Shown here: piece by piece, positions 1-64,000 of the stretch
How the letters are laid out: the number at the start of each line of letters is the position of its first letter
Numbering within the stretch: the first letter of the stretch is position 1
From: Methanobacteriota archaeon
Lineage (GTDB): Archaea; Halobacteriota; Bog-38; Methanoflorentales; Methanoflorentaceae
Direction of reading: 5' to 3'
Assembly: GCA_963701995.1 (NCBI GenBank)
Contig: OY969693.1
Span: 743,724-807,723, forward strand
DNA: 64,000 nucleotides
The notes under the pieces: generated by a model
What the model saw: the letters and a program-made list of their open reading frames with translations, nothing else
Database searches by the model: none
Told to the model about the DNA's origin: nothing
Made by a program: the position numbers and the translations under genes

Positions 1-80
1 ATGTCCTTGTCGGGGTTCAGGTAGCGTCCCTTGCGTGGCGCGGCCGTGGTTATCGCTGCGAGGTATTGTTCGCGATCCAT
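1..80 (-). CDS. 5' end of a minus-strand gene that continues beyond the window start (N-terminus MDREQYLAAITTAAPRKGRYLNPDKD)
   Basis: ATG at 78-80 on the minus strand, GGTGA Shine-Dalgarno-like motif about 8 nt upstream; frame open to position 1. Product not recognisable from 26 residues. Confidence 0.3.
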   Translation of the reverse strand, partial: MDREQYLAAITTAAPRKGRYLNPDKD

Positions 81-230
81 ATACGTTCTTATCACCTCTC
101 TCATTCTTTAATCTTGCTTTGCGACGTGTTTCCCGACGTCGGTTGCGATGCTGATTAAGAAGCGGATTGTGTGGGACGTCGCGCCCGAAAGGTCGAGAAG
201 GGTAGTCGGCTGCTCGCACGTCTCCGTTGC

Positions 231-1136
231 CTAGACAAATTTCTTGAACATCATTGCTTGGAGTTGACTGATGCCGAGATGCCTGGATACAAGTGCAATA
301 TCGTTTCCCGTGACCGCCAGGGCCTTAGAGGGCGGCAGCGCCGTTGCTCCGCACGCGTAGATCGTGCCTCCTCGTTTGTTAGCCCCCAGATAGCCCTGAG
401 GCGTGCCTCCTATCACGAGAACGCCCGATTTCATGTCGATTCCGGCGAACGCGTCTGCGTCCCCGCGTATGATCACCGTCCCTCCATTGAGAAGGGCGCC
501 CGAGTTCATGCCTGCGCGGCCGGTTACGATCACTGTCCCAAGCCGCATGAGAATGCCGGTGCTCAAGTCGACGTCTCCTTCAACGCAAATTTGTGCGTCA
601 CACGCGCAGCGTGCGCCAACGGTGTCTCGCACGAGTGCATCAGACACGATGAGCTGTTTGCCCGATAGAACGTTAGGGGGTACAAGCGTATCGTCACGGA
701 GGCCGTTGCACACGACATCGGTGATCGATCGATACTTCTGGTACCCGGTCCGATCAGACGCGACCTCAATGACGTTGCCGATCGGCGCCTTTACGGCCCC
801 TGCCACGTACACCACTCCAGCGGTCATACTGATTCCCATGCGCGTGTCAACGTCGCCATCGACAATCACGTCGCCCACCGGGATGGTGGCGCCGGTACCC
901 GAGAAAAAGTGCAAATCGACGCCGAAGCTTGAACAAAGTCGATGTCCGATGTCTCCGCTGACGTAGACATCATCACCACGTTTTAGGGCCTCAACGACGT
1001 CGCGATAGGTGTATGCGCTCCCTTCTTGGTGCGGGATCCGGTCGCTGGGCTCCAGCTTCGAGCCTCGATGCTGCCAATAAAAGTTGTAGGTGAAATCTGC
1101 TATGCAATCAACCGGTGCGCTTAACTCGAGCTCCAT
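231..1136 (-). CDS. GXGXG-repeat beta-helix protein (glutamate synthase domain-3 / FwdC-like family)
   Basis: 301-aa ORF with repeated Gly-rich segments (VIVTGRAG, VIIRGDADAFAG, VLVIGGT, TIYACGA) typical of the GXGXG fold; assignment from motif recall only. Confidence 0.5.
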   Translation of the reverse strand: MELELSAPVDCIADFTYNFYWQHRGSKLEPSDRIPHQEGSAYTYRDVVEALKRGDDVYVSGDIGHRLCSSFGVDLHFFSGTGATIPVGDVIVDGDVDTRMGISMTAGVVYVAGAVKAPIGNVIEVASDRTGYQKYRSITDVVCNGLRDDTLVPPNVLSGKQLIVSDALVRDTVGARCACDAQICVEGDVDLSTGILMRLGTVIVTGRAGMNSGALLNGGTVIIRGDADAFAGIDMKSGVLVIGGTPQGYLGANKRGGTIYACGATALPPSKALAVTGNDIALVSRHLGISQLQAMMFKKFV

Positions 1137-1167
1137 TACAAAGCCATGGTGTGCGCGTTAGAAAACG

Positions 1168-1635
1168 CTATCGAAAAGGCTTGCGTTCGACGGTTAGCGA
1201 GTCGTCCCCGCGAAGCACGACGTGTCCTTCGACCGAGCTAACTTCGAGTCCGTTCAGTCCTAGAGAGCCGCAAAGTACGTCCTGTTCAGGATGCGTCCCT
1301 TTTTGGATATTACAGCGCAAGACCGTGCGCTTTCCTACCGATGCCACGACCTTGAGTCGCGCTGATGCGGGATGATGTTTAGGAAGCACGATGAGGGGTG
1401 AACCAGAGTCCCGGATGAGAGCGAGGGTGCAAATGATTGCGTCGGTGGTCGTACGATCGTTGCTGAAACCCGATGCGACGAGAAGATCTTCGGGGTCAAC
1501 GGTCATTACGATCTCGTCATCTACCGTCTCGATGAAGAGCTGCCGGGCGGCCCCTGACTTCACGACGCCGATCACGCCGTCAGCACTGCGCACAAACAGG
1601 ATCTCGTCGGCGTCGAGCGGTATGCGCTGTTCCAT
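1168..1635 (-). CDS. hypothetical protein, immediately upstream of and co-directional with the GXGXG protein
   Basis: 155-aa ORF ending 31 nt before the next gene start; no recognisable motif. Confidence 0.35.
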   Translation of the reverse strand: MEQRIPLDADEILFVRSADGVIGVVKSGAARQLFIETVDDEIVMTVDPEDLLVASGFSNDRTTTDAIICTLALIRDSGSPLIVLPKHHPASARLKVVASVGKRTVLRCNIQKGTHPEQDVLCGSLGLNGLEVSSVEGHVVLRGDDSLTVERKPFR

Positions 1636-1706
1636 GCTGGCACTCTTGATAGTCCAAAACCACTAGTAAGAAAAGGGGCTCACGAAAGGCTTCACAGTGC
1701 TAGGTG

Positions 1707-1865
1707 CTACGCTTCAAGCTCTGTTATGTCTTCCGATTGGCAGGATGGGCACATCGGGTTCTTGCCTATGCCCTTGAACTTCGACCCGCACTCTTTGCAA
1801 GCGTATTGTTTCGCTTCGAGTCGCTTTATGTCTTCGTTTCCAAACGGGCCACCGACCGTACACAT
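1707..1865 (-). CDS. small zinc-ribbon protein (52 aa, two CxxC pairs)
   Basis: Hand translation of the minus strand: MCTVGGPFGNEDIKRLEAKQYACKECGSKFKGIGKNPMCPSCQSEDITELEA; below the ORF-track length cut-off. Divergent from uvrB. Confidence 0.4.
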   Translation of the reverse strand: MCTVGGPFGNEDIKRLEAKQYACKECGSKFKGIGKNPMCPSCQSEDITELEA

Positions 1866-2045
1866 GGTGAACTCTCCTTAGTACAACCATGCTCTTGAGT
1901 GCGTATAAGGGTTTCCTTAGGCTGCCGAATTAGTTTCATTTGCTTTAAGACAAGGTTATATGCGGTTAGAGGGAAAAAACATGGTGGCGCCGCTAGCTTG
2001 GAGTATCCCTCTGTCGTCCAATATAGCTTGTAAATAATAATTTAG

Positions 2046-2053
2046 TTTATATT
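2046..2053 (+). promoter_or_regulatory. TATA-box-like element (TTTATATT) upstream of uvrB
   Basis: AT-rich TTTATATT lies 27-34 bp upstream of the uvrB ATG, consistent with an archaeal promoter and a leaderless or short-leader transcript; inference only. Confidence 0.3.
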
Positions 2054-2079
2054 AAATTAAGTCCACATCCAGTACGATA

Positions 2080-4041
2080 ATGTCTCAACCCAGGTTCACC
2101 CTAAGTTCATCGTTCAAGCCGACCGGAGATCAGCCTAAGGCAATCGCGGAGCTCGTCAACGGTATCAACGGAGGAGAGAAGCACCAGACGCTCCTCGGCG
2201 TCACGGGCTCAGGAAAGACGTTCACGGTCGCAAACTTGATCGCGCACGTGCAAAAGCCCACACTCGTCATTGCGCACAACAAGACGTTAGCCGCACAGCT
2301 CTATAAGGAGTTCAGGGAGTTCTTCCCGCAAAACGCGGTTGAGTACTTCGTGAGCTATTACGATTATTATCGCCCTGAGGCCTACATCCCGCACACCGAT
2401 GTCTACGTGGCAAAGGAATCGTCCATTAACGACGAGATTGATCGGCTCCGGCATTCGGCTACCAAGTCGCTGCTGACGCGGCGTGACACCATTGTCGTTG
2501 CAAGCGTTTCGTGCATATTCGGCATTGGCTCTCCTGACGACTACCAGGCGTCCGTGCTCTCGTTGCAGGTGAGCGAGACCATCAAACGGAGCGAGATTTT
2601 GCGCAAGCTCACCTCCATGCAGTATCTGCGTAACGACGTTGACTTCTTCCGCGGGAAGTTTCGCGTGCGAGGCGACACCGTTGAGGTGTTTCCCGCATAC
2701 GGAAACACCGCGTATCGCATCGCGCTCTGGGGCGATAAGATCGAGGGACTCTACGAGTTTAATCCTGTCAACGGAAGAAAGACGGCAGCGTTTGATTTTC
2801 TCGCCATCTACCCGGCGACGCACTTCATCACCAACCGCGCGAGGCACACCGAGGCACTGCATTCGATAAAGCGTGAGCTCACTGAACGTTTAGAGTACTT
2901 GCGCGGCCAGGACAAGTTGCTTGAGGCCCAACGCCTTGAGCAGCGCACAAAATATGACCTTGAGATGTTGCGTGAGGTTGGGTATTGCAGTGGAATCGAG
3001 AATTATAGCCGTCACCTCAGCGGGCGCGCTGAGGGGGAGGCGCCCACGACACTCATCGATTATTTCCCAGACGACTACCTCCTCGTCATTGATGAGTCAC
3101 ACGTGACGATCCCCCAGCTAGTCGGCATGTACGCGGGGGACCGCTCCCGGAAAGACAACCTCGTAGAGCACGGATTCCGCCTCCCTTCAGCATACGACAA
3201 TCGTCCACTCACCTTCGGCGAGTTTGAGAAGCGGGTCAACCAGGTTATCTACGTATCGGCCACGCCGGGACCGTACGAACTGGCGAAATGTGAACACCCA
3301 GTCGAGCAGATTATTCGTCCTACGGGCCTAGTCGACCCGGCCGTGGACGTCCGCCCCGCTGAGAAGCAAGTCGACGATCTGATCGCAGAAATTCGAAAGC
3401 GACCGAGCGAGCGCGTGCTGGTAACGACATTGACGAAGAGGATGGCTGAGGATCTTTCCGAGCACCTTCACGAGATCGGCATCAAGGTGCAGTACCTTCA
3501 CTCAGACATAAGCACGCTTGATCGGGTCGATATCCTGTACGATTTACGACGCGGCGCGTTCGACGTCCTTGTCGGTATCAACCTCCTCCGAGAGGGCATC
3601 GACCTTCCCGAGGTCACCCTCATGGCCATACTCGATGCGGACAAAGAGGGCTTTCTGCGCTCTGAACGGTCGCTCATTCAGACGATCGGCCGAGTCGCTC
3701 GAAACGTCAACGGGAGCGTTATCATGTACGCAGACGTTACCACCGACTCAATGAGGCGTGCGATAGGGGAGAACAATCGTCGGCGTGCGCTGCAGCTCGC
3801 GCACAACGAGCGTCACGGGATCACTCCGCAGACCATCGTCAAACCGATCGAGGAGCTTGTCGAGCGCCGTCGGCCGGGGCTGGTAGCCGACGAAGAACCC
3901 CCTATAAGCGTCGTTGCAGAGGAGCTCGAAGAGACGATCGCAGGATTGCAAGCGGAGATGCAGCGAGCGTCGCGCGGACTTGAGTTCGAGCGGGCAGCGC
4001 TCATTCGCGACATGATTCGATCACTCGAGGGAGGGGCGTAG
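2080..4041 (+). CDS. uvrB: excinuclease ABC subunit B (UvrB)
   Basis: 653-aa ORF with Walker A GSGKT, helicase motifs and a C-terminal coiled region ([17 protein letters not shown]); TAG stop 1 nt before the uvrA start. Confidence 0.95.
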
Positions 4042-4042
4042 C

Positions 4043-6856
4043 GTGACGGAATCCATTCGCATCAAGGGCGCAAAGGAGCACAATCTCAAGAACATCGACG
4101 TTGAGATCCCGCGCGATAAGTTTGTGGTCATAACGGGGATCAGTGGTTCAGGGAAGTCATCGCTGGCTTTCGATACCATCTATGCCGAAGGACAGCGAAA
4201 GTACGTGGAATCGTTGTCCGCGTACGCCCGGCAGTTTCTTGGTCAGATGAAGAAGCCGGAAGTGGATCACATCGACGGCTTGTCTCCTGCGATTTCGATC
4301 GACCAAAAAACGACGAGCAAGAATCCCCGTTCCACCGTGGGTACGGTCACCGAGATCTTCGACTACCTGAGGCTCATGTTCGCACGAGTGGGAACCCCTC
4401 ACTGCCCGCAGTGCGGCAAGGAGATCGCCCAGCAGACCGTGCAAGAAATCGTCGATCAGGTGATGCGGCTTCCCAAAGAGACGAACATCACGATACTCGC
4501 TCCCGTTGTGAAGGACAAAAAGGGAGAACACCGTAAGATTTTGGAATTCCTGCTGAGTGACGGGTTCACACGAGCGCGCATCGATGGTGAGGTGCGCGAG
4601 CTTGATGAAGCCATCGACCTCGACAAGAACAAGCGCCATACGATCGAGGTCGTCACCGACCGTCTTACCATCGCTGATGAAGACCGGCAACGCCTCGCAG
4701 ACTCGCTTGAGACCGCTCTCGTGCTCGGTGATGGCGTCGTTATCGTCGACGTCGCCGGCGCCGAAGAGCTCCTTTTCAGTGAGCACTTCGCGTGTCCCGA
4801 GTGCGGCATCAACATGGGAGAAATTGAGCCGCGTATGTTCTCGTTTAATAGCCCGCACGGGGCCTGTCCGGCCTGCCACGGCCTTGGGTTTGAAAAGACC
4901 CTCGATGAGGACTTAATCGTGCCTGACAAATCCCTCCCCGTCAAGAGAGCCATAGCGCCGTGGGCGAAATCGACGAGTGATTACTACCCGCAGTACCTCT
5001 TGAGCGCGGCCAAACAGTTCCAGTTCGACCTTGAAGCGCCGTACGAAGAGCTGAACGACGAGCAGAAACTCCTCCTCCTCTACGGCTCGGGCAGCCAGAA
5101 AATGCTGTTTGAGTACGTCGGCCGACACGGTCACGTTCGCTTTCTCAGGCCGTTTGAGGGGGTGATCAAGAACCTGTCGCGTCGCTATCGCGAAACCGAC
5201 TCTGAGTACATCAGAGACGAGATTGAGAAGTATATGCGCCTGCGTGCGTGCGATGCGTGCAACGGCAAACGCCTTCAGCCTAAAGCTCTCGCCGTCACCA
5301 TCAGCGATCGCTCTATAGCCGACGTCTCGGCCTTGTCAGTCGATGCGGCGCACGAGTTCTTTGACAGCTTGCGCCTCTCCAACGGGAAAATGACCATTGC
5401 TGCTGAGGTCATCAAAGAGGTCAAAAAAAGGCTCAACTTTTTGCAAAACGTGGGCCTCAACTACTTGACGCTGGATCGAGCGAGCGAGACGCTTTCAGGC
5501 GGCGAGGCTCAACGAATACGGCTCGCGACGCAAATCGGTTCGGGCCTCGTTGGGGTGCTCTACATCCTAGACGAGCCGAGCATCGGTCTCCACCAGCGCG
5601 ACAATCTGCGGCTCATCGGGACGCTGAAGAGCCTCAGAGACCTCGGAAACACGCTCATCGTGGTTGAACACGACGAGGAGATGATCCGTACAGCGGACTA
5701 CGTTATCGACATGGGGCCCGGCGCCGGAGAGCACGGAGGCGCCATTGTGGCGACCGGTACCCCGAGCGACATCGTAAGCGATCCTGAGTCCATAACGGGA
5801 CAGTACCTCAACCGCGTTAAGCGGATCGAGGTGCCGAAACGACGCCGGACCACGAACGGTAACGCGCTACGCATCATCGGCGCGCGCCATAACAACCTCA
5901 AGAACATCGACGTTGAGATCCCTCTCGGGATCTTCACCTGCGTCACCGGGGTCTCCGGATCAGGAAAAAGCACCCTTATTAATGATATCCTCCACCGCAA
6001 ACTCGCCCAACAGCTGCACCGCGCGTACGGAAAGCCCGGCGACCACGACGGCGTCTTGGGCATTCAGCACATCGACAAGGTGATCACGATTGATCAGTCG
6101 CCTATCGGCAGGACGCCGCGCTCAAATCCCGCCACCTATACCGGGGTGTTCGATTTCATCCGGGCCCTCTTCGCGCAGCTTCCCGACGCCAAGGCCCGAG
6201 GCTATCGGCAGGGTCGGTTCAGCTTCAACGTGAAAGGCGGCCGCTGCGAGGCGTGCAGGGGTGACGGAATCATAAAGATCGAGATGCATTTTTTGCCCGA
6301 CGTGTACGTGCCGTGTGAGGTCTGCGAGGGGAAGCGCTACAACAGGGAAACGCTCGAAATTCGCTACAAGGGCAAGAATATCGCCGACGTGCTCGATATG
6401 ACCGTCGAAGAGGGCGTGCGCTTCTTTGAGAACATTCCGCGCATCAAACAAAAGCTGCAGACGCTCTACGACGTGGGGCTGGGGTACATCAAGCTCGGGC
6501 AGCCGGCGACGACGCTCTCCGGTGGAGAGGCACAACGCGTCAAACTGGCCACCGAACTCAGCCGGCGGAGCACCGGCAAGACGTTCTACATTCTCGACGA
6601 GCCGACGACCGGCCTGCACTTTGATGACATCAAGAAACTGCTCGCGGTGCTCGGCCGCCTCACCGATGCGGGGAATTCGGTGCTTGTCATCGAACACAAC
6701 CTCGACGTGATCAAGACGGCCGACTACATCATCGATCTGGGCCCCGAGGGAGGCGACGAAGGCGGTTACGTTGTCGCGCGGGGAACGCCTGAGATGATCG
6801 CCCGATCGGGCACGTACACTGGCGAGTTTCTCAAACGAGTGTTGAACGGATACTAA
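4043..6856 (+). CDS. uvrA: excinuclease ABC subunit A (UvrA)
   Basis: 937-aa ORF with two ABC ATPase modules ([10 protein letters not shown] and [10 protein letters not shown] Walker A motifs, two LSGGEAQR signatures) and Cys clusters for zinc fingers; GTG start. Confidence 0.95.
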
Positions 6857-6861
6857 GAGCG

Positions 6862-8673
6862 ATGCCACCACCTTCAGTCGCTGAGAGGCTTCACAACCTG
6901 CCGAGCAGTCCGGGCGTCTACCTGATGAAGGACGCCGGTGGAAGAATCATTTACATCGGCAAGGCCGTCTCACTGAAGAACCGAATCCGAACGTATTTTC
7001 ACGGCACGCCAGCGGCGCCGCGAACGAGGGCGCTCGTCGAGCGGGTCGACGACATCGAGTGGATCGTCACCAACACTGAAAAAGAGGCGCTTATCCTTGA
7101 GTCGAACCTCGTGAAGCTTCATAAGCCGCGATACAACGTTCGGCTGACTGATGACGGCAGCTTCCCGTACATCCGAATCACCGACGACCCGTTTCCGAGC
7201 ATCACCGTGACGCGCGCGGTGAGAAACGACGGATCGGCCTATTTCGGCCCGTACACGAGCGCGCAGGCCACACGTCAAAGCGTGAAGGCGCTGCGCAAGG
7301 CGTTTCCGTTGCGCAGTTGCAGCAGAGATCTGCGGCGCGTTCTGAGGCCGTGCCTCAACTATCAACTCAAGCTGTGCGCGGCTCCCTGTGCGGGCAAAAC
7401 GGATCCCGACGCATATGCTCAACTTGTGACGGGCATACAGCGGTTTCTCGAAGGGCGACAAGACGACATTCTCACTGAGCTCAAGCGCGAGATGAACGGC
7501 GCGGCGATGGACATGGAGTTCGAGCGCGCCGCGACGCTGCGCGATCGCATTGCTGTTCTCGAGAGCGTGCGAGAGCAGCAGTACGTCGAGCCGCGTCGCG
7601 GCGACGAAGACGTCATCGCCATCGCCCGTGGAGGTTCACAGGCGTGCGCGCTCATACTCATGGTCCGCGAAGGGAGGGTCACGGGGCAACAATCGTACGC
7701 GCTCCGGGGGACCGAAGGGGCCGAGACGACTGAACTGATGACGGCGTTTGTCAAGCAACACTACTTGCACCTCGAGGGGCCCTACGTCCCGAAGGGCATT
7801 CTTCTCGAGCACGCGATCGAGGAGGCAGAGGCCATCGAAAATCTCCTCACCGAGATCAGAGGAAGCCGCGTCCACGTGAGCGTTCCGCGGGCCGGACCGA
7901 AGACGAGGCTCGTCGCGCTCGCGCACAAGAACGCCGAATCGATGCTCAAGAAGCCAACAGCGGCCGATGCGCTGTACGTTCTTAAAGACGCCCTTCGACT
8001 GCGCTCGTACCCGTACCGGATCGAAGCGTTCGACGTGTCGAACCTCGCCGGTGCCGAGGCGATGGGGTCGATGGCGGTATTCATCGACGGCACACCACAG
8101 GTTAGCGAGTATCGCTCCTACAAGATCAGAAGCGTCGCTGCGATTGACGATTATGCGATGCTCAAGGAGATTGTCGGCCGGCGATATCGAGAACGTGAGG
8201 GCCGCGCGGATCTCATCGTGGTTGACGGAGGAAAGGGACAGGTGCGGGCCGTCAAGGATACTCTGACGATGCTCGGATTGAGGATCCCCCTCGTCGGCCT
8301 CGCAAAGCGCGAAGAGCTCGTTTACGTGCCTGGTCGGTCAGCGCCTGTCGCGGTGCCGCAGATCGCGCTCAACGTGTTGATGCGCGTTCGTGACGAGGCG
8401 CATAAGACGGCCATCAGGAGACATCGCAACTTCCGTTCGCGCCGGCTCTTTGAGAGCACGTTGGATCACATCCCCGGCGTCGGCAAACGGCGAAAAGTCG
8501 AGCTCCTCAAACGTTTCGGATCCGTGGCTCAGCTTAAAAAGGCGAGCCTGGAAGAGATCCAATCCGTGCCTGCCGTTGACAAGACGACCGCCAACAGCGT
8601 GTTCAGTTATTTTAACAAGCGGCAGAAGGTCGCCCGAGTGCCCACCTCGAATACGTACACGACGAACGCGTAA
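6862..8673 (+). CDS. uvrC: excinuclease ABC subunit C (UvrC)
   Basis: 603-aa ORF with an N-terminal GIY-YIG region (GVYLMKD, IYIGKA) and a C-terminal helix-hairpin-helix region; starts 5 nt after the uvrA stop. Confidence 0.93.
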   Translation: MPPPSVAERLHNLPSSPGVYLMKDAGGRIIYIGKAVSLKNRIRTYFHGTPAAPRTRALVERVDDIEWIVTNTEKEALILESNLVKLHKPRYNVRLTDDGSFPYIRITDDPFPSITVTRAVRNDGSAYFGPYTSAQATRQSVKALRKAFPLRSCSRDLRRVLRPCLNYQLKLCAAPCAGKTDPDAYAQLVTGIQRFLEGRQDDILTELKREMNGAAMDMEFERAATLRDRIAVLESVREQQYVEPRRGDEDVIAIARGGSQACALILMVREGRVTGQQSYALRGTEGAETTELMTAFVKQHYLHLEGPYVPKGILLEHAIEEAEAIENLLTEIRGSRVHVSVPRAGPKTRLVALAHKNAESMLKKPTAADALYVLKDALRLRSYPYRIEAFDVSNLAGAEAMGSMAVFIDGTPQVSEYRSYKIRSVAAIDDYAMLKEIVGRRYREREGRADLIVVDGGKGQVRAVKDTLTMLGLRIPLVGLAKREELVYVPGRSAPVAVPQIALNVLMRVRDEAHKTAIRRHRNFRSRRLFESTLDHIPGVGKRRKVELLKRFGSVAQLKKASLEEIQSVPAVDKTTANSVFSYFNKRQKVARVPTSNTYTTNA

Positions 8674-8684
8674 TCAGACACGTT

Positions 8685-9659
8685 ATGGAAGCTTGGCGTC
8701 GCAAACTGATTTTTGACCCGTTACCGCCCCTCATCACGGCCCAGAACGAAGCCATCCGGTACTATGCGCGGAGGGATCTTTTAGGCGAAGCCGTGCCATC
8801 AATAGCGTCTCTGTGGGAGTTGAGTGAGGTGCGAAGGCTGCTTCGGAAACAGAAGGATAACGGCTCTTGGCCGTACCGCGGCGCTCGCCGCACCTACCTG
8901 CGCACGGCGGATAACTACGATCAGCTCGAAACGTACCGCATCGTTGGTGAGCTGGTCGAGAAATTCGGAATGACCCGCGATCATTCGGCCATGCGGCAAG
9001 CAGCTGAATACCTCTTTTCGCATCAGACGAACGAGGGTGATTTCAGAGGTATTTACGGCACTCAGTACTCTCCAAACTACTCTGCGGCAATTATGGAGCT
9101 TCTGATCAAGGCTGGCTATGCGCGCGATGAGCGGATAGCGCAGGGTTTCCAGTGGCTGCTCCATATTCGTCAGCGTGACGGGGGATGGGCGATCCCACTG
9201 CGCACCGTAGGCGCGAAGCTTGACTCTCTTATGATGAAGGGCGATCCGGTCCAGCCAGATCGCTCAAAGCCGTTTTCTCATCTCGTGACGGGCGTCGTCG
9301 TGCGCGCTTTTGCGGCTCACGAGCGACGCCGAGCCTCATCGGCGGCGATGAAGGCGGGCACGCTGCTCGCCTCGCGGTTCTTTCGACGCGACGTGTATGC
9401 TGACAGAAGCGCGGCTGATTTTTGGACGAAGTTCTCATATCCGTTCTGGTTTACTGACCTTTTATCATCGCTTGACTCGTTGTCGCGGCTCAGGTTTGAC
9501 CGGCAAGACACCGGAATCAAGCAAGCGCTCGCTTGGTTCGTCGCCAAGCAACTATCAAGCGGGGTCTGGAAATTGAAAATGCTAAGAGGAGCGGATAAGG
9601 CGTTCAAACTTTGGCATAGCTTCGCGATTTGTCGTGTCATGAAATCGTTCTGTGACTGA
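8685..9659 (+). CDS. uncharacterised protein with prenyltransferase/terpene-cyclase-like repeats
   Basis: 324-aa ORF starting 12 nt after the uvrC stop; repeated KQKDNGSW, RQRDGGW and HQTNEGDF motifs resemble alpha-toroid QxxDGxW repeats. Confidence 0.5.
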   Translation: MEAWRRKLIFDPLPPLITAQNEAIRYYARRDLLGEAVPSIASLWELSEVRRLLRKQKDNGSWPYRGARRTYLRTADNYDQLETYRIVGELVEKFGMTRDHSAMRQAAEYLFSHQTNEGDFRGIYGTQYSPNYSAAIMELLIKAGYARDERIAQGFQWLLHIRQRDGGWAIPLRTVGAKLDSLMMKGDPVQPDRSKPFSHLVTGVVVRAFAAHERRRASSAAMKAGTLLASRFFRRDVYADRSAADFWTKFSYPFWFTDLLSSLDSLSRLRFDRQDTGIKQALAWFVAKQLSSGVWKLKMLRGADKAFKLWHSFAICRVMKSFCD

Positions 9660-10026
9660 AACGCAGAGCGCGGCAGATCAGATTCGAGAAAGAGCTCCGG
9701 AGACCACGTCCCAAGCGTAATCTGTGAGGGGAAAGAGCAACTAGCTCCAAACGGGGCCCGCAGGGTAGTGCTAGTAGGACAAGCAGGTCTAAAGAGTCGC
9801 TGCGTCGTCTGACTAGATGTTCCCTCCAACGTTCTTTTTTGCGTGCCTAGGGGCACGTAGGCTAATCCCGGAAGAGCCTTAACGCGGGAGCGCTTTTTAA
9901 GTCATAATTCCGACACGAAGCAGCAGAAGCGACGACTCGGCCCAAGTTTGGGTATGCCGTCTTTGGGCTGCGAAGGACTGCAGGGGACAACTCTTTGATC
10001 TGCACCACCTCAAGGGGGGTACGCCG

Positions 10027-11040
10027 GTGAATGCTCTACTCTTCATTGTTAGCTTGGCACTCATCTTCGTCGGCAGCAGTCTCTTTACGAATGGCGTGGA
10101 ATGGATCGGGCGCAAGTTCAATCTTTCTGAAGGCGTCGTCGGTTCGGTGTTGGCCGCCGTAGGAACGGCGTTGCCCGAAACGATCATTCCCCTGATTGCA
10201 ATTTTCTTTGTCGCTGGAACGACTGGACAGGATGTAGGCATTGGAGCGATCTTAGGTGCCCCGTTCATGCTGGGAACCCTCGCACTGTTTATTACAGGTA
10301 TGGCCGTACTCATTTTGAGACGCCGTCGGGCGATGGGAGCCAAAATCAACTTTGACAGCCAAATAACAGGGCGTGATTTGAGCGTCTTTTTCCTCGTGTA
10401 TTTAGGTGCTATAACCGTCGCTTTCATCGCACCTCAGCAAACGAAAGCGCTCATAGCGCCCCTCTTTGTGGCAATTTACATTGTGTACGTATGGCGCGTA
10501 TTCAAGACCGGCAAGGGGGCATCAGACGCACCGACGCAGCCACTCACGCTTGATTCGTGGGCAGCGCGGCTAAAAAGCGTCACTGCGCGCCAGACCCCAT
10601 CGCTACGGCTCGTGCTTGCACAAACCGCGTTATCGCTAGTCCTCATCATAGCGGGCGCGCAGCTCTTTGTGAATCAGATTGTCAGTCTCGCCGAGCAGCT
10701 CCACGCAAGTGCTATGCTGCTTGCGCTTGTTATCGCACCTATTGCGACAGAGTTGCCCGAGAAGCTCAATAGCGTCCTGTGGGTCAGCCAAGGCAAGGAT
10801 GCGCTCGCCTTGGGGAACATAACGGGGGCAATGGTGTTCCAGAGCTGCATTCCGGTGGCATTTGGCGTAGCGTTCACCTCGTGGGTGCTTGGGCCCATCG
10901 AGCTCATAAGCGCAATACTTGCTCTCATAGCGGGCATTTGGGTCTGCGTGCTTGCGGCCAGAGCGAAGCTGACGGCACCAGCGCTCATCTTCAATGGGGT
11001 CCTTTACCTGCTGTTCCTGTCGGTCGTGCTCCGGGGTTAG
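10027..11040 (+). CDS. sodium/calcium exchanger (CaCA family) membrane protein
   Basis: 337-aa polytopic ORF with duplicated alpha-repeat-like segments (GSVLAAVGTALPE and GNITGAMVFQ); GTG start. Confidence 0.75.
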   Translation: MNALLFIVSLALIFVGSSLFTNGVEWIGRKFNLSEGVVGSVLAAVGTALPETIIPLIAIFFVAGTTGQDVGIGAILGAPFMLGTLALFITGMAVLILRRRRAMGAKINFDSQITGRDLSVFFLVYLGAITVAFIAPQQTKALIAPLFVAIYIVYVWRVFKTGKGASDAPTQPLTLDSWAARLKSVTARQTPSLRLVLAQTALSLVLIIAGAQLFVNQIVSLAEQLHASAMLLALVIAPIATELPEKLNSVLWVSQGKDALALGNITGAMVFQSCIPVAFGVAFTSWVLGPIELISAILALIAGIWVCVLAARAKLTAPALIFNGVLYLLFLSVVLRG

Positions 11041-11228
11041 CAGTCTCAGATCAAAAGCTTCTTCGAAGTTTTTCCGACCTGCTAGTTAATCTTTGGTCAG
11101 GCGGGGCGCTTGGCTCTTGCTGCGTCACGAACGTATGCGGACGCTCTCGTAATTGAATTCCCCCAAATCGTTAGCTAAAAAAACGAAAAGACCAGCGCTA
11201 GACCAGTTTCCCACGCCTGCAATCCGAT

Positions 11229-11723
11229 TCAAACGATCTTGCTGACCTGGCTGCTAATGTACGGGTACGCGTCGAATGTCTGGCTGAAGGAAACGTTAAC
11301 ATCTATTACGAGGGGATGCGCGGTGACAACCCCGTTTAGATTCATCATCACGCTTTTTGTCAAGATGGCTTGCAATACAGTGCTGATTGCAGAGCCGAAG
11401 TAAATAGTTGACTGTATTGGGATGTCGACGCTTCCGCGCGCCGGGATTTGGATTCCGTCTGACGTGCCGGTGCTCAAGACCTGGTTGCCGGAGATCAATA
11501 GGAGGTTGTACGTAATGGATTTGATATTGACTCCTACGACATTCGGGTTATACAGTTTTATCACAAATGTTAACGTAAAGCCCGAGCGTGACACGTTGTC
11601 GATCGAGCTTACCGACACTCCCTGCACTTGAGGGGCCTGCAGCGTCAGCAGAAAAGCGGCCCCCACGATGGCGATAACGATTATGACTGCGGCTATTATG
11701 GCGACGATAGTTCTTGTCCGCAT
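11229..11723 (-). CDS. LEA14-like / WHy (LEA_2) domain protein with N-terminal membrane anchor
   Basis: 164-aa ORF: N-terminal transmembrane helix then a beta-rich domain with an NPN motif (KLYNPNVVGV). Confidence 0.55.
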   Translation of the reverse strand: MRTRTIVAIIAAVIIVIAIVGAAFLLTLQAPQVQGVSVSSIDNVSRSGFTLTFVIKLYNPNVVGVNIKSITYNLLLISGNQVLSTGTSDGIQIPARGSVDIPIQSTIYFGSAISTVLQAILTKSVMMNLNGVVTAHPLVIDVNVSFSQTFDAYPYISSQVSKIV

Positions 11724-12015
11724 AGCAAAAAATAGGCATTTTGACTATATATAGGAACCGAAATGATTGACTGGGCCTGTCTGTTAGAGTGAGAAGCATG
11801 TCTGGGCGCGCGTGCACATGAAGTGCGCCACAGCCGAAGGTTAGGTTAGGATTTGTAAGGAAAGCCAACCTTCCCTGGCGGCCCTAAGCTTGACGAAGGG
11901 AAAAGCATAATATCACTCTCCCGCCCTACATTCGATACGGTGCACTCCTTCTGTCCAATGCTAACCGAGTGCGAGTAAACCACAACGTAATGTTAGAAAT
12001 ACGAGGCGAGCACGA

Positions 12016-12366
12016 ATGCCATACGAGGACGTCACTACGCACGAGTGGGAGCGAACCGCCCTTTACCTTGCCGTCGGGATGCTACTAATTGTAACAGGCG
12101 CAATTTTTCTCTTTGCTATTAACCGGATCATAGGAGTAATCCTCTGGTTTGCCCTTATCGCTGTGGTGCTCGTGGCGCTGGTCAGCTGGCACACGAAAAC
12201 GTACGCGTACCGCTGCAAACGGTGCGGAGAGGAATTCGAGATATCGCGCGTGACGAATTTCGTAAGTCCACAGGGCGTAGGTAAAGACGGCGCGTGGAAG
12301 TACCTGAGATGCCCGCGATGCGACAAACACGAACGCGCCGAGGTTCTAAAGAAAGTCAAGCCGTAA
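12016..12366 (+). CDS. small membrane protein with C-terminal zinc ribbon
   Basis: 116 aa: two hydrophobic helices followed by CKRCG and CPRCD. Confidence 0.55.
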   Translation: MPYEDVTTHEWERTALYLAVGMLLIVTGAIFLFAINRIIGVILWFALIAVVLVALVSWHTKTYAYRCKRCGEEFEISRVTNFVSPQGVGKDGAWKYLRCPRCDKHERAEVLKKVKP

Positions 12367-12667
12367 CATCCGCGCTGCACGTACGTTGCTTCGCGTTCAA
12401 CAGACAATGTGCGCAGTCTTAATCGAAGCTGAAGCACGCTACTTTTGGCAAGCGCGCTCTCAAGAGTCACGGGAATCATCCGCGGCCAAAGCTGCTGCGT
12501 GCACTGTGCGCTGAAGACTCACTCTGCCTCCTCAAGGCTTAAAAAAAGGGGAGGATCGCGTCGAGCCGTTACCACAACAGTGCGTCCGGCGCTTAGCTGT
12601 TCCGAGTGTAGTTTTGGTTTCCTGCGGAGCCGCGCTTATCTTCATCAAAGCAACCGAGTTGATCGCA

Positions 12668-13456
12668 TCACAGCGTAGCCAGCACTTCCAGCCGCATCAT
12701 CTGCACGTGGACGTGCCCGTTTTCGTCTAGGGGGCGTCGCTCGATGTACGCGCTGGCGATCTGTTCCACAAAATCCTCGCGCAACGCCTCCGGAAGGCGC
12801 CCTGTGTAGGGGAGGAATACGGTGCGCAACCAGCCCTTGAGCGCCTCTTTCCCGTCGTGCACCATATCCTTCGGGATCAGCTCGACACGTTCTGGTGAGA
12901 GGCCAACGCGACTAATGAACCCGCGGTACTCTTCGACGCCGTAAAAGAACCAAGGGTAGGCGAATCCCACAAAATAACCTTTCCAGCGCCTGTCAGTGGT
13001 AAGCTTGTTCGCGACATCCGAAATTGATGCGGCATTGCCTTGCCCCCCGAACTGCAGCAGCGTCCGCCCAGACGGCTTAAGCGCCCGTTTTATTCCGGCA
13101 AGCACAGCGAGGTGGTCGCTTATCCAGTGAAGGCTTGCAAACGACACAATCAGGTCGAACTCGTGATGGTACGTGAGGCGCGTTGCATCCCCGCAGCGAA
13201 ATTGCAGATTGCGGAAAAACGCCGGAGGGAACCGGCGGTGGGCGAATTCGATCATCGTTTCAGAGCTGTCAATGCCAAGCACCGATCCATCTGGAATGTG
13301 CGCCGCGAGCTCGGCGGTCACCTTCCCATCCCCGCAGCCGATGTCGAGCACCCGTTCATCACCTGAAAGTTTCAGGGCTTGAATTGCGTCACGCGCCCAC
13401 TGCTGCTGGGACGAAGAATGTCTCTCGTAATCGGAAGCATCCCACTGATAACTCAT
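12668..13456 (-). CDS. class I SAM-dependent methyltransferase
   Basis: Motif I VLDIGCGDGK and the downstream acidic loop; start placed at the internal Met (MSYQWDASDYERH). The ORF could extend to 13519. Confidence 0.8.
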   Translation of the reverse strand: MSYQWDASDYERHSSSQQQWARDAIQALKLSGDERVLDIGCGDGKVTAELAAHIPDGSVLGIDSSETMIEFAHRRFPPAFFRNLQFRCGDATRLTYHHEFDLIVSFASLHWISDHLAVLAGIKRALKPSGRTLLQFGGQGNAASISDVANKLTTDRRWKGYFVGFAYPWFFYGVEEYRGFISRVGLSPERVELIPKDMVHDGKEALKGWLRTVFLPYTGRLPEALREDFVEQIASAYIERRPLDENGHVHVQMMRLEVLATL

Positions 13457-13708
13457 GTTTTCAACTCTCCAGTCACCGTTTATTTCTTTAGTTGTTTGCG
13501 TTCTGATTCCTCGTTCCAAGAATGATTACCGTGGAAGCGAGCTCCACAACCAGATTCGCCGCTTAGATTCAGCGATGACCCTTGCGGCGGAGATACTCTC
13601 CTGAAGTGCTGGCCTATCTCTCTAACAGCGACGAGCGCGTTGAACCTGTTGAGTCTCATTTTCTAAGCGGGGTAGCCGTCTGGTCTCGATAAGCACGCCT
13701 TGGATGGG

Positions 13709-14728
13709 TTAGGTCTCCAACACAACTCGATAATGTGCGGCGTTGTTGCGCACGCGTTGCACGGCGCTGTTTGTGTCTGCACAGGAGAATACCTCTGTTT
13801 TTGCGGCGATGTCGTGACGTGCGGCAAACGCGAGCATCTCTTGCGTTACCGCTCTCCCGCCTGTTACGCTCCCGGCGATCGATTTTTGGCCGGCAACGAG
13901 AAGCGATGCAGGGGCCGTCACTGCACCTGCTTCGTCCTTGGAGGCAAGGCGACTGACGATCGTTAACTTGCCATTGGGCCGCAGCGCCTCCACATAGGCG
14001 GTCCATGGGAGTGGCGCAATGGCCGTCGCTAATATGAAATCGAGGGTCCGGGCAGCGTTTCGCATTTGCAACGGGTCGCGGGTCATTACAAAATGATCCG
14101 CGCCAAAGGCGGCTGCGTCGTCCTTTTTTTCAGGGTTCGTCGAGAACGCGGTCACTTCGCACCCCATAGCGTGGGCGAACTGCAGGGCCAAGTGTCCGAG
14201 TCCGCCGATGCCAACGACGCCGACGTGATGATGTGGCCGCACGCCGTAGCGCCGCATCGGCGCGTACACTGTAACGCCTGCGCACAGGAGCGGTGCTGCG
14301 CCGGCCGAACCGAGCGACTCCGGAATGGAGAACGTAAAACGACTGTCAGTGCGAACGAAATCGGCGAATCCACCGTGCCGCCGGACACACGTGAGCACCT
14401 TGCTCTGGCAGAGATTCTCGTAGCCGTTCAGACACCACTCGCAGCGCAAGCAGCTGCCAGATTGCCACCCGACGCCGACTCGTTCACCAATGCTGAGCTG
14501 CTCAACGGCCGCTCCAGTGGCGGCCACCGTGCCGACGATTTCGTGTCCTGGCACGAGGGGGTAATGCGAGATACCCCAGTCGTTATCAATGAGGTGAACG
14601 TCGCTGTGGCAGATGCCGCAGTGGCTCACTTTGACATCGACTTCGTACGGGCCAAGTTTCTGAAGCTCGTAGTCGAATGGCTCCAGCGCAGCCCCTGGCG
14701 CTTGTGCAGCAAATGCGTGAACTCGCAT
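13709..14728 (-). CDS. zinc-dependent alcohol dehydrogenase (MDR superfamily, cinnamyl-ADH-like)
   Basis: 339 aa; CGICHSD and GHEIVG zinc-binding motifs and GxGxxG Rossmann motif (VGIGGLGH). Confidence 0.9.
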   Translation of the reverse strand: MRVHAFAAQAPGAALEPFDYELQKLGPYEVDVKVSHCGICHSDVHLIDNDWGISHYPLVPGHEIVGTVAATGAAVEQLSIGERVGVGWQSGSCLRCEWCLNGYENLCQSKVLTCVRRHGGFADFVRTDSRFTFSIPESLGSAGAAPLLCAGVTVYAPMRRYGVRPHHHVGVVGIGGLGHLALQFAHAMGCEVTAFSTNPEKKDDAAAFGADHFVMTRDPLQMRNAARTLDFILATAIAPLPWTAYVEALRPNGKLTIVSRLASKDEAGAVTAPASLLVAGQKSIAGSVTGGRAVTQEMLAFAARHDIAAKTEVFSCADTNSAVQRVRNNAAHYRVVLET

Positions 14729-14914
14729 GGATTGTTATCAGTGAAGGCTGTATGCCATCCACCGCATTTTAGTGTTTGGTCACCGGAAGCGGTTGGTACA
14801 TAGAGGCGGCCTTTCAGCGCGTCGCGCGTCGAGACAGCCGTTCCTACTGCCCTAAAGTGTTATATATCAAAAAGCATAGCTTCAGACATATTGTAAAAGG
14901 AAGAGGCTGCCATC

Positions 14915-15427
14915 GTGCCGAGACGAATATGGAAAGAGTGGGCGCAAGATCAGTTTCTGGGCGTCGCGCAGTTTGGGCCCATGAGGATGGAGCGCGGCAA
15001 CATTAAGTTTTTCGTGCTCATGACGCTACGCGACCAACCGCTCCACGGCTATGGTATTATTAAGGCCATTGGGGACGTGAGCGGTCACGCCCCGAGCGCA
15101 GGCGTGATCTACCCGACCTTGCAGATGCTTGAGGATCAAGGTTGCGTCGCCATGAACGAGGAGGACAACAAGAAGGTCTACGTCTTAACCGATGCGGGGA
15201 GACGCTTCTTGGACGAACACCGCGACACTGTCAAGCTGCTGAGCACGCGCGCCGCTCAGCCACGATGGAGCTCGCTTCCCGGGGTCGGCCGGCGCATCGG
15301 GGAAATTGCCCGCACGATCTTTTCCAACTACTCGTACCTTGATGACGAGAAGATACGGCAGATCGAGCACATACTTGATGGGGCAAAGAAACAGATCGGC
15401 GAAGTGATTTTTGCGAGAAAGCGTTAA
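14915..15427 (+). CDS. PadR-family transcriptional regulator
   Basis: Winged-HTH core FVLMTLRDQPLHGYGIIKAI...IYPTLQMLEDQG; the true start may be the internal ATG at 14981. Confidence 0.8.
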   Translation: MPRRIWKEWAQDQFLGVAQFGPMRMERGNIKFFVLMTLRDQPLHGYGIIKAIGDVSGHAPSAGVIYPTLQMLEDQGCVAMNEEDNKKVYVLTDAGRRFLDEHRDTVKLLSTRAAQPRWSSLPGVGRRIGEIARTIFSNYSYLDDEKIRQIEHILDGAKKQIGEVIFARKR

Positions 15428-15604
15428 GACGGCGCTGTTGTTCCTCTTAGCGAGAAATCCGACGGCTGCGTCGAGCTCGTCGCGATAGCGGCATTGAAGA
15501 GGGTTCGTAAGTCAGCTGGATCGTGCCACATCTTTGACTTTGAGGCTGCTTACAGCACGACAAAATCATAGCTTTTATAACGAATTAATCTGCTCACAGC
15601 AAGC

Positions 15605-15865
15605 ATGGACCTGTTGACCATCCTCGCCGGGATAATCCTCATTGTCATATTTCTAAGCCTTCTGGTCGCACTACTGCGTGTCGGCTTGCGATTATTGCTG
15701 TATCTAATCCCTAACGCAATAATTGGCTTGATTATTCTTGTTGGCGCTAATGTGGTAGGCATCAGCGTGCCCATAGATTGGATCACCGTGGGATTTAGTG
15801 CCTTAGCCGGAATTCCGGGAGCCATCCTGATGATCCTGCTTTACTTGCTCGGCTTCGCACTATAG
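15605..15865 (+). CDS. small hydrophobic membrane protein
   Basis: 86-aa ORF, almost entirely hydrophobic, about three predicted helices. Confidence 0.4.
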   Translation: MDLLTILAGIILIVIFLSLLVALLRVGLRLLLYLIPNAIIGLIILVGANVVGISVPIDWITVGFSALAGIPGAILMILLYLLGFAL

Positions 15866-16824
15866 GACTATGACGACTGAGGGTTCCATGTGGCCCATCG
15901 AAGAGTTTTTTTAGGCTGCTCAAATCGCGGGTCTAACTCATACCAGGGTATGAGAAAGTCATACTCACGCACACCACCGGTCAGCCCAATTTTTCCACTC
16001 AATAGTTGCAGTTGTTTCCGGTGCAACTTGTATTCAACGGCACACTCGAGTAATCTATCTGCACGCGCTGATGACGAAAATAATAGATTGCACTAGCTGC
16101 TCATTTGGCCGATGATGCGCACACCGCTTCTTGATTAGGCCGAGCCCGCAGAGCGCTCCTTTTCATGATGACCACGGTACTACCTCAAAAATACAGTCGC
16201 AGCAAAGCTCGAAACTACTTAAAGAGACGCATGAGCGTGCGACAAATATCGGTTCCAATGGAGCTTGAACGAGCTGCAAACGGCTCGGCAGATATACGCA
16301 TAGCACTGGGTGTTGCCAAAAAGAAGAATCTTATCCCGATAAAATACCTTCATTTCGAGTCCAGATTTTTAAAAAAAGCGCAAACTATGAGCGAAAACGT
16401 TAAATACGATCGTGTAGAGCTTTATTGTGCCGTGATTAATAGGAGCCGGGCTCGCGATCTGGCCTGCCTCGAAAACCGTCTTCTCTTACGGCTACCGGGC
16501 CTGTGCTCCATTCTCGGTTTTTTTCTGTAGTTTCTTAGACTCTTTTCCGGTGCAAGTAGCACGGCGAGTGCCCCATTCTGTTTGCTGTTTTGACGCTGGC
16601 CACGTCAGGCGCAGTTGCCGTGGCTTCTTGGTTGTACGAGAGATCACACAGAAGCACTGCTTCTTCAGACTTCGCTCACGATAGATATTGAAGCTGGTTC
16701 GAATCTCTTTCTTTGATTTCGGCGAAAAAAAGACTTTATGGCGACAACAAAAGCGCAGCAAATCTAAATCAATAAATAGCGTTACTTGTTAACATGTAAC
16801 AATCGAAAAAATGGAGGTGATAAT

Positions 16825-17136
16825 ATGGGAGAATTAAAAACAATTACAAAGGTTCCGGTCGGGGCAGTCGCGTTGATGGGTGCCGTACTTAATGCCATTT
16901 TAGGGCTCATTAGTGGTATCATTTCAGCTATTGGCATTGCAATTGGCGTCTCGGCAATACAAAACGCCATTCCTGCAACAACGACGCTCGGCTCGGGAGC
17001 AGGCCTCGAGGCTTCCGCTATTATCGGTGGCTTGGTTTTCGGCTTCATTGGCGGCTATATCATAGTGGCAATTGTAGCACTGATTTACAATTGGTTGGCA
17101 CCTAGAATTGGCGGCGTTAAGCTTGAACTTGAGTAA
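16825..17136 (+). CDS. small Gly/Ala-rich membrane protein
   Basis: Start chosen at the ATG preceded by GGAGGTGA; hydrophobic Gly-zipper-like segments. The ORF track begins at 16786. Confidence 0.4.
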   Translation: MGELKTITKVPVGAVALMGAVLNAILGLISGIISAIGIAIGVSAIQNAIPATTTLGSGAGLEASAIIGGLVFGFIGGYIIVAIVALIYNWLAPRIGGVKLELE

Positions 17137-17390
17137 CGGCAAGGACTTATTCAATCACCTAAATCACAGAGGTCTGACGGTAAAGCGCAAGCACAAAGTG
17201 TTGGTCGTTACTTTTTTTGTTTTTTTATAAGAACTAGCACTCTTGCCGCGCTTAGAGGTGACGCCCCACCTCTGAACGCAGTGCCAGGCGAAAACGCATT
17301 AATGTGCGATGGTTAAGATCCCTAAGACAAGCTCAAAGTGAATCCCATGTTAGATGAGCAAAGAAGCGACGCACGAGCTGGACTACGCGT

Positions 17391-17959
17391 ATGAAAGAAA
17401 AAATCAAGTTCGACAATGCGGCAAGCACCCTGTTTGCCCCGCAACTCGTCGGCCTGGTGACGACCGTTGATCGTGCCAATCGACCGAACGTGGCGACCTT
17501 CGCTTGGATAATGAGCACCTCGCACGATCCGGAGCTGGTAGCAGTGAGCGTTTCAAGACAACGCTACACCTATGAATGTCTAACAGATGAATTCGTCATT
17601 AATTTGCCGACGAAGGAGTTGCTGGAACAGGTGTGGGCCGTCGGGACCCGGTCAGGAAGGAATGTGGACAAGTTTCAGGCAACCGGGTTGACGCCCATAC
17701 CCGCAGAAGTGGTGAAGCCGCCCCGAATTGCCGAGCGCCCCCCCATATAGAATGCCGCATCATCGACACGCTAGACACGGGAGACCACACGATCTTTGTC
17801 GGCGAAGTCGTGGCAAAATCAGGCGACCCCGATGCAATGAAGGACGGGACCCTCAACGAGCGCATTGAGCCGTTGTTCCATCTTGGGGGCAAGAAATTCC
17901 TCTGCAGTCGCGAACGAATTGACGTCGACAGGCATCACAGGGGCAAAGGCAGCGTTTGA
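17391..17959 (+). pseudogene. flavin reductase-like (FMN-binding split-barrel) gene interrupted by a frameshift in a C7 run
   Basis: N-terminal half (17391-17750) and C-terminal half (about 17760-17959, DHTIFVGEVVA) are in different frames; the switch coincides with CCCCCCC at 17738-17744. Could be a sequencing error. Confidence 0.55.
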
Positions 17960-18392
17960 AATCCCGGCAATCCAGCTTGTGCGGAGGAATTTGGGGAGTT
18001 GGTCGTTGGAGCGGAGTGCTGGGCGTCTCGTGTTTATGGCGGCAACACTGGTTGCCAACCATTACCTGATTGAAAAAGGTAGTCATCTCAAGTTCAAAAT
18101 CAGAAAAAGGTTTCAAAATCACGGTGAGGGTTCGTTATACCCTGACCGGTTCGATACTGGAGTTTGAGGCCCGCTGCTCGCCCTACCTCGAATCGTCTCT
18201 TGTTCGTGCGGCGGACCCCACTCCATATTGGCCGCAGCAGCTTTGCGGTTGCGATAATTTTCTATTTACAGTGTAGGCGAGGCCGCTTTAAGCACCTTAC
18301 GGTTTTGTCTTGCGGGTGCGTCGCATATTCGCTGTTTTCTTAAGTTATGCGCTGGAGCCGTCGCCCCGGAGCTGTGACACAAACGCGGTGTC

Positions 18393-18450
18393 ACGCGTTT
18401 ACACGCAATTCCTGCCTCACGCGTTTACACGCAATTCCTGCCTCACGCGG
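18393..18450. repeat. tandem direct repeat, 26-bp unit CACGCGTTTACACGCAATTCCTGCCT x2 plus a partial third, preceded by a 7-bp-stem hairpin
   Basis: Read directly from the sequence; lies 35-90 bp upstream of the ORF at 18486. Confidence 0.6.
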
Positions 18451-18485
18451 CCTTATAGCGCGTCTGTGAGCAGGTTAGATCAGAG

Positions 18486-18923
18486 GTGAATGTTATGGCG
18501 ACAAATGTAGCGAGCGCGCAAACGGGCGAACCGCTATACGCGGGTGTCGCCCCGGCGCTGCGCATAAACAGGCGCATTGAAAACGACGAGATTCCACTCT
18601 TTATGCAACGGTGCGTTATTGACGCAACGCGCTGGGAAGTAGACGGAACACGGTACGAACAATGGCGCGCTGAAAACGGCAACGGGAAAGAGCCCGCATT
18701 TAAATGGCGTGACGAGGTGGTTACGCCCCACCTCCAGCAGCGATTTGACGGGCTTGAACTGCGAGGCGATGGGCATCTCTGCGGTATCCGACACGATATC
18801 GACGAGGAGATCGACGAGCGTTTCTACGACACGCAACAGCTTCGGGGCTCCATGCTCGCAAAGTGCCCGGGACAACGATGGCTGTTCGCTCTCGGGTGCT
18901 GCAGAAGATACAGACCGCAGTAG
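18486..18923 (+). CDS. hypothetical protein
   Basis: 145-aa ORF downstream of the tandem-repeat region; no recognisable motif. Confidence 0.3.
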   Translation: MNVMATNVASAQTGEPLYAGVAPALRINRRIENDEIPLFMQRCVIDATRWEVDGTRYEQWRAENGNGKEPAFKWRDEVVTPHLQQRFDGLELRGDGHLCGIRHDIDEEIDERFYDTQQLRGSMLAKCPGQRWLFALGCCRRYRPQ

Positions 18924-19002
18924 AGTTCGCGCCCTTTCGAAGCTCGAATGAAGCTGACAGCGACCCACATGCGGCACTAGTGGCGTGCGCTACGGCGTCC
19001 AT

Positions 19003-19314
19003 TTACGCGTCCGCGTACTCGATGTCCGGAAAGGCGTCTTCGAATTCGAGCCTCCTGTCCGTGAGCTTGTTCCACACGATCACCGCCTCTTCTGGGGTAA
19101 GCGGTGTCAGTTCCGGGTCGTGCTCTTCGTCGTCGCCAAAGAACGGCACTGTTTTTTCGTATTTGAAATAGCGCCCGCTCGGCGTCCGGAACAGGTCGAC
19201 GTTCGTGAGCCCGGTTTTCAGCGTTTCAATGCAGAACTGGTGTTCGTTTCGCGCAAGAAGGATGGCCGTATCGGTGTCGTACACCACGCCGCCAAACGCT
19301 TGTTTCATGGACAT
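19003..19314 (-). CDS. hypothetical protein (103 aa)
   Basis: Compact ORF with balanced composition; no recognisable motif. Confidence 0.4.
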   Translation of the reverse strand: MSMKQAFGGVVYDTDTAILLARNEHQFCIETLKTGLTNVDLFRTPSGRYFKYEKTVPFFGDDEEHDPELTPLTPEEAVIVWNKLTDRRLEFEDAFPDIEYADA

Positions 19315-20210
19315 GTCGTTTGGATGAACTCAGACTTAAGCTTTGTATATGCGCGCGGAAAGTAAAACAGGGTCACGCGAAAAAAGCGATGGCTGCGTGA
19401 ACACGACGAACCAGCCGAACTGCAACAAGTGCCGCCGCGTCGCCAAAGCGGTCAACAGCGTGCTTCGGCCGCGACACAGCAGCGTCAACAATGGGGCTCC
19501 AAACCGGATGATGATTCTGTCCTTCGTCGGTGCTAGGCGCTGTTGTTGCTGATGCGCTCAATGTGGATTTAGCATGAGGCGCAGCGTTTTAGCATGGTGC
19601 GCGATCAATTACCCCCGACCTTTTCACCTGTCTTTTGCGCTTGCACGGGGTGGTTTATACACAACGGGTTTAAGAGAGCCCTATTTTGCGCTTCTTTTCT
19701 CGATTACGTGGTCTCAAAAATCCGCTAGATCGTGCCACTTGTCCGATCGTCCCGGGTTTAAACGAACCGCGTGGTACGTTTTTTTTGCACGTGAGATCAT
19801 CTTAGATCGCTGCTACGGAACGACCTCTTGTCTGCTCGTCCTGCGAGCGTGCCTGAACAAAGCCTTCCGAGTGGTAGACGACGAGAATGAGGCAGATCCC
19901 ACCACGCCAGGGACCAACGTATTCTGCAAATGGAGAAAGGCCGTTACCACCACGGCCTGTTGAAAGCAGCATCCCTGATGCAATTCACAAGGGAGGGATA
20001 CCCGATCGGACAGCTCATCATCATCGATACCGCAGAAAATCAAGGGCTCGCGCGACTTCTGCGATTCAAAAATCGCCCTTTCCTTGTCGCAGGCGTCGGC
20101 GGCGTTCTCGATCTGTTACAAAAAACGGACAGCGAAAACCGTTTGCTGCCTTACGCTCCAAAAAGGGACTGTGTGACAGCGGCGGCTTGACGGGCCGTTT
20201 TGCACGCGGT

Positions 20211-20408
20211 TCATTCCGTATGCTCTTCGGCCTCGAGCATTTCCATCAAGGGCTTCTTCAGAATGAGGACGCGCCTTCCGACTCGGACGGCCGGCAACTC
20301 GCCGGACTGCACCATCCGATACGCGGTCGTTCGGCTAATGCCTATAAGGCGTGCGGCGTGCTCAACGGACAACGTCAGAGCTTCGTCTTTATGGTGTTCT
20401 TTTGTCAT
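20211..20408 (-). CDS. helix-turn-helix DNA-binding protein (excisionase/MerR-like HTH_17 type)
   Basis: 65 aa; LSVEHAARLIGISRTTAYRMVQSGELPAVRVGRRVLI matches the small HTH excisionase-family pattern. Confidence 0.7.
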   Translation of the reverse strand: MTKEHHKDEALTLSVEHAARLIGISRTTAYRMVQSGELPAVRVGRRVLILKKPLMEMLEAEEHTE

Positions 20409-20481
20409 GGTCGCACCTTCACGAACGAAAAGGCGCTGAGCTACATATATATGTCGTCCCCAGCGCCGTGCGTAACTAACG

Positions 20482-21288
20482 TCAATGCACGTCCCTAAAC
20501 AGGAGGGAGCCGATGATGGTTATCAGAATGAAGAATCCAACAACGACGCCGAGGTCGAGCATGAGAGGGTACGCGTGCAATCCGGTGACCGCGTATCGTA
20601 ACGCGTCAACAGCATAGGTGAGGGGATTGATATCCGCCAGCGCTTTCATCCAGCCAGGCAGCGACGTGACAGGGAAAAGCGCGCCGCTCAGGAAAAAGAT
20701 CGGCAAGACGAGGAAGATCATCACCACCTGCAGACCCTCGATGCTCTCGAGCCGGGACGCGATGCTGACCCCCAACTCTCCAAACCCCATGCCGATGAAG
20801 AACATGGTCACCACTATGAGCGCGAGAGCAGCCGGAAGTCCCAGAGGGCCGGAAATCCTCACCCCAAGCACGGCTGCCACGACAAGGACGATGAGCCCCT
20901 GTGTTATTGCCGTAGTCGTTCCGCCGAGGGCCTTCCCGAGGAGTATTGAGGATCGTGACACCGGAGCAACGAGGATCTCCTTGAGAAAGCCAAACTCCTT
21001 GTCGAACATGAAGCTCATCCCTGAGGATAACGACATGTTTGTGAAGAGCGCCACCATGCCGAGGACCCCTGGGACTAGGAAGTCGAGGTAATTCGTCGTG
21101 CCTGTCGACCCGGCAAGTTGCAGCGATGAGCCGAGCGAGGAGCTGAATCCTATTCCGAATATGATGAGCCACGCCATCGGCTGGATGAGCGAGGTGAGAA
21201 GGCGCGACTTGGCTCTGACGAAGCGGATCATCTCCCTCCACCAGATCGAGTAAATGTCACCCAGAAAGTTCGTCGGTACGTTCGGCAT
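20482..21288 (-). CDS. ABC-2 type transporter permease
   Basis: 268 aa, about six transmembrane segments with ABC-2 family signature regions; no ATPase gene adjacent. Confidence 0.8.
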   Translation of the reverse strand: MPNVPTNFLGDIYSIWWREMIRFVRAKSRLLTSLIQPMAWLIIFGIGFSSSLGSSLQLAGSTGTTNYLDFLVPGVLGMVALFTNMSLSSGMSFMFDKEFGFLKEILVAPVSRSSILLGKALGGTTTAITQGLIVLVVAAVLGVRISGPLGLPAALALIVVTMFFIGMGFGELGVSIASRLESIEGLQVVMIFLVLPIFFLSGALFPVTSLPGWMKALADINPLTYAVDALRYAVTGLHAYPLMLDLGVVVGFFILITIIGSLLFRDVH

Positions 21289-21569
21289 GGCTAGGGCTTA
21301 GTGGTTTCGAAGTCCTCGCACCGCTCACGAGGTTTTTCGTTTCTGTCTTTGTCGATCAAAGGGCGTAGTCTACGAATCTTGCCGGCGAACAACTTTTAGC
21401 AACTTCTGCAGGCAAGTAAGTTAACGTCGTTTGGTTTACGTTTGACATGATCTCGTGTTACTGGACACAAAAGCTTTCGCACGTCGCAGCAGTACAGCTT
21501 TCCGATCCACATCTTTATGGCCGTTGGTATTCCTCTACCGCGCGGCTATTCAGGAGGTGACCCATCGCG

Positions 21570-21797
21570 ATGAAGAGATATACCGTCGCCGCTGTCGTTG
21601 TCATTACCGTGCTGCTCAGCTCAGTGCTGCCTACCACGACGGCAAGCGCCCAAGCAGTTGGTAAAGTGCCATATAAGCCAGCGCCGCTGAAATTATGGAA
21701 AAGCTTTGAACATACAGTCCTCGCAAAAATTAGCCAATCGGACGTGCCGGACAACACGATCGCATTGCTGAGCGCGCTCAGAGCGGTATTGCCCTGA
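21570..21797 (+). CDS. small putative secreted protein
   Basis: 75-aa ORF with an N-terminal signal-peptide-like segment (VVVITVLLSSVLPTTTASAQA). Confidence 0.25.
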   Translation: MKRYTVAAVVVITVLLSSVLPTTTASAQAVGKVPYKPAPLKLWKSFEHTVLAKISQSDVPDNTIALLSALRAVLP

Positions 21798-21878
21798 CCA
21801 GTCGTCAGCTGATAACGAGCATCGGCAAATAGCGCCGTGCCCTCTCACATCAAGGCAGAAAAAGAAAGTGCAAAGCCA

Positions 21879-22103
21879 CTATCGTCGTTGCTGCCTCGTG
21901 AGCTCGTCTTGGCTGCCTTCAAAGCGCGGGACCTCTCCTGGCTGAAAGTACACTAGCGGGCGGTCAGCCGTTCGGTCTGCCTTCCGCTTGTCTAAGTCGT
22001 CCACATAGGCCTTGAGCTTCTCACAGCACGTCTCTAGTTCTTTTACGCGTCTTTCCAGTGCGGCTATCCGTTCGTCGTTCGTGTTTACACCTACCAGAGT
22101 CAT
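21879..22103 (-). CDS. small coiled-coil protein
   Basis: 74-aa ORF with a heptad-like segment (RIAALERRVKELETCCEKLKAYVDDLDKRK). Confidence 0.3.
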   Translation of the reverse strand: MTLVGVNTNDERIAALERRVKELETCCEKLKAYVDDLDKRKADRTADRPLVYFQPGEVPRFEGSQDELTRQQRR

Positions 22104-22350
22104 AAAACGCTTGCCATCTTTGTCACCTGCTGATCACACTTCCATGACGTTGCCGACAACAAAAACGTTGTCTTTTCCGCTTGCTTGCGGTGGAGCTGCA
22201 GAATCTGATACACGAGCTGCGGGCGCTATAGGGAATTATTGAGGGGACTTCTATGTAGCCCTCTCCTTTTTTGGCACGTTCTCACTATCGAATTCTCGCT
22301 ATGACGAAAAACTAATAGATCAAGCTGCACAGACTCTCTTCAAGATCAAC

Positions 22351-23157
22351 ATGGCAAAGGAGAGATTCACGCTAGCCGAATCAATGACTTTCGTTGATAA
22401 GAAAGTCGTAGTCACTGGTGCTGCTTCCGGCATCGGAAAAGCGATCGCCCTGCGATTCGCTGAAGCTGGTGCATCTGTGTTACTTCTAGACGTTAACCCA
22501 GAAGGACTATCCGAGGCGGTTGGCTGTTTGGAAACCGCTCGTTGCCAGCATTCTACCTATGAAATTGACCTGGCCGACAAGAAGAAAATCGATCAGTTTT
22601 GGTCGACTCTCGACGGCGAACGCCCGCCCGATATTCTCGTAAACAACGCCGGCGTTTATCCGATGGAGGACTACTTGAACGTCGACGAGCACTTCCTAGA
22701 AAAAGTGTTTGACGTAAATATGAACGCCGCCTTCTGGATGTGTCAGAACTTCATTAGGTTGAGAAAGGAAAGAGGCGGCATCATCGTCAATGTCTCTTCC
22801 ATTGAGGCAGTTCTACCGTTCAAAAAGGACATGGTGCACTATGGCATGAGTAAGGCAGGCGTTATCGCACTCACGAGATCGCTCGCTCGAGACTACGGAA
22901 AGAGCGGCTTTCGGGTCAATGTCGTTCTTCCGGGCGCCATAAGAACGTCAGGGACGCGGTCATTAGTGAAAGATGCCATTCTCAACGTGAAGCTTGATCT
23001 CGTCAAGAGCGGATACGATTTTCAGCAAAGGCTTGCTCTTGGACGATGGGGTGAACCCGACGAGGTGGCGAAAGTCGTTCTCTTTCTTTGCAGTGACTTG
23101 GCAAGCTACGTTCAAGGCGCAATCGTCCCCGTTGACGGGGGCTTTCTTTCTTCCTAA
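22351..23157 (+). CDS. short-chain dehydrogenase/reductase (SDR)
   Basis: 268 aa; TGAASGIGKA cofactor motif, NNAG, and catalytic YGMSK. Confidence 0.9.
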   Translation: MAKERFTLAESMTFVDKKVVVTGAASGIGKAIALRFAEAGASVLLLDVNPEGLSEAVGCLETARCQHSTYEIDLADKKKIDQFWSTLDGERPPDILVNNAGVYPMEDYLNVDEHFLEKVFDVNMNAAFWMCQNFIRLRKERGGIIVNVSSIEAVLPFKKDMVHYGMSKAGVIALTRSLARDYGKSGFRVNVVLPGAIRTSGTRSLVKDAILNVKLDLVKSGYDFQQRLALGRWGEPDEVAKVVLFLCSDLASYVQGAIVPVDGGFLSS

Positions 23158-23610
23158 GAGCGCGCTCTAAAGCTGGAGAGCTCGACACAACCGATACGAA
23201 CATCAACGGCAAGCTAGTGCTAAAGGCATCAGATGTCCATACTGCGCGTGCCCCAACAGTACATAAGCGAGATACCGAACTTTTTTTTGAGACTATACAC
23301 GAAAGAAAACAGGCGTCCCTTATAGTGATGGGGTGTGCTGCGCGAAACGGGGCACGGTTTTACAACCGAGCAAAGAAGTTTTAGAACCTGTCGAAGAAAC
23401 TCGAGCTGATGCTCGTCTCTCAGCTTTGGAGTCTGCGATCAACCAGCGCGGTTAATCCTTTCTTCAAACGAAAGCGAAATCTTTCTCAAAAACAAAAACA
23501 GATGAGCCCGAGGTGATTCAAACGCCTTTCGCTGTGCAAAATGCGAAGGCATATAATGATGGAGTGAACTGCCCACGACAATAACCAGAGACACAGTTGG
23601 GTGCGTACTA

Positions 23611-24163
23611 ATGAGCATCGAGAACCGCTCTCTCCTCGCGGCACTCCTTTTTGTGGGTGTGGCGCAGTTCATTCTCGTGATAGCCATCACCGAAGCGCTG
23701 TATCCCGGGTATTCTGTGGCGACCAACGCACTCAGCGATTTGGGTGTCGGAGAAACGGCGCTTTTGTTCAACGCGTCGGTCGCGGTGTTAGGAGTATGCG
23801 TATTCATCGGGTCGCTGGTCGGCCGGCGTACCCTCCGCAGGGCCTTACAATCACTCTCGTGGCCACCGGCGCCTGTGCTGCAGGGGTGGCATATTCCCTG
23901 AAACCACCGGCGCGTCCCCCCTCGTCTTCTCGATCGTCACATTTGTCTTCGGCGCAGTTTCCGCGATCGTCTCATGTAGGGTACTGCGCCCGCCGCTCTC
24001 GTACGTCTCAGTGGGCCTGGGGATCATCGCGCTCTTTGCCCTTGTCCTAACCCTCACGCTTCACGATCTGGGAATAGGTCTAGGCGGGATGGAGCGCATG
24101 ACCGCCTACCCGATCTTCTTGTGGGCGCTCGGGTTCGGAGGATCCCTGATAGGTGCAAAGTGA
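23611..24163 (+). pseudogene. DUF998-like membrane protein, apparently frameshifted
   Basis: N-terminal 96 aa resemble the intact paralog at 31460-32170, then the hydrophobic continuation is in another frame from about 23880 to the TGA at 24161-24163. Confidence 0.4.
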
Positions 24164-24270
24164 CTATTAATCGGCCGAAGCGGAGCTGTCACATTTGATG
24201 GATTTTATGATATGACGGTTGCCATGTTGCAGGGGATCCCTCGCGGTGCGGCGGGCCAGCAGCAGTGTAC

Positions 24271-24618
24271 TCATTTGACAATGTCTTTTAGCTCTCGACT
24301 AAGCGAATAGCCAATGATGACTCTGATGCCGACGATGAATGCGAGAATAACAGCCTGATCCAAATTGGGACTGAGTATCGTCCTTACGAGGTCATTCGCG
24401 ATAAAAAGCTCCAAGGCCAGAACGATTTTTGAGGTGTAATCCAATCTGATGGCGGTGTAATCGGGGGGGTGTCGGCGAAGGACACTCTTTACGAGCTCCA
24501 CTACGACGCGGGCACTTGCGTAGAAGATGATGACGGCGCCTACGACCTCGAAGAAGGTGACAATCCAGCTGACGACAATTACCCAGTTGCTAATATCCTC
24601 GAACATGTGGATGAACAA
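24271..24618 (-). CDS. small membrane protein (DUF1622-like)
   Basis: 115 aa, three hydrophobic helices. Confidence 0.5.
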   Translation of the reverse strand: MFIHMFEDISNWVIVVSWIVTFFEVVGAVIIFYASARVVVELVKSVLRRHPPDYTAIRLDYTSKIVLALELFIANDLVRTILSPNLDQAVILAFIVGIRVIIGYSLSRELKDIVK

Positions 24619-24678
24619 CAGTCGGGCTTTTTATCGGTGATACTTGGTAATAACATTTCCTTCGCGAAACCTACCCAG

Positions 24679-26808
<2,130 letters not shown>

Positions 26809-27331
26809 AGGTACCTCGGAAGTAGGCTAGTGCCGCGGCGCAAATAGCTTTCGTTTGACCGTCTCACCTTTCTCACTCGCAGTGATTTGAACCGGTCTCA
26901 ACTTCAGGCGAGCTGCTAGTTGGGAATGAGTAGGTGCTTCTGCGTCAAGCAGGCACATTGACCGCCGATCACTTCTGCGCCCGGTAACTTCGGTTGAGCA
27001 CCACGGTGACGCGAGAGGTGAAGTGGCTAATACTAGTGCAAACACAGTGACTATTTATGACTACACAGGAGCGCAAGCCAAAAGAGCCCAGTTTTGTCAC
27101 AGGCCAAGAAGCTCTAATATATGAAGTCGAACGGGCGTGTGGCCAATTAAACAAGCTTAAGGACTTGCAACTAGACGAGCCTTTTTTGCGTGCGGTGGCT
27201 GCGGAAATACGAGCGCACATGAACCACTTAGGGGCAAGCTTGCAGAGCTTAACGGAGCCTTGTGGCTAATGACTGTAGCTAAAACGGCTCGCGCTTGCCA
27301 AGGAGCCTCCTCGGCTTCAGCCCTGCTGCGA

Positions 27332-27601
27332 TCAACTCTCACGTCTGTCCGCGTCGCCTTGCCTACCAACAATCGTGCCCAGCACAAGGCGCTTACTTAG
27401 AGGGCTAAGATACGTGTGACGTCTTTCTTTTTCTTGCCCTTCTCGCTCCACATCCCTGAAGCACGAAACGAGCGCGTCGAGTGCCTGCGTATCATCTAGA
27501 CTAGCCTCGGACTTCTCATAAGCTTTTGTCTTGACCTCTGAAAGCGCGCGGCTCAATAGCTCCGCGTCGCTGCCCGTTAAGATTAGCCCACTTTCTATCA
27601 T
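27332..27601 (-). CDS. small-protein paralog A of a three-copy family (89 aa)
   Basis: MIESGLILTGSDAELLSRALSEVKTK...; AGGAGG Shine-Dalgarno motif upstream; paralogs at 44108 and 60516 share the leader. Confidence 0.5.
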   Translation of the reverse strand: MIESGLILTGSDAELLSRALSEVKTKAYEKSEASLDDTQALDALVSCFRDVEREGQEKERRHTYLSPLSKRLVLGTIVGRQGDADRRES

Positions 27602-27713
27602 CTTTCCCCTCCTGGTCGGTGATTTTTACATGAACTACGTGACATAATGCATGATCGCTTTGTTCTGACGCCGATATTAGCGCCAAAATGGCCTTCATTC
27701 GCCGTGAAGAGAG

Positions 27714-27857
27714 TTAAGCAAGCTTCAAAGGGTAAATGGCCACTGGGCTAGTCTCTGATGTAGCGCGGACGGCGTACTCCTCACAATACGAAACGCCCTC
27801 CCTATCGCCACGCTGCTTACAATGGGCGTACTTTTCGCACCTTTGGCAGTTCATCAT
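27714..27857 (-). CDS. Cys-rich mini-ORF (47 aa) inside repeat family R3
   Basis: MMNCQRCEKYAHCKQRGDREGVSYCEEY...; similar mini-ORFs at 32220-32327 and 31232-31303; coding status uncertain. Confidence 0.2.
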   Translation of the reverse strand: MMNCQRCEKYAHCKQRGDREGVSYCEEYAVRATSETSPVAIYPLKLA

Positions 27858-28070
27858 ATTTGCATTTCATGAATGGCAGAGTAAAGAAGCCTATCCGCGC
27901 GGGGGGAAACTAACCGGGCCAGAAATATCCGGCGATTTGTTCCTCCAACGCGCTTTGCATGTTATGTCTCCATGTGCGTAAGGGTCGCTCGCAAATTCAC
28001 CATCTAGTCGGGTAGGAAATCGTCAAAAGCCCTAATCTGCTTGCCATTGGAGGGCGCATAGACGTTATCC
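27761..28070. repeat. dispersed repeat family R3, copy 1 (about 310 bp)
   Basis: About 80-85% identical to 32234-32530; its 3' half recurs inverted at 58909-59045. Confidence 0.6.
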
Positions 28071-28231
28071 GCTTCTGAAACCTGCCAGACCGGCTTATGT
28101 GGTAGTCACAAAAATCAAATCAAAACGAGGAGGTACATGGCAGCCCAGCACTGTCAGAAGTATTTTAGTCGTGTCTAAAAGGAGCCTAGAGCAGAGAGTA
28201 TTAACAATAAGCATCATCAAGGACATTCAAT

Positions 28232-28687
28232 GTGAAAACATTGATTGTCTATGTTTCAATTCACCACCAGAACACGGAAAAAGTAGCAAAGGTGATGGCA
28301 GAAGTGCTGGGGGCGGACCTTGTCCCTATCGGTCAGGCGCAACCCGACACCCTCACGGCGTATGACCAGATCGGATTCGGATCAGGGATTTATTACATGA
28401 AGTTCCATAAGAGGCTCCTCCAGTTTGTGGAGGCGCTCCCGGCCGTCACGAGAAAACGGGCTTTTATCTTCTCTACGGGCGGTGAAGGGGAAATACAGAG
28501 GCATGCTGCTCTGAAAGAGCTGTTGATGAATCGAGGATTCTCCAACGTGGGCGATTTCTCCTGCAAGGGATGGGATACCTGGGGGCCTCTGAAACTTGTC
28601 GGGGGGACTAATAAGGGAAGACCAAATGCGGAAGATCTGGAGGAGGCGCGGGTATTTGCACGGGGATTGAAAGAAAAACATACATGA
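28232..28687 (+). CDS. flavodoxin-like protein
   Basis: 151 aa; MKTLIVYVSIHHQNTEKVAKVMAEVLGADL start typical of the flavodoxin fold; GTG start. Confidence 0.7.
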   Translation: MKTLIVYVSIHHQNTEKVAKVMAEVLGADLVPIGQAQPDTLTAYDQIGFGSGIYYMKFHKRLLQFVEALPAVTRKRAFIFSTGGEGEIQRHAALKELLMNRGFSNVGDFSCKGWDTWGPLKLVGGTNKGRPNAEDLEEARVFARGLKEKHT

Positions 28688-28878
28688 CTTGAGCTTGTGA
28701 GCTTACGCTTACCTGCTCCCAGGGTCGGCTTCTGGAGCAGGCGACGCTGCAAGACGCCCCTTATGCTTAGTTTTAACCTTTCTGAACAATATTCGGTTTC
28801 TGGGCGCGATTGTTCGGCGGCGGCAAAAGAAGGAAGCGTGAGGTCGATAGCCGCATGAACTGATGGAATTACGTCAGA

Positions 28879-29287
28879 TCATTTGATGTTCTGCGCGAGC
28901 TCATCCGCAGTCGTTGCCGTCTTCTTCATTAAATTTGACAACGTTTCAATGAACTTCGACCGTCTGTCTATCGTCATCTCCAAGCGTAGCGACGTCATTT
29001 CCGACATTTTGTTCATGCCATCTGACAGTACCTCTAAGCTCTGAAATACGCCCCCTGAGCTGCTGCTGTTCTTGCAGCACATTCTGCAATTCCGCATTTG
29101 CTTGCTGTGCGTCGTCCCGAACGGCGCTTATGTCTTCTATCAACTCAAATAATAGCTCGATTTCTTTTGATAGGTCTTTCCGCTTTGGCATTGCCTCACC
29201 TTCTGCGCGTTCCGCGTGTTCCGCGTGTGTTGAACTGCACATACACCGCCGGCCGCGCTTAAAAGTGATATCTTGATATCCGATCAT
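28879..29287 (-). CDS. coiled-coil protein, apparently split by a frameshift at a C5/G5 run
   Basis: Two overlapping minus-strand ORFs (28946-29287 and 28879-29097) join into one roughly 118-aa coiled-coil protein if a 1-nt indel at 29051-29055 is corrected. Confidence 0.3.
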
Positions 29288-29499
29288 ATAAAAACAGTGT
29301 GACCATTAGGGCGCGGGGTTTTGATGCTGCTATGTAGTTGTTTATCTTACATTTTTTGCTGCAGCTGGAAAACGAACGCCTCGCTGGCTTTAAATCGAAA
29401 AAAGAAATAAATAAAGAGGAGATAAGGAATAAGTTATAGGAACACGCTATAAAAACCCCCTAACTTTCATTTTAGGACCTCATTTTAAACTCTATTAGT

Positions 29500-29832
29500 T
29501 TAGTCTTCTTGGCTACCGAACAGGTCTTGAACACGAGCTATAGGCTTTTCAGGGTCAAATATATGAAAAGTTAAAAAATAGTCATCTTCAGTGCGGTTAA
29601 TGGCATATTTTTCAAGGCGTAGTGGTAATGCTTCATTGTCACGTGAGAAAATGGGCTCTCCGTGCTTCTTTACAGCTATCTCATTCAGCCTATCGGTTTC
29701 AGCGTCCTAATAGGCTTCTTCTTCTGCTGACATTTTTGATTCCTCAATAAAGCGAGTTTGGAGATAGTCTGCAACTTCTTTAGCTAGGCGTTCTAAAAGG
29801 ACTTTACGAACTTTCATATGCCTATCAGTCAT
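29500..29832 (-). pseudogene. small gene in a low-GC island with one in-frame TAG codon
   Basis: Hand translation MTDRHMKVRKVLLERLAKEVADYLQTRFIEESKMSAEEEAY-TAG-DAETDRLNEIAVKKHGEPIFSRDNEALPLRLEKYAINRTEDDYFLTFHIFDPEKPIARVQDLFGSQED; the frame is maintained across the TAG at 29707-29709. Confidence 0.3.
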
Positions 29833-29977
29833 GCGCTTAAATCCTTCCAATACTTACTCCCCCCAGCTCTCCTTTTTCGCCTTCACAATAAAACACGTAA
29901 CACTCAACTTTTGCAGCTTATATCTTCGCACTTTGACAAGCGGCAAAGATCCGTTCGTGCGCGAAGGCGTAGCCGTA

Positions 29978-30057
29978 GCGCACTCACTACGCTAGGTCAA
30001 GGTGTCCAAGAATTACGACAGCCGCCCCCTTTGCTTGGATTTAATGTTGAATTGCTA
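29978..30057. repeat. 80-bp direct repeat, left copy, flanking the gene at 30172-30915
   Basis: GCGCACTCACTACGCTAGGTC...TTTAATGTTGAATTGCTA; about 88% identical to 30923-31002. Confidence 0.6.
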
Positions 30058-30171
30058 GAGGAAAACCCCATATGCCTCCTTACTTGTTGCCCAAAAACCT
30101 ACTTACTGCACATGCAAAATTACTGTGTTGGTTTTGCGGAGCGTGTTTCTCCTTCGTGATCTGTTTTTTCC

Positions 30172-30915
30172 TTGCGTATGCCTTATCCCCTTCCGTGCGC
30201 TACTCAATTTGATGATATTATGACCGACGAAAAGAAAGAAGAGAAGAGAATCGCCATGGAAGAACGACGCAAGCATCCCTTCGAGGCAACCGTTACGCCC
30301 GAGGTGCTCGAACGGGGGCGACACTGGATCACTGTCCGGCTGAGGAACGTATCAACGGAGCCCCTCGTCGACGTAAGCGCGACGCTGTATACCTATAACT
30401 CGCACGATCTCGACGTTTTGACAAGCGGCTCTTTTCATTTCGTGCAAGAGTTGCGCCCTCACGACATGGCAGCGCTCAACTTCCACGTTTTTGCGAACCA
30501 CACAGGATGGGTCTATCTGCACGTCACGGCGTACCGCGACGGTGCTTTCGTGAACTGGTACTCCCCCTATTATGAGGTTCGACTCGTTGAAGATCCCGCC
30601 GAGATCCAGACCTTCTTCGTGAATCGGCCCTACTGGGCCTATGAAGAAACAATCGAGACGGAAACGGTCGTGCACGCCCACCGCGACGTGCCGAATCTAC
30701 GGCTCGAAATCGCTGCAACTCCCCCGTCGAAATCCCACACGCTCATGGACGTAGTTGATATCGATTTCATCGCAGAAGGCGGCACGAAGCGATTCGTAAG
30801 CGAGCTTTACGCGAGTGAAGAAGGCATGTACCACCTCACAGCGCGCCTTTTTCACGATCAGAAGCTCATTAGCAGCAAGCTGGCATCCTGCTACGTTACG
30901 CCCCTTGAGGAGTGA
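30172..30915 (+). CDS. hypothetical protein (247 aa) bounded by 80-bp direct repeats
   Basis: Long ORF with typical composition; the true start may be the internal Met at 30217; no recognisable motif. Confidence 0.5.
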   Translation: MRMPYPLPCATQFDDIMTDEKKEEKRIAMEERRKHPFEATVTPEVLERGRHWITVRLRNVSTEPLVDVSATLYTYNSHDLDVLTSGSFHFVQELRPHDMAALNFHVFANHTGWVYLHVTAYRDGAFVNWYSPYYEVRLVEDPAEIQTFFVNRPYWAYEETIETETVVHAHRDVPNLRLEIAATPPSKSHTLMDVVDIDFIAEGGTKRFVSELYASEEGMYHLTARLFHDQKLISSKLASCYVTPLEE

Positions 30916-30922
30916 ATCTGCG

Positions 30923-31002
30923 GCGCACTCACTACGCTAGGTCGAGGTGTCCAAAAATTACGACAGCCTTCCCGCTTGCATGAATTTAATGTTGAATTGC
31001 TA
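30923..31002. repeat. 80-bp direct repeat, right copy
   Basis: Matches 29978-30057 in the same orientation. Confidence 0.6.
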
Positions 31003-31459
31003 ACGGGAATACGCCTATACGGTGGCCTAATTAAGGCACAAGCTAATTCAAGGCGTCGGTTTTGGTAGCAGAGCCACGAGGCGACAGAGCGCTGCGAGGG
31101 AAGCCGAGGGGCGTAGCGGTCTCTGTGTGCCGGAATACTTGGAATATTTGGAAGCTATAAAAAGGAGTTTTACTAGTTTTACCTCGCACTCAGCGGTCTT
31201 TCAAGCTTGCTGTTTACTGATCGGAATTTTCTTATTCTTTGTCCGCACAGAGGGGGTAAAATTGCCAACAGGCGTACTTCTCGCACCCTAGACAGCTCAT
31301 CATGTTAGTCTCTTTGGGCAGCAGCGGAAAGCACGTTACCGCGTCGCGAAAATAACTAGGTCGCCGATTTTTGGGTTTTTTCGTATGTGCGCCATACCGA
31401 AAGCTTTATTGTCGCTGCTACTGCGTTATTTGGCGTTTAGTGACGATTGATAACGACCG

Positions 31460-32170
31460 GTGCATCTGTTTCAGAACGACGGCGATAAGAAACGAGAACA
31501 CCGTTTGGAGGTCTTTGTGCCAGCAGATGAAACGTCGCCACCTATACATCGAACACTGCGGCAGGTCGCGGGCGTGTGCGGCCTGTTGGGTGCAATCGTC
31601 GCTTTGAGCTTTGTAGGGCTTGCGATCTTTTATTCACCAGGCAATTTCAGTATCACGCAAAACTGGCTTAGCGATCTCGGCGGTATGGGCTATACGGCCT
31701 TTGAGAACGTCTCCCGGCCCTCAGTCACCTCGTCTACCACGGCGCTCCTCTTCGATTCGGGGCTCTCAGTGGCGGGCATTCTTGGCATCATCTTCTCGTT
31801 AGGACTGTTGAGCGATGCCCATTCGCCTGCGTACCGGCTAGGTGCGGTGTGCACGACGTTGGGAGCAGCTGCGATCGCCGGGGTCGGTCTCTTGCCCGAG
31901 CCGCTTGGCGTCATACATATCGTCGCAAGCTTCGCTTTTGGGATATTCTTCGCGGCAGCTATGTTCCTCATTGGCGGCTCGCTTGTCGATTCTTCCGCAA
32001 AGCCTTTAGGGGCGTTTTCAATCGCCCTCGGCATCGTCGCTCTGATAGGTACCTCTCAAATCAGTTACGAGCGGGGCGTCGCTGAGATTATCTTAGCCGC
32101 CGCGATAGCACTTTGGTTTGTGGTCTTTAGCATTCGAATGTTGAGGCGCGCGTCGCTCCGCGAGACATAG
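31460..32170 (+). CDS. DUF998-family membrane protein
   Basis: 236-aa polytopic protein, paralogous to the frameshifted copy at 23611-24163; GTG start. Confidence 0.6.
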   Translation: MHLFQNDGDKKREHRLEVFVPADETSPPIHRTLRQVAGVCGLLGAIVALSFVGLAIFYSPGNFSITQNWLSDLGGMGYTAFENVSRPSVTSSTTALLFDSGLSVAGILGIIFSLGLLSDAHSPAYRLGAVCTTLGAAAIAGVGLLPEPLGVIHIVASFAFGIFFAAAMFLIGGSLVDSSAKPLGAFSIALGIVALIGTSQISYERGVAEIILAAAIALWFVVFSIRMLRRASLRET

Positions 32171-32233
32171 AATAGCACCCACTCATTTCGTTTACGATCC
32201 CCTTAGCTCGCCCTGCTAGTTAGTTTAGGATAA

Positions 32234-32530
32234 AGCGCGGACGGCGATATTCTTCGCAATACGGAACGTGCTCCCTATCGCCACGCAACCTACAATGGGC
32301 GTACTTCTCGCACCTTTGGCAGTTCATCACGGGCGCATTTCATGAGTGTAGCGTAAAGAGGGCTATCCACGCGGTGGGAAACTAACCGTCGCCAGGAATA
32401 CCAAAGTCAGCGCATCGGCGATTTATTCCTCCAACGCGCTTTGCATGCCATGTCTCATGTGTGTAGAGGTCGCTCCCAAATTCACCACCTAGACGGGCAG
32501 GAAATCGTCAAAAGCCGTAATCTGCTTGGG
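32234..32530. repeat. dispersed repeat family R3, copy 2
   Basis: Aligns with 27761-28070 in the same orientation; contains the mini-ORF MNCQRCEKYAHCRLRGDREHVPYCEEY on the minus strand (32220-32327). Confidence 0.6.
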
Positions 32531-32764
32531 GAGGGGGCACAAAAACGACTGGGCTCACGAGTGGTGAACGCGACGTGGTGCACTTGTGATTGTGAAAGAG
32601 CTGGGATCTACTGGGGTAGTAAGTCGACCGCGAAGCGCTCTCAAGGCTAACCGCATCAAAAGAGACGCAGCGACAAGTCTCTAATGGGAGATTAGGACGC
32701 AGCTCTATGAGCACGTGCGTAAGAAGATACGCACAGGAGTCTTTTTATAAGCGCCGCTGGAAAC

Positions 32765-33646
32765 GTGTTTGTTATGCATACCGGTTTTTGCAGATTCAAC
32801 GTCGGCCTCTTTGAGTGCATAGCGCTCAGTGATGGTTCTTTTACCTATCCTAGCCCGGGTCCGTTTCTCTTCGCCAACGCTCCTATCGAGGGTTTGCGAG
32901 CAAAGCTTCACGCGTATCACATTCAACCAGAGCAGTGGACAGAGTGGACAAGCCCATACACGTGCATTGCCGTTGACACTGGCACCCATCGTGCGCTCAT
33001 CGACACTGGCGGCGGGAGTCTCAGCCTTGATACGGGCCGCCTGCTGCAGAACCTTCACGCCGTGGGTATTGAGCCCGCGGAAATTGACGTAATCGTCATC
33101 AGCCACGCACATCCGGACCATCTCGGCGGTAATACCAGCACTAACGGAGAACCCATTTTCCCTAACGCACGCTTTGTCATTCACCGAGACGAATGGGATT
33201 TTTGGATGGGGATGCCCGACTTACGGGCACTGCAGACCGAGGACTTCGTCAAACGGCTGCTCGTCAACACCGCGCGCGCGAAGCTCGGAGCGATTGAGGG
33301 GCAGGTCGAACTCATTAACCGTGAAAAGGAGATCCTGCCCGGCATTCGGGCACTCGCCGCCCCGGGCCACACGCCGGGCCACATGGCTTTGGCCATATAC
33401 TCAAACGACAGGCAGCTGTTATGCCTCTCAGATACGGTGCTCCACCCCATCCATTTGGAGTCGCCTGAGTGGTACGCCGCCGTCGACCTCGATCCTGAGC
33501 AAACCGTCATCACACGTCACCGGCTCCTTGCGACGGCCGCAAACCAGAAATCGCTCGTCCACGCGTATCACTTCCCGTTTTCTGCGTTAGGACACATCGT
33601 CGCAAAGGGAGATGGATGGCAATGGCGCAGCTGGAAAGCAAAATAG
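32765..33646 (+). CDS. MBL-fold metallo-hydrolase
   Basis: 293 aa; HAHPDH metal-binding motif and downstream His/Asp ligands (PGHTPGH). Confidence 0.85.
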   Translation: MFVMHTGFCRFNVGLFECIALSDGSFTYPSPGPFLFANAPIEGLRAKLHAYHIQPEQWTEWTSPYTCIAVDTGTHRALIDTGGGSLSLDTGRLLQNLHAVGIEPAEIDVIVISHAHPDHLGGNTSTNGEPIFPNARFVIHRDEWDFWMGMPDLRALQTEDFVKRLLVNTARAKLGAIEGQVELINREKEILPGIRALAAPGHTPGHMALAIYSNDRQLLCLSDTVLHPIHLESPEWYAAVDLDPEQTVITRHRLLATAANQKSLVHAYHFPFSALGHIVAKGDGWQWRSWKAK

Positions 33647-33774
33647 CTGACTGTTGTGCCGAGGTGGAAGCGCTCAGCAAGATGGCGAATATACTGGCCA
33701 GTGTCAGCCAATGAGAATGTGAGATCATAGACGAGAGAATCAAAGAGACCATGCGCCATTTGAAGGCACAGTGC

Positions 33775-33999
33775 AAGGCGCAGAGCAGGCCCGTCTATGG
33801 CTATGATGACGCGGATGCGCGCGGTCCCGCAACGAGCAGGAGCAGCACTTATAAAACGGGCGCTCTCTCTGCGGTCGAATCGCCAGACGTAAGAGCAGAT
33901 CGCGAAACGGCTGAACGCCGCCGGGATCCTGGGCAAGGGCAGCGGCACGTGGACAGTAATGAGCATCAGGAGGATCTTCCTTAGTCTGTGGGCTGCACG
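33775..33999 (+). pseudogene. remnant of a serine-recombinase (recombinase-domain) gene
   Basis: Frame reads AALIKRALSLRSNRQT-TAA-EQIAKRLNAAGILGKGSGTWTVMSIRRIFLSLW, matching the IAxxLNxxGIxxxxGxxWxxxxVRRIL motif of large serine recombinases; no catalytic N-terminus and an in-frame stop at 33880-33882. Confidence 0.35.
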
Positions 34000-34061
34000 T
34001 CTCCAGTAGACCCCCAGATTGGGCTAAGCTTAAGTGGTTAACACCCAAGCAATAAGATATT

Positions 34062-34502
34062 ATGACTTTTGAAGATTGCGTGAAGTTTGCAAACGAACGA
34101 GTAATCTGTTCAATCGCTACCGTCGACGGCGATCAGCCGCACGTGCGGATGTTTGGGTTGTGGTTTGCCGATAAGGACGGCTTCTACTTCTCGACTCAGA
34201 AGACGGGTAACGTCTACCGACAACTCTCGGTGAATCCTAAACTGGCGTTGTGTTTCTACGCGCCTCCTGAAACTCAATCGGGGCAAGGGCCCACGATGGA
34301 CATGGGGAAGATAATGCGCGCTAAAGGCACAGCTAAGTTCATTGACGACCCATCTTTGAAAGAGCGACTCTTAAGCGAGAGACCGTTTATACGTCCATTT
34401 GCCGAAAATGTTGTCATATTTCGTGTGGAAGGCGGTGAAGCGTGGTTTTGGACGTTTGCCGACAGCGGACGTGAATCAGCGATTGAGCGGGTTAGCTTTT
34501 GA
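34062..34502 (+). CDS. pyridoxamine 5'-phosphate oxidase family (FMN-binding split-barrel) protein
   Basis: 146 aa; ICSIATVDGDQPHVRMFGLWF pattern typical of PNPOx-like proteins. Confidence 0.7.
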   Translation: MTFEDCVKFANERVICSIATVDGDQPHVRMFGLWFADKDGFYFSTQKTGNVYRQLSVNPKLALCFYAPPETQSGQGPTMDMGKIMRAKGTAKFIDDPSLKERLLSERPFIRPFAENVVIFRVEGGEAWFWTFADSGRESAIERVSF

Positions 34503-34639
34503 GGTAAAGCCGTTTGGCAAGAGGGGCGTGATAGACAGCGGAAAACCATTATCAACGTAAATGATTGGGTTTAAACAGAGACTTTTAAGAACAAAAGCAT
34601 AGTTCTGGGGTCATTCTGCTTCACTGTCACACAAAGGAG

Positions 34640-35137
34640 GTGTTCAACAAAATGACAAAAAATGGTCTTATCAATATTTCCGCAGAGCCAGGAGGACGAG
34701 AGATCGTTATCATTTCAGTCTTCGACGCGCCGCGCGAGCACGTGTTCAGGGCGTACACCGATCCGAATCTTATACCGCAATGGTGGGGTCTGAGAGAGCA
34801 CACTACCACTGTTGATACAATGGACGTGAGACCAGGCGGGGTTTGGCGATTGGTCTCGCGCGACCCCGACGGGAATGAGTTCGCCTTCAAAGGCGTATAT
34901 CACGCCGTAGTGCCCCCCGAGCGGCTTGTCCGAACGTCTGAATTCGAAGGCATGCCCGGTCACGTATCGCTTGAAACGGCGACCTTCGAAGAGCAAGACG
35001 TCAAGACAACGGTGACTGCAATAGCCGTTTTCCAGACCGTTGAAGATCGCGACAGGATGCTCCAGTCGGGAATGGAGGCAGGGGTGGCTGAGACTACAGA
35101 TCGTCTTGTCGAACTTCTGCAAAACCTGAAGCGGTAA
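34640..35137 (+). CDS. SRPBCC-family protein (AHSA1 / Aha1-like)
   Basis: 165 aa; FDAPREHVFRAYTDP...WWG motif characteristic of the family. Confidence 0.7.
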   Translation: MFNKMTKNGLINISAEPGGREIVIISVFDAPREHVFRAYTDPNLIPQWWGLREHTTTVDTMDVRPGGVWRLVSRDPDGNEFAFKGVYHAVVPPERLVRTSEFEGMPGHVSLETATFEEQDVKTTVTAIAVFQTVEDRDRMLQSGMEAGVAETTDRLVELLQNLKR

Positions 35138-35380
35138 AGAAAAAGAAAGGTTGATTCGCGCGCGAGTATTCTGAACTTCACCAAGTATAGGTGCGCGATC
35201 GTTCTCCATATCGGCTAGTATCACAGATATCACCGATCCGGCGTACTCGCATCCGCGTGTAGCCTAGGACGATTTTATAACTATATTATGGTGAACCGGC
35301 ATACGCGGTGACGAATTGCCCCACATCGGGCCCTGCGATCTCGAGCGCAAGACATCCAGATCGTAAGGCAACAGCAAACT

Positions 35381-35920
35381 ATGAAACGAAGTGTGTTCGG
35401 GTTAATCGTCTTGTTATTGACTGCTACGGTGCTTACTGCGGTGGTTATCACAAACTTTCCTCATTCGTCAAAGCCCGATTACAGCGCCGATTTTGCGAGA
35501 AGTATCGGAGGCACAGGGTGGGCCCCCATAAATCCGATATCACAGATAGCCGACAATGTGTACTCGGGGTCGTATAGAGCAAGCAGCGGCAATAGCAGCG
35601 GAAATGGAAGCCTTACACTCACGGTGACGATCGAGATTGCACAGTCCGAAGCTGCGGCAAAAGAACGATATGGACATTTAGTGCTCCAAAAAAAGAATGA
35701 CGGGTATACAAGTGGGGAGGGCAACCTTGGGAACTCCACCATATGGGGGGACACGACAGCGTCGTGGTTTGGGTATAAAACCAACAGCCCCGTAAATGCA
35801 TCGACGAGTGCATCGACGAGTGCATCGACGTATACCTTCTTGTGCGCCTTCGATAAAGAGATTAATAACTGGGTTGTCGTAACTGAAACCACAGATACGA
35901 TCGGTCAAAACCTCAGCTGA
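35381..35920 (+). CDS. secreted/membrane-anchored hypothetical protein with an internal ASTSASTSAST repeat
   Basis: 179 aa with an N-terminal signal/anchor (LIVLLLTATVLTAVVI); contains a 12-nt tandem repeat at 35798-35830. Confidence 0.5.
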   Translation: MKRSVFGLIVLLLTATVLTAVVITNFPHSSKPDYSADFARSIGGTGWAPINPISQIADNVYSGSYRASSGNSSGNGSLTLTVTIEIAQSEAAAKERYGHLVLQKKNDGYTSGEGNLGNSTIWGDTTASWFGYKTNSPVNASTSASTSASTYTFLCAFDKEINNWVVVTETTDTIGQNLS

Positions 35921-36179
35921 TCTAATTTTACCGTCTTTGTCCGGCCGCAACCCTTTTTTTGAATGAAATCGCTGCAAAAAATTTGCTACGCCACCCGAAA
36001 CAGAGAGTAATTTCGAAACTGCGATAAAATAATGCCTATGGAGGGTTGGTTGCTCGAAATTAGCGATGCGCTGTCGATTGTGAAACTGGTTTTGTAAACG
36101 CGTTCGATTCGTCGTTTTTCATAACATTTAAGCTCTGTCGTGCTGCCTACTAAACGGCTTACTTCATAGGAGGTGAAAG

Positions 36180-36431
36180 ATGGCACAGGAACCGCTAACG
36201 CACCCGCAGCGACCGGCAAAAAAACGAGCGGCACAACAATTCCCTTTGTGGATAATGTACGTCTCTATCGCCGTGGTTTTCGGATGGCTTCTCTTTATAG
36301 CATTCTGGCTTTTCTACTATGCCAGCAGTTTTAGCATTCTCCAAAACATCGCTATTTTCCTGCTCTCTCTCGTCGTCGCTTTGATAATTGAAACGATCCT
36401 CTGGGTTCCGTGGAGCATGAAACGCGCCTGA
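36180..36431 (+). CDS. small membrane protein
   Basis: 83 aa with two hydrophobic helices. Confidence 0.4.
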   Translation: MAQEPLTHPQRPAKKRAAQQFPLWIMYVSIAVVFGWLLFIAFWLFYYASSFSILQNIAIFLLSLVVALIIETILWVPWSMKRA

Positions 36432-36546
36432 AAACAGCAATTGCGCATGGTCCGCAAGACGGTATCGGGTGAGCGATGGCGCATTACCGTTGCTCGTCTT
36501 CACGCTGGGTTGCGCAGCTTCGGCAGAAGAACGGAGCTGAGAGAAC

Positions 36547-37251
36547 TCACGACGAGTCGAGCAACTGCACCAACTGAGCAACGTTGCGCTCTTGTGTGAC
36601 AAATCGCGGCGGTATGCTTCTTTGAATGAATCCGGATATCCCGAGCAGCTCTTCCATATCAGATGACAGTGCGTACGTTGGCCGCCCGCTCGTGTCGGGT
36701 TTCTTCTGGCTAATCAGCCGCGCGTGGTGTAACAGTCTGCTGTTGCTACTGCCCACGACGATCACAAGGTTCTCGAAGGCGTATCCGCGCTTGACGTGGG
36801 CGTTGTATGGATAGCGCTGGCGACACGCGGCTCGCTCAGACGCTGACAACCAGTTGAAATCGATCGTATGATCGATCGTGAAATAGCCGACGAAGTACAG
36901 CGCTTCGGGATACTCAGCGTTGTCGTGATTAAACGGTTTTAATCCCGCGTAAAAAACGAGCAGGTCCTCTTCACCCAACTCAAGGAGATACCGACGTTTT
37001 GCCGTAGCGTCACCATAGGTGCACGTCTCGAACTCTGGATCATCGTGCATTGGCACGTGCCTGAGCGCTGGTGGCACGTACGTCGACAGCGGTTTCCCAT
37101 TCCTGCCGATTCGTTCGCCGTAAGTCGTAGCAGTGCACGATCGATACGTCTCCGGAATGGGAACGAATTCGAACGATCCGCCCTCAAAAATTGGACCATA
37201 GGTTCCGCCGCTTCCCTTATCGATGCCGACGCGCAGCAGTAGTGCTTTCAT
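36547..37251 (-). CDS. uncharacterised conserved protein (possibly Nmad3-like, unverified)
   Basis: 234 aa starting MKALLLRVGIDKGSGGTYGPIFEGGSFEFVPIPE; the start is the internal Met of the longer track ORF. The family suggestion is from memory and needs a search. Confidence 0.5.
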   Translation of the reverse strand: MKALLLRVGIDKGSGGTYGPIFEGGSFEFVPIPETYRSCTATTYGERIGRNGKPLSTYVPPALRHVPMHDDPEFETCTYGDATAKRRYLLELGEEDLLVFYAGLKPFNHDNAEYPEALYFVGYFTIDHTIDFNWLSASERAACRQRYPYNAHVKRGYAFENLVIVVGSSNSRLLHHARLISQKKPDTSGRPTYALSSDMEELLGISGFIQRSIPPRFVTQERNVAQLVQLLDSS

Positions 37252-37948
37252 TGTTTTAGGCCCCGAGAGTTCAGGTCTGAAGCACGCAATGGCAAGCTGC
37301 GCTCGGCGTGTATTTGCAAGAGCCCCGCTGCATCGCTGCAAAGCGTGCCATCAGCGTGCCGTTGAAGAAACGAGAGTCCCTTTCGGCAATTCGGGCAGAA
37401 GTTAGGCATTTCGTATGCAATTTCGCAGCGAGCGATAAATACATTTGTCACGTCGGCGGCATCGTGACTCAATTGAGACTGCTTGCACCGCAACTTGCGC
37501 GAAGTCACCTCGCTATGGTGTTGATGCTAGCACCTTGCGTGGCTCGCGTGCGAATCCTCACCAGCTCCTCGTTGGTCTTGAGGGTCTCGGGTACCTCAGA
37601 CGAACGGGGCGTCCCTCTTTGCACAGCAGGCGCTTGTGAACGAAATCAGGTCAAGCGTGTAGCATACAGTGGTGTCCCTTGTTCGGAGTCCCGAGAGCGG
37701 AGGAAGCCCCTATGCCTGGCCTAGGGACTCTCTGAAGGAAATCTATTCCATGATTTCGCCGTCCTTTTTCCGAGCGTGAGCGACCGCGCTATCTAGAATA
37801 GGCAGGGATCACGCCAGTAAGCAGAGCCCAAAGATCCGTTTAGGTGCAACTATACAAAAACCGGCACTCGGGCTACATCTGTTGACCCGCTTTTATTAAG
37901 CCCCTCGATATAAAATAGAGAAGAAAAATAACGGTTTATGATTAAGGG

Positions 37949-38587
37949 GTGACTATGGATTTAGAAAAAGCAACTTCTTACATTGACGCTCTATACGAAA
38001 AAAGGGGGTTCAGTAAAAAAGGATACATTGAGGCTACGGAGTTACAGGAATTCGGAACCGTAGTGGATGATGACGTGTCGAGGATGCTTTATGTCTTAAC
38101 TCGACTGACGCGTGCACGAAGGATTTTAGAAATTGGAACTAGTATAGGATATTCAACAGTGTCAATAGCTAATGCTGTGAAAGGATATGACGGCAAAATC
38201 CTTACTATTGAGTGTGAGCAACACGTTGCACAGCAAGCGATGAAGCATTTTGAACGTGCTGGGGTTGCACGGAACATTGAAGTGAAAATTGGTGATGCAC
38301 GCGAAATAGTTCCCCGAATTCGAGAACACTTTGATTTAATATTTCAAGATGTTGGTGATAAAGAGCTGTACCCTTTGTTATTTGACGATTGCATTCGTCT
38401 TTTAAGACCTGGCGGACTCCTTTTGGCAGAAGACACGCTGTTTCCTGTTATGGGGCTGGATAGCAAGGGGACTCGTTTCGTTGCACCCATACAAAAGTTT
38501 AATGAAATGGTTGTCGATAGCTCCTTTTTAGAGAGTACGATACTACCAATAGGCGACGGATTAACCATAGCTGTAAAGATGAGCTAG
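37949..38587 (+). CDS. class I SAM-dependent O-methyltransferase (caffeoyl-CoA OMT-like)
   Basis: 212 aa; ILEIGTSIGYSTV motif I and DLIFQD acidic motif; sits in a low-GC island; GTG start. Confidence 0.85.
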   Translation: MTMDLEKATSYIDALYEKRGFSKKGYIEATELQEFGTVVDDDVSRMLYVLTRLTRARRILEIGTSIGYSTVSIANAVKGYDGKILTIECEQHVAQQAMKHFERAGVARNIEVKIGDAREIVPRIREHFDLIFQDVGDKELYPLLFDDCIRLLRPGGLLLAEDTLFPVMGLDSKGTRFVAPIQKFNEMVVDSSFLESTILPIGDGLTIAVKMS

Positions 38588-38904
38588 TGAGTGTTTTTTA
38601 TACAATACTATTCCCCGAAAACTGTGTTACACAAAAAATCCTCAGAAGATTGCTCATATAGCCTCTAAGAATCGCAGGTGGCTTTCCTTTCATTCTAATA
38701 CTCTACTTTATGCACCAGATAAGATCGACAAGATTCCATTATCATTGCTCGCTGGTGTGGGTACCGCGGCAAGTCTCAATACTGTTCTTTCCCGTTACTA
38801 CATTGAGGCTTACGACTCTCCTTTAACAGCCGCATGGCTACGAGATTGCGCGATTCGAGCTGGATGGCGAAACGAAATACTCAAAGAACTCTGAAGGACA
38901 CAAA

Positions 38905-40401
38905 ATGACACTCGAGGAGAACACTGATTCGCGCATCGGCTACGAGTGGATTGCGCTTTCCGTAACGACCATTGGCGTGTTGATGGCGTCGATCGATGGG
39001 TCAGCCGTGATCATCGCGCTGCCCACGATCTTAGCGGACCTGCAGGCGAGTTTTATCACCATGATGTGGGTACTCTTAGGGTACCTGCTTATCGTCGCGG
39101 CCATCGTACCCGTGGTAGGCAGGCTCGCGGACATACTGGGACGTAAGAACCTCTACAACATCGGCTTTGTCATCTTCACCGTCGGGTCGCTGCTATGCGG
39201 GCTATCGCTCCCGCAGTTCCATGGCGTTGACTTGTTGGTGTACCGCATGATACAGGGCGTCGGCGGCGCACTGCTCATGACGAACAGCGTCGTGATCGTC
39301 ACCGACGCCTTTCGCAAGGGGAACATCGGCTTCGCCCTCGGCGTGAACGGGGTCGCGTTTTCCGCGGGGTTCCTCCTCGGCCCGCTCGTCGGCGGCGTAC
39401 TCACCGCAATTTCGTGGCGGCTCGTGTTTCTCGTGAACGTGCCCATTGGCATTTTTGGCACGATTTATGGGGTGTACAAGCTCAGAGAACCGGTCGTTCC
39501 GCTTGCGGATCAGATCTTTGATTGGGCCGGAGCTATTACGTTTACGACGGGGCTGACGGCACTCTTGCTCGCCGTGTCGCTCTATGCGTTTCCCATCACT
39601 GGCGCGTGGGTCGTGTACGTTCTGTGCGTGGTCACAGTGGTCTCGCTCGCAGCGTTCATCTTCGTCGAAGGACGCGTCCCTCAGCCGATGCTGAACCTTC
39701 ACCTCCTCTCGAACCGCGTCTTCACGTACGCCACCGCGGCGAGTGGGCTCAGTGGCCTGGCTCGCGGTGCCGTGCTCTTCGTTCTCATCTTCTTCTTGCA
39801 GGGGCCCTACGGAGCAGACCCTCTCACGGCAGGCATTCTCTTGACGCCTTTTGGCGCTGCGCTGTTGGTCACTGCGCCGATTTCAGGACGCCTGTCTGAC
39901 CGCTATGGGGCACGGTACCTCGCCACCGGCGGACTCCTTATCGACGCTGGGGCGCTCATCGGGATGGCCACTATCGTGAGCACGACGCCCTATTGGGTGG
40001 TGGCCGTCTTAATGGCGCTCATAGGGGCTGGGTCGGGCATCTTCTGGTCGCCAAATACGAACGCGGCGATGAGTGCTGTGGAGCCGAACGAGCGTGGCGC
40101 GGCGTCTGGCATCCGGACGATGGTCCAGAATACCGGTCAGATGCTCGCCATCGCGATCGCATTCCCCCTCGTCCTCAGCAAGCTTCCTGAAGCGGTCTTG
40201 TACCACGTCTTTCTGTACGGCGGGGGGTTGAGCAGCGATCCACTGGTCTTGGCAGCGTTTGAGCTCGGCATGCACCAGGCATTTCTCGTGTCAGCGGCCA
40301 TCTCTGCGTTGGCCGCGATCATCTCGTTTATGCGGCCGAAACAAGCACCGCACGACGCTACGGCGGCTACGCCTACAAACGACACTACCCAACCACCCTG
40401 A
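38905..40401 (+). CDS. MFS transporter
   Basis: 498 aa, about 14 transmembrane segments; MFS motif-A-like GRLADILGRK. Confidence 0.9.
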   Translation: MTLEENTDSRIGYEWIALSVTTIGVLMASIDGSAVIIALPTILADLQASFITMMWVLLGYLLIVAAIVPVVGRLADILGRKNLYNIGFVIFTVGSLLCGLSLPQFHGVDLLVYRMIQGVGGALLMTNSVVIVTDAFRKGNIGFALGVNGVAFSAGFLLGPLVGGVLTAISWRLVFLVNVPIGIFGTIYGVYKLREPVVPLADQIFDWAGAITFTTGLTALLLAVSLYAFPITGAWVVYVLCVVTVVSLAAFIFVEGRVPQPMLNLHLLSNRVFTYATAASGLSGLARGAVLFVLIFFLQGPYGADPLTAGILLTPFGAALLVTAPISGRLSDRYGARYLATGGLLIDAGALIGMATIVSTTPYWVVAVLMALIGAGSGIFWSPNTNAAMSAVEPNERGAASGIRTMVQNTGQMLAIAIAFPLVLSKLPEAVLYHVFLYGGGLSSDPLVLAAFELGMHQAFLVSAAISALAAIISFMRPKQAPHDATAATPTNDTTQPP

Positions 40402-40756
40402 GCCAGTTTATCAGCTTACCGGAGCGCTTTTCATTTCGCCAAAAGGAAGCCAGATCGGGCGTCTTTCTAGGGACGCGGCAGCAACCTCCGTTGCACGTGT
40501 AACTGGGCTTCCAACCATGGCCGCAGTTGCCGTCGAGGATTTCTAATTCCGGAGACCATCAGGATTGACCTCGTGAAGCAGCGATTTGGTCGTTCGTATA
40601 GCCCCGCCACATACACACGTATTACGGCGGCCCCATCATTTGACAAAATGCACGTTTTTTGACAAGTATGCTATCCCAAAAAGAGACATTTTGCGCCTCA
40701 GCCACTGATAGCATCCCGAACCACAAAATAATTTTCGCGCGTAAGCGATCAGAAAG

Positions 40757-41206
40757 TTATGTGCCCTCTTTGACTGTCCTAGCTGTCCGCACGTAGGCAG
40801 CCAACAAGACGATCGTGATAAGCGGCACAATAATATCATCGTAAAGAGCTCCGCCAGCGTTACCAGCGGCATAATTGCCGTGCACAATGATATCCATAAT
40901 GTGCCCATAGGCTGCCCCCCACAGAAATATCGTCGTCGCTATGACCGTTGCCACCCAGTAGTTGCCTCTGAGCCAAATACAGGTGATGCCCAGAATCCCG
41001 ATGGCAAGGTTGGCAAAGCCGACTTCTTGCTGGAATGGACTTCCTGTCGCCCATCCGATATTGGTCGCGACGCTATCAGCAAAAAAGACGTGTCCAACAA
41101 AGCCGATAAGAGAAGCGATCCCGACGCTGATCACTAAGAAGGAGAGCAGAAACACCTCTATCACGCGGTGCCGCGTCCGAGGCTGCTTGTCAACGAGAAG
41201 GTACAC
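40757..41206 (-). CDS. membrane protein (hypothetical)
   Basis: 149 aa, four hydrophobic helices. Confidence 0.5.
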   Translation of the reverse strand: MYLLVDKQPRTRHRVIEVFLLSFLVISVGIASLIGFVGHVFFADSVATNIGWATGSPFQQEVGFANLAIGILGITCIWLRGNYWVATVIATTIFLWGAAYGHIMDIIVHGNYAAGNAGGALYDDIIVPLITIVLLAAYVRTARTVKEGT

Positions 41207-41455
41207 GATCGCAACGACAATGCTGAGCAGGATGTAGAGGTATGCTGTGTCGAAATTGGCCGTTTGATCACCTTTGAGCGTGTTATGCAGTCTGGAGCAT
41301 GAGTTCCTCGTTTATGATCCTGCCGTTTTGTAATAGTGAGCAACTGGTGACCCTGCGGCTCCCTGCGCCAAAGGTTGGGTTTTGGAGCCGGATTTTTGGC
41401 GGCGGTAGAAAAAAGGAAGAGTAAGGCCATCGCATGGGGAGAGAGGGACAAAAAA

Positions 41456-41854
41456 ATGGAACGATATAAGCTTTCATCAGACTCCACGAGCAGCGATTTT
41501 ATCCCAATCGCATTGGCAGTTCACGCCATATTAGGCGGCCTGCCCGTCACGATACGAAGCCAGAACCATCCGGGTGTTCAAATTGAAGACGGCAAAGTGA
41601 AAAGTAGGAACTACACGGGTCCTATACTTGAAAGAGTTCTCGCCGAGAACATTGTGATAAGGACGCGACCGCAAGCGGGAGAATACATAAATGTACCAGT
41701 TATAGTTGCCCCCATACAGGACAGCTCAGGTTCGGCACTAGCCGCCATTGGCGTTGTCGATATAACTGGAATATTCGACCTAGCAGATCTCATGAGCCAA
41801 CAATCGCAGATGATCAGCCAAATGCGTTATTGCGCCGTGCCTGCGAGCAAGTAA
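41456..41854 (+). CDS. DUF2111-like archaeal protein
   Basis: Start placed at the internal ATG (MERYKLSS); the track ORF starts at 41375. Family call from recall. Confidence 0.4.
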   Translation: MERYKLSSDSTSSDFIPIALAVHAILGGLPVTIRSQNHPGVQIEDGKVKSRNYTGPILERVLAENIVIRTRPQAGEYINVPVIVAPIQDSSGSALAAIGVVDITGIFDLADLMSQQSQMISQMRYCAVPASK

Positions 41855-41906
41855 GGGGACTCGGAGGGATCGATATCGAAGAAATATGGATTGAGAATTT
41901 GGGTCA

Positions 41907-42185
41907 CTACTCGGCGGCGCCGTGAATACAATAGTAGCCCGTAGTCAGCGCGTACGCTATGTAGACGGGGCACTTCCTGCAGCCGCATCCCAGCATTTCA
42001 GGAGGCTTTTTGCTCTTGCCGGTTGCGCAATGGGCCCACCCGCTGCACCGGGTATGCTTGAACGTCGGGCAAGTTGTGCAGCAGAGACATCTCACCACGT
42101 TTTCTGATGTCGTCGGAACCTTCACGAAAATCCCCTCATGAAGTGGACTAGGCTCGTACAATAGCCCCTCGACGTTCTCCCTCAA
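41907..42185 (-). CDS. Cys-rich small protein (DUF2769-like)
   Basis: 92 aa with clustered Cys (CLCCTTCPTF, CSGWAHC, CGCRKC). Confidence 0.45.
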   Translation of the reverse strand: MRENVEGLLYEPSPLHEGIFVKVPTTSENVVRCLCCTTCPTFKHTRCSGWAHCATGKSKKPPEMLGCGCRKCPVYIAYALTTGYYCIHGAAE

Positions 42186-42345
42186 TCGCTAGAAGCAACG
42201 GCAATATTTGGAAATGACCAGAACCTAATAAACGTTCTTCCCCCGTTCCTGTTTGGGCTTCTTTTCTTGACTATCATTGTAGGATTTGCGTTCGACCTTG
42301 AACTGACAAGTGCCGAAGGACTATCTAACGTCAGAATAAGCGGAT

Positions 42346-42390
42346 GACTAGCGCCAAAAAGCCTCAAAAGTACAAGCTTTATCCTGCGAA
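42346..42390. repeat. short dispersed repeat R5 (45 bp), copy 1
   Basis: GACTAGCGCCAAAAAGCCTCAAAAGTACAAGCTTTATCCTGCGAA; about 87% identical to 55202-55246. Confidence 0.5.
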
Positions 42391-42524
42391 ACCGCAGTCT
42401 TGAGGACAGTAGGAATATGCCTCCTTAGTCACCTATTCGTGGGAAGCGAAATGGCTTTCGTCAAATGTATGGGCCGATGCGGTATCCGCCCGGCTAGAAG
42501 CAGGAAACCGGAGCCATAGGTTAC

Positions 42525-43347
42525 TCAGCCCTTAATAAAGGCGAGCAAGTCGGCGTTCAACTGATCTTGGCAGATGGTGGGCAGACCGTGCGGTGCGCCC
42601 GGATAAACCTTCAATGTCGCCTGCGGCGCGATTTCGACAGTACGCAACGCTGCGGCTTGAATTGGCACTATTTGGTCATCGTCGCCGTGCACGACCAACG
42701 TAGGTATGGTCATCTTTTTCAAATCTTCGGTAAAATCGGTCTCGGAAAATTGCTTGATGCAATCGTACACGCCAGCCATCCCCGCCAACATTCCTTGCAG
42801 CCAGAAGGATTCGCGCACGCCCTCAGATACCTTGGCACCTTGTCGGTTATAGCCATAAAACGGCAGCGTAAAGTCCTTGAAAAACTGCGCGCGGTTGTCA
42901 AACACTTGTTTCCGAATGTCGTCAAACACAGCGAGCGGCGTGCCCTTGGGATTGGCTGCAGTTTTGAGCATCAGAGGCGGGACCGCGCTGACAAGCACTG
43001 CCTTGGCGACGCGGGATGTGCCGTGCCGTCCGATGTAGCGAGCGACTTCGCCGCCGCCCGTGGAGTGACCGATCATCACCATCTCGCGCAGGTTTAGCGC
43101 GTTGATAAGATCGGCAAGATCATCCGCATATTGGTCCATCGTATTGCCGTCCCAAGTCTGTTCCGAACGTCCATGACTGCGGCGGTCATGGGCAATCACG
43201 CGATAGCCCTTTTGCGTCAGAAACAGCATCTGGGCGTCCCAAGCGTCGGCACTGAGTGGCCAACCGTGACTAAACACTACGGGCTGTCCGTCGCCCCCAG
43301 TCCTTGTAATAGATCTGCGTGCCGTCTTTGGTTTTAATTGTGCGCAT
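42525..43347 (-). CDS. alpha/beta hydrolase (non-heme chloroperoxidase/arylesterase-like), frameshifted near the N-terminus
   Basis: Body (from 43277) matches the classical [19 protein letters not shown]...[17 protein letters not shown] family; the true N-terminus [18 protein letters not shown] starts at 43347 and is out of frame across a C5 run at 43294-43298. Confidence 0.85.
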
Positions 43348-43720
43348 CTTTTCTCTCCGTGAAATGACGAACAGTTATATTTTCTTTACACGATCTCTAA
43401 TTCGTTAATTCGACGTTTTGCTAGAGCCAAAACGTTGAAATCGCGTTCGCTGATTTTTGTCGTTGCTTGAACATACCAAGCCCAATTTTATTTACATCTT
43501 TTCCGCTGAAAGCGTGCAAGATGATCGCCGCCGACCGTGTCGGCATTGTAGTCACCGAGGAGCGTTCCGCCAGGTGAGACCAAATGATATGCAGGCCGCG
43601 ACGTTTTGGGCCGCCTGCAGCCCGGATCATCAGCACTGGCTGTCCCTGTCCGCGCACTTCGAAATATATTTGAGAATTGCGTTCTGCGTCGTCTTAAAGG
43701 CTTTAATACGCTAAATTTGT

Positions 43721-43967
43721 CGTCTCAAGGGAAACCGCCGTAACGTACTAAATTTGTAATAAAGCTTCAAATAGGTTTTTTGGTTATACTATTGTTGCCT
43801 CGGTTTAGCATTTCTAAGGCTGTGAAACCGCTCCGGTTCCATGGGTCGATGCTTGGTCCAAATAAGTTCGTGTGACTTTTTTAGAAGTACGCGGGGTGGT
43901 TAACAGCCTTAGTTGCCTCTTGTTCTTCTTTCAACACCTAAACTCGCAGCTTACGATCATCGTAAGA
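43721..43967. repeat. repeat family R2, copy 1 (about 245 bp) directly upstream of the small-protein leader
   Basis: About 95% identical to 60127-60370; no frame-conserved ORF between copies; contains a 10-bp inverted repeat pair (43814-43829 and 43898-43912). Confidence 0.65.
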
Positions 43968-44107
43968 GTGCGGCCATTTACCTATTGAAGCTTGCTAAGT
44001 GCGCATAGATAGGAATAACGGGCGGTTTGACGCTATTATTGACGTCGAAAAAAGCGATCACGCTTAATGTCATGTGTTCATGTAAAAACACCGACCAGGA
44101 GGGAAAG

Positions 44108-44483
44108 GTGATTGAGAAGGGATTAATCTTAACGGGCAGCGACGCGGAGTTATTGAGCCAGGCGCTTGCGGAAGTCAAAACAAAAGTCTCTGAAGAGTCC
44201 GATGCTAGTTTAGATGATACTCAAGCACTGGATGCACTCGTTTCGTGTATTAGAAATGGGGAAAAAGAAGGACAGCAGAAAGAAGGACAGCAAGCGTCGT
44301 AGCCTCTTACGCAAGCGCCTTATCTTGGGCACGCTTCTCGATAGGCAAGGCCGCGCGGATGGAAAGAAACGCATACACTTCATCCAGAGCCCGGTGTCCT
44401 TGATTCTCGCACATTTCTTCTATTTTGGCCGTGCGAGCTCACTAAGTCCTCCTTTTTTTCAGCTGCGGCAAACCGCTAGATAA
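44108..44483 (+). pseudogene. small-protein paralog B, frameshifted
   Basis: GTG start after AGGAGGG; the first 64 codons match paralogs A and C, then TAG at 44300-44302, while the conserved C-terminal segment (LRKRLILGTLLDRQGRADG) continues in another frame. Confidence 0.4.
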
Positions 44484-44703
44484 ATAGCCACATAGGTGGT
44501 ATGGAGCAATTCACTGCGGGAGCATAACGCATAGTGTCGAGGACGCCTAGAAACCAAAGCATCTCCGTTGGATCTACGGCACAGCCGAAATCATTTGCGC
44601 ACGTCCTCCAATTAGACAGATTTTTTGCCGAGAAAATCCTTTCCTAGTTCAACCAGAAAACAATTTGAAATCAAAGAATAAAGCCGGTTAGGGAGGGGTT
44701 AAT

Positions 44704-46125
44704 ATGGCCAATGAGTTCCGTAAGGAAATCGATAGTTTAGGTGAAGTCAACGTGCCTGCTGATAAGTTGTGGGGGGCGCAAACGCAACGTTCGTTGGAGC
44801 ATTTTAGTATCGCAGGCGATTTGATGCCGCGAGAGATGATTGAATCCTACGCCATATTAAAAAAAGCAGCAGCTATCGTGAATTTCCAGCTCGGCCAACT
44901 GACGGAGGACCGCCGGGATTTGATAGTCAAAGTGTGTGATGAAATTCTGGCCGGTCAACATCAGGACCAGTTTCCTCTTCACGTATGGATGACAGGAAGC
45001 GGGACTCATTTCAACATGAATGTAAATGAGGTTATTTCCAATCGCTGCTCCCAGCTAACCGGAAATCCCCTGGGCAGTAAAATACCGGTGCATCCCAATG
45101 ATCACGTTAATAGGTCACAGTCTTCAAATGACTCATTTCCGTCGGCCATGCATATTGCTGCAGCAAAAGCGATAAATCAGCGATTAATACCGTCCGTGAA
45201 ACATTTACGCGATTCGTTACACGCCAAGGCAGAAGAATGGAAGGACATTGTAAAGGTAGGCCGGACCCATATGCAGGATGCTACCCCCCTCACCTTTGGG
45301 CAGGAATTTTCTGGCTATGTAGGGTTGTTGGATGATAATCTAGACCGTTTAGATACCAATGTGCGAGAAGTATACCGTTTGGCGTTGGGAGGCACTGCAG
45401 TAGGGACAGGAATTAACGCTCCTCCGGGATTTGACGAAAAAGTGGGAGCTCAAATCGCAAAACTAACTGGCCTTCCGTTTGTAACTGCGCCAAACAAATT
45501 CGCCGTCCAAGGCTCTCATGATGCCCTGGTCATGCTGAGCGGCACCCTAAAAACCCTGGCAACGTCCCTATATAAAGTTGCTAACGATATTCGTATCTTA
45601 TGTTCTGGGCCGCGCTGTGGGTTAAATGAACTTAGTATTCCATCTAATGAGCCAGGGTCTTCTATTATGCCCGGGAAGGTCAACCCATCCCAGTGTGAAG
45701 CTTTGGCCATGGTGGCCGTGCAGGTAATGGCTAACGACATAGCAGTTGCTTTTGGTGGAGGAGGTGGTTATCTGGAAATGAACGTGTATAAGCCACTAAT
45801 AATCCACAACATTATGCATTCCATCCAAATTATGGCAGATGGGTGCCACAACTTCCGGTTGTTCCTCGTGGAAGGAGCTGAACTTAATAGAAAGCAGATT
45901 AACACCTTCTTGGAACGATCGCTCATGTTGGTAACTGCCCTTAGTCCTATTATTGGCTATGATAAAGCATCAAAAGTCGCCCACTATGCGCTCGATAATG
46001 ATTTAACGCTTAAAAAAGCTGCTATAGAGCTTGGCTGTATGCCAGAAGACGAATTTGATCGTGTGGTCGATCCGGCGAAGATGGTGTATCCCCGTGTTTC
46101 TCAGCGTGACGGTGACGGCAATTAG
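44704..46125 (+). CDS. fumC: class II fumarate hydratase (aspartase/fumarase superfamily)
   Basis: 473 aa; signature [17 protein letters not shown] and conserved [14 protein letters not shown] region. Confidence 0.9.
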
Positions 46126-46202
46126 ACGCGGGAAACTGGTCTAAAATGACTATTCAACAGCAGTGAGTTCCTTTTCCGTATAACGTGTAAGGGTGGGTAG
46201 TA

Positions 46203-47906
46203 GTGATTCGGCACCACGATGTTCTCATTATCGGAGGAGGTTTGACTGGACTTCGGGCTGCCCTACGCATCTCAGATGCCGGCCTGAACGGGGCGGTAGT
46301 CTCCAAGGTGCATCCGTTGCGGTCTCATTCTGTGGCAGCCCAGGGCGGAATGAATGCCGCATTTGGGAACGTTAAGGGCGAAGATGGCACGACGGACAGC
46401 TGGAAAAGTCACGCGCGCGATACCGTTGCAGGATCTGATTATCTAGCCGACCAGGACGCCGTTGAACGCATGTGTCGTGAGGCTCCTACCGCCGTTATCG
46501 AACTCGAACACATGGGGATGGTGTGGTCAAGAATTGACAACGGAAAAATTGCACAGCGCCCTTTCGGCGGGGCAGGATTTCCAAGAACCTGTTATGCAGC
46601 AGATCGCACCGGTCACAACGCGCTCCACACCCTGTATGAACATGCGTCGCAGCGGGAAATCCCGGTTTATGAGGAGTTTATCGTCACGTCGCTCATAACT
46701 AATGACGGACGGTGCGTTGGATGCACGGCCCTGGAACTCATGACAGGCCAGGTCCACGGCCTCCTCGCAAAGGCTGTCCTCATGGCCACTGGCGGTTTTG
46801 GCCGGATATTCAACAGGTCGACAAATGCGTTAATTAGCACCGGTGACGGACAGGCCCTCGCGCTGCGTGCGGGCGCACTGCTCAAGGACATGGAGTTTGT
46901 CCAGTTCCATCCGACCACCCTTTACCGGACGAACATTTTGATCACGGAAGGGGCCCGCGGTGAGGGGGGCATCCTCCTCAACCAGAATGGCGAGCGCTTT
47001 ATGGCACGGTACGCTCCGAAGTCGATCGACCTCGCCCCGCGTGATGTGGTGGCACGGGCTATCGAACGGGAAATCGCCGAGGGAAGAGGATATGAGGGAG
47101 GTTATGTGCACCTTGACCTGCGCCATTTGGGCGCGGATCGGATCAGGGAACGGTTGCCAGGGATACGGCAGATCGCGATGGATTTTGCTGGTGTCGATCC
47201 TATCCAGGATCCGGTGCCGATCCAACCAGGTCAGCACTACTCTATGGGCGGTATTGATGTCGATATCAACGGCGCCAGCACACTTCCGGGCCTCTACGCT
47301 GCAGGTGAGTGTGCCTGTGTCAGTGTCCACGGAGCGAACCGGCTTGGTGGAAATTCTCTCGTGGAAACCGTAGTATTCGGACGGCTGGTCGCCGAGAAAA
47401 TCATCGAGGATGTTGCCCAAATCACCCCTCCCGATAATGGGCCGGCAAAAGCCGCCGTGACGCGTGTAAACGCTAGAATCGGCGGCATACTTCGACGTGA
47501 GGGAGGAGAACGCGTCTTTATGATTAGGGATATGATGACCGACACGATGTCCACCAAATTCGGAATATTCCGTGAAGAACAGAAGATGCAGGAAGGCCTC
47601 GACGAGATCAAAAAAATGCAGGAACGTGTTTCCCACGCTTCGCCCCAGAACAAAGAGCGCCAATTAAACCAGGCACTTGTACGGTTCTTGGAGCTGGAGG
47701 GAATGCTCCTCCTGGCTGAGGCAGTTGCCCGTGGGGCGCTTGCCCGGGAGGAGAGCAGGGGTTCCCACACGAGGAAGGATTACCCCGAACGCGACGATCA
47801 TAACTTCCTCAAACACACGCTGGTGGGATTGCGAGACGAAACAATGTATGTTTCGTATAAGCCCGTTGCGTTAGGCGTGTTTGAGCCACAGGAGCGCGTT
47901 TACTGA
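46203..47906 (+). CDS. sdhA: succinate dehydrogenase / fumarate reductase flavoprotein subunit
   Basis: 567 aa; FAD-binding DVLIIGGGLTGLRAAL, RSHSVAAQGG FAD-attachment region, and HGANRLGGNSL active-site motif; GTG start. Confidence 0.9.
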   Translation: MIRHHDVLIIGGGLTGLRAALRISDAGLNGAVVSKVHPLRSHSVAAQGGMNAAFGNVKGEDGTTDSWKSHARDTVAGSDYLADQDAVERMCREAPTAVIELEHMGMVWSRIDNGKIAQRPFGGAGFPRTCYAADRTGHNALHTLYEHASQREIPVYEEFIVTSLITNDGRCVGCTALELMTGQVHGLLAKAVLMATGGFGRIFNRSTNALISTGDGQALALRAGALLKDMEFVQFHPTTLYRTNILITEGARGEGGILLNQNGERFMARYAPKSIDLAPRDVVARAIEREIAEGRGYEGGYVHLDLRHLGADRIRERLPGIRQIAMDFAGVDPIQDPVPIQPGQHYSMGGIDVDINGASTLPGLYAAGECACVSVHGANRLGGNSLVETVVFGRLVAEKIIEDVAQITPPDNGPAKAAVTRVNARIGGILRREGGERVFMIRDMMTDTMSTKFGIFREEQKMQEGLDEIKKMQERVSHASPQNKERQLNQALVRFLELEGMLLLAEAVARGALAREESRGSHTRKDYPERDDHNFLKHTLVGLRDETMYVSYKPVALGVFEPQERVY

Positions 47907-48676
47907 TGAACCTGAAAGTGTACCGATACCGTGAGGGAATGGCTGCGCCCCGTTACGATACCTTTGAGCTGGTGCCAAGTCCAGGAATGACGGTGTTGGA
48001 GGCTTTATTCGTGGTCCAGGAACAGCTCGATGATTCACTCGCATTTCATTATTCCTGCCGTGGAGCAGTCTGTGGAACCTGTGCGATGTTAATCAACAAA
48101 GTCCCCCGCCTGGCGTGCCGTACCCAAGTCGAATCTCTCCTGAAGGGAGCCCTCAAGGTCGCTCTTGCCCCGTACCCGGCACTTAGCGAGATTGTGCCGT
48201 GGGATCCCGAAAAAGAGGTTTTGGTGGAGCCCCTTCCCCATTTGCCTGTCATCAAGGATCTTATTGTGGATATGGATGTATTTTTCCGGTTCTACCGGTT
48301 CATAGAACCAGTTTTTCGATCACGCGATGCCACTCCTGAAAAGGAGCGGCTGATGGATCCTGCCGCTGTTAAGAAGCTCGAAGTGTACACGAACTGCATT
48401 CTGTGCGCCGCGTGTCACGGCGCCTGTCCCGTTGCAGGACAAAATCCCAGGTACCTCGGACCTGCTGCCCTCGCCAAACTCTACCGCTTTCACATTGACT
48501 CGCGAGAGGTTGAACAAAACAACTCAATACTCAAACGAGCAGACGTACCAGATGGCTGGTGGGCCTGTGAAATGTATGGGAACTGTAACCTGGTGTGCCC
48601 CAAAGGCGTTCCCCCCAGAACCGCAATCGCAAAAGCCGTGGCAGCACTGCACAGAGAGAGAAAAGAAGCCGATTAA
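47906..48676 (+). CDS. sdhB: succinate dehydrogenase / fumarate reductase iron-sulfur subunit
   Basis: 256 aa; 2Fe-2S motif CRGAVCGTC and two Cys clusters (CILCAACHGACP, CEMYGNCNLVCP); ATG overlaps the sdhA TGA by 1 nt. Confidence 0.88.
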   Translation: MNLKVYRYREGMAAPRYDTFELVPSPGMTVLEALFVVQEQLDDSLAFHYSCRGAVCGTCAMLINKVPRLACRTQVESLLKGALKVALAPYPALSEIVPWDPEKEVLVEPLPHLPVIKDLIVDMDVFFRFYRFIEPVFRSRDATPEKERLMDPAAVKKLEVYTNCILCAACHGACPVAGQNPRYLGPAALAKLYRFHIDSREVEQNNSILKRADVPDGWWACEMYGNCNLVCPKGVPPRTAIAKAVAALHRERKEAD

Positions 48677-48929
48677 ACTGGAATTTGTCCAAAAAAATAG
48701 GAAATAGAACGAGTTCACGGATTTGCGTCGAATGTGCTGGCTATTTGAAGCTCAAATTGTGCTTGAAACTGCAAATCACCTACGTAATGCAACAAGCGGA
48801 GATCAAAGGCAGCCTCAAGCCAGGCATGGAAGCAGCGGTAGTCCGGATACGTCGCTCCTATGAAGATCCGATCAGCAGGAGTTAGCGATGATATAATCTC
48901 AAAAAAAAAACGGTTAAGGGGGGAAAACG

Positions 48930-49982
48930 TTGGAAACGGATTTGACTTATTACCGGCGTCAGGCACGAGAGAAGCTCACGCGCATATGCGGCGTTTATCC
49001 AGTGTGCGACGGTGATCCAGATCACATATGCACTGGACAGAAATATGGTGCCCTCATAGGACTCGGAGGTGCAGGACAGGCCAAGACATTTGAGGCAAAC
49101 TACAGAGCCCTGCAACAGTACCGGCTGAAAATGCGGGTGATCAAGGCTCATCACGAGCCAGAGATGTCCATTTCAATCTTTGGAACGGAGCTCACGGCCC
49201 CGGTTATGGGGGCAGCTATGTCAGGCGTGAAAACCAACTTGAATGATGCGATGCCCGAAGAAGAGTTTTATTGGGGTCTCTTGAAGGGAGCTCAGGCGTT
49301 CGGGACCATCGGCATGGTGGGAAACACCCCAACAAGTCCCGAAGACTTGGGGGTCGCCACCGTGGGGAAGAACCAAGGGTGGGGAATCCCGTCCCTTAAA
49401 CCCCAGGCCCAGGATCGATTGATCAAGCTCTTCCAGCTGGCAGAAAAACTGGACGTGATTGCCATTGAAGTTGATCTGGAAGGCGCGGGGTCTACATCTT
49501 GGACCACGCCGGAAAAAAGGGTTTACCGGAAGAATGAGAACGAGTTACAGGAACTCGTAGACTGCACCCGAAAACCCGTTATCTTCAAGGGTATTATGAG
49601 CACGGAAGACGCAGTTAAGGTGGTGGATTCCGGCGCAAGTGCGTGTTATGTATCGAATCACGGGGGCAGAGTCCTGGACTGCGGCCAGGGGGTGGCAGAG
49701 GTCCTTCCTGACATCGCGGAGGAGATTTCAGGAAAGATCCCCATACTGGCGGACGGAACGGTGCGAACTGGATTTGACGTGCTCAAGATCCGGGCTCTTG
49801 GTGCGGATGTAGCCCTCATCGGCCGGCCCCTCGCACAAGTGTGCATTGGAGGGGGATACGTGGCGGTACAGATGTATTTTGATTACGTTAAGGATGATCT
49901 TCGCCGGGCGATGCTGTTGACGGGATGTAATACGCTCAAAGACGCCAACATGAATATTCTGGACAAATTAGCGCATCCATAA
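48930..49982 (+). CDS. FMN-dependent alpha-hydroxy-acid dehydrogenase/oxidase family protein
   Basis: 350 aa; VSNHGGRVLD and GADVALIGRP motifs of the FMN_dh fold; unusual Cys-containing N-terminus (CGVYPVCDGDPDHIC). Confidence 0.75.
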   Translation: METDLTYYRRQAREKLTRICGVYPVCDGDPDHICTGQKYGALIGLGGAGQAKTFEANYRALQQYRLKMRVIKAHHEPEMSISIFGTELTAPVMGAAMSGVKTNLNDAMPEEEFYWGLLKGAQAFGTIGMVGNTPTSPEDLGVATVGKNQGWGIPSLKPQAQDRLIKLFQLAEKLDVIAIEVDLEGAGSTSWTTPEKRVYRKNENELQELVDCTRKPVIFKGIMSTEDAVKVVDSGASACYVSNHGGRVLDCGQGVAEVLPDIAEEISGKIPILADGTVRTGFDVLKIRALGADVALIGRPLAQVCIGGGYVAVQMYFDYVKDDLRRAMLLTGCNTLKDANMNILDKLAHP

Positions 49983-51339
49983 TTCGGCTATTCGATGGTT
50001 GTAGACCAACCTGCGGCGATTGTCGACGCAAATTGCACGCGCCTCGCTTTTTTCTGCGTGCGCTTTTGCCTGATGGCGTTTTGAATCACGACGCCTCACA
50101 GCGGCGATCTTCCGTTTGAGCTCCACGGAATCTTCTTTATCGCGTCATTAGCAACGCGTTCTGCTCGCCATGCGAGACATGCTCATTTCAATGGAAGCAG
50201 CTGTTCGTTTTGCTTACGACGCAGAGCCTGAGCTTCATAAGCCGAGGTGTGAGTGCTGCGCCTGCAACTGAGCATCGTAAAACAGCTGATCGCACGATGC
50301 GTCGGGTTTATACGGCATTGCTCTCACCCCTCCGGCACGAGTTCGTAGTTCACGAGCACATTGTCCACAAACACGAAGCGCAGTAAACACCCGTACCGGT
50401 CGGTTTCAGAGACATCTTTGACAAGGGTAACGGTTTTGCTCGCATCCTGCTCTCAATCCCTTGCGGTGGCTTCAGGCCCAAGCCATTCTTTCTTCGTAGT
50501 ATCTTACGCGTGTCGATTCCAATGCACAGCACCTCGTATTTCGATCGCCTGCTCGGATAGGTTCCTGCCTTTCCGTAGATCTTATCACAAACGCTTCGGT
50601 CCGACCTTGCGTTTTTATGCGTGAAGCGAGCTGCACGCCCACGTCATAGTACTCGGCAAGCTCGTTTTCTGACGGCACGAAATACGTTTCCAGCTCTTGG
50701 AGCACCTCAAAGCCACAGGCTGAAACGGCTTTTGCGAGCTTCGCGGCCCCGCCGAAACCGACGGCTTGAGATATGAAGTGCATTAATTAAGGCACGCATG
50801 TGCATCCATATAGTGCAATGATGTCTTATATGGAACCATACGACTGAGACTATTTATGTGGCAAAAATCTGGAGAAGTTGACACAGCAGAAGAAGTGTGT
50901 ACTGACGGGTTTCCGTAATGTGAGTGAGGGATAAAATGATTAAATCTACCCATACATTGAAAGATTATAAAACTCTGGTTAAACTGATTACAGAATTGTG
51001 CGAGAAAGGAGCAAACCAAAGTGCCAAAGATAATCGTGACTCAGTGGACACCGCTGCTTCTTTTGCAAATGGGCGATATGTTGCCTACCTGGAAGTGTTA
51101 AATCTGATTGTTAATTATAAAAAAGAGGACAAAGAATGAACTGGGGCCGGACCAACTTAGAGAACGCCGCGCAGCGTGTTTTACCCTCTCCGTAGTTCCT
51201 AGCTCGTTGTTTCTTTTTAAGATTTAAAGGCTGCAGCATCGTCCGTTTCAGGAGTATGTCTGCACCACTTTATAGTGATAGGCCCCCAGATGCCCCTGCA
51301 ACGTGGTAAAGCCATAGTACGCCATCAATATGGTTCGTC

Positions 51340-51831
51340 ACGGTTGCAATTTGGAGCGCGATTCGTCGAGGTGTAGCAGGACCAAGAAATCAGTCCACAA
51401 ATCGACAAAAATTCAACCTCAGACCGTCAAAAGTGGGGGCTCTGGGCCAGGAGGGAGCCAGCGTGACAGCCCATGGCCCAGACGATCTGCTTCACCACTG
51501 CCCCCCAAAGGAGATAATACGTGGTGTTGCGGCACTAAAGACCCGCGAAGTAGCATAAACGTTTCCGGTGTTTGATGACGACTGGCGCAAAAACGCGTGC
51601 CGGGGCGAATGAAACACACGGAGATCCGCTCGGTCGAGGCATAAGGCGCTGCTATGAGTATGAGGTCAAACGCGTGAGGTGTCACGTCAACAGAACCTAC
51701 ATCTCTCCTGCAGCGGCCTTACGCGCGTTTACCAGTATTTTCTTTCCATATAAACGTAGGGAGCTCAGAGCGGGCGATCTCTTAAAAAATAACGCTCCAA
51801 AGCATTGTAAAACCTGCAATGGCTCCGAAAA
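51340..51831. repeat. composite repeat (degenerate R3 3' part + R4), copy 1
   Basis: 51397-51831 aligns with 59041-59526 at about 80% identity with indels; reading frames are not conserved between copies. Confidence 0.55.
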
Positions 51832-52562
51832 CACTGGTGCAAAATTGACGAGAGATTATGCGAACGGTCCGGTCTCGTCGCTGATGCTTAGTGGTCAGCA
51901 TCCGTTTGTTTCGAGCCGTGGCTCCGGAACCATCTAATGATACACTTGATATAGAGATGCTGATAAGAAGGTCACGCGATAAAGCGACAAAAGACTTTTT
52001 GTCGCCATCATACTAGTTTACGGAGAAAATTCGGGCTGATATCGGATGACCCAAGCCTGCCGGCCGTCCATGCAATGAACAAGTCAGCGATGGTGCTAAT
52101 GTCTGTGCGAGGTGAGGTGCGTTGGACGATAGCTTGCGCGACGCCGAAATTGCGTTGGATCTAGATAAGAACATCTGTCCGGCATGTGGCGTGGCGTATA
52201 CTGAAGAGACGAAGTTCTGTCAGAACTGCGGCAAAAGACTCGAGGTCGCCCCCGCTAAACGAGAGAGAAAATTTCTGCTCTGGCTGCGGCGCCTATTACG
52301 TCGAACACGCTGAAATTTGCCGCAGCTACAGAAAAGCATTTGCGCCTGCGCCTCGAGAAATCGGCCTACGTGCAAACGGTGAATTGGAAGATTGGCGCTT
52401 ATGCCACCTTATAACGATCCTTAAACCTGCACCACCATTTAAGTGTGAAAAAATGCAAAAATGGAGGGGGCTCCCGACAAAAAAATGGGAAATGCGTATT
52501 TACATCAATCAGAATGTTTTTTTGGCGCGCTCTCAAGCGCGTCGACAAGGAGTTGAAATACA

Positions 52563-52781
52563 ATGTGGGAAGATCCTGAAAGTGGACCAGGAATGCGACA
52601 CGGCATGGGAAAAGGAAGAGGGATGATGATGATGTGGGAGAAGCTCGACGACAACGCGAAGAAGATGCTCGCCACACGAATGCTTGATGAGCGCATCCTG
52701 AAGAAAGAACTTAAGATCAAGTACTTGGAGCACAAAGTCGAGACCCTAAAGATGATGAAAACGTGGATAGAAAAGATGTGA
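52563..52781 (+). CDS. small DUF5320-like protein
   Basis: 72 aa; Gly/Met-rich N-terminus (GPGMRHGMGKGRGMMMMWEK) followed by a charged helix. Confidence 0.3.
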   Translation: MWEDPESGPGMRHGMGKGRGMMMMWEKLDDNAKKMLATRMLDERILKKELKIKYLEHKVETLKMMKTWIEKM

Positions 52782-52926
52782 GCTCTGCTGGCAGCGCCGT
52801 ATCTGCTGCACTGCCTCGCTCGAGCGAGGACTGCTTACGACAAAAGGTAGGTAATCTTTGCCCGAGAAAGTTCTTTTTTAAAGAAGACCTAAAGAAAAAG
52901 ATCCGCAGCGTTTATGGGGTGAAAGA

Positions 52927-53598
52927 ATGGGAAGGCTTACTCAATACAGCGCGCCAAACCTTTCCGCCGAGGCTCAAGTTGACTCTGAGAACTGGAATCA
53001 GCAGCCGTCGGCCAGCATAGTGGCGCAGGCCGTCGAAAATATCCAACGGCGTGGCCTGGCAGTAGTTCGAGCACACAATGGCGAGATTGCGCTCGAAAGG
53101 CTCAAAGAGCTGATTCCGCCCGGAGCCGAGGTCATGAGTGGTGCCTCAACGACGTTGCTCGAGATTGGCTACGATGAATACGTTAACAGCGACAGATCAC
53201 GATGGAACGATCTCCATCGCGCTATCGTCGCAGAGAACGACGAAAAAAAGAGGCACGAGCTACGTAGAAAATCTATTACTGCTGATTACTTCGTCTCCGG
53301 CGTCAACGCCATCGCACAGTCAGGCGAAATTGTCGCGTGCGACGAGTCGGGGAGTCGCGTAGGGGCGTGGGCGTTTGCGGCGGATCACCTGATACTTGTC
53401 AGCGGCACGAACAAAATTGTCCCAACGCTTGGCGATGCATTGCGCCGCGTCCGTGAGTACGCGTATCCCCTAGAAAATGTCCGCGCGAAACGAGCGTACG
53501 GAACGCCAAGTCAGCTCGACAAGTGGGTGATTCTTGCAAATGAGGAAACTGAGGGCCGAGTGACCCTCATACTCATCGACGAGTCGCTCGGATATTGA
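52927..53598 (+). CDS. LUD-domain (lactate-utilisation LutC-like, DUF162) protein
   Basis: 223 aa; ADYFVSGVNAIAQSGEIV and ADHLILVSGTNKIVPTL segments typical of the LUD fold. Confidence 0.7.
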   Translation: MGRLTQYSAPNLSAEAQVDSENWNQQPSASIVAQAVENIQRRGLAVVRAHNGEIALERLKELIPPGAEVMSGASTTLLEIGYDEYVNSDRSRWNDLHRAIVAENDEKKRHELRRKSITADYFVSGVNAIAQSGEIVACDESGSRVGAWAFAADHLILVSGTNKIVPTLGDALRRVREYAYPLENVRAKRAYGTPSQLDKWVILANEETEGRVTLILIDESLGY

Positions 53599-53767
53599 GA
53601 TGGCTTGCCTCGCTAAAATCGAACTTAATCTGCCGCTGTTGATAGCCGGAGACATCGGCAGTCCTCGGGCACGAATCGATGAGCCCCGACCAATCCATTT
53701 AGATTGCACTAGCGAACCATCGGCGCAATGCCGGATGCTTGGACAAAAAGGATGATAAAGGCCGACG

Positions 53768-55063
53768 ATGACCCAGAAAACGCAAGGGCCGAGGGACATA
53801 ACGATTGTGCCCCAAATCCCACTCCTCGGACCTGAAAGCTCATATTTCGTTGATAAATGGAAAAAAGAGAACAGGATAGAAGACCTCTATGATCTTGTCC
53901 ATGTCTATGTGCGTTCACACGTCATGAGAGCGATCGCATTAGATCGGCCACAAATACAAACCCTCTTGCGTCGCTTCTTGCCATCAAAACCAGGCAATGC
54001 GCCCTATTCCGATGGCGTGACGATAACGTCAGAAAGGATGCAAGACATATACACAGCAGTCATTTCCAATGAAGAATCAGAATTAGGGTTCCTTGATTAT
54101 GGGGGTGCCGGCTTCTTCTTTGCCGTCATCTTTGACCATTCAACGCTGGAAAAGATGATACGAGACACAGTTGAACGGCCTGAGGTGGCAGACATGGTAA
54201 AAGAGCTCGAGGCTAGGGGACGTAGCCTTGGGGATCTTTTAGAGTGGCAAGAAATAGGGCTCAGAATCCACGGTGAGGATTACTTCCTAAAATACGGCTT
54301 TTTGTCAGCGCGTGACCTGAATGATATAGAGGCCATCTGCAGACAACTCGATCGTGATTATGTCTCTTCAGATACGCTCGCCGTCTGCACATACTACTGT
54401 ATTCTGAGATTGCTCGGGGCGATGAATAACGTCCTTAGGGCACGTGGCCCGTTTACTCTGGCTGACCTACAGACCGATGAACTACTCCAAAATTTGTTTT
54501 TTTCCAGAGTGCGCTATATACTGCACTATACCGGACCCCTGACCAACTACGCACTGTTGCGGATGCTCACTCTGCTGGGAGGCGAGGCTCTACCGGCGAG
54601 GCAAACGGGCGAACACCAGATGACGTTCTCAAGCGATGCGGGATTCAGCATTAGCTATCCCGGAGAATGGATGATCGATACGACCGATCCATCCGTGTCC
54701 GTGAAACTCTACATCTATGCGGCTCACGCCAACGTGGGCGCCGTCAGTGTCGAGGCGGCCGACCTTGCATCAGGCGCGACGTTTGACGATTTCATCAACG
54801 CTAACCTCGAGAATCTGACGAATCTCAGAGATTTCGCACTTATCTCAAGTGAGAGCATTACCTTCGCCGATCAGCGCGCCTGCAAAGTGGTCTGGCAAGC
54901 GACCATTCCCGTTCAGCTCACCGATACCCAAATCAAGGCGATGCAGATTTTTGTTATGAAGAACGGAAAGGGATACGTGGTTACCTACGAGGCGATGCCG
55001 AGAGACTTTGACTCGCACCTGTCAGAAGCGCAAGAGGTAATAGGTTCGTTTACGTTCACTTAG
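53768..55063 (+). CDS. hypothetical protein with C-terminal DcrB/DUF1795 (PsbP-like) domain
   Basis: 431 aa; C-terminal 140 aa (FSISYPGEWMID...KNGKGYVVTYEA) resemble the DUF1795 fold; the N-terminal 290 aa are unassigned. Confidence 0.55.
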   Translation: MTQKTQGPRDITIVPQIPLLGPESSYFVDKWKKENRIEDLYDLVHVYVRSHVMRAIALDRPQIQTLLRRFLPSKPGNAPYSDGVTITSERMQDIYTAVISNEESELGFLDYGGAGFFFAVIFDHSTLEKMIRDTVERPEVADMVKELEARGRSLGDLLEWQEIGLRIHGEDYFLKYGFLSARDLNDIEAICRQLDRDYVSSDTLAVCTYYCILRLLGAMNNVLRARGPFTLADLQTDELLQNLFFSRVRYILHYTGPLTNYALLRMLTLLGGEALPARQTGEHQMTFSSDAGFSISYPGEWMIDTTDPSVSVKLYIYAAHANVGAVSVEAADLASGATFDDFINANLENLTNLRDFALISSESITFADQRACKVVWQATIPVQLTDTQIKAMQIFVMKNGKGYVVTYEAMPRDFDSHLSEAQEVIGSFTFT

Positions 55064-55201
55064 CGTCACCCGTCCTTTGCCGCGTTCATAGCTCGCCTAC
55101 TCAAGGCCACAATGACCTGTTGCGCGATACTACTGGCACGCATCATCAGCTCAACCAGTTGGCGAAGCGGAGTCCTTATTGTATCCTCTCAGCTGTCTCG
55201 T

Positions 55202-55246
55202 GACTAGCGCCAAAACGCCTCAAAATTAGAAGCTTTAGCCTGCGAA
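55202..55246. repeat. short dispersed repeat R5, copy 2
   Basis: Matches 42346-42390. Confidence 0.5.
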
Positions 55247-55692
55247 TGATTCCGAACGTGCCCTGATACGGTCAATGGCTCGAGATGAGTTTGTCGTTGC
55301 CGCGGGGGCCATGGGGATGAGCGGTGCGCAGCTACGACAGGACTTCAACGGTGGCATGTCCATCGCCGAGATGGCTGCCAGCGCGGGCGTAGCATTGGAA
55401 CCGATAATCGCTGCAATTGTCAGCGATGCTTCAGCCCGGATCGACCGAGCGGTCGTGCTGGGATCAGTCGAGCAAGATGATGGTAATTCAGCAAAATCTA
55501 AGTTACGCGCGTGGGCCGAGCGACTGGTCCTCATCCATAAGGGGACCTCCCCCAGTAGCCGATATTGAAGGCAGCAGTTAATTCCAGCGAACCATGATCG
55601 GCAACCGCATAGGAGCAGAACTTTAGCCCATTTCCGTCGTTTAACAGCAGTTAAGCTTTTATTTGCACTCGGTTTCTTTTTAAGCGATCGCT

Positions 55693-56052
55693 ATGTTGTC
55701 TATTGACGTGTTGTATTACGAGGACTGCCCGCATTACAAAGAGGCAGCAGACACCCTCAAACAGGTTCTCGAGGAGGAGCACGTTGAAGCGAGGGTGAAT
55801 ATGGTAAAGGTCGCCAAAGGCGGGGAAGCAGAGGTGGTTGGCTTCCTCGGCTCGCCTACGATTTTGGTCGACGGGCACGATGTGCAGCGAGGAACGGACC
55901 ATACGTCCCCGTTTCAGGGACACTGCAGGATTTTCAGATACAAGGGACACGTATTTGAAATTCCGCCAAAAGACATGATTCGAGAGGCGGTTAAAGCAGT
56001 TCGCGTGAGCGAGAAACGCGACGGCGACCGGTACGGCAATTTACAGAGATAG
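55693..56052 (+). CDS. small thioredoxin-fold protein
   Basis: 119 aa; VLYYEDCPHY...GFLGSPTILVDGHDV pattern of thioredoxin-like or ArsD-like small proteins; divergent from arsC. Confidence 0.45.
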   Translation: MLSIDVLYYEDCPHYKEAADTLKQVLEEEHVEARVNMVKVAKGGEAEVVGFLGSPTILVDGHDVQRGTDHTSPFQGHCRIFRYKGHVFEIPPKDMIREAVKAVRVSEKRDGDRYGNLQR

Positions 56053-56169
56053 ACAACAACTAGAGACTTGCTATCATGCCATAGCAAGTATGTTTCGCTT
56101 ACAAAATGCCTGGATCTTGGTGAAAATATGGCAGTAACATCTTGACGCTGCAAGAAAAACGCACGGGTG

Positions 56170-56604
56170 CTAAAGAGAACCAAAAGTTACAATGATCCAT
56201 TCCCTTATCTCGTCACGCACGCGCCTAAAAGACGTGCACGGTGCACTTTCAGGCCCCGCGTCTAAGACAGGATCGTCAAAGGCGTGATGGATGTACTCGG
56301 TCCCTCCGGGGATAATGGCTCCGGGGAAAATGGGGCATCTCTCTTGGGCGTCAGCACACATGGTCACGACGTAGTCGAAGGATCCGTCGAGATACTCGTC
56401 GAGCGGCTTTGCGTGCTGTGAGGCAATGTCGATGCCCTCCTCTGCCATCACTTCGATAGCGCACAAGTGCATTTCGGTCGGTTCGCTGCCGGCGCTGTAT
56501 GCTTCGTAACGATCACCGTAACGCGCGTTGACGAACCCTTCGGCCATCTGTGAGCGCGCCGCATTGTGCGTGCAAAGGAACAAGATCCTTTTTTTCGCGT
56601 TCAT
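56170..56604 (-). CDS. arsC: arsenate reductase (LMW-PTP / thioredoxin-coupled ArsC family)
   Basis: Start at the internal Met (MNAKKRILFLCTHNAARSQMAEG); P-loop CTHNAARS and downstream catalytic Cys. The track ORF extends to 56892, probably spuriously. Confidence 0.85.
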   Translation of the reverse strand: MNAKKRILFLCTHNAARSQMAEGFVNARYGDRYEAYSAGSEPTEMHLCAIEVMAEEGIDIASQHAKPLDEYLDGSFDYVVTMCADAQERCPIFPGAIIPGGTEYIHHAFDDPVLDAGPESAPCTSFRRVRDEIREWIIVTFGSL

Positions 56605-56887
56605 CTTCTTAGAACCCTCCAAAAACAGAGTGCCGAATCCATTCTTGTAAGAAGATACAGCATCTGGTTCATAACCACATCCTATAGTTTTTCTATATCG
56701 TGGGTGCACCCTGCACGACCCGTTTAGCGGCCGAACCCTATTACCTTTGCACGCGCTACCTCTGAACTTGGCCCGTAGATCAAAGCAAATCGAAGAAAGA
56801 TGCAGTCTCAGTCTTATTGCCTCTGATATTGCCGCTTTATCCGGTAACTTGCTGCGCTTAAATCGCACCAAAAAGACTTCCGAGCTG

Positions 56888-57000
56888 ACCATTTACCCTT
56901 TGAAGCTTGTTTAGAGCATGCCTCAAAGAATAACGGCCATTTTAACGCTAATATTGGCTCAGAAAAAAGCGATCGTGAATTACGCTTCTTGGGAATAGAA
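56888..57000. repeat. solo copy of the small-protein leader (no downstream paralog gene)
   Basis: GACCATTTACCCTTTGAAGCTTG...AACGGCCATTTTAACGCTAATATT aligns with the leaders at 27602-27747, 43968-44107 and 60371-60515. Confidence 0.5.
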
Positions 57001-57085
57001 CCCCCGCATCCAGCTCGCGACAGGTTTTCTCTGATGGTTGTGGCGTAAGCATAGCTTCCACTGCGATGGTGTTGATTGCTTTCAA

Positions 57086-57259
57086 CTACGCTCGCTCTAG
57101 ATAAAATTCTACTAAAAACCGAATAACGTCATCCTGCGTGCATTGCCTTTTTTTCGCTGCTTGCAGCTCGTAGAGCAACTCGACTAGCATATCGCGTGTC
57201 TCAACGCTGACGTTGAGGCTTGTGCGTTCCTCGCTTTTCGCCATTTCATTTTCGTTCAT
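57086..57259 (-). CDS. ribbon-helix-helix (CopG/Arc-like) small DNA-binding protein (57 aa)
   Basis: Hand translation MNENEMAKSEERTSLNVSVETRDMLVELLYELQAAKKRQCTQDDVIRFLVEFYLERA shows a beta-strand then two helices; below the track cut-off. Confidence 0.35.
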   Translation of the reverse strand: MNENEMAKSEERTSLNVSVETRDMLVELLYELQAAKKRQCTQDDVIRFLVEFYLERA

Positions 57260-57367
57260 GATGCACGTGGTAGCAAGAAAGTATGCCGCGCTTTGTGCGG
57301 TTACTGGAGTCTAGTTTGTTGCTTTACTTTGGCTAGAAATATGTATCCGCGAAGGCTCTGTGGTTGA

Positions 57368-57679
57368 CTCTCGCATTCTCCGGCAGCCGCCAAGCTGAAG
57401 GAGAGCGAGCAGAAATATCGCACTCTTGTGGAGACCGCACATAGCATAATCTGCACCGTCGATCCAGCAGGCATAATCACATTCATCAACGATTATGGCG
57501 CAACATTCTTTGGCTACACGCGGGAAGAGCTTGTGGGAGAGGACATCATGGTCATAATCCCAGACATCGAGAGTTCCGGCCGACAATTCACGCCGCTTAT
57601 CCGCGATATTTTATCCTACCCAGATCGGCACGCAGTGAGCTTGAACGAGAACTTCACCAAGGATGGGAGACGCGTATAG
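57368..57679 (+). pseudogene. isolated PAS-domain fragment (likely sensor-kinase remnant)
   Basis: Open frame KESEQKYRTLVETAHSIICTVDPAGIITFINDYGATFFGYTREELVGEDIMVIIPD is a PAS S-box with no transmitter or output domain following. Confidence 0.4.
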
Positions 57680-57985
57680 AATCTTCAGTACCAGATAGGC
57701 GGCGGCGCTCGCATCGTAAATGGAGATCTAAGGAAATTTTGCGAGCAGCAATCCGATCTACTACAGTCGGATCAATCAAACAAGAATTACATATTAACCA
57801 AACGGTGTCCCACGGTGTGAACGGGGTGGATTGGCGATTTTACAAGAGTCCGAGGCCAGAGCCGGTATATGATATTTACATGCAGGTACTGGGCACCGGC
57901 AAGCTTTGATTCTTAAGCTATTTGATTAAAATGTGCTAAGGTATTAACTCTAGCGAAGCGCGAGAGAGCTTGGGGGAAATAGAAA

Positions 57986-58471
57986 ATGACTACGTTTAGC
58001 GCTGGCATTCTTTTATTCAGGTTCAAGAATGAGAAACTTGAAGTGATGCTTGTTCACCCAGGTGGGCCATTTTGGGCAAATAAGGACGATGGCGTGTGGT
58101 CGATACCTAAAGGGCTGCCCGAAGAGAATGAAAATCCCCTGGACACGGCAAGAAGAGAATTTAAAGAAGAAACAGGATTTGAAGTTGATGGCGAGTTTAT
58201 TGATTTGGGAGAGTTAAATCAATCCAGCGTAAAGATAGTACACGTATGGGCTCTGGAAAAAGATCTCGATATAGCGAATATTGTGAGTAATACGATTATT
58301 TATGAGTGGCCAAAAAACTCCGGGAAACTACAGGAGATTCCTGAGGCCGACAAAGCTGGTTGGTTCGATATTGAGCTAGGTAAGAGAAAAATCATAAAAG
58401 GACAAATCGGTTTTATTAATAAACTAATAGAGGTTATTAATCACTCTAAGAAAGAAAAGCATACTGGTTAA
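57986..58471 (+). CDS. NUDIX hydrolase
   Basis: 161 aa; Nudix box GLPEENENPLDTARREFKEETGF; lies in a low-GC segment. Confidence 0.85.
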   Translation: MTTFSAGILLFRFKNEKLEVMLVHPGGPFWANKDDGVWSIPKGLPEENENPLDTARREFKEETGFEVDGEFIDLGELNQSSVKIVHVWALEKDLDIANIVSNTIIYEWPKNSGKLQEIPEADKAGWFDIELGKRKIIKGQIGFINKLIEVINHSKKEKHTG

Positions 58472-58908
58472 GGATAGACTCGACTTTATGACATCTTTTC
58501 ACACGGTCTCGTCTCAACCAGTCTATCCGCTTGGAAATATGGAAAGTAAGCTACTTGATCGTCACTCGCGTTTTCTTTTCTATTTCAGTAGGCTCCTTCT
58601 TTGGCAAATTAAGCTCAAGCACTCCGTTCTTAAACGACGCTTGTGCCTTGTCCGGCAACACGTCGGCAGGCAGGTCAAGCGCACGTCGGTATGACGCATA
58701 GCCGCGTTCGCGCCCGTCACAGCCACCATCGAGACGAGCACGATGGTGGCCATGGCGATACTTAACATACTAATTTTGTATTTCATCAAATACACCTTGC
58801 TTCCGTTGGCGGGTTTTGCAATGTGCGAGGACACCATCCATGCATACCCGCCCGGCAAAGGGGTTCGTTCCTAAATTGCGTACCTATACGATTCTTAGTA
58901 ATAAAGGT

Positions 58909-59526
58909 TGGTTAACGCCTGTGCGCTCTCCAATGGCAAGCAGATCACGCATTTTGACCTTGGCCTGCTTGTCTAGGTGGTGAATTTGGGAGCGACCCCT
59001 ACACACACGGGAGATATACCATGCAAAGCGCGTTGGAGGAACAAATCGACCAAAATTCAACCTCAGACCGTCAAAACTGGGGGCTCTGGGCCAGGAGTGA
59101 CAGCTCATGACCCAAAGCGATTTGCTTCACCACTGCCACCTAAGGAGATAATCCGTGGTGTTGCAGAAGGCAAAGACTCATGAAGCAGCATAAATGTTTC
59201 CGACATTTGGTAACGAACGCAAAAACGTGCGCTGCAGGGGGGGATTACACAAGATTCGGGCGCCGTGGGGAGCATAAGGCGCTGATGAACATGAGGTCAA
59301 GCGCGTGCATCATCACGTAGACCGTCTGTGGCAGGCACCTCGAAGCGACGCCAGTCGGGTCAAGCGTGCGGCATCACGTAAAGGAACCTACATCTCCCGC
59401 TACAGCGCCTTATGCGCGTTTTTCTGGTTATTTCCTTTGAATATAAACGTGGGTAGCTCCGAGCGGGCGCTCTTTTGAAAAATAACGCTCTAAAGCGATT
59501 TAATACCTGCAATGGCTCCGAAAAAA
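58909..59526. repeat. composite repeat (inverted R3 3' part + R4), copy 2
   Basis: 58909-59045 is the reverse complement of the R3 3' half; 59041-59526 aligns with 51397-51831 and has an internal duplication of about 50 nt. Confidence 0.55.
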
Positions 59527-59710
59527 CGGTAGAGCTTTAAGGAGAGAATAAGCGAATGTGCTATACCAACGACCGGTTAGTTCTACCACGCGCATAGCCC
59601 CCTATGCAACTTTTTGCCAATGTTTTCTTTGGAAGCTTCAAGTAGTACAAGGGTTTGTCACAAATGTTTAAGTCGCCCACTGTTAGAGCATTCAACAAGG
59701 AGATGACGCA

Positions 59711-60010
59711 GTGACCAAGTTCTTTATCCAGTGGCGAGTCAACGCAGAAAAGGTGCTTGATACAGCAGGGAAACTGCATCTGACGATGCTCGAAATAGTC
59801 AAGGCTGAACTGAGCGCCGGAAGGCTTATTGAATGGAGACAGTTCAACAACGGAGCGAACGGCTATGCCATTGCCGAAGCGAGCGAAGATGCCGTTTTCA
59901 CTACCATGGTCAGGTGGATGCCAGCTATCTCGTTTAAAGCCGTCCCAGTGCATAGTGTCGACCAATCGATAAAAACATTAAAGAAAGCAGCTGCAGCGAA
60001 GCAGGCCTAG
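59711..60010 (+). CDS. small conserved protein (DUF3303-like)
   Basis: 99 aa; GTG start after AGGAG; MTKFFIQWRVNAEK...GYAIAEASEDAVFTTMVRW pattern. Confidence 0.45.
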   Translation: MTKFFIQWRVNAEKVLDTAGKLHLTMLEIVKAELSAGRLIEWRQFNNGANGYAIAEASEDAVFTTMVRWMPAISFKAVPVHSVDQSIKTLKKAAAAKQA

Positions 60011-60126
60011 TAACTGCTCTTTTTATCAGCTGCCGCTCACGAGTAGGCCAGCAAAACGAACTTTGGAAGTGCCGGAGCCGAGCTTGCGTTCAAGGCGTGC
60101 ACAGATCCGAATCTATGCTAACTTAT

Positions 60127-60370
60127 CGTCTCGAGGGAAACCGCCGTAACCTACTAAATTTGTAATAAAGCTTCAAATAGGTTTTTTGGTTATACTATTG
60201 TTGCCTCGGTTAGCATTTCTAAGGCTGTGAAACCGCTCCGGGCATGGGCCGATGCTTGGTCCAAATAAGTCCGTGTGACTTTTTTAGAAGTACGCGGGGT
60301 GGTTAACAGCCTTAGTTGCCTCTTGTTCTTTTTTTAACACCTAAACTCGCAGCTTACGGTCAGCGTCAGG
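60127..60370. repeat. repeat family R2, copy 2
   Basis: About 95% identical to 43721-43967 and, like it, placed directly 5' of the conserved leader. Confidence 0.65.
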
Positions 60371-60515
60371 GTGCGGCCATTTACCTTTTGAAGCTTGCTT
60401 AACGCTCTTCGCGGTGAATAACGGCCATTTTGACGCTAATATCAGCGTCAGAACAAAGCGATCATGCATTATGTAAGGTGGCGCACACAAAAAGTACCGA
60501 TAAAGGAGGAAAAAA

Positions 60516-60800
60516 ATGATTGAAAGCGGACTAATTTTAACCGGCAGCGACGCGGAGCTATTGAGCCGTGCGCTTTCAGAAGTCAAAACAAAAGTCTATG
60601 AGGAGTCCGAGACGAGTCTAGATGATACCCAAGCACTCGATGCACTCCTTTCGAGTTTCAGAACTGCGGAGACCGAAGAACGGGCAAAAGAACGAAGTCA
60701 CGCGTATCTTAGCCCCTTGGGTAAGCGCCTTATGCTTGGCACGATTATCCATAGGCAAGGCGGCGCGGACGGCCATAAGAGCGGCTCGCAGCAGAGCTAA
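60516..60800 (+). CDS. small-protein paralog C (94 aa), apparently intact
   Basis: MIESGLILTGSDAELLSRALSEVKTKVYEESETSLDDTQALDALLSSF...; AAAGGAGG 8 nt upstream. Confidence 0.55.
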   Translation: MIESGLILTGSDAELLSRALSEVKTKVYEESETSLDDTQALDALLSSFRTAETEERAKERSHAYLSPLGKRLMLGTIIHRQGGADGHKSGSQQS

Positions 60801-60897
60801 ACGCCGGAGGGGACTCTTTTGCAAGCGCGGCTGCAGTTTTAGTATACTTTTCTTTTCAACGGAGCGTCCCGTTTCCCTGCGGCTATCTCTTGGCTAA

Positions 60898-61281
60898 TCA
60901 TGGATTCTCCTGCCTCTCTTCGGGCCGCCCTCGCGTGAGCAATTCATACAAATTATCGAGGTATACCTTTCGTTCTTTGATCGTCGGCTGAAATTGTTCA
61001 ATAAACGCGATCCCACCCAGGCGCGTTATTTCGCGCTCTGTCTCGTTAACTTCTTGCTCTAACTGCGCGAGTAAGCCAACTGCGTTATCCCTCAGGGCAA
61101 CCGCGTCGTTAAACATCGTTGCCGCGTTTCGTACGACGTCTTCCGCCTCGGTCGTAATTAGCGTCTCATAACGGTTCATCCACCAGCCGATATTGTCCTT
61201 ATACGTGGCCTTATCGGGGGTATTATCTCGGCGTAACGCTTTCGCAATCTTCGTTCCTGCTTTATCCAAGTTAATAGCCAT
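60898..61281 (-). CDS. hypothetical protein
   Basis: Start chosen at the internal ATG with a GAGG motif upstream (MAINLDKAGTKIAKALRR); the track ORF extends to 61323. Confidence 0.4.
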   Translation of the reverse strand: MAINLDKAGTKIAKALRRDNTPDKATYKDNIGWWMNRYETLITTEAEDVVRNAATMFNDAVALRDNAVGLLAQLEQEVNETEREITRLGGIAFIEQFQPTIKERKVYLDNLYELLTRGRPEERQENP

Positions 61282-61441
61282 TTTTAGATCCTCGGTTTTA
61301 CATATATGCGGACTGTCCGTCACACGATCATCGACGTGAGAGTATCGACCATATATTTGCGGTCAATCGACCCGGATAGCTGAATCGTAAAATCGGTTCC
61401 GCGTCCACGCCCGCGCCCTTTTCAGTGTATGTCAACTATCC

Positions 61442-62248
61442 TCACACTAAATCTTTAAGCGCATCCAACAAAGCCTTTCGCTCGACTGAGCCCGTCGGAG
61501 ATATGTAGAAATCAACGCCACGACCTCTTCCACGCCCTTTTCGTTCAACTTCAACATAACCGTACAACTCCAATTCAGCAGTGAGTTCGGAAAGGGTCTT
61601 GTGCGAGACCTGTTCACGTCCGTTAAGCCTCATAATATTGTTAAATTCCCTATAAACCTCAGTTGGCGACTGCTTTTCCTCTTTACTGTATACGGTTTCT
61701 AGCAACACCTTCTGATGTGGTGAGAGACGTACCACTTCTCTGCGTAACAACGACACTTCTGCAAGTCGTTCCGCACGACGCACATCCTCTTCTGCAACAG
61801 TCGTTCGCCCTTCTTCTTCACAAAGGTCAGCAGCAGTTGATAGCAAATCAAGCGCATATCGGGCATCGCCGTTTCTCTGTGCCGCTAATGCAGCGCATAA
61901 CGGAATCACTTCATCGCTCAGCGCATTCGGATAAAACGCCTGTTCAACGCGATACTCCAGAATATCCCTTAACTGAGGCGCGTCATAAGCCGGAAAAGTA
62001 ACATCTACATATACATACGATGACTGGTCACGGGCGTCGGTGATTAGTGTAGGGAAGTCATATTTGTTCGTGATCCCGATAAGACAGATGTTAGAATCTC
62101 GCGTGAACTTGTAGATGGGGCTATATTCGTCTTTTCTGTTCTTAATGAGCATTTTGTCTATCTCATCGAGAATAATGATCGCAATATTCCCTTTGACCTT
62201 CTGTTCGATTTTTGTCCAGTACTCGTTAGTTTTAACCGGTTGCTTGTT
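61442..62248 (-). pseudogene. orc1: Orc1/Cdc6 replication-initiator gene remnant lacking the Walker A region
   Basis: Open frame includes Walker B IAIIILDEID, FPAYDAPQLRDILEYRVEQAF, CAALAAQRNGDARYALDLL and the C-terminal winged helix; upstream it stops at TGA (62249-62251), the preceding PYRV-like segment is in another frame, and no GxxGxGKT motif is found. Confidence 0.7.
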
Positions 62249-62374
62249 TCAATTCCAAAGTTGCTAGCAATAGTCTTGAGAATTTGATAAATTGACGTTC
62301 ATAATCCTAGCTATTGGATTCATACTTCATCTCCTTGCAGTAGAAACAAATACGTGAGACGGGGTCATTGAAGG

Positions 62375-62409
62375 TTAATAATTGCTATCTACGTTAATTA
62401 TTGCTATCT
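62375..62409. repeat. direct repeat TTAAT(A/T)ATTGCTATCT x2 at the 5' boundary of the Orc1 remnant
   Basis: Two 16-bp units separated by 3 nt; overlaps the stop of the small ORF at 62394-62612. Confidence 0.5.
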
Positions 62410-62612
62410 GCGGTCGCAGCTACGCGGTTTAGCGCTCTGGCCAGCCGGATTGCGAGAGCAAGAAGTGAGTCAAGCTGCTCCTGCTGAGAATCGCACGGAT
62501 GCCATAGCGCGTTTATCTCTTCCAGGCTATTAAGGCGGTGCGAGGCGTGCATCTCATCGTCAGCAATAGCCTCGCGTGTCGTTTCAATATCGGCGTCAGT
62601 GTCGGTCATCAT
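62394..62612 (-). CDS. small acidic hypothetical protein
   Basis: 72-aa ORF whose start overlaps the stop of the upstream surface-protein gene by 4 nt (ATGA). Confidence 0.35.
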   Translation of the reverse strand: MMTDTDADIETTREAIADDEMHASHRLNSLEEINALWHPCDSQQEQLDSLLALAIRLARALNRVAATADSNN

Positions 62613-63133
62613 TTTCCCCTCAGCAAGATAACATAAACCGCTCCAATAGCCACGAGCGCAAAGACTCCAAAAGCCCCAGCAATGAGAGGCACGTCTGCGC
62701 CTTGCGGTGGTGCGGGTGCATTGCCTTGGACTGTGTAAGTGATGTTAGCGCTTAGCGCTGGGCGCGCTGCCGATGTCGTATTAACGAGCATGCTTGAGCT
62801 AAAATTGCCGTCCTTGGCGTCGCTCGGTACGTCAAGCCTCACGGCCACCGTTACGTTTGAGTTTGGAGCGATTGCCACGCTTGCTGGGCTCGCGTTTAGC
62901 TGTCCGCTCGTATTCGTAACATTGGTGAAGGTGATAGAATAAGCGAGCGTCGAATTGCCGCCGGTGTTGTAGAGTATGACGTCTCGCTCTGCGCTACCTC
63001 CGCGTCCGACCGTGCCGAAATCAATACGGACTGATGAAACGCCTATCCCTACTTGTGCATTAATTAAAGCACTCACTACAATAAGAAAAACAAAGAAAAG
63101 AGGCGTTAAGCATCGTCTCACTCTAAAACTCAT
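62609..63133 (-). CDS. cell-surface protein with signal peptide, many N-glycosylation sequons and C-terminal membrane anchor
   Basis: 174 aa; N-terminal hydrophobic signal, at least eight NxS/T sequons, C-terminal hydrophobic helix ending LRGK (PGF-CTERM-like). Confidence 0.5.
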   Translation of the reverse strand: MSFRVRRCLTPLFFVFLIVVSALINAQVGIGVSSVRIDFGTVGRGGSAERDVILYNTGGNSTLAYSITFTNVTNTSGQLNASPASVAIAPNSNVTVAVRLDVPSDAKDGNFSSSMLVNTTSAARPALSANITYTVQGNAPAPPQGADVPLIAGAFGVFALVAIGAVYVILLRGK

Positions 63134-63293
63134 TATGCTAGACTCCTTTTTTTAGACTTAAATCGCTATTGCCATAAGCGTTGAAACTGCTGTAAATCCC
63201 TGAGAATCCACCTGACACTTGCGGCCCATCACGCGACTACGATTGTGCTTTTCATAAACGGGTGAGGGGCACAGTGGCACGATTTTTTGACAA

Positions 63294-63887
63294 TCATTCG
63301 CGTTTGAAAACCAGGCTGGGTTCCAATTGATTCCAGCTCTCATCTATCGATAGAGGCATTTTTAAACCACTCAGATGTCTGCTATTGTGTTTACTAAACA
63401 GGGCTTTCGTCTCAGCTCTCGTCAAGCCGAGTCGCTCTATGTATACATTTGTGATGTTCACAATGCCACTTATCAGAAGGCTTTGGTGTGGCTCAAAAGG
63501 AGCCTCGTTGTTACGTTCTCGTTCGCGTGTTGTGCTGTATTGTGGACCGTTTAGGTCTATATAACATACTTCGAGATGAGTCGCCAGCGCCTTTCTCAGT
63601 TTTTCTTCGTCTTTCTCGGCTTCTTCTTCAAGCAGCAGCGCTATACCTAGACGAGCGTTGCGGAACAGTACGAAGTTCCCCTCTTTGATGCCTTCCAATC
63701 CCTGCCTTTCGTATACGTTGCGTCGAATCGTGTGTAATGCGCTATGCAGTTGCTCGGGCGTCTCTTTTCCGTGTTTCTCTCTTTGTGCTGTTCTGATCCG
63801 CTCAAAGCGCTCTCTCTCCGCTTCGGGCATTTCTTCAAGTTCTCGTTTGATCGCCTGTTCGTCCTCAATATCCTCAGCTTGTGTCAT
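63294..63887 (-). CDS. hypothetical protein
   Basis: Start taken at the internal Met (MTQAEDIEDEQ); the track ORF extends to 63992; Glu/Arg-rich N-terminus, no recognisable motif. Confidence 0.35.
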   Translation of the reverse strand: MTQAEDIEDEQAIKRELEEMPEAERERFERIRTAQREKHGKETPEQLHSALHTIRRNVYERQGLEGIKEGNFVLFRNARLGIALLLEEEAEKDEEKLRKALATHLEVCYIDLNGPQYSTTRERERNNEAPFEPHQSLLISGIVNITNVYIERLGLTRAETKALFSKHNSRHLSGLKMPLSIDESWNQLEPSLVFKRE

Positions 63888-64000
63888 GCGTACTTCTCTT
63901 CTATCTCCACGGCGAGACTTGAAGATAGGTTTTTTGCAGCCCAGATGTTTTTGGTGCCGGTCGCGGGCGCTCTCTCCGTTGTTCTTCCACAAGCCTGGCA

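What the first reader, a model, noticed from the sequence alone, without database searches (positions are those of the whole stretch)
17391..17959. Recurrent frameshifts at homopolymer runs: sequencing error, decay or phase variation
At least four genes change frame exactly at a homopolymer: flavin reductase-like gene at C7 (17738-17744), alpha/beta hydrolase at C5 (43294-43298), coiled-coil ORF at C5/G5 (29051-29055), and the Orc1 remnant near an A4/T4 run (about 62228-62240). The DUF998 copy (23611-24163) and small-protein paralog B also shift frame. The pattern is typical of homopolymer indel errors, so pseudogene calls here are tentative.
Basis: seen in the sequence. Interest (0 to 1): 0.45.

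Follow-up and report, generated by a model that had tools for sequence, protein, structure and literature searches.

The report
Broken genes: mostly real decay
The frame-shifted genes in this uncultured peat archaeon's genome are real features of the sequence, but they are a mixture of probably genuine decaying genes, at least one likely assembly mistake and one undecided case, so this is ordinary genome decay plus quality control, not a switching mechanism.

Summary
The window comes from a 2.1-Mb contig of an uncultured 'Bog-38'-type Halobacteriota archaeon. The frame breaks exist, but only 2 of 7 indel events lie in runs of 5 or more bases.

- **Flavin reductase (17391-17959):** one base short at C7 (17738-17744), where relatives have CCCGACCC. 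A separate k-mer assembly of run ERR10755944 reproduces it. Orthologues in about 60 other contigs carry at least 17 different lesions, while flanking genes stay intact. Probably a real pseudogene.
- **DUF998 copy:** two 1-bp deletions, both reproduced in that k-mer assembly. Probably real.
- **Small-protein paralog B:** a 2-bp, non-homopolymer deletion, also reproduced. Probably real.
- **Orc1 remnant:** 5'-truncated, and truncated further in relatives. Real.
- **Coiled-coil ORF:** it does not break at the C5/G5 run. The lesion is at 29024-29026, and the same run's assembly gives an intact ORF there. Probably a consensus error or a minor allele.
- **Alpha/beta hydrolase:** a G4-to-G5 insertion at 43294-43298 in an otherwise conserved gene. 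Undecided.

Nothing supports phase variation or programmed frameshifting. The one mildly interesting result is the recurrent, gene-specific inactivation of the flavoredoxin-like gene across the clade.

The parts
17391..17750 (+). N-terminal fragment (119 aa) of a flavin reductase-like / flavoredoxin-like gene (PF01613)
   Evidence: ORF list; Pfam hit; this exact product is on record from the 2,115,296-bp source contig and from a Logan contig of run ERR10755944.
17633..17959 (+). C-terminal fragment (108-aa ORF, frame -1 relative to the first) of the same gene
   Evidence: two PF01613 stretches. The joined product aligns to 1eje and 2d5m over residues 11-172.
17738..17744 (.). C7 tract where the flavin reductase frame breaks. 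It is seven bases where relatives have eight (CCCGACCC), so the run is derived (one base lost plus a substitution)
   Evidence: Alignments. The Logan contig L001 is 100% identical here.
42525..43350 (-). Alpha/beta hydrolase (non-heme chloroperoxidase-like, 273 aa if repaired) interrupted 55 nt after its ATG
   Evidence: dN/dS against L026 is 0.13.
43294..43298 (.). C5 (+) / G5 (-) tract: one base more than the G4 of three orthologous contigs. This is the only lesion in the gene. Real or error is undecided
   Evidence: Alignment A4. No cross-check contig covers the site.
28879..29287 (-). Coiled-coil small protein gene (120 aa when intact), read as two overlapping ORFs in the window
   Evidence: The intact 120-aa product P0159 sits on contig L029 of run ERR10755944.
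29024..29026 (.). True site of the coiled-coil frameshift: one substitution (29026) plus one extra base (29024) relative to L029. Not a homopolymer. Probable consensus error or minor allele in the assembly
   Evidence: L029 versus the window: 911 of 912 aligned columns are otherwise identical. Homologues read ...LDGMNEMSEMTSLRLQM... as L029 does.
29051..29055 (.). It is not the lesion
   Evidence: The run is identical in L029, which encodes the intact protein.
23611..24163 (+). DUF998 paralogue broken into three frames by two 1-bp deletions (G3 at 23840-23842, G2 at 23888-23889). An intact paralogue lies at 31460-32170
   Evidence: Logan contig L025 is 100% identical over 22629-24132. dN is 0.077-0.083, about five times that of the neighbouring DUF1622 gene, and dN/dS is 0.28-0.36.
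44108..44480 (+). Small-protein paralog B with a 2-bp (TA) deletion between 44296 and 44297 relative to paralogs A (27335-27625, -) and C (60504-60797, +)
   Evidence: Alignment A3. Logan contig L035 is 100% identical over 43898-46492.
61442..62290 (-). Orc1/Cdc6 remnant. It matches residues about 91-357 of A. pernix ORC1, so the N-terminal ~90 residues, where AAA+ proteins carry their Walker A motif, are missing. One frame change lies at or next to A4 (62230-62233)
   Evidence: Related contigs keep only the last 149 aa.

Best explanation
The window is part of an accessory, gene-poor stretch of the chromosome of an uncultured 'Bog-38'-type Halobacteriota archaeon. The source is probably a long-read metagenome-assembled genome, but that is inferred. 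Its frame-disrupted genes are a heterogeneous set.

1. **Probably genuine pseudogenes**, made by ordinary small indels (slipped-strand events in short runs, a 2-bp deletion) and by truncation:
   - the flavoredoxin-like flavin reductase
   - the DUF998 copy
   - small-protein paralog B
   - the Orc1 remnant
2. **One probable assembly artefact.** The coiled-coil gene lesion at 29024-29026 is most likely a consensus error, or the consensus picked a minor allele, because reads of run ERR10755944 also assemble into an intact gene.
3. **One undecided case.** The alpha/beta hydrolase has a single G4-to-G5 insertion in an otherwise well-conserved gene, which fits either a very recent mutation or a miscall.

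For the flagged locus, the gene is one that this whole clade keeps inactivating. Many independent frameshifts and nonsense mutations occur, several of them polymorphic within a species, while the two neighbouring genes stay intact.

**Shown:** the lesions, their reproducibility in a second assembly, and the parallel lesions in relatives.
**Inferred:** that the lesions abolish function, that the source assembly is Nanopore-based, and that loss is neutral or advantageous.
For: **Provenance**
- Source contig is 2,115,296 bp. Relatives are named Halobacteriota, Methanomicrobia or bog_38 MAGs, and the closest are about 91-92% identical in DNA.

**Reproducibility in Logan contigs of ERR10755944**
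- They are 100% identical to the window across the flavin reductase (L001, 1313 bp), the DUF998 copy (L025, 1504 bp) and paralog B (L035, 2595 bp), lesions included.
- They differ at exactly one place, 29024-29026, where they restore the coiled-coil ORF.

**Parallel decay of the flavin reductase**
- In 52 JGI metagenome loci plus GTDB representatives and ENA contigs, about 27 copies are intact and 26-32 disrupted, with at least 17 distinct lesion classes.
- Five clusters at 98.5% or higher identity hold both intact and broken alleles.
- Identical lesions recur in independent datasets, for example the 2-bp insertion at nt 199 in JGI L068 and in L015, whose isolate name (MFD03726) and Flye-style contig name suggest a long-read MAG.
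- Control genes: the downstream 103-aa gene is broken in 0 of 40 loci and the upstream 116-aa gene in 3 of 49.

**Other genes**
- DUF998 copy: two lesions 48 nt apart and raised dN.
- Orc1: homology starts at about residue 91 of 2v1u, and relatives are truncated further.
- Other non-frameshift remnants in the window, namely partial HSP20 and PAS domains with in-frame stops, show that decay here is general.

**Homopolymers**
- No systematic compression of long runs relative to relatives, and only 1 of 33 runs of 7 or more bases coincides with a frame break.
Against: - The sequencing platform of ERR10755944 could not be established. If it is the same Nanopore read set used for the assembly, its agreement at the C7 run is weaker evidence, because run-length miscalls can be systematic. 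It remains good evidence for the non-homopolymer lesions.
- The flavin reductase and the alpha/beta hydrolase each carry a single lesion and show strong purifying selection against relatives (dN/dS 0.11 and 0.13). If real, the lesions are very recent. An error gives the same picture.
- The window has only two runs of 8 bases where the rate in relatives predicts about 7-8, a weak hint of under-calling.
- Nanopore-only MAGs of this clade demonstrably carry ORF-breaking indels in short runs (L019 versus L020).
- Metagenome contigs are not independent samples, so counts of broken versus intact copies overstate the number of events. The lesion-class count is the safer figure.
Confidence: 0.7

Rival explanations
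1. All or nearly all of the frameshifts are artefacts of a long-read (Nanopore) consensus, that is, homopolymer and short-run indel miscalls. On this view the genes are intact in the organism.
For: - Close relatives from the Microflora Danica catalogue are Nanopore-only, Flye plus one round of Medaka, and its authors note error-related low coding density in archaeal MAGs rich in long homopolymers.
- L019 and L020, the same population assembled from two samples, differ by 4 indel events in 21 kb, each coinciding with shortened or split ORF calls in L019.
- The coiled-coil lesion is contradicted by a second assembly of run ERR10755944.
- The flavin reductase and the alpha/beta hydrolase each have one lesion, in a run, and low dN/dS.
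- Runs of 8 bases are scarce in the window.
Against: - Four of the seven events are reproduced exactly in the k-mer assembly of ERR10755944.
- Five of seven events are in runs of 4 bases or fewer or in no run at all. Paralog B is a 2-bp deletion.
- DUF998 has two hits within 48 nt plus raised dN.
- The Orc1 remnant lacks about 90 N-terminal residues and is truncated in related JGI contigs too.
- Long genes (UvrA, UvrB, UvrC, DsbH-like, SdhA, fumarase, MFS) are all intact, and runs of 7 bases inside them keep frame.
- The flavin reductase is broken in many relatives while its neighbours are not.
Confidence: 0.15
2. The tracts are contingency loci. Reversible slippage at the runs switches the genes on and off (phase variation).
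For: - Two lesions sit in mononucleotide runs, and one of them (the alpha/beta hydrolase) is near the 5' end of the gene.
- One site is heterogeneous between two assemblies of the same run.
Against: - The tracts are short (C7, G5). The C7 tract is not conserved, since relatives have CCCGACCC. The alpha/beta hydrolase orthologues have G4.
- The heterogeneous site is not a repeat tract.
- Lesions in the flavin reductase of relatives are scattered over the whole gene and include nonsense mutations, 2- and 5-bp indels and internal deletions, none reversible by slippage.
- The genes are cytoplasmic enzymes, not the surface or restriction functions that are typical of phase-variable genes (my own knowledge).
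Confidence: 0.03
3. The flavin reductase is expressed by programmed -1 ribosomal frameshifting or transcriptional slippage on the C-rich heptamer (C CCC CCC).
For: The shift needed is -1 and the tract formally fits an X XXY YYZ pattern.
Against: - No relative has the tract. Intact relatives read straight through CCCGACCC.
- Broken relatives are broken elsewhere and in other ways.
- So the recoding signal is not conserved, and conservation is the defining property of programmed frameshifts.
Confidence: 0.02

Closest known systems
Indel errors in Nanopore-only metagenome assemblies (Sereika et al. 2022, PMC9262707; Sereika et al. 2025, PMC12313526)
   Same: - Single-base indels break ORFs.
- Relatives of this genome come from exactly such a catalogue.
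- One lesion (29024-29026) behaves like a consensus error.
- L019 versus L020 shows the error mode directly.
   Different: - Most lesions here are not in long homopolymers.
- Four are reproduced in a second assembly.
- One gene is truncated.
- The flagged gene is also broken in relatives from JGI and megahit assemblies.
Ordinary prokaryotic pseudogenes formed by slipped-strand indels, nonsense mutations and truncation
   Same: - Disrupted ORFs with intact homologues elsewhere.
- Several lesions per gene (DUF998, Orc1).
- Raised dN in DUF998.
- Independent lesions in relatives.
- Located in an accessory, poorly syntenic region.
   Different: Nothing essential differs. The unusual aspect is the frequency of independent inactivation of one gene, with at least 17 lesion classes, while its flanking genes are spared.
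Phase-variable contingency genes of Neisseria, Haemophilus and Campylobacter (simple-sequence tracts; my own knowledge)
   Same: A frameshift lies inside a mononucleotide run in a coding region.
   Different: The tracts are short and not conserved. There is no run-length polymorphism at the tracts, and lesions in relatives are not tract-based.
Recurrent loss-of-function of the nitroreductase/flavin reductase genes rdxA and frxA in Helicobacter pylori (my own knowledge; a lead, not tested)
   Same: A small flavin-dependent reductase accumulates many different frameshift and nonsense alleles, polymorphic within species.
   Different: No selective agent is known here. Selection for loss was not tested, and the protein family differs (PF01613 split-barrel flavoredoxin-like, closest to 1eje and 2d5m).

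Membership tests
Homopolymer indel sequencing/assembly error | The indel lies inside a long mononucleotide run (5-6 bases or more) | tested here: inconclusive
   Met for 2 of 7 events (C7 at 17738-17744, G5 at 43294-43298). Not met for the other five, which are G3, G2, A4, a TA deletion, and a complex change at 29024-29026.
Homopolymer indel sequencing/assembly error | The lesion is not reproduced by an independent assembly or read set of the same organism | tested here: inconclusive
   - Not reproduced at 29024-29026, which is error-like.
- Reproduced for the flavin reductase, both DUF998 sites and paralog B.
- Not covered for the alpha/beta hydrolase or Orc1.
- The platform of ERR10755944 is unknown.
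Homopolymer indel sequencing/assembly error | Long runs are systematically mis-sized relative to relatives, and errors are spread over all genes including conserved ones | tested here: not met
   Homologous runs of 7 or more bases mostly agree with relatives and show no one-directional bias. Only 1 of 33 runs of 7 or more bases coincides with a frame break, and all long conserved genes are intact. Weak counter-hint: few runs of 8 bases.
Pseudogene (genuine gene decay) | The ORF is disrupted relative to intact full-length homologues | tested here: met
   - Flavin reductase against L010, L011, L012 and 1eje.
- Alpha/beta hydrolase against 273-aa homologues.
- DUF998 against the 184-aa L002 and L015 proteins.
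- Orc1 against 2v1u.
Pseudogene (genuine gene decay) | Further signs of relaxed constraint: several lesions, truncation, raised dN/dS | tested here: inconclusive
   Met for DUF998 (two lesions, dN about five times its neighbour's) and for Orc1 (truncation). Not met for the flavin reductase (dN/dS 0.11) or the alpha/beta hydrolase (0.13), each with a single lesion.
Pseudogene (genuine gene decay) | The same gene is independently inactivated or lost in related lineages | tested here: met
   Flavin reductase: at least 17 lesion classes, with five clusters at 98.5% or higher identity that contain both intact and broken alleles, while flanking genes are spared. Orc1: shorter remnants in relatives. 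Not seen for the alpha/beta hydrolase, whose relatives are mostly 273 aa.
Phase-variable contingency locus | A hypermutable tract conserved among relatives, with run-length polymorphism among close strains | tested here: not met
   The C7 tract is absent from all relatives, which have CCCGACCC. The G-run is G4 in orthologues. The only site that differs between the two assemblies of the same population is not a repeat.
Programmed ribosomal frameshift / recoding site | The slippery site and the two-frame architecture are conserved across diverged homologues | tested here: not met
   Intact homologues are single-frame. Broken ones break at other positions.

The most novel reading that the evidence does not exclude
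The flavoredoxin-like flavin reductase at 17391-17959 may be a target of recurrent, possibly adaptive, loss of function in peat-dwelling Bog-38-type (Methanoflorentaceae-like) archaea. Many independent and often very recent knock-out alleles segregate within species while neighbouring genes are untouched. That is the pattern expected if the active enzyme is costly under some conditions, for example by activating a toxic substrate, as with rdxA/frxA in H. pylori. The evidence shows gene-specific recurrent inactivation. It does not separate relaxed selection from selection for loss.
Probability: 0.2. Interest if true: 0.5.

Novelty: already known. Interest (0 to 1): 0.27.

Why it matters
Mainly for annotation. 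In this genome a frameshift cannot be written off as a homopolymer error, nor accepted as a pseudogene, without a cross-check. Of the listed cases, four look real, one looks like an assembly error at a non-homopolymer site, and one is open.

It also shows that long-read MAGs of this clade need read-level or short-read validation before pseudogene counts are interpreted.

The side result is a modest lead for population genomics of uncultured peat archaea, which are thought to be methanogens: one small flavoprotein gene is knocked out again and again across the clade, with intact and broken alleles coexisting within species.

Tried and rejected
- **Exact-sequence look-ups of repaired proteins.** I searched for the flavin reductase with C8 or C5, the alpha/beta hydrolase with G4 and the repaired DUF998. 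None is in the collection, which is uninformative because Logan contigs are short.
- **Lineage-specific DNA pattern.** A scan of JGI metagenomes around the C7 site gave 0 hits, so this species is not in that collection.
- **Finding the source record.** A look-up through UvrB found nothing on record. The supplements of PMC12313526 are not held, and 'ERR10755944' occurs in no paper. The platform and sample of that run stay unknown. The Microflora Danica atlas paper puts its Illumina metagenomes under an NCBI BioProject. Together with the ERR accession prefix, that makes a Nanopore run of ENA project PRJEB58634 plausible, but this is inference.
- **Homopolymer compression.** Comparing homologous runs between the window and relatives showed no systematic bias.
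- **Methylation-motif (CTAG) miscalling** as the cause of the 29024-29026 discrepancy. CTAG density in the window (15 per 10 kb) matches relatives (12-19), so there is no genome-wide signal.
- **Mutational hotspot at the C7 site.** L082 has a 1-bp deletion 3 nt away, but it is an allele of the L038 lineage and independent. With about 18 lesion classes, such a coincidence is expected by chance.
- **Programmed frameshifting and phase variation.** Rejected; see the rival explanations.
- **Rfam scan of the window.** No hits.

Full report
**What the window is.**
The window has about 52% G+C, no tRNA genes and no Rfam hits. It encodes UvrB, UvrA and UvrC, a Na/Ca exchanger, an ADH, PadR, an MFS transporter, fumarase, SdhA/SdhB-like proteins and many small or unassignable ORFs. 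Exact protein look-ups place it on a 2,115,296-bp contig held by NCBI and ENA. Relatives are MAGs labelled Halobacteriota, Methanomicrobia or 'bog_38' archaeon. They come from SPRUCE peat, Stordalen and the Danish Microflora Danica (MFD) project. The closest fetched relatives are about 91-92% identical in DNA. Synteny holds for roughly 7-27 kb and 35-40 kb and breaks elsewhere, so much of the window is accessory. The MFD long-read MAGs are Nanopore-only, assembled with Flye and polished with one round of Medaka. Their authors report error-related low coding density in some archaeal MAGs rich in long homopolymers (PMC12313526). That the window's own contig is of this type is an inference. I could not retrieve its record.

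**The flagged locus: what is there.**
The ORFs 17391-17750 and 17633-17959 are two pieces of one PF01613 flavin reductase-like gene. The break is at C7 (17738-17744). Adding one base gives a 189-aa protein that aligns without gaps through the junction to the FMN-binding protein MTH152 (1eje) and to flavoredoxin (2d5m). All relatives have the eight bases CCCGACCC at this spot. The window has CCCCCCC, flanked by two further lineage-specific substitutions. The run is therefore derived, not an old tract that slipped.

**The flagged locus: is the lesion real?**
Three lines of evidence bear on this.

- A Logan contig of run ERR10755944 (L001, 1313 bp) is 100% identical to the window here, C7 included. 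Logan contigs are built independently of the deposited assembly. This is shown by L029, which differs from the window (see the coiled-coil paragraph).
- The gene is broken in many relatives by other lesions. Among nine species representatives, five are intact and four broken. Eight further contigs carry three more lesion types. A scan of JGI metagenomes gave 52 loci. Aligning everything to an intact reference gave about 27 intact and 26-32 disrupted copies, with at least 17 distinct lesion classes: 1-, 2- and 5-bp indels, nonsense codons, an internal deletion and multi-hit wrecks. Identical lesions recur in independent datasets. Examples are the 2-bp insertion at nt 199 in JGI L068 and in L015 (by its name an MFD long-read MAG), the 1-bp deletion at nt 192 in JGI L069 and the Stordalen MAG L016, and the 1-bp deletion at nt 245 in JGI and ENA contigs. 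Five clusters at 98.5% or higher identity hold both intact and broken alleles, for example L041 (stop at codon 82) against L036, and L082 (1-bp deletion) against the otherwise identical L038.
- The decay is gene-specific. The downstream 103-aa gene is intact in 40 of 40 loci. The upstream 116-aa gene is disrupted in 3 of 49, once N-terminal divergence is discounted.

Against this, dN/dS of the repaired window gene versus L010 is 0.11, the same as among intact copies. If real, the lesion is recent, and an error would look the same. I put about 75% on a real lesion.

**DUF998 copy (23611-24163).**
Relative to the intact 184-aa genes of L002 and L015, the window lacks one G in a G-run at 23840-23842 and one G at 23888-23889. 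This produces three frames. Logan contig L025 (1504 bp) is 100% identical. dN against the relatives is 0.077-0.083, compared with 0.015 for the adjacent DUF1622 gene, and dN/dS is 0.28-0.36. An intact DUF998 paralogue lies at 31460-32170. Two lesions 48 nt apart, raised dN and redundancy point to a real pseudogene.

**Small-protein paralog B.**
Three copies of a roughly 90-aa ORF, each with about 200 nt of conserved upstream sequence, lie at 27335-27625 (-), about 44108-44480 (+) and 60504-60797 (+). Copy B lacks the dinucleotide TA between 44296 and 44297, which is not a homopolymer context. Logan contig L035 (2595 bp) is 100% identical over 43898-46492.

**Orc1 remnant.**
The 236-aa ORF 61442-62152, plus upstream sequence in another frame, matches residues about 91-357 of A. 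pernix ORC1 (2v1u). The N-terminal ~90 residues are therefore absent; by my own knowledge that part carries the Walker A motif of AAA+ proteins. Pfam finds only the lid and winged-helix domains. The frame change lies between ...NRLK and TNEYW..., at or next to A4 (62230-62233). Its exact position cannot be pinned because the segment is missing from relatives. Those keep only a 149-aa remnant, on 50 contigs. This is an old, real pseudogene whatever the run length.

**Coiled-coil ORF.**
Its contig, L029 (911 bp, also ERR10755944), differs from the window only at 29024-29026. On the minus strand the window reads ACTGTCAGATGG and L029 reads ACTCTAGATGG, one substitution plus one extra base in the window. 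L029's reading (...GTLDGMNKMSEM...) matches the conserved ...LDGMNEMSEMTSLRLQM... of homologues. So the G5 run is not the lesion. Reads of the same population support an intact gene, and the deposited consensus is either wrong here or represents a minor allele. A genome-wide CTAG-motif artefact was tested and not found.

**Alpha/beta hydrolase.**
The gene on the minus strand (42525-43350) reads ATG...GACTGGGGGCGAC. Three orthologous contigs read GACTGGGGCAAC. Removing one G gives a 273-aa protein that is 94-95% identical to full-length non-heme chloroperoxidase-like homologues. dN/dS is 0.13. Most relatives are full length. No cross-check contig covers the site. I leave it at about even odds.

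**Is the window error-prone at runs?**
- The window has 33 runs of 7 or more bases, and only one coincides with a frame break.
- Long runs aligned to relatives show no one-directional length bias.
- Runs of exactly 8 bases are rarer than in relatives: 2 observed against about 7-8 expected. This is a weak signal.
- As a measure of what such assemblies can contain, L019 and L020 are 99.96% identical. They are Flye-style contigs (contig_NNN names) from two ENA assemblies. They differ by 3 SNPs and 4 indel events, in runs of 1-6 bases or an AG repeat, and each coincides with shortened or split ORF calls in L019.
- Across 6.3 kb of Logan cross-check, the window shows one discrepant locus. That sample was partly chosen by exact protein match, so it is biased toward agreement.

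**Synthesis.**
Seven indel events were examined.

| Event | Window position | Context | Reproduced in the Logan assembly? | Reading |
|---|---|---|---|---|
| Flavin reductase | 17738-17744 | C7 run | yes | probably real |
| DUF998, first | 23840-23842 | G3 run | yes | probably real |
| DUF998, second | 23888-23889 | G2 run | yes | probably real |
| Paralog B | 44296/44297 | TA deletion, no run | yes | probably real |
| Coiled-coil ORF | 29024-29026 | no run | no, contradicted | probable error or minor allele |
| Alpha/beta hydrolase | 43294-43298 | G5 run | not covered | undecided |
| Orc1 remnant | about 62230-62233 | A4 run | not covered | gene is truncated anyway |

Two of the seven are in runs of 5 or more bases. 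That is more than the 2.4% of the window such runs cover (my calculation gives P of about 0.01), but the bias is shared by real slippage and by sequencing error. The window also holds non-frameshift remnants: a partial HSP20 and a partial PAS domain followed by an in-frame stop.

The best reading is a decaying accessory region with mostly genuine pseudogenes, at least one consensus error and one undecided site. Phase variation and programmed frameshifting fail their defining tests, because the tracts are not conserved and lesions in relatives are scattered and irreversible.

**Novelty and interest.**
Pseudogenes, slippage indels and long-read consensus errors are all well known, so the finding as posed is ordinary. 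The one point a specialist might follow up is the gene-specific, recurrent and often within-species inactivation of the flavoredoxin-like gene across this uncultured archaeal clade. This could reflect relaxed selection or selection for loss. I could not separate the two.

Noticed in passing
window 17391-17959 and loci L004-L018, L036-L087: The flavoredoxin-like gene is inactivated by at least 17 different lesions across related populations. Intact and broken alleles occur together within five clusters at 98.5% or higher identity. The genes on either side are almost never broken.
   Followed up: yes
L019 versus L020 (whole loci, 21.5 kb): Two Flye-style contigs of the same population from different samples are 99.96% identical. 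They differ by 3 SNPs and 4 indel events (AG repeat, T1/T2, T5/T6, G1/G2), each coinciding with shortened or split ORF calls in L019. This gives a direct view of the error or variation level in such assemblies.
   Followed up: partly
window 27354-27771 (-), 43898-44424 (+), 60301-60772 (+); also L030 18070-18553: A repeated unit of about 470 nt, about 79% identical between copies, made of a roughly 90-aa ORF (MIESGLILTGSDAELLS...) plus about 200 nt of conserved upstream sequence. There are three copies in the window, no Pfam match, and the function is unknown.
   Followed up: partly
window 28879-29287 (-); proteins P0159-P0175: The small coiled-coil protein ends in ...MSEMTSLRLEMTIDRRSKFIETLSNLMKK...QNIK. 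Two homologues (P0163, P0170) carry a precomputed hit to PF09392, which I recall as the type III secretion needle family. That is unexpected in an archaeal genome.
   Followed up: no
window, whole: CTAG is strongly under-represented: 97 observed against about 248 expected from base composition. CTAG sites are conserved between the window and relatives only about half the time, compared with about 75-80% for GATC.
   Followed up: partly
window 20459-23538 versus L002 12994-16800 and L015: Relatives carry a four-gene cluster here (two AsnC/NirD-L-like regulators and two radical-SAM/SPASM proteins), which looks like the alternative haem biosynthesis genes ahbAB, ahbC and ahbD. The window instead has an ABC-2 permease without an adjacent ATPase gene, small ORFs and a short-chain dehydrogenase. 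An MFS_3 transporter gene present in L002 (429 aa) is deleted in the window at about 15488-15492 and split in L004.
   Followed up: partly
window 58554-58769 (-) and 57368-57676 (+): Two more gene remnants. One is the C-terminal half of an HSP20 domain, preceded by an in-frame stop and too short a spacer. The other is a lone partial PAS domain with no start codon that ends in a stop where the domain should continue.
   Followed up: partly
L030, L031, L032 (about 2866-3294 and 10668-11240): Near-identical JGI peat contigs differ in the ORF calls for a thioredoxin gene (68, 142 or 88 aa) and a Big_3_5 gene (190, none or 114 aa). This suggests that ORF-disrupting polymorphism is common in accessory genes of these populations.
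   Followed up: no

What the first reader, a model, noticed from the sequence alone, without database searches (positions are those of the whole stretch)
33775..33999. Serine-recombinase gene remnant
An open frame encodes AALIKRALSLRSNRQT / EQIAKRLNAAGILGKGSGTWTVMSIRRIFLSLW, matching the recombinase-domain motif of large serine recombinases, with an in-frame TAA and no catalytic N-terminal domain. It lies between the MBL hydrolase and the PNPOx gene, at the edge of the repeat-rich 27-33 kb block, and may mark the decayed end of an integrated element.
Basis: partly seen in the sequence, partly recalled or inferred. Interest (0 to 1): 0.45.

Follow-up and report, generated by a model that had tools for sequence, protein, structure and literature searches.

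The report
Dead short serine-recombinase gene relic
The 0.4-kb gap between two ordinary enzyme genes of an uncultured archaeon holds the decayed back half of a small mobile-element recombinase gene; it is a real but ordinary, non-functional molecular fossil.

Summary
Window 33682-34009 (+) encodes, across two reading frames, the C-terminal ~45-55% of a serine recombinase. Support: Pfam Recombinase 25.4 bits (cut-off 21.1), PHROG serine integrase E 6e-20, and tblastn E 7e-13 to intact plasmid genes.

It is dead. The catalytic N-terminal ~115 codons are missing and homology starts where the MBL gene stops. TGA (33712) replaces a family-conserved Trp and TAA (33890) replaces Leu/Tyr. There is one frameshift near 33820, and about half of the family-conserved residues are lost.

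Two related strains (97-98% identical) carry the same lesions. One has two further 1-nt deletions, and substitutions show no purifying selection.

The closest relatives (up to 45% identity, thousands of proteins) are about 224 aa long: a Resolvase domain plus only the first half of the Recombinase domain. They resemble large serine recombinases but are short, and the relic's TAG (34007) coincides with their natural C-terminus.

Intact relatives sit on small plasmids or inside integrative elements that often carry a separate tyrosine integrase. The relic therefore need not mark an element end. No att repeats, tRNA or partner-gene relics were found. The adjacent block does vary between strains. 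Interest is low.

The parts
33682..33822 (+). Relic segment 1, in the frame of 33601. It reads MANILASVSQ*ECEIIDERIKETMRHLKAQCKAQSRPVYGYDDADAR, which corresponds to the end of the catalytic-domain E-helix plus the linker with the SRPxYGY motif.
   Evidence: Family HMM positions 120-166 of 224, E 5e-7. It is 57.8% identical to residues 126-170 of the Azospirillum 227-aa recombinase and 64% identical to P0081 residues 119-160. There is a weak Pfam Resolvase hit at profile positions 113-142 of 145, 14.3 bits, below the cut-off.
33712..33714 (+). In-frame TGA inside segment 1.
   Evidence: It aligns with a Trp that is conserved in 93% of 119 family members (motif SQWERE). TGG to TGA is a single-base change. 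The same stop is present in strains L012 and L013.
33815..33825 (+). Frameshift junction, where homology passes from the frame of 33601 to the frame of 33602.
   Evidence: The two tblastn/HMM segments abut here: 33688-33822 in frame 1 and 33818-33982 in frame 2.
33818..34009 (+). Relic segment 2, in the frame of 33602. It reads RAVPQRAGAALIKRALSLRSNRQT*EQIAKRLNAAGILGKGSGTWTVMSIRRIFLSLWAARLQ*. This is the first half of the Recombinase (PF07508) domain, a helix-turn-helix-like DNA-binding part, followed by the apparently natural stop TAG at 34007-34009.
   Evidence: Pfam PF07508 25.4 bits against cut-off 21.1. Family HMM positions 167-220 of 224, E 3.7e-6. The stop coincides with family C-termini; subject tails are a median of 5 residues shorter.
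33890..33892 (+). In-frame TAA inside segment 2.
   Evidence: It aligns with a family column that is Leu in 61% of members and Tyr in, for example, the Azospirillum, Solidesulfovibrio and Priestia proteins. TTA or TAY to TAA is a single-base change. It is conserved in L012 and L013.
33643..33681 (+). Possible further upstream extension of the relic (IADCCAEVEALSK), overlapping the stop codon of the MBL gene.
   Evidence: It aligns by eye and by MAFFT with VADSIDTRSAAGR of the Azospirillum protein. However, the family-invariant Ser and Arg are replaced and the stretch lies outside the HMM hit. This extension is tentative.
32774..33646 (+). Left neighbour, an MBL-fold hydrolase gene. Its 3' end abuts the point where recombinase homology begins, so the recombinase's 5' half was lost at this junction.
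   Evidence: Pfam Lactamase_B, E 1.6e-16. Homologues in L002 and L003 end at the same position. Between strains it shows 11 codons with synonymous and 7 with nonsynonymous changes.
34062..34502 (+). Right neighbour, a PNPOx-like flavoprotein gene, 52 nt after the relic's stop codon.
   Evidence: Pfam PNPOx_N, E 3.9e-15.
28108..28176 (+). Candidate second, tiny recombinase C-terminal relic (KIKSKRGGTWQPSTVRSILVVS). It is not statistically secure.
   Evidence: tblastn E 1e-3 against the Azospirillum protein and E 1e-2 against P0081. The family HMM gives only E about 1, and Pfam finds nothing in a six-frame scan.

Best explanation
This is a neutral, non-functional pseudogene: the 3' ~45-55% of a gene for a short (~224 aa) serine recombinase that resembles large serine recombinases.

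The ancestral protein had a Resolvase catalytic domain, an E-helix, a short linker, and a helix-turn-helix-like DNA-binding domain equal to the first half of Pfam 'Recombinase'.

Inferred: the gene probably reached this archaeal (Halobacteriota) chromosome on a small plasmid or integrative element. There such enzymes most likely resolve multimers, or invert or excise DNA by the standard serine-recombinase mechanism. In that mechanism a tetramer synapses two sites, Ser-mediated double-strand cuts leave 2-nt overhangs, a subunit rotates by 180 degrees, and the ends are religated.

Shown: a rearrangement or deletion ending at the 3' end of the MBL hydrolase gene removed the promoter and the ~115 codons that hold the catalytic Ser. 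The remainder then picked up two nonsense mutations, at least one frameshift, and replacements at about half of the family-conserved positions.

Shown: the relic predates the split of at least three sampled strains, and it keeps decaying in them.

It does nothing today beyond filling the MBL-PNPOx intergenic space. Two ORFs that pipelines called on it (77 aa sense, 132 aa antisense) are artefacts.
For: Homology:
- Pfam PF07508 above its cut-off.
- phrog_95 integrase, E 6.3e-20.
- tblastn E 7e-13 to intact plasmid genes, collinear over 92% of the stitched peptide.
- Family-HMM hits only here in the window.
- blastp hits to all 119 listed family members, best 45% identity, E 8e-24.

Short ancestor:
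- Relatives have a median length of 224 aa, and 103 of 119 are at most 240 aa.
- Their Pfam architecture is Resolvase plus Recombinase positions 3-48 of 102.
- The relic's stop coincides with their C-termini.

Inactivation:
- No match to HMM positions 1-119 anywhere in the window.
- The TGA lies at a column that is Trp in 93% of members, and the TAA at a Leu/Tyr column.
- There is a frame change near 33820.
- Only 16-17 of 33 highly conserved columns are kept.

Neutral decay:
- Strains L012 and L013, from independent samples, share both stops. L012 adds 1-nt deletions at 33666 and 33749.
- In the true frames, 2 codons carry synonymous and 8 nonsynonymous changes. The figures are 11 and 7 in MBL and 4 and 3 in PNPOx.
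- Divergence is 1.9x and 3.1x that of the flanking genes.

Assembly is sound: an independent Logan assembly of run ERR10755944 is 100% identical over 2.4 kb.

Mobile-element origin, by context of intact relatives:
- A 3.7-kb circular replicon with a Rep helicase and an HTH_17 gene.
- Plasmids pDCAR2 and pBM300.
- Integrative elements with a separate tyrosine integrase.
- Small serine recombinases are reported on archaeal plasmid pT26-2 and related integrated elements (PMC2926602).
Against: - The origin on a mobile element is inferred only from where relatives live. No partner-gene relic, att site or tRNA was found near the relic.
- The excess divergence over the flanking genes is only a trend (p about 0.06 for each comparison).
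- The nearest intact relative is only 45% identical, and its replicon has 32% GC against 53% for the window. The donor lineage is therefore unknown.
- None of the ~224-aa relatives found here has, to my knowledge, been characterised biochemically. The ancestral activity (resolution, inversion or integration) is a guess.
- Only 64 kb of the 2.1-Mb contig could be inspected. An intact paralogue elsewhere in the genome cannot be excluded.
Confidence: 0.85

Rival explanations
1. The ancestor was a true large serine recombinase (450-700 aa integrase with a full recombinase domain, zinc ribbon and coiled coil). It sat at the end of an integrated element, and both its 5' catalytic part and its 3' two-thirds have been deleted.
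For: - The stitched peptide scores much better against the PHROG large-serine-integrase profile (phrog_95, 72 bits, profile positions 207-308 of 651) than against DNA invertase (phrog_125, 30 bits).
- Intact short relatives match CcrB, XisF and CcrA better than they match resolvase or invertase models.
- The neighbouring block varies between strains.
Against: - The homology ends, and the reading frame stops, exactly where ~224-aa relatives end, with a similar C-terminal tail.
- All 119 best database relatives are 219-276 aa long.
- There is no trace of the second half of PF07508 or of a zinc ribbon in the 52 nt before PNPOx or elsewhere in the window.
- A 3' deletion ending by chance just after a stop codon at the short family's C-terminus is unlikely.
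- No att repeats or tRNA were found.
Confidence: 0.1
2. The region still encodes something functional. Candidates are a small stand-alone DNA-binding protein from the helix-turn-helix part, the 77-aa ORF 33751-33984 that NCBI annotation called, the 132-aa antisense ORF 33568-33966 that the Logan annotation called, or a recoded (stop read-through or frameshifting) recombinase.
For: Both ORFs were called by automatic pipelines. The 77-aa ORF is open in all three strains.
Against: - The 77-aa ORF has 0 codons with synonymous changes against 8 (L012) and 5 (L013) with nonsynonymous changes. Only its first 23 codons are in the recombinase frame.
- The antisense ORF is frameshifted in L012 and its C-terminal half is unrelated there. 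It has no Pfam hit.
- The helix-turn-helix part after the TAA has no start codon.
- Even with read-through the catalytic Ser domain is absent.
Confidence: 0.03
3. Artefact. Either the similarity is due to chance, or the stops and frameshift are assembly errors in an otherwise intact gene.
For: The source is a metagenome-assembled 2.1-Mb contig, and long-read assemblies can carry indel errors.
Against: - E-values range from 1e-5 to 6e-20 in four independent profile or sequence searches.
- An independent assembly of another run is 100% identical.
- Two other strains share the stops.
- The catalytic half is missing outright, which base-calling errors cannot produce.
Confidence: 0.01

Closest known systems
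Short (~224 aa) 'recombinase family protein' / 'Pin-like site-specific DNA recombinase' with Pfam Resolvase plus the N-terminal half of Recombinase. Examples: WP_129356178.1 (Solidesulfovibrio carbinolicus plasmid pDCAR2, 225 aa), the unannotated 227-aa ORF on Azospirillum brasilense Sp7 plasmid p1, and P0081 on a 3.7-kb circular metagenomic replicon.
   Same: The relic aligns collinearly with residues ~105/120-224 at 35-45% identity. It shares the SQWERE E-helix motif, the SRPxYGY linker, the IA..LN..G..TK.G..W....V motif and the position of the stop codon.
   Different: The relic lacks the whole catalytic half. It has two stops and a frameshift and has lost about half of the conserved residues. 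It sits in an archaeal chromosome between metabolic genes rather than next to an overlapping HTH_17/HTH gene as in L007 and L010.
Large serine recombinases / serine integrases (phrog_95; CcrA/B/C of SCCmec, XisF, and by general knowledge phiC31, Bxb1 and A118 integrases).
   Same: The best PHROG hit is E 6e-20. Intact short relatives match the first ~225 positions of the CcrB and XisF models.
   Different: There is no second half of the recombinase domain and no zinc-ribbon or coiled-coil domain. The reading frame ends naturally at about residue 224. All NCBIfam scores are far below the curated cut-offs (for example 136 against 900 bits for CcrB).
Serine recombinase (putative resolvase) t26-31p of archaeal plasmid pT26-2, and its homologues in integrated elements of Thermococcales and Methanococcales (PMC2926602).
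   Same: It is a small (~211 aa) serine recombinase carried as an accessory gene in the variable region of archaeal plasmids and integrated elements that integrate with a separate tyrosine integrase. This is the kind of context inferred for the ancestor of the relic.
   Different: The paper describes it as related to pfam00239/PinR, and a Recombinase half-domain is not mentioned.
Classical small resolvases and invertases (gamma-delta/Tn3 resolvase, Hin, Gin; phrog_125 DNA invertase).
   Same: Similar size class and overall plan: a catalytic domain, an E-helix and a small C-terminal DNA-binding domain.
   Different: The C-terminal domain here is of the PF07508 type, not the HTH_7 type. The match to the invertase profile is much weaker (E 9e-7).

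Membership tests
Serine recombinase superfamily (functional enzyme) | N-terminal Resolvase (PF00239) catalytic domain with the nucleophilic Ser | tested here: not met
   Only the last ~30 profile positions (113-142 of 145) give a weak hit of 14.3 bits, below the 23.3-bit cut-off. No match to family-HMM positions 1-119 exists anywhere in the window.
Serine recombinase superfamily (by descent) | Significant collinear sequence homology to the E-helix, the linker and the DNA-binding domain | tested here: met
   (E from 1e-5 to 6e-20).
Large serine recombinase / serine integrase | Complete recombinase domain (PF07508, ~100 aa) | tested here: not met
   Only profile positions 2-49 of 102 are matched, and the frame then ends at the TAG at 34007.
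Large serine recombinase / serine integrase | Zinc-ribbon domain with a coiled-coil insertion; total length 400-700 aa | tested here: not met
   Only 52 nt remain between the relic's stop and the PNPOx start. No such domain was found by Pfam on the stitched peptide. The nearest relatives are 219-276 aa long.
Large serine recombinase / serine integrase | Gene at the edge of an integrated element bounded by attL/attR, often in a tRNA or a disrupted gene | tested here: not met
   There is no tRNA in the window. Only chance-level short repeats lie around the relic. No mobile-element gene relics were found in the adjacent block.
Short (~224 aa) Resolvase + half-Recombinase family | C-terminal half collinear with the family profile, and the stop codon at the family's C-terminus | tested here: met
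   HMM positions 120-220 of 224 are covered. The difference in C-terminal tail length has a median of -5 residues. Best identity is 45% (P0081).
Short (~224 aa) Resolvase + half-Recombinase family | Intact open reading frame with the family-conserved residues | tested here: not met
   There are two stops, a frameshift and an N-terminal truncation. Only 16-17 of 33 columns that are at least 80% conserved are retained. The invariant R of WERE, the invariant T of ERT and several Gly residues are replaced.
Short (~224 aa) Resolvase + half-Recombinase family | Recombinase activity on defined sites | not testable with these tools
   No biochemical data were found for any close relative. The literature search returned only genomic descriptions.

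The most novel reading that the evidence does not exclude
The two strain-variable segments are gene cassettes that were moved by a site-specific recombinase, and the recombinase relics at 33.7-34.0 kb and possibly 28.1 kb are what is left of that enzyme. The segments are 27289-28705 and about 29317-32702, the latter bounded by the 12-nt direct repeat ATTAGGRCGCRG. Each carries a copy of the ~300-nt R2 repeat with a conserved ~130-nt core. If so, this would be a cassette-shuffling system in a Halobacteriota archaeon that uses a short serine recombinase.
Probability: 0.04. Interest if true: 0.55.

Novelty: new member of a known kind. Interest (0 to 1): 0.12.

Why it matters
It matters little for biology at large. 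The relic is one more fossil showing that an uncultured Halobacteriota archaeon once hosted a plasmid or integrative element carrying a short serine recombinase that resembles the large ones.

There are two practical points:
- Two database 'hypothetical proteins' called on this DNA are annotation artefacts of a pseudogene. They are the 77-aa ORF in the NCBI/ENA record and a 132-aa antisense ORF in Logan.
- A Recombinase-domain (PF07508) motif does not by itself indicate a large serine integrase or an element boundary. A very large family of ~224-aa proteins carries only the first half of that domain and usually sits inside elements that integrate with a tyrosine recombinase.

The strain-level insertions and deletions and the dispersed small-gene repeats next to the relic are the more interesting leads for anyone studying genome plasticity in this lineage.

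Tried and rejected
- Word-indexed protein search with the stitched 98-aa peptide found only the window's own 77-aa ORF. The relic is too diverged to share 5-mers with relatives.
- phmmer against PDB sequences found nothing.
- The look-up of encoding contigs for P0001, and for the GTG-start versions of MBL, flavodoxin and DUF998, found nothing on record. The 2.1-Mb source contig itself could never be read, so the rest of the genome is unexamined.
- The genome-contig scan with MBL returned only ~55%-identical genes in Bathyarchaeia and Chloroflexota MAGs with no synteny. It was useless for defining an empty site.
- The metagenome scan with PNPOx returned 27 loci (56-72% identity). None has a recombinase, MBL or AHSA1 nearby. 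In most, PNPOx' sits next to Nmad3 instead, so gene order is too rearranged to reconstruct the ancestral junction.
- tblastn of partner genes from elements carrying intact relatives found no relics in the window, apart from an intact stand-alone HTH_17 ORF 13 kb away. The partner genes tried were Rep/DnaB helicase, HTH_17, tyrosine integrases and others.
- A six-frame Pfam scan of the ORF-poor stretches 26810-28231, 28688-30171 and 30916-31459 found nothing.
- A three-frame reading (frame 1 to frame 3 to frame 2, giving ...RNEQEQ...) was considered and dropped. A single frameshift aligns at least as well.
- A weak tblastn match of the Azospirillum protein to 28717-29052 (-), E 0.06, was not supported by the family HMM and was discarded.
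- Rfam at gathering thresholds found no RNA family in the window.

Full report
**1. What is in the sequence**

Between the stop of an MBL-fold hydrolase gene (32774-33646, Pfam Lactamase_B) and the start of a PNPOx-like gene (34062-34502) lies a 415-nt spacer.

The frame that starts at 33602 reads RAVPQRAGAALIKRALSLRSNRQT*EQIAKRLNAAGILGKGSGTWTVMSIRRIFLSLWAARLQ*. TAA is at 33890-33892 and the terminal TAG is at 34007-34009.

Immediately upstream, the frame that starts at 33601 reads MANILASVSQ*ECEIIDERIKETMRHLKAQCKAQSRPVYGYDDADAR, with TGA at 33712-33714.

**2. Is it more than chance?**

Yes. Four searches agree.
- Pfam scores the second piece as PF07508 'Recombinase' at 25.4 bits (gathering cut-off 21.1), over profile positions 2-49 of 102. 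The first piece gives a weak sub-threshold match to the last 30 positions of PF00239 'Resolvase'.
- The two pieces joined into one peptide hit the PHROG serine-integrase family phrog_95 at E 6.3e-20 and DNA invertase phrog_125 at E 9.4e-7.
- tblastn against 7.3 Gb of plasmids gives E 7e-13, with collinear coverage of 92% of the stitched peptide.
- An HMM built from 119 relatives and run against the six-frame translation of the whole window gives only two significant hits. They are 33682-33819 (HMM positions 120-166, E 5e-7) and 33818-33979 (HMM positions 167-220, E 3.7e-6).

**3. Which family?**

The plasmid hits were not large serine recombinases. They were short 'recombinase family proteins' matched at their C-terminal ends.
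- Solidesulfovibrio pDCAR2, WP_129356178.1, 225 aa.
- Priestia pBM300, WP_012209788.1, 266 aa.
- An unannotated 227-aa ORF on an Azospirillum brasilense megaplasmid.

Pfam shows the 225-aa protein as Resolvase 1-145 plus Recombinase positions 3-48 of 102. That is the same half-domain as in the relic.

A profile search with the relic placed first found more than 5,600 proteins.
- The 119 best have a median length of 224 aa (range 219-276; 103 are at most 240 aa).
- The best identity to the relic is 45% (P0081), followed by about 40-41%.
- The relic's TAG falls within a few residues of these proteins' natural ends. Its tail LSLWAARLQ resembles, for example, LRLGAA of P0063.

NCBIfam places intact members nearest to the first ~225 positions of CcrB, XisF and CcrA. 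The scores are far below the cut-offs, and resolvase and invertase models score lower still.

So the ancestor resembled large serine recombinases in sequence but was short. Only its 5' half has been lost.

**4. State of the gene**
- No match to HMM positions 1-119 (the catalytic Ser domain) exists anywhere in the 64 kb. Homology starts where the MBL gene ends; MBL homologues elsewhere end at the same residue.
- The TGA aligns with a Trp that is present in 93% of family members.
- The TAA aligns with a Leu/Tyr column. Both stops are one-base changes.
- One frame change lies near 33815-33825.
- Of 33 family columns conserved at 80% or more, the relic keeps 16-17. Invariant residues of the WERE and ERT motifs are replaced.

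**5. Not an assembly artefact, and evolving neutrally**

A Logan assembly of run ERR10755944 is 100% identical over 32300-34738.

Two other samples give strains that are 97.4% (L012, SRR13961594) and 97.9% (L013, JGI 3300069122) identical. Both share the TGA, the TAA and the frame change. L012 has two additional 1-nt deletions, at 33666 and 33749.

Divergence in the relic compared with the flanking genes:

| Strain | Relic | Flanking genes |
|---|---|---|
| L012 | 4.1% | 2.0-2.4% |
| L013 | 2.8% | 0.9% |

Fisher's exact test gives p of about 0.06 for each comparison.

Codons with synonymous and nonsynonymous changes, window against L012:

| Region | Synonymous | Nonsynonymous |
|---|---|---|
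| Relic, true frames | 2 | 8 |
| 77-aa ORF | 0 | 8 |
| MBL | 11 | 7 |
| PNPOx | 4 | 3 |

The 77-aa ORF that the NCBI/ENA record calls (P0001, 33751-33984) therefore shows no constraint. The 132-aa antisense ORF called in Logan is frameshifted in L012. Both calls are artefacts.

**6. Host and context**
- The window carries a Cdc6/Orc1 fragment and an archaea-specific DUF2111 gene.
- Its SdhA-like protein is 78-86% identical to proteins named 'MAG: Halobacteriota archaeon'.
- The window has no tRNA and no Rfam family at gathering thresholds.

Intact relatives of the relic occur in three kinds of setting.
- A 3.7-kb circular replicon with a DnaB/AAA_25 helicase and an HTH_17 gene overlapping the recombinase stop. 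Its GC is 32%.
- Small plasmids.
- Inside integrative elements that also encode HTH_17, a large helicase or AAA_25 protein, and a separate tyrosine integrase.

The literature describes small serine recombinases as accessory genes of archaeal pT26-2-type plasmids and of integrated elements that use a tyrosine integrase (PMC2926602).

A relic of such a gene therefore suggests past contact with a mobile element. It does not mark an element boundary.

**7. Search for the rest of an element**
- tblastn with the partner genes of those elements found no relics in the window. The only hit was an intact stand-alone HTH_17 ORF at 20211-20408(-), 13 kb away.
- Six-frame Pfam scans of the ORF-poor parts of 26.8-31.5 kb found nothing.
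- PHROG hits among the neighbours are limited to generic ones.
- Repeats around the relic are at chance level.
- A 21-24-codon stretch at 28108-28176 resembles the family's C-terminus (tblastn E 1e-3 and 1e-2). It is not significant against the profile (E about 1) or Pfam. I list it only as a candidate.

**8. The 'repeat-rich block'**

The repeats are real, but they are dispersed paralogous units rather than the ends of an island.
- R1 encodes an 89-94-aa protein in three copies: 27332-27601(-), 44027-44302 and 60516-60800. It is conserved in related metagenome contigs.
- R2 (27749-28070 and 32221-32528, with a partial copy at 58910-59048) carries a 4-Cys mini-ORF and a more conserved ~130-nt core.

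Strain L012 joins window 27288 to 28706 and 29316 to 32691. The window strain therefore has two extra segments. The second is bounded by the 12-nt imperfect direct repeat ATTAGGGCGCGG / ATTAGGACGCAG, and L012 has a single copy of it.

Insertion in the window strain and deletion in L012 cannot be told apart without an outgroup. The variable segments end about 1 kb to the left of the relic, with the shared MBL gene in between.

More distant relatives have the order Nmad3 / PNPOx' / Cdc6-like / R1, with no recombinase, MBL or AHSA1 nearby (Nmad3 is 80-88% identical to the window's copy). The region is strongly rearranged in this lineage.

**9. Verdict**

It is a dead serine-recombinase remnant. 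However, it most likely descends from a short ~224-aa enzyme that resembles large serine recombinases, not from a large serine integrase. There is no evidence that it marks the end of an integrated element.

It has no present function. It is an ordinary pseudogene, a new decayed member of a known and very common family. Interest is low.

Noticed in passing
window 27289-28705 and 29317-32702: A 97%-identical strain (L012, SRR13961594) lacks both segments. It joins 27288 to 28706 and 29316 to 32691. The second segment (~3.4 kb; ORF 30172-30915, DUF998, one R2 repeat) is bounded by the 12-nt imperfect direct repeats ATTAGGGCGCGG (29305-29316) and ATTAGGACGCAG (32691-32702), and L012 has one copy. 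The first segment carries R1, R2 and a flavodoxin-like gene. Whether these are insertions or deletions is undecided.
   Followed up: partly
window 27332-27601(-), 44027-44302(+), 60516-60800(+): Three paralogous copies ('R1' repeat, 75-83% nt identity) of a small gene for an 89-94-aa protein (MIESGLILTGSDAELLSRALSEVKTK...DDTQALDAL...). It has no Pfam or PHROG match. The 44-kb copy has a frameshifted tail. An orthologue (69% aa identity) lies next to Cdc6-like, PNPOx' and Nmad3 in related metagenome contigs L022, L024, L027 and L034.
   Followed up: partly
window 27749-28070, 32221-32528, 58910-59048(-); degenerate copy near 31266-31302: The 'R2' repeat has two parts. On the minus strand is a 4-Cys mini-ORF (MMNCQRCEKYAHC[KR].RGDRE.V.YCEEY; 47 and 36 aa). 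Next to it is a better conserved ~130-nt non-coding core in three copies, for which RNAalifold proposes a three-helix fold. The energy is -26 kcal/mol, and with only 3 sequences the covariation is weak. There is no Rfam hit.
   Followed up: partly
window 28108-28176 (+): KIKSKRGGTWQPSTVRSILVVS resembles the extreme C-terminus of the same short recombinase family (tblastn E 1e-3 and 1e-2). It lies between an R2 copy and the flavodoxin-like gene. It is not significant against the family HMM or Pfam. It could be a second, almost erased relic.
   Followed up: partly
window 61442-62152 (-): A Cdc6/Orc1 homologue with only the lid and winged-helix domains (236 aa). The AAA+ ATPase part is missing, so this is a truncated paralogue or pseudogene. 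It lies next to an R1 copy. In related contigs the homologous piece lies beside PNPOx' and Nmad3.
   Followed up: no
window 20211-20408 (-): An intact stand-alone 65-aa HTH_17 (excisionase/MerR-like) ORF (Pfam 56 bits). It is the kind of gene that accompanies the short recombinases on mobile elements. Here it sits just downstream of an ABC-2 transporter gene, 13 kb from the relic.
   Followed up: partly
window 33751-33984 (+) and 33568-33966 (-): Two ORFs called as genes by public pipelines lie on the pseudogene and are artefacts. They are a 77-aa ORF in the NCBI/ENA record and a 132-aa antisense ORF in Logan. Between strains the first shows 0 codons with synonymous and 8 with nonsynonymous changes, and the second is frameshifted.
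   Followed up: yes
window 36547-37341 (-) and loci L019-L040: The Nmad3 (nucleotide-modification-associated) gene is well conserved (80-88% aa identity) in many metagenome contigs. There it is divergently adjacent to a PNPOx paralogue. In the window the PNPOx gene is on the other side of Nmad3, separated from it by AHSA1 and a secreted hypothetical protein. Gene order in this lineage is heavily rearranged.
   Followed up: partly
window 51397-51864 vs 59041-59556; 42345-42390 vs 55201-55246; 18391-18449: Further dispersed repeats were seen but not examined: a ~470-nt pair at 77-79% identity, a 46-nt pair at 91% identity, and a perfect 26-nt tandem repeat of 2.3 copies.
   Followed up: no
loci L010 / L011: The closest intact relative of the relic sits on a 3,707-bp contig recovered in two samples as different rotations, with a 30-nt terminal overlap (GC 32%). 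This is a tiny circular replicon. It encodes the recombinase, an overlapping HTH_17 gene and a DnaB/AAA_25 helicase with a C-terminal winged helix. Its host is unknown.
   Followed up: partly

What the first reader, a model, noticed from the sequence alone, without database searches (positions are those of the whole stretch)
36180..38587. Unknown conserved protein paired with an O-methyltransferase in a low-GC island
The 234-aa minus-strand protein (MKALLLRVGIDKGSGGTYGPIFEGGSFEFVPIPE...) has a distinctive N-terminal motif that I tentatively associate with nucleotide-modification-associated (Nmad3-like) families; this is from memory and unverified. It sits between a small membrane protein and a SAM-dependent O-methyltransferase inside an AT-rich segment. 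A candidate for a small modification or defence-related cassette.
Basis: inference. Interest (0 to 1): 0.45.

Follow-up and report, generated by a model that had tools for sequence, protein, structure and literature searches.

The report
Lone Nmad3 gene, no methyltransferase cassette
The 234-aa protein is a real, strongly conserved member of the uncharacterised Nmad3 family, predicted to fold like proteins that read chemically modified DNA/RNA bases, but its neighbour the O-methyltransferase is an unrelated, recently acquired gene, so there is no modification or defence cassette here.

Summary
The three genes exist as described: a small 2-TM protein (36180-36431, +), a 234-aa protein (36547-37251, -) and an O-methyltransferase (37955-38587, +). 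The 234-aa protein hits Pfam Nmad3 (PF18754) at E=2.6e-27, has about 1,100 homologues, and shows dN/dS of 0.07-0.17.

The cassette idea fails:
- An OMT homologue lies within 10 kb of Nmad3 in only 3 of 83 related loci, all close relatives.
- The two genes are divergent and 703 bp apart, and the spacer is made of two independently conserved blocks.
- Only the OMT is AT-rich (GC 0.42). Nmad3 has GC 0.55 against 0.53 for the window.
- The OMT's recurrent neighbour is an MFS efflux pump.
- No defence model matches Nmad3, and the window holds ordinary chromosomal genes.

The family's real recurrent partner is Nmad2, either fused or as an adjacent gene. Nmad2 is absent from this window.

Verdict: a monocistronic, solo Nmad3 gene from a peat methanogen-like archaeon. 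It probably binds or processes a modified nucleotide. It is a new member of a known but uncharacterised family, of modest interest.

The parts
36547..37251 (-). Solo Nmad3-family gene (234 aa), the only real subject of the finding. It is monocistronic, and both flanking genes are on the opposite strand.
36180..36431 (+). 83-aa small protein with two hydrophobic stretches, convergent with Nmad3 (115-bp gap). It is a lineage-restricted neighbour, and a functional link is unproven.
   Evidence: ORF. There is no Pfam hit above threshold. Homologues lie next to Nmad3 only in L005 (92% identity, same arrangement) and, divergently upstream, next to the 62-64% paralogue in L016, L017 and L018, and 4.4 kb away in L019.
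37252..37638 (.). Nmad3-proximal part of the intergenic spacer. It is non-coding and presumably holds the Nmad3 promoter.
   Evidence: Only the first ~190 bp resemble (66% identity) the region upstream of Nmad3 in L005, and 47 bp match L015. There is no Rfam match. The 138-aa ORF at 37308-37724 has no conserved counterpart.
37639..37948 (+). Conserved non-coding block that travels with the O-methyltransferase (its 5' region), not with Nmad3.
   Evidence: 82-83% identity over 313-316 bp to the stretch immediately upstream of the OMT in L014 and L006. TATA-like A/T boxes are visible. There is no Rfam match.
37955..38587 (+). Class I SAM-dependent O-methyltransferase (COG4122 / 'YrrM'-type, PF01596). 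It is compositionally foreign and is not part of an Nmad3 unit.
   Evidence: PF01596 E=1.2e-30. GC 0.42 and GC3 0.37. Homologues are 59-63% identical in Sporomusaceae/Propionispora. Homologue contexts are OMT-TetR-MFS or other genes, never Nmad3.
38905..40401 (+). DHA2-family MFS efflux transporter on the same strand as the OMT. It is the OMT's recurrent neighbour.
   Evidence: PF07690 E=4e-61. TIGR00711 EmrB-type hit at E=4e-55, scoring 187.4 bits, below that model's curated cut-off of 230.2. The OMT-MFS order is kept in L006 and L014, and OMT-TetR-MFS is seen in L085-L087.

Best explanation
Window 36547-37251 (-) encodes a stand-alone member of the Nmad3 family (Pfam PF18754) in a peat/fen methanogen-like archaeon.

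Shown:
- The protein is intact and under purifying selection.
- It is transcriptionally isolated, because both flanking genes are on the other strand.
- Its predicted core fold is the PUA-like beta-barrel of the EVE/YTH/ASCH class. Characterised members of that class bind a flipped-out modified base (5mC, m6A) or hydrolyse a modified nucleoside.
- Across the whole family the nearly invariant residues are mostly polar: D11, H69-x-D71, Y79, D96 and N150-A-H152.
- In other lineages the same domain is fused to, or encoded directly after, an Nmad2 domain. Nmad2 is also predicted to be PUA-like.

Inferred: the protein binds a modified nucleotide or base of RNA or DNA in a conserved pocket. Because the invariant residues are His/Asp/Asn rather than an aromatic cage, it more likely performs acid-base or metal-assisted chemistry on that ligand, as some ASCH enzymes do, than acting as a passive reader. 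In this genome it acts on its own or with partners encoded elsewhere.

The adjacent O-methyltransferase is an independently acquired small-molecule-type methyltransferase that goes with the downstream MFS efflux pump. The adjacency is incidental.
For: Identity:
- PF18754 at 96.5 bits.
- Homologues are named Nmad3 by NCBI and JGI.

Selection:
- dN/dS 0.07-0.17.
- 50-60% identity is retained between Methanobacterium, Methanomicrobia-type, DPANN and Heimdall MAG copies.

Fold:
- The AF2 model has pLDDT 88.
- The best Foldseek hit is the Thermococcus McrB N-domain bound to m5C DNA, E=9e-4.
- Two of 107 diverse relatives give weak Pfam EVE hits. One (P0222) spans the GDLLVFYAG-type motif region.

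Conserved residues:
- D11, H69, D71, Y79, D96, N150 and H152 are at least 90% conserved in 107 representatives.
- They are invariant in 40 close homologues.

Partner:
- 12 of 107 representatives are Nmad3-Nmad2 fusions.
- An Nmad2 gene abuts Nmad3 in 6 of 83 loci.
- A distant viral Nmad3 protein lies between a HARE-HTH protein and a ParB-DNA methylase.

Independence from the OMT.
Against: - No ligand, substrate or activity is known for any Nmad3 protein. No paper in the searchable library mentions the family.
- I had no model coordinates, so I could not check that the invariant residues line one pocket.
- Fold similarity covers about 120 of 234 residues at 9-14% identity. The window protein itself gives no sequence-profile hit to EVE, ASCH or YTH.
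- Neighbours of the solo archaeal genes are heterogeneous housekeeping genes (MsrA, thioesterase, aminotransferase, histidine kinase). They give no pointer to nucleic-acid modification.
- Nmad2 could be encoded elsewhere in this genome, outside the 64-kb window.
Confidence: 0.6

Rival explanations
1. One reading: the small membrane protein, Nmad3 and the O-methyltransferase form a small nucleotide-modification or anti-virus defence cassette carried on an AT-rich island.
For: The three genes are physically adjacent. Nmad3 carries a 'nucleotide modification associated' family name. The OMT is AT-rich and looks horizontally acquired. The OMT gives a PADLOC 'mad2' hit at E=1e-17. Nmad2, the family's partner elsewhere, sits in TIR/MazG/5-hmdU-kinase operons.
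Against: - The OMT is near Nmad3 in only 3 of 83 loci. All are close relatives, the distances vary, and in one the OMT match is split into two pieces.
- The genes are divergent and 703 bp apart, and the spacer is two separately conserved blocks.
- Nmad3's GC is not low.
- OMT homologues have TetR/MFS neighbours and no Nmad3. In one Methanobacteriaceae genome both genes exist but lie about 33 kb apart.
- The PADLOC hit covers only the generic methyltransferase core, and nothing matches Nmad3.
- Among the ORFs scanned there is no integrase, transposase or recognised defence gene in the 64-kb window.
- There is no homologue in 50,697 phage records.
Confidence: 0.04
2. The solo gene is the surviving half of an ancestral two-part Nmad2+Nmad3 module. 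It still works with an Nmad2 protein encoded elsewhere in the genome, possibly in a conflict or defence role.
For: - Nmad2-linked Nmad3 genes are scattered over the tree, including L020 in the sister clade of the window's gene and bacterial outgroups.
- Fusions are frequent, 12 of 107 representatives.
- Nmad2 homologues exist in the same archaeal group, including truncated 123-aa forms on many contigs.
- Nmad2 occurs in defence-like operons. One such operon type was reported to protect against phage in the DefensePredictor study (PMC13092281).
Against: - 77 of 83 loci have no Nmad2 within 10 kb, and the 64-kb window has none.
- The solo clade is slow-evolving, with dN/dS about 0.1.
- It sits among housekeeping genes, unlike typical fast-evolving defence genes.
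- The truncated Nmad2 loci lack Nmad3.
Confidence: 0.15
3. Nmad3 here is a passive reader: a non-catalytic binder of a modified base in DNA or RNA, like stand-alone EVE or YTH proteins. It recruits or blocks other factors.
For: The closest folds are readers: EVE of VcaM4I, PH1033, THYN1 with 5mC DNA, YTH with m6A RNA, and the archaeal McrB N-domain with m5C DNA. Stand-alone EVE proteins are common in archaea (PMC7641849).
Against: The family-wide invariant residues are Asp/His/Asn/Tyr rather than the aromatic residues that I recall forming the pockets of these readers (the comparison rests on my own knowledge). The protein is about 100 residues larger than a reader domain and has a long conserved insertion (residues 8-72). 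No nuclease or effector partner is conserved nearby.
Confidence: 0.2

Closest known systems
Pfam PF18754 Nmad3 (nucleotide modification associated domain 3)
   Same: The hit is far above threshold (96.5 bits against 27) and covers profile positions 1-193. The residues that are nearly invariant across 107 diverse family representatives are all present in the window protein.
   Different: The Pfam model's last ~50 positions are not matched. This archaeal clade has its own conserved C-terminal motif, GISGxIQRSIPPRF. The gene is solo, with no Nmad2 and no nucleotide-modification genes around it.
Nmad3-Nmad2 fusion proteins and Nmad2->Nmad3 two-gene operons
   Same: They carry the same Nmad3 domain with the same conserved residues. 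Examples are the fusions P0149, P0152 and P0186, and the operons in L020, L023, L024, L069, L081 and L083.
   Different: The window protein lacks the Nmad2 half, and no Nmad2 is encoded anywhere in the 64 kb. Nmad2 and Nmad3 share a fold class but show no detectable profile similarity (hhalign probability 0.7%).
EVE domain proteins (PH1033/UPF0310, THYN1, the EVE domain of VcaM4I)
   Different: Identity is only 9-14%. The window protein has no EVE profile hit. It is about 90 residues longer, with a 60-residue conserved insertion after strand 1 and an extra C-terminal part. The conserved residues are polar rather than aromatic.
YTH-like domains, including the archaeal McrB N-terminal domain
   Different: There is no fused GTPase or nuclease and no McrC-like neighbour. 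Sequence similarity is undetectable.
ASCH domain enzymes (Zymomonas ZmASCH ribonuclease; E. coli YqfB ac4C amidohydrolase)
   Different: There is no ASCH profile hit, and the conserved residue set differs. Catalysis by Nmad3 is only inferred.

Membership tests
Pfam Nmad3 (PF18754) | Significant match to the family profile above the curated gathering score | tested here: met
   E=2.6e-27 and 96.5 bits against a cut-off of 27, over residues 2-181 and profile positions 1-193 of 247.
Pfam Nmad3 (PF18754) | Presence of the family-wide conserved residues (D11, P20, F27, H69, D71, Y79, D96, N150, H152 in window numbering) | tested here: met
   These residues are at least 90% conserved in 107 representatives clustered at 50% identity, and all are present in the window protein. 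They are invariant in 40 closer homologues.
Pfam Nmad3 (PF18754) | Genomic association with nucleotide-modification genes, as the family name implies | tested here: not met
   No conserved neighbour was found in 83 loci. Window neighbours are PNPOx, AHSA1, a small TM protein, the OMT and an MFS transporter. Only a distant viral member (L084) sits beside a DNA methylase and a HARE-HTH protein.
Nmad2+Nmad3 module | Nmad2 domain fused to, or encoded directly next to, Nmad3 | tested here: not met
   An HMM of Nmad2 domains finds nothing in the six-frame translation of the window. It finds an abutting gene in only 6 of 83 loci.
PUA-like superfamily (EVE/YTH/ASCH class) | Beta-barrel fold shared with solved EVE, YTH and ASCH structures | tested here: met
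   [not shown]
PUA-like superfamily (EVE/YTH/ASCH class) | Sequence-profile membership (Pfam EVE, ASCH or YTH hit) | tested here: not met
   The window protein has no such hit at E<=0.1. Only 2 of 107 relatives give weak EVE hits, the best at E=0.0026. A profile search of PDB sequences found nothing meaningful.
PUA-like superfamily (EVE/YTH/ASCH class) | Ligand pocket that accommodates a flipped-out modified base | not testable with these tools
   Model coordinates and structural alignments are not returned by the tools, so the position of the conserved residues relative to the cleft could not be examined.
Known anti-phage defence systems (PADLOC-DB v2) | Match of the protein to a defence-system model and a co-located partner | tested here: not met
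   No PADLOC family matches Nmad3, the TM protein or the 179-aa neighbour. The OMT hits only the methyltransferase core of 'mad2'. No recognised defence genes were found among the window ORFs scanned.
Class I SAM O-methyltransferase (PF01596, COG4122 'YrrM'); applies to the neighbour gene | Match to Methyltransf_3 across the full domain | tested here: met
   E=1.2e-30, residues 39-210 against profile positions 28-203 of 204. JGI labels homologues 'predicted O-methyltransferase YrrM' or 'caffeoyl-CoA O-methyltransferase'.
tRNA ho5U methyltransferase TrmR (a nucleic-acid-modifying member of PF01596) | Equivalog-level match or a tRNA-modification context | tested here: inconclusive
   No NCBIfam model is reached at its cut-off; the best hits are generic PCMT/CbiT matches far below threshold. 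The context is an MFS efflux pump. The 'YrrM' label is a COG name only.

The most novel reading that the evidence does not exclude
Nmad3, and independently Nmad2, may be unrecognised catalytic branches of the PUA-like modified-base-binding superfamily. The slow-evolving solo clade spread through methanogens, ANME, DPANN and Heimdall-type MAGs would then be a housekeeping enzyme. It would use a His/Asp/Asn site (H69-x-D71, N150-A-H152, D11, D96) to remove or convert a specific modified base or nucleotide in archaeal RNA or DNA. That would be a new enzyme class rather than a reader or a defence gene.
Probability: 0.2. Interest if true: 0.6.

Novelty: new member of a known kind. Interest (0 to 1): 0.3.

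Why it matters
As flagged, a modification or defence cassette, it does not matter, because the cassette is not real.

What remains is a clean example of a well-conserved family that nobody has characterised. Two results make Nmad3 testable:
- The predicted fold places it among the modified-base readers and enzymes (EVE/YTH/ASCH).
- The family-wide conserved residues look catalytic.

If the solo archaeal clade recognises or processes a particular nucleic-acid modification, it would add a player to archaeal RNA/DNA modification biology. It would also help explain the Nmad2/Nmad3 domains that occur in bacterial conflict systems.

Tried and rejected
- Literature: full-text searches for 'Nmad3' and 'Nmad2' returned only unrelated papers. 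'Nucleotide modification associated domain' found papers about Nmad1 and Nmad2 only. The paper I recalled as a possible source of the Nmad names (Iyer et al. 2013) is not held, so I could not read the family's original description or check whether a PUA-like fold was already noted.
- An exact look-up of the window protein in assemblies found nothing.
- NCBIfam has no model for Nmad3, and PADLOC has none.
- A profile search of PDB sequences gave only chance hits.
- The AFDB Foldseek library was unavailable.
- Rfam (gathering threshold on the whole window, permissive on the spacer) and tRNA scans were empty.
- A phage GenBank tblastn search found no match. The IMG/VR scan gave one distant hit.
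- hhalign of Nmad3 against Nmad2 showed no relationship.
- I asked whether the 698-bp spacer hides a decayed gene. blastx and tblastn found no conserved ORF, including no remnant of the 86-89-aa ORF that sits between the OMT and Nmad3 in L006 and L014.
- I asked whether MFS transporters are a true Nmad3 partner, since they occur in 13 loci. I rejected this as a chance association of a very large family, at variable distance and orientation.
- I asked whether clade-specific neighbours in Methanobacterium point to a function. They are MsrA, a hotdog thioesterase, a ferritin-like protein, a PAS histidine kinase and a large helicase (my reading of the sequences). There is no common theme, and the synteny is confined to sub-clades.
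Full report
**What is in the sequence**

The flagged span holds three ORFs:
- an 83-aa ORF at 36180-36431 (+) with two long hydrophobic stretches;
- a 234-aa ORF at 36547-37251 (-) starting MKALLLRVGIDKGSGG;
- a 212-aa ORF at 37949-38587 (+).

The first two genes converge with a 115-bp gap. The last two diverge. The methyltransferase probably starts at the ATG at 37955, for two reasons. Its nearest homologues are 210 aa, and AAGGGGTGA precedes that ATG. That leaves about 700 bp between the two divergent start codons. The Nmad3 gene is the only minus-strand gene in its neighbourhood, so it must be transcribed alone.

**Composition**

The 'low-GC island' description does not hold for the gene of interest.

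| Feature | GC |
|---|---|
| Whole window | 0.527 |
| Nmad3 gene | 0.546 |
| Spacer | 0.531 |
| O-methyltransferase gene | 0.421 (GC3 0.37) |
| MFS transporter gene | 0.604 (GC3 0.76) |

Only the O-methyltransferase gene is AT-rich. The local dip in GC is one compositionally foreign gene, not an island that includes Nmad3.

**Identity of the 234-aa protein**

Pfam Nmad3 (PF18754) is the only hit, at E=2.6e-27 and 96.5 bits against a gathering score of 27.
- A search of 5.8 billion proteins found 1095 homologues. The closest are 85-91% identical and come from 'Euryarchaeota/Halobacteriota archaeon' MAGs. One is named 'Nmad3 family putative nucleotide modification protein' by NCBI.
- In species-representative genomes, at least 564 stretches encode a relative. 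The best 80 are almost all archaeal. They include peat, fen and bog MAGs (bog_38, fen_3 and fen_29, with record titles such as 'Methanomicrobia archaeon'), many Methanobacterium, Methanothrix, ANME-1/Methanophagales, Methanoperedens, DPANN and Heimdallarchaeota MAGs, plus a few bacterial MAGs.
- Identity stays at 50-60% across these groups.
- Against ten orthologues, dN/dS is 0.07-0.17.

The gene is real, intact and under purifying selection. An exhaustive HMM search of 1.84 billion cluster representatives found 1158 family members, so this is a small family.

**Fold**

An AlphaFold2 model built on 40 homologues is confident, with mean pLDDT 88.2 and pTM 0.87.

- the EVE protein PH1033 (8.3);
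- Zymomonas ASCH (7.9);
- YTHDC1 and other YTH domains (7.5-6.5);
- THYN1 bound to 5mC DNA (7.0);
- the McrB N-terminal domains of Thermococcus and Staphylothermus (6.7 and 6.1).

Foldseek agrees. Its best hit is Thermococcus McrB-N bound to m5C DNA, E=9e-4. About 120 of the 234 residues superpose, at 9-14% identity.

At the sequence level the link is faint. The window protein has no EVE, ASCH or YTH profile hit. Two of 107 diverse relatives give weak Pfam EVE hits. The hit in relative P0222 covers the region holding its GDLVIFYAG motif.

The PUA/ASCH superfamily is the established fold for recognising modified bases by flipping them into a pocket (PMC7641849; PMC7897488). Some ASCH members are enzymes (PMC5615036).

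**Conserved residues**

Forty close homologues share invariant R7, D11, E28, E34, H69, D71, P72, E73, Y79, R86, D96, N150, A151, H152 and S181. Across 107 representatives of the whole family, the residues conserved at 90% or more include D11, H69, D71, Y79, D96, N150 and H152.

This set is polar and rich in His and Asp. From my own knowledge, EVE and YTH readers instead use aromatic pockets, so I infer a catalytic or metal-assisted site rather than pure binding. I could not test this, because the tools do not return model coordinates.

**Does it form a cassette with the methyltransferase? No.**

1. I ran tblastn with the window's neighbours against 83 Nmad3 loci carrying up to 10-kb flanks. 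An OMT homologue turned up in only three loci, all close relatives (L006, L014, L005). The distances were about 1.35, 1.4 and 9 kb, and in L005 the OMT match is split into two pieces.
2. I clustered all ORFs of these loci. No neighbour is shared across the clade. Synteny exists only inside sub-clades, and there it involves housekeeping genes.
3. The spacer is a junction of two blocks.
   - The OMT-proximal 310 bp (37639-37948) is 82-83% identical to the sequence directly upstream of the OMT in L006 and L014.
   - The Nmad3-proximal ~190 bp resembles the region upstream of Nmad3 in L005.
4. OMT homologues are 59-63% identical in Sporomusaceae. Their contexts are OMT-TetR-MFS (L085-87), or other genes, never Nmad3. 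In one Methanobacteriaceae genome both genes occur about 33 kb apart.
5. In the window, the OMT is followed on the same strand by a DHA2-type MFS efflux pump. The pump's EmrB-family hit (E=4e-55) is below that model's curated cut-off. The OMT-MFS order is kept in L006 and L014.

**Is it in a defence or mobile context? No.**

- PADLOC has no match for Nmad3, the TM protein or the 179-aa neighbour. The OMT hits only the methyltransferase core of 'mad2'.
- The window otherwise encodes UvrB/A/C, a Na/Ca exchanger, dehydrogenases, PadR, an ABC-2 permease, a DUF255 thioredoxin-like protein, a flavodoxin, a metallo-beta-lactamase-fold protein, PNPOx, AHSA1, DUF6790, DUF2111, fumarase, a fumarate-reductase-like flavoprotein with its Fe-S subunit, an FMN dehydrogenase and a LUD-domain protein.
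- None of the scanned ORFs is an integrase, transposase or recognised defence gene.
- No homologue exists in 50,697 phage records. Only one distant homologue (32% identity) was found in IMG/VR.

**The family's real partner**

Among the longer family members, the recurrent architecture is Nmad3 followed by Nmad2. Eight of the ten long proteins scanned have it, as do 12 of 107 representatives.

An HMM of the Nmad2 halves finds a separate Nmad2 gene abutting or overlapping the 5' end of Nmad3 in six loci:
- L020, from a fen MAG of the same archaeal group;
- L069, Methanophagales;
- L023, L024, L081 and L083, bacterial MAGs.

It finds nothing in the window. On a neighbour-joining tree the Nmad2-linked genes are scattered. 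L020 falls in the sister clade of the window's gene. This fits an ancestral two-part module that repeatedly lost the linkage.

Nmad2 on its own occurs in MazG/MazG_C - 5-hmdU-kinase - TIR - Nmad2 operons. An operon type with a 5-hmdU kinase and an Nmad2 domain was reported to protect against phage in the DefensePredictor study (PMC13092281). In one viral contig, a 466-aa Nmad3 protein lies between a HARE-HTH protein and a ParB-DNA methylase.

The 'nucleotide modification' flavour of the family therefore rests on distant members and on Nmad2, not on the solo archaeal clade.

**Most likely mechanism**

Shown:
- a monocistronic, selected gene;
- an Nmad3 domain with a PUA-like core;
- a polar conserved residue set;
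- no partner in the window.

Inferred: the protein binds a modified nucleotide or base of RNA or DNA in the PUA-like cleft and probably acts on it chemically. I put this at about 0.4, against about 0.2 for a passive reader. It would do so alone or with factors encoded elsewhere.

A split-module relationship with a distant Nmad2 gene remains possible (about 0.15). It could be settled by scanning the complete genomes.

**Comparison with what is known, and novelty**

The gene is a clear member of a named but uncharacterised Pfam family, so it is a new member of a known kind. I could not find any paper that discusses Nmad3 or read the family's original description. I therefore cannot say whether its PUA-like fold has been noted before. 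That should be assumed likely, or trivially derivable from public models.

The flagged cassette is not real. The remaining interest is moderate. This is a slow-evolving, solo, enzyme-like PUA-fold protein spread through methanogen-related archaea, and its fold points to nucleic-acid modifications as candidate ligands.

**Limits**

- There were no coordinates for pocket analysis.
- Only 64 kb of this genome was visible.
- Neighbourhood analysis used crude ORF calls.
- The neighbour-joining tree is approximate.
- Several bacterial 'hosts' are MAG bins that may be contaminated.

Noticed in passing
window 2080-8673 (+): A complete bacterial-type nucleotide-excision-repair operon, UvrB (653 aa), UvrA (937 aa) and UvrC (603 aa), back to back in an archaeal-looking window.
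   Followed up: partly
window 60516-60800 (+), 27323-27601 (-), 44108-44369 (+): Three copies of a ~94-aa ORF family (MIESGLILTGSDAELLSRALSEVKTK...), 76-79% identical to each other. The copy at 44108-44369 is split over two reading frames. Copies also occur in L005 and L010. There is no Pfam match.
   Followed up: partly
window 37639-37948: A 310-bp non-coding stretch upstream of the O-methyltransferase is conserved at 82-83% in L006 and L014, about as well as coding DNA. It has no Rfam match, even at permissive thresholds. It could be a long 5' leader or a regulatory element.
   Followed up: partly
window 37955-40401: There is a sharp compositional mosaic. The O-methyltransferase has GC 0.42 (GC3 0.37), and 318 bp downstream an MFS efflux gene has GC 0.60 (GC3 0.76). 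The OMT's nearest relatives outside this archaeal group are Sporomusaceae proteins at about 60% identity, which suggests horizontal acquisition.
   Followed up: partly
L006/L017 (one chromosome, OY970393.1), L005/L019 (one contig), L065 5636-6340 and 10001-10705: Genomes of the window's lineage carry two Nmad3 paralogues that are 62-64% identical. On OY970393.1 they lie about 14 kb apart. A Methanothrix MAG has two copies 3.7 kb apart.
   Followed up: partly
L016 577-771, L017 9622-9816, L018 7889-8083; window 36180-36431: A homologue of the 83-aa two-TM protein sits about 180 bp divergently upstream of the Nmad3 paralogue in three loci, and convergently downstream of Nmad3 in the window and L005. 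This may be a lineage-specific link or inherited synteny.
   Followed up: partly
[not shown]
   Followed up: partly
L094 2644-5618; L097 208-5615: [quoted passage not shown] It has no Nmad3.
   Followed up: no
L091-L093 6001-6372: A truncated 123-aa Nmad2 protein, 79% identical to the N-terminal half of L020's Nmad2, is seen on many Halobacteriota MAG contigs. It lies between an unannotated 393-aa gene and a 440-aa gene with a faint metallo-beta-lactamase-fold hit, with no Nmad3 nearby.
   Followed up: no
L084 6894-10788: On an IMG/VR viral contig with a terminase and a Prim-Pol, a 466-aa Nmad3-containing protein lies between a HARE-HTH protein and a ParB-N6/N4 DNA methylase fusion. This is a DNA-modification context, unlike that of the archaeal solo genes.
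   Followed up: partly
window 61442-62152 (-): An ORF carries only the lid and winged-helix domains of Cdc6/Orc1 and lacks the AAA+ ATPase part. It may be a truncated or frameshifted origin-recognition gene.
   Followed up: no
window 57986-58471 (+): A second markedly AT-rich gene (GC 0.40, GC3 0.38) encodes a NUDIX-domain protein.
   Followed up: no

What the first reader, a model, noticed from the sequence alone, without database searches (positions are those of the whole stretch)
43721..43967. Near-identical 245-bp non-coding module (R2) directly upstream of two of the three small-protein copies
43721-43967 and 60127-60370 are about 95% identical, yet the few indels break every reading frame, so the conservation is at nucleotide level. 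Both copies abut the leader in the same orientation. The module contains a T-run and a 10-bp inverted repeat pair (43814-43829 and 43898-43912) that could close a roughly 70-nt structured domain. It may be a structured non-coding RNA, a long 5' UTR element, or the body of a small non-autonomous mobile element.
Basis: seen in the sequence. Interest (0 to 1): 0.6.

Follow-up and report, generated by a model that had tools for sequence, protein, structure and literature searches.

The report
Duplicated candidate archaeal small-RNA gene
The 245-bp repeat is real: it is two copies of a conserved non-coding unit (promoter-like block, about 100-nt RNA hairpin, T-rich tail) found once or twice per genome in uncultured peat archaea, most likely an undescribed small RNA gene, not a leader of the small-protein gene or a multiplying mobile element.

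Summary
Observation confirmed. 43721-43967 and 60127-60370 are 94.3% identical, with stop codons in all six frames. The adjoining leader is 65% identical, the small-protein gene 79%, and the upstream flank is unrelated.

The window comes from an uncultured Halobacteriota archaeon. R2 is not private to it. One exact-word scan found 50 metagenome loci (40 distinct sequences, about 20 flanking contexts). A second scan found 6 copies in 5 archaeal MAGs. There is one copy per locus and 1-2 per genome.

The shared core is 43738-43949. It consists of:
- a conserved AT-rich block;
- a variable spacer with a TTTTAGCTA TATA-like motif;
- a hairpin of about 100 nt (z -4 to -6);
- usually a T5-7 run.

Variation inside the main helix is almost all G·U to G-C or A-U. 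G·U cells outnumber A·C cells 180 to 24, so the + strand carries the structure. No pair shows a double compensatory change.

Neighbouring genes can be divergent or convergent, so R2 cannot be a UTR in general. It matches no Rfam family and has no terminal inverted repeats, no target-site duplication and no recombinase nearby.

Best reading (0.5): a lineage-specific small RNA gene, recently copied within this window. Transcription is untested.

The parts
43714..43996 (+). Copy A of the recently duplicated tract: R2 plus the first ~23 nt of the leader. 94% identical to 60120-60399.
43729..43739 (+). GGGAAACCGCC. This is a remnant of the spacer that in many other genomes separates a 36-aa zinc-finger mini-ORF from R2. 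Homology with other family members starts here, around 43727.
43740..43775 (+). Conserved AT-rich upstream block GTAACGTACTAAATTTGTAATAAAGCTTCAAATAGG, at least 90% conserved across the family. Candidate BRE/upstream promoter element.
   Evidence: alignment A2. AATAGG followed by a T-rich box resembles the tRNA-Val promoter of L005.
43776..43796 (+). Variable spacer holding a TATA-like box (family consensus TTTTAGCTATA; here TTTTTTGGTTATA).
   Evidence: One search shows the variability. The same TTTTAGCTA motif sits 42-43 nt before the start codon of an unrelated small gene in related loci.
43797..43813 (+). Conserved GCCTCGGTTTAGCATTT. The predicted transcription start lies somewhere in 43797-43808; this is inferred, not shown.
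43814..43912 (+). Core hairpin. P1 pairs 43814-43823 with 43903-43912. P2 pairs 43827-43835 with 43892-43900. Inner hairpin P3 is 43842-43860, with the invariant loop GAUGCUU. P4 is about 43870-43891 and contains the T6 run at 43877-82.
   Evidence: Folds. Pair counts. G·U versus A·C strand asymmetry.
43913..43931 (+). Pyrimidine-rich tail TTGCCTCTTGTTCTTCTTT. This is the position of a T5-7 run in 14 of 25 representative family members. Copy A has no run of 5 or more T.
43932..43973 (+). Conserved tail CAACACCTAAACTCGCAG plus the palindrome CTTACGAT-C-ATCGTAAG (43950-43966). It is shared by a subset of family members. Many homology breakpoints between related loci fall in or just after it.
60120..60399 (+). 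Copy B of the duplicated tract. R2 proper is 60120-60376.
60146..60181 (+). Copy B: conserved AT-rich upstream block.
60219..60315 (+). Copy B: core hairpin. P1 pairs 60219-60228 with 60306-60315. P2 pairs 60232-60240 with 60295-60303. Folding z = -6.1.
60329..60335 (+). Copy B: T7 run 14 nt after the hairpin. Candidate archaeal oligo-T terminator.

Best explanation
R2 is a copy of a lineage-specific small non-coding RNA gene of uncultured peat and wetland Halobacteriota archaea.

The unit is self-contained:
- a conserved AT-rich upstream block plus a TATA-like box;
- an inferred start at about 43797-43808;
- an RNA of about 105-135 nt whose body is a long hairpin (P1+P2, about 20 bp) capped by two small hairpins, with the invariant loop segment GUCGAUGCUUGG;
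- in most members, an oligo-T stop 10-20 nt after the hairpin.

Such an RNA would most likely act in trans, as a protein-binding or regulatory RNA through its invariant apical loops. No target was identified.

The two window copies are 94% identical because a tract of about 280 bp was copied recently. The likely route is gene conversion or duplication seeded by the homologous leader, placing the tract in front of two older, more diverged leader plus small-protein paralogues.

Shown: the repeat, the family, its boundaries, the strand-biased structure and the independence from neighbouring genes. Inferred: the promoter, the start site, the terminator and the trans-acting function. Not testable here: transcription.
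For: Family and copy number:
- 50 metagenome loci (40 distinct sequences) and 6 copies in 5 species-representative MAGs carry R2 at 72-93% identity.
- The shared core runs from about -76 to +135 around position 43814.
- There is one copy per locus. The complete 2.3-Mb chromosome OY970393.1 has one exact-pattern match, and one MAG has two.

Layout:
- It reads conserved block, variable spacer, conserved RNA.
- The TATA-like TTTTAGCTA also sits at a fixed 42-43 nt before an unrelated gene's start codon.
- The block resembles a tRNA promoter from the same lineage.

Structure:
- Folding z-scores are -4.1 to -6.1. The + strand is 6-15 kcal/mol more stable than the minus strand.
- The main helix is paired in 97.2% of cells. 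9 of 20 pairs vary on one side only while keeping the pair.
- G·U cells number 180 against 24 A·C cells, so the structure is favoured on the + strand.
- The 5' arm is identical in all 6 copies found by a pattern that left CTAAGGCT unconstrained.

Terminator: a T5+ run follows the hairpin in 14 of 25 representatives, against 8.8% background, including tails that are not homologous to each other.

Independence from neighbours:
- The upstream gene is divergent in L131 (C_GCAxxG_C_C protein).
- The downstream gene is convergent in L028 and L140 (cupredoxin).
- One subtype lies in core-genome contexts next to tbp, tfe and guaA.

Not coding.
Against: - No expression data exist for this region.
- No pair of the main helix shows a change on both sides. 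The covariation score beats shuffles only marginally (7 of 500), a level that related sequences can reach without any structure.
- The family is too similar for a real covariation test, and the first search pattern fixed 18 nt of the 5' arm.
- In orthologous loci R2 is only slightly more conserved than its upstream flank: 94-96% against 91%.
- An internal T4-T6 run inside the hairpin could itself stop archaeal transcription.
- Sequence after the T-run (CAACACCTAAACTC) is also conserved, which a terminator model does not explain.
- Copy A lacks the T-run.
- G·T pairs are also tolerated in folded single-stranded DNA, so the strand bias does not strictly prove an RNA.
Confidence: 0.5

Rival explanations
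1. R2 is a cis-acting structured element inside a small-gene cassette transcript. It would be an intercistronic, 3'-UTR or 5'-UTR hairpin between the 36-aa zinc-finger mini-ORF and the leader plus small-protein gene. It would control stability, processing or termination of those mRNAs and would not be made as an independent RNA.
For: - In many loci R2 starts about 50 nt after the stop codon of the zinc-finger mini-ORF, with no T-run in between.
- In the window and in L033, L074 and L031 it is followed directly by the leader.
- Small-protein homologues lie within 0.1-3.5 kb of R2 in several contexts.
Against: - R2 occurs without either neighbour next to tbp, tfe and guaA.
- It occurs with a divergent upstream gene or a convergent downstream gene.
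- The arrangement zinc-finger ORF, leader, small protein commonly exists without R2: window copy 3 and L001-L003, the latter protein being seen on 94 contigs.
- R2 RNA shows no complementarity to the leader beyond shuffled controls.
Confidence: 0.2
2. R2 is a DNA-level recombination or mobility module: the hairpin and the tail palindrome would be a site where small-gene cassettes are exchanged (integron attC- or att-like), or R2 would be a relic of a small mobile element. The sequence conservation would then reflect spread, not RNA function.
For: - Orthologous loci keep more than 1 kb of upstream synteny but become unrelated at +104 to +200, right after R2.
- The same downstream modules are combined with different upstream contexts.
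- The site between the zinc-finger ORF and the leader exists in filled and empty forms.
- The spacer and tail are identical between the two window copies, which points to recent copying and not to selection.
- The tail palindrome keeps its symmetry through a double change in L028: CTTACGAT/ATCGTAAG becomes CTTATGAT/ATCATAAG.
Against: - Breakpoints are scattered (+45, +70, +104, +131, +156-177, +201, +317), not at one crossover point.
- There is no terminal inverted repeat or target-site duplication.
- The exact-pattern search finds 1-2 copies per genome.
- There are no hits in IMG/VR, phage or plasmid collections.
- No integrase or transposase domain was found in the 20-64 kb ORFs scanned or among the neighbours in related loci that were examined, by Pfam or by eye.
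- The attC core GTTRRRY is absent; the sequence here is GTTAACA.
Confidence: 0.15
3. R2 is simply neutral intergenic DNA carried along in a recent segmental duplication. The hairpin would be fortuitous.
For: The two window copies are nearly identical even in family-variable segments such as the spacer and the tail.
Against: - The same 210-nt core is retained at 72-93% identity in about 20 unrelated flanking contexts and at least 6 species-level genomes, while everything around it is replaced.
- Conservation is block-wise, with near-invariant loops.
- Hairpin z-scores are -4 to -6 in every subtype tested.
Confidence: 0.05

Closest known systems
Intergenic small RNAs of methanogens and haloarchaea with their own promoter (for example the Methanosarcina mazei and Haloferax volcanii sRNAs; comparison from general knowledge)
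   Same: Short intergenic unit. AT-rich BRE/TATA-like element about 25-30 nt before the structured part. Stable hairpin. Oligo-T after it. Low copy number. Lineage-restricted.
   Different: No sequence or structure match to any Rfam 15 family. No expression evidence and no identified target. Unusually high nucleotide conservation, including about 35 nt upstream of the TATA-like box.
MITEs and other small non-autonomous transposable elements of archaea
   Same: About 250 bp, non-coding, contains a long inverted repeat, and is found in several unrelated genomic contexts.
   Different: The inverted repeat is internal, not terminal. There are no target-site duplications and the ends are ragged. 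The exact-pattern search finds 1-2 copies per genome. No parent transposase was seen.
Integron attC sites and Vibrio cholerae repeats (VCR)
   Same: Imperfect inverted repeat of about 100 nt, conserved in sequence, strand-biased in its folding, and located where conserved DNA meets exchangeable small-gene modules.
   Different: No integrase was seen among the scanned ORFs. There are no R''/R' core motifs (RYYYAAC/GTTRRRY). It does not occur in arrays: one copy per locus, and 16 kb apart in the window. Junction positions are scattered.
Cis-regulatory 5' leaders and riboswitch-like elements
   Same: In this window it lies upstream of, and co-oriented with, a gene that has a long conserved leader.
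   Different: There is no constant downstream gene. Some copies face a convergent gene. No alternative terminator/antiterminator pairing is conserved.

Membership tests
Any Rfam 15 RNA family | Covariance-model score at or above the family's gathering threshold | tested here: not met
   No match for R2 at gathering thresholds in the whole window or in 15 related loci; the only hit there was an unrelated tRNA. An E-value scan of 43650-44150 gave only chance-level hits, E of 2.9 or more, about 80 bits below threshold.
Independent archaeal small RNA gene | Own promoter (BRE/TATA about 25-30 nt upstream of the start) | tested here: inconclusive
   There is a conserved AT-rich block, a TATA-like TTTTAGCTA and a variable spacer. 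The same motif sits at a fixed distance before an unrelated gene start and resembles a tRNA promoter. No archaeal promoter model or TSS data were available.
Independent archaeal small RNA gene | Termination signal (oligo-T) shortly after the structured part | tested here: inconclusive
   A T5-7 run lies 10-20 nt after the hairpin in 14 of 25 representatives, against 8.8% background. It is present in copy B (60329-60335) and absent in copy A.
Independent archaeal small RNA gene | Secondary structure conserved with covariation | tested here: inconclusive
   The main helix is 97.2% paired and 9 of 20 pairs change on one side only. No main-helix pair changes on both sides. 7 of 500 shuffles reach the covariation score. 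G·U 180 against A·C 24.
Independent archaeal small RNA gene | Independence from flanking genes (not part of their transcripts) | tested here: met
   Divergent upstream gene in L131. Convergent downstream gene in L028 and L140. About 20 different contexts.
Independent archaeal small RNA gene | A discrete transcript is made | not testable with these tools
   No transcriptome data are accessible.
MITE / non-autonomous transposable element | Terminal inverted repeats at the element ends | tested here: not met
   The only long inverted repeat is internal (43814-26 with 43900-12). The ends carry none. Family boundaries are ragged: 5' ends from -73 to -225, 3' ends from +45 to +317.
MITE / non-autonomous transposable element | Target-site duplication flanking each copy | tested here: not met
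   No direct repeat flanks 43714-43973 or 60120-60376.
MITE / non-autonomous transposable element | Many copies per genome | tested here: not met
   One exact-pattern match in a complete 2.3-Mb chromosome, two in one MAG, two in this window, and one per locus. Diverged copies would escape an exact pattern, so this is a lower bound.
5' UTR / leader element of the small-protein gene | Constant linkage and orientation to that gene | tested here: not met
   Most R2 loci have no small-protein homologue downstream. Where one is present it can be upstream, on the opposite strand or kilobases away. Leader plus gene occurs without R2.
Integron attC site | R''/R' core motifs (RYYYAAC ... GTTRRRY) and an adjacent integron integrase | tested here: not met
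   The arms read CTGTGAAAC ... GTTAACAG, and GTTAACA violates RRR. No recombinase domain was found in the ORFs scanned between 20 and 64 kb. ORFs under 140 aa were not systematically scanned.
Small protein-coding gene | Open reading frame conserved across members | tested here: not met
   There are stops in all frames. The 20-codon ORF from 43841 loses its ATG (AAAGG, ACGGG, CTGGG) or its frame in other members.

The most novel reading that the evidence does not exclude
R2 is a recombination joint of an archaeal cassette-shuffling system. Its hairpin and tail palindrome, folded on one strand, would be the site at which small-gene modules are exchanged between loci. Those modules are the zinc-finger mini-ORF, the leader plus small protein, and the 83-aa protein with its own promoter. 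This would be functionally analogous to integron attC/VCR sites, but without a recognisable integron integrase.
Probability: 0.08. Interest if true: 0.8.

Novelty: new member of a known kind. Interest (0 to 1): 0.45.

Why it matters
If R2 is transcribed, it would add a conserved structured small RNA to a widespread but uncultured group of peatland archaea for which no regulatory RNAs are described. It has one subtype in core-genome positions, next to tbp, tfe and guaA, and another inside a rapidly reshuffled set of orphan small-protein cassettes. The family gives a defined 210-nt target for metatranscriptome mapping. It also marks junctions where strain-level genome rearrangements concentrate. 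For annotating this window, it explains the conservation at nucleotide level without any reading frame, and it separates R2 from the leader and the small-protein gene.

Tried and rejected
- **Known RNA families.** Rfam at gathering thresholds on the window and on 15 related loci found nothing relevant. An E-value scan of the region found only chance hits.
- **Phage and plasmid collections.** blastn in distant mode found no match.
- **IMG/VR.** A scan with the most conserved 18-mer found 0 hits.
- **First species-genome scan.** A 20-mer from the 3' arm found 0 hits. The source genome is evidently not a species representative in that collection.
- **Locating the source contig.** Exact look-up of the window's small protein found nothing on record.
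- **Whole-alignment RNAalifold.** Running it with truncated copies included fails to recover the long helix. A cleaned alignment was needed.
- **Antisense pairing of R2 RNA with the leader or start region.** Duplex energies are no better than for shuffled R2; the fraction of shuffles at least as good is 0.53-0.93.
- **Targets complementary to the invariant loop.** The window shows no enrichment: 10 sites against 6.5 expected, and the two best are R2 itself.
- **TnpB/IscB ωRNA-type origin.** The ORFs upstream of R2 in related loci are ordinary genes: PQQ-repeat protein, DUF1697, TBP, TFE. None is a transposase.
- **C/D box, H/ACA, K-turn, T-loop and origin-recognition-box (ORB) readings.** I inspected these motifs by eye and none is present. 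This was not a formal test.
- **Closing stem between GGGAAACCG and CGGUUU around the AT-rich block.** It is not conserved in other subtypes.
- **The 8-nt direct repeat GTTGCCTC flanking the hairpin as a target-site duplication.** It is perfect only in the two window copies.
- **tRNA genes in the window for promoter calibration.** There are none, so tRNAs of related loci were used.
- **Orphan small proteins** (94-aa, 36-aa, 83-aa, 66-aa, 140-aa). No Pfam, NCBIfam or PHROG family matches.

Full report
**Observation.**
The two segments are real. 43721-43967 and 60127-60370 align with 233 of 247 identical columns, 11 mismatches and 3 gap columns. The high-identity tract runs from 43714 to about 43996 (60120-60399; 266/283). 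To the left the flanks are unrelated (31%). To the right identity drops to 65% in the rest of the leader and 79% in the small-protein coding sequence. Every frame on both strands has stop codons.

It is part of a longer helix. The window holds exactly two R2 copies (nhmmer). A third small-protein copy (27601-27323, minus strand) and a leader fragment (56889-56974) lack R2.

**Source.**
The window is archaeal. It carries a Cdc6/Orc1 lid plus winged-helix fragment at 61442-62152. The small protein and the housekeeping enzymes match proteins of 'Halobacteriota archaeon' MAGs on a 2.1-Mb contig. Bacterial promoter and terminator logic therefore does not apply.

**R2 is a family.**
50 of those stretches are true R2 homologues (40 distinct sequences) at 72-93% identity; the rest are chance hits in unrelated organisms.

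A second, independent pattern (GTGAAACCGC, a gap, then CGATGCTTGG) found 6 copies in 5 species-representative archaeal MAGs:
- a SPRUCE bog MAG, which has two copies;
- a Stordalen 'fen_3' MAG;
- three MFD MAGs, one of them a complete 2.3-Mb chromosome with a single match.

All six keep CTAAGGCT, which that pattern left unconstrained. There is one copy per locus. R2 is absent from IMG/VR, from the phage and plasmid collections, and from Rfam.

**Anatomy.**
All-against-all comparison gives a universal core from about -76 to +104 relative to 43814. This is followed by a T-rich stretch and a conserved CAACACCTAAACTC reaching about +135. The order of parts is:
- a block conserved at 90% or more, GTAACGTACTAAATTTGTAATAAAGCTTCAAATAGG (43740-43775);
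- a variable spacer of about 20 nt with the consensus TTTTAGCTATA;
- the conserved GCCTCGGTTTAG;
- the hairpin (43814-43912);
- the T-rich tail.

The TTTTAGCTA motif recurs in related loci at a constant 42-43 nt before the start codon of an unrelated 83-aa gene. AATAGG followed by a T-rich box resembles a tRNA-Val promoter of the same lineage. I therefore read the spacer motif as a TATA box and place the start at about 43797-43808. This is an inference. A run of 5 or more T follows the hairpin within 10-20 nt in 14 of 25 representatives, against 8.8% of random 50-nt windows, and this includes mutually non-homologous tails. Copy B has T7 at 60329-35; copy A has lost it.

**Structure.**
The hairpin of about 110 nt folds with z = -4.1 (A), -6.1 (B), -5.8 (L131) and -4.9 (L014). 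The + strand is 6-15 kcal/mol more stable than the minus strand. I counted pairs on a 33-sequence alignment of complete copies (A3):
- The P1+P2 helix (20 pairs) is paired in 97.2% of cells. 9 pairs vary on one side only while staying paired (for example G·U 19 with G-C 14; U·G 19 with C-G 8 and U-A 4). No pair changes on both sides.
- For the whole structure, the covariation score is reached by 7 of 500 shuffles. That level is not decisive for related sequences.
- Over all helices, G·U cells number 180 against 24 A·C cells. The structure is therefore favoured on the + strand, the same strand as the promoter-like block and the T-run.
- The apical hairpin P3 keeps the invariant loop GAUGCUU, but in two different registers in two subtypes.

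Overall, the structure is strongly predicted and its variation is compatible with RNA, but it is not proven by covariation. The first pattern also fixed 18 nt of the 5' arm.

**Context.**
R2 is not tied to the small-protein gene. Only the window copies and L033/L083/L074 and L031 have the leader directly downstream. In L033 and L074 the same leader drives a different 66-aa ORF. Elsewhere the small-protein homologue is 0.1-3.5 kb away on either side and either strand, or absent.

Other neighbours vary:
- In L028 and L140 a cupredoxin gene converges on R2.
- In L131 a C_GCAxxG_C_C gene diverges from it.
- One subtype lies next to tbp, or between tfe and guaA.

An RNA made from R2 therefore needs its own promoter in at least some loci.

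In many loci the homology extends upstream into a 36-aa CxxC mini zinc-finger ORF (MMNCQRCEKYAHCKLRGDREGIPYCEEYRRPRYIRD) that ends about 50 nt before R2. The window copies keep only the last 11-13 nt of that spacer. The same mini-ORF lies in the window at 27857-27748 (minus strand), fused 8 nt before the leader of small-protein copy 3. A second copy lies at 32330-32229. L001-L003 show the same arrangement without R2. R2 is thus an optional module between the mini-ORF and the leader.

**Mosaic junction.**
Orthologous loci share more than 1 kb upstream of R2 at 86-100% identity, yet become unrelated between +104 and +200. The same downstream modules occur behind different upstream contexts. In pooled orthologous pairs, identities are as follows:

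| Segment | Identity |
|---|---|
| R2 promoter block | 95.9% |
| R2 RNA part | 93.6% |
| Upstream flank | 91% |

This is a modest excess. R2 persists while its surroundings are exchanged, which argues for function. It also leaves room for a DNA-level recombination role.

Against mobility:
- the breakpoints are scattered;
- there are no terminal inverted repeats or target-site duplications;
- copy number is 1-2 per genome;
- no integrase or transposase was found among the ORFs of 140 aa or more scanned between 20 and 64 kb, nor among the neighbours examined in related loci, by Pfam or by eye.

**Why the window copies are 94% identical.**
They are identical even in the family-variable spacer and tail. 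They also share 13 nt (43714-43726) that no other member has. The adjoining leader and gene are much more diverged. The simplest account is a recent copy or gene-conversion tract of about 280 bp laid over two older paralogous loci. This is an inference.

**Verdict.**
The repeat is confirmed. It is best explained as a copy pair of an undescribed, lineage-specific small RNA gene (confidence 0.5). The rivals are:
- a cis-acting element of the small-gene cassette transcripts (0.2);
- a DNA-level recombination or mobility module (0.15);
- neutral duplicated DNA (0.05).

It is a new member of a known kind, the small structured non-coding RNA gene. Transcription and function remain to be shown.

Noticed in passing
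window 27857-27748 (-) and 32330-32229 (-); L028:1722-1829, L001:2742-2849 and many other loci: A family of 36-aa CxxC mini zinc-finger ORFs (MMNCQRCEKYAHCKLRGDREGIPYCEEYRRPRYIRD). It is conserved at protein level across loci and has no Pfam, NCBIfam or PHROG family. It usually sits directly upstream of R2 or of the leader. The copy at 27857 has a C-terminal frameshift.
   Followed up: partly
window 43974-44107, 60377-60515, 27741-27602 (-), 56889-56974; L001:2859-2996; L033, L074: The 'leader' of about 135 nt is itself a conserved module: 76-80% identical across genomes, ending in GGAGG plus the start codon. It precedes different small ORFs: the 89-94-aa family here, and an unrelated 66-aa ORF in L033 and L074.
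   Followed up: partly
window 44108-44369: Small-protein copy A is frameshifted. Homology to residues 1-75 runs in one frame and ends at a stop (44300-44302). Residues 68-88 continue in another frame at 44307-44369. It is likely a pseudogene, and its R2 copy has also lost the T-run.
   Followed up: partly
L039, L021, L118, L109, L103, L014, L062 (100-330 nt downstream of R2): Another recurrent module: ACTTTCGCTCTGCTTTTAGCTAACAATTACCC, then [A/G]TGAACAACGA exactly 42-43 nt after the TTTTAGC motif. This starts an orphan protein of about 83 aa (MNNDCAEVDELIFEIADYKNDYADMAAEKLFRKCSTSWEAF...). A relative lies upstream of the zinc-finger ORF in L028.
   Followed up: partly
window 43762-43770 / 43985-43993 and 60163-60177 / 60387-60401: The R2 upstream block (AATAAAGCTTCAAATAGG) and the first bases of the leader (CCTTTTGAAGCTTGCTTA) form an inverted repeat of 9-15 nt. 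The repeat is conserved in both module families. It could be a shared regulator-binding site or chance.
   Followed up: partly
window 61442-62152 (-): A Cdc6/Orc1 ORF with only the lid and winged-helix domains. The AAA+ N-terminal part is missing. The next ORF upstream (62609-63133) is an Ig-like/DUF1573-type protein instead. This is probably a gene fragment.
   Followed up: partly
window 51397-51456 / 59041-59100; 51736-51834 / 59429-59527; 29978-30073 / 30923-31018; 42345-42390 / 55201-55246; 27775-28043 / 32248-32528: Several further pairs of 46-270-nt repeats (84-95% identical) are scattered over 27-60 kb. The last pair contains the zinc-finger mini-ORF. The others were not examined. This half of the window is a patchwork of duplicated short modules.
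   Followed up: no
L109:3438-3475 / L146:7171-7208; L080:6249-6310: Some R2 members carry short tandem duplications at the 5' edge of the conserved block: AACATACTAAGT three times in L109 and L146, and AAATTTGTAATATAGATTCAA twice in L080. L080, L017-type and L086 copies are truncated after +20 or +70.
   Followed up: no
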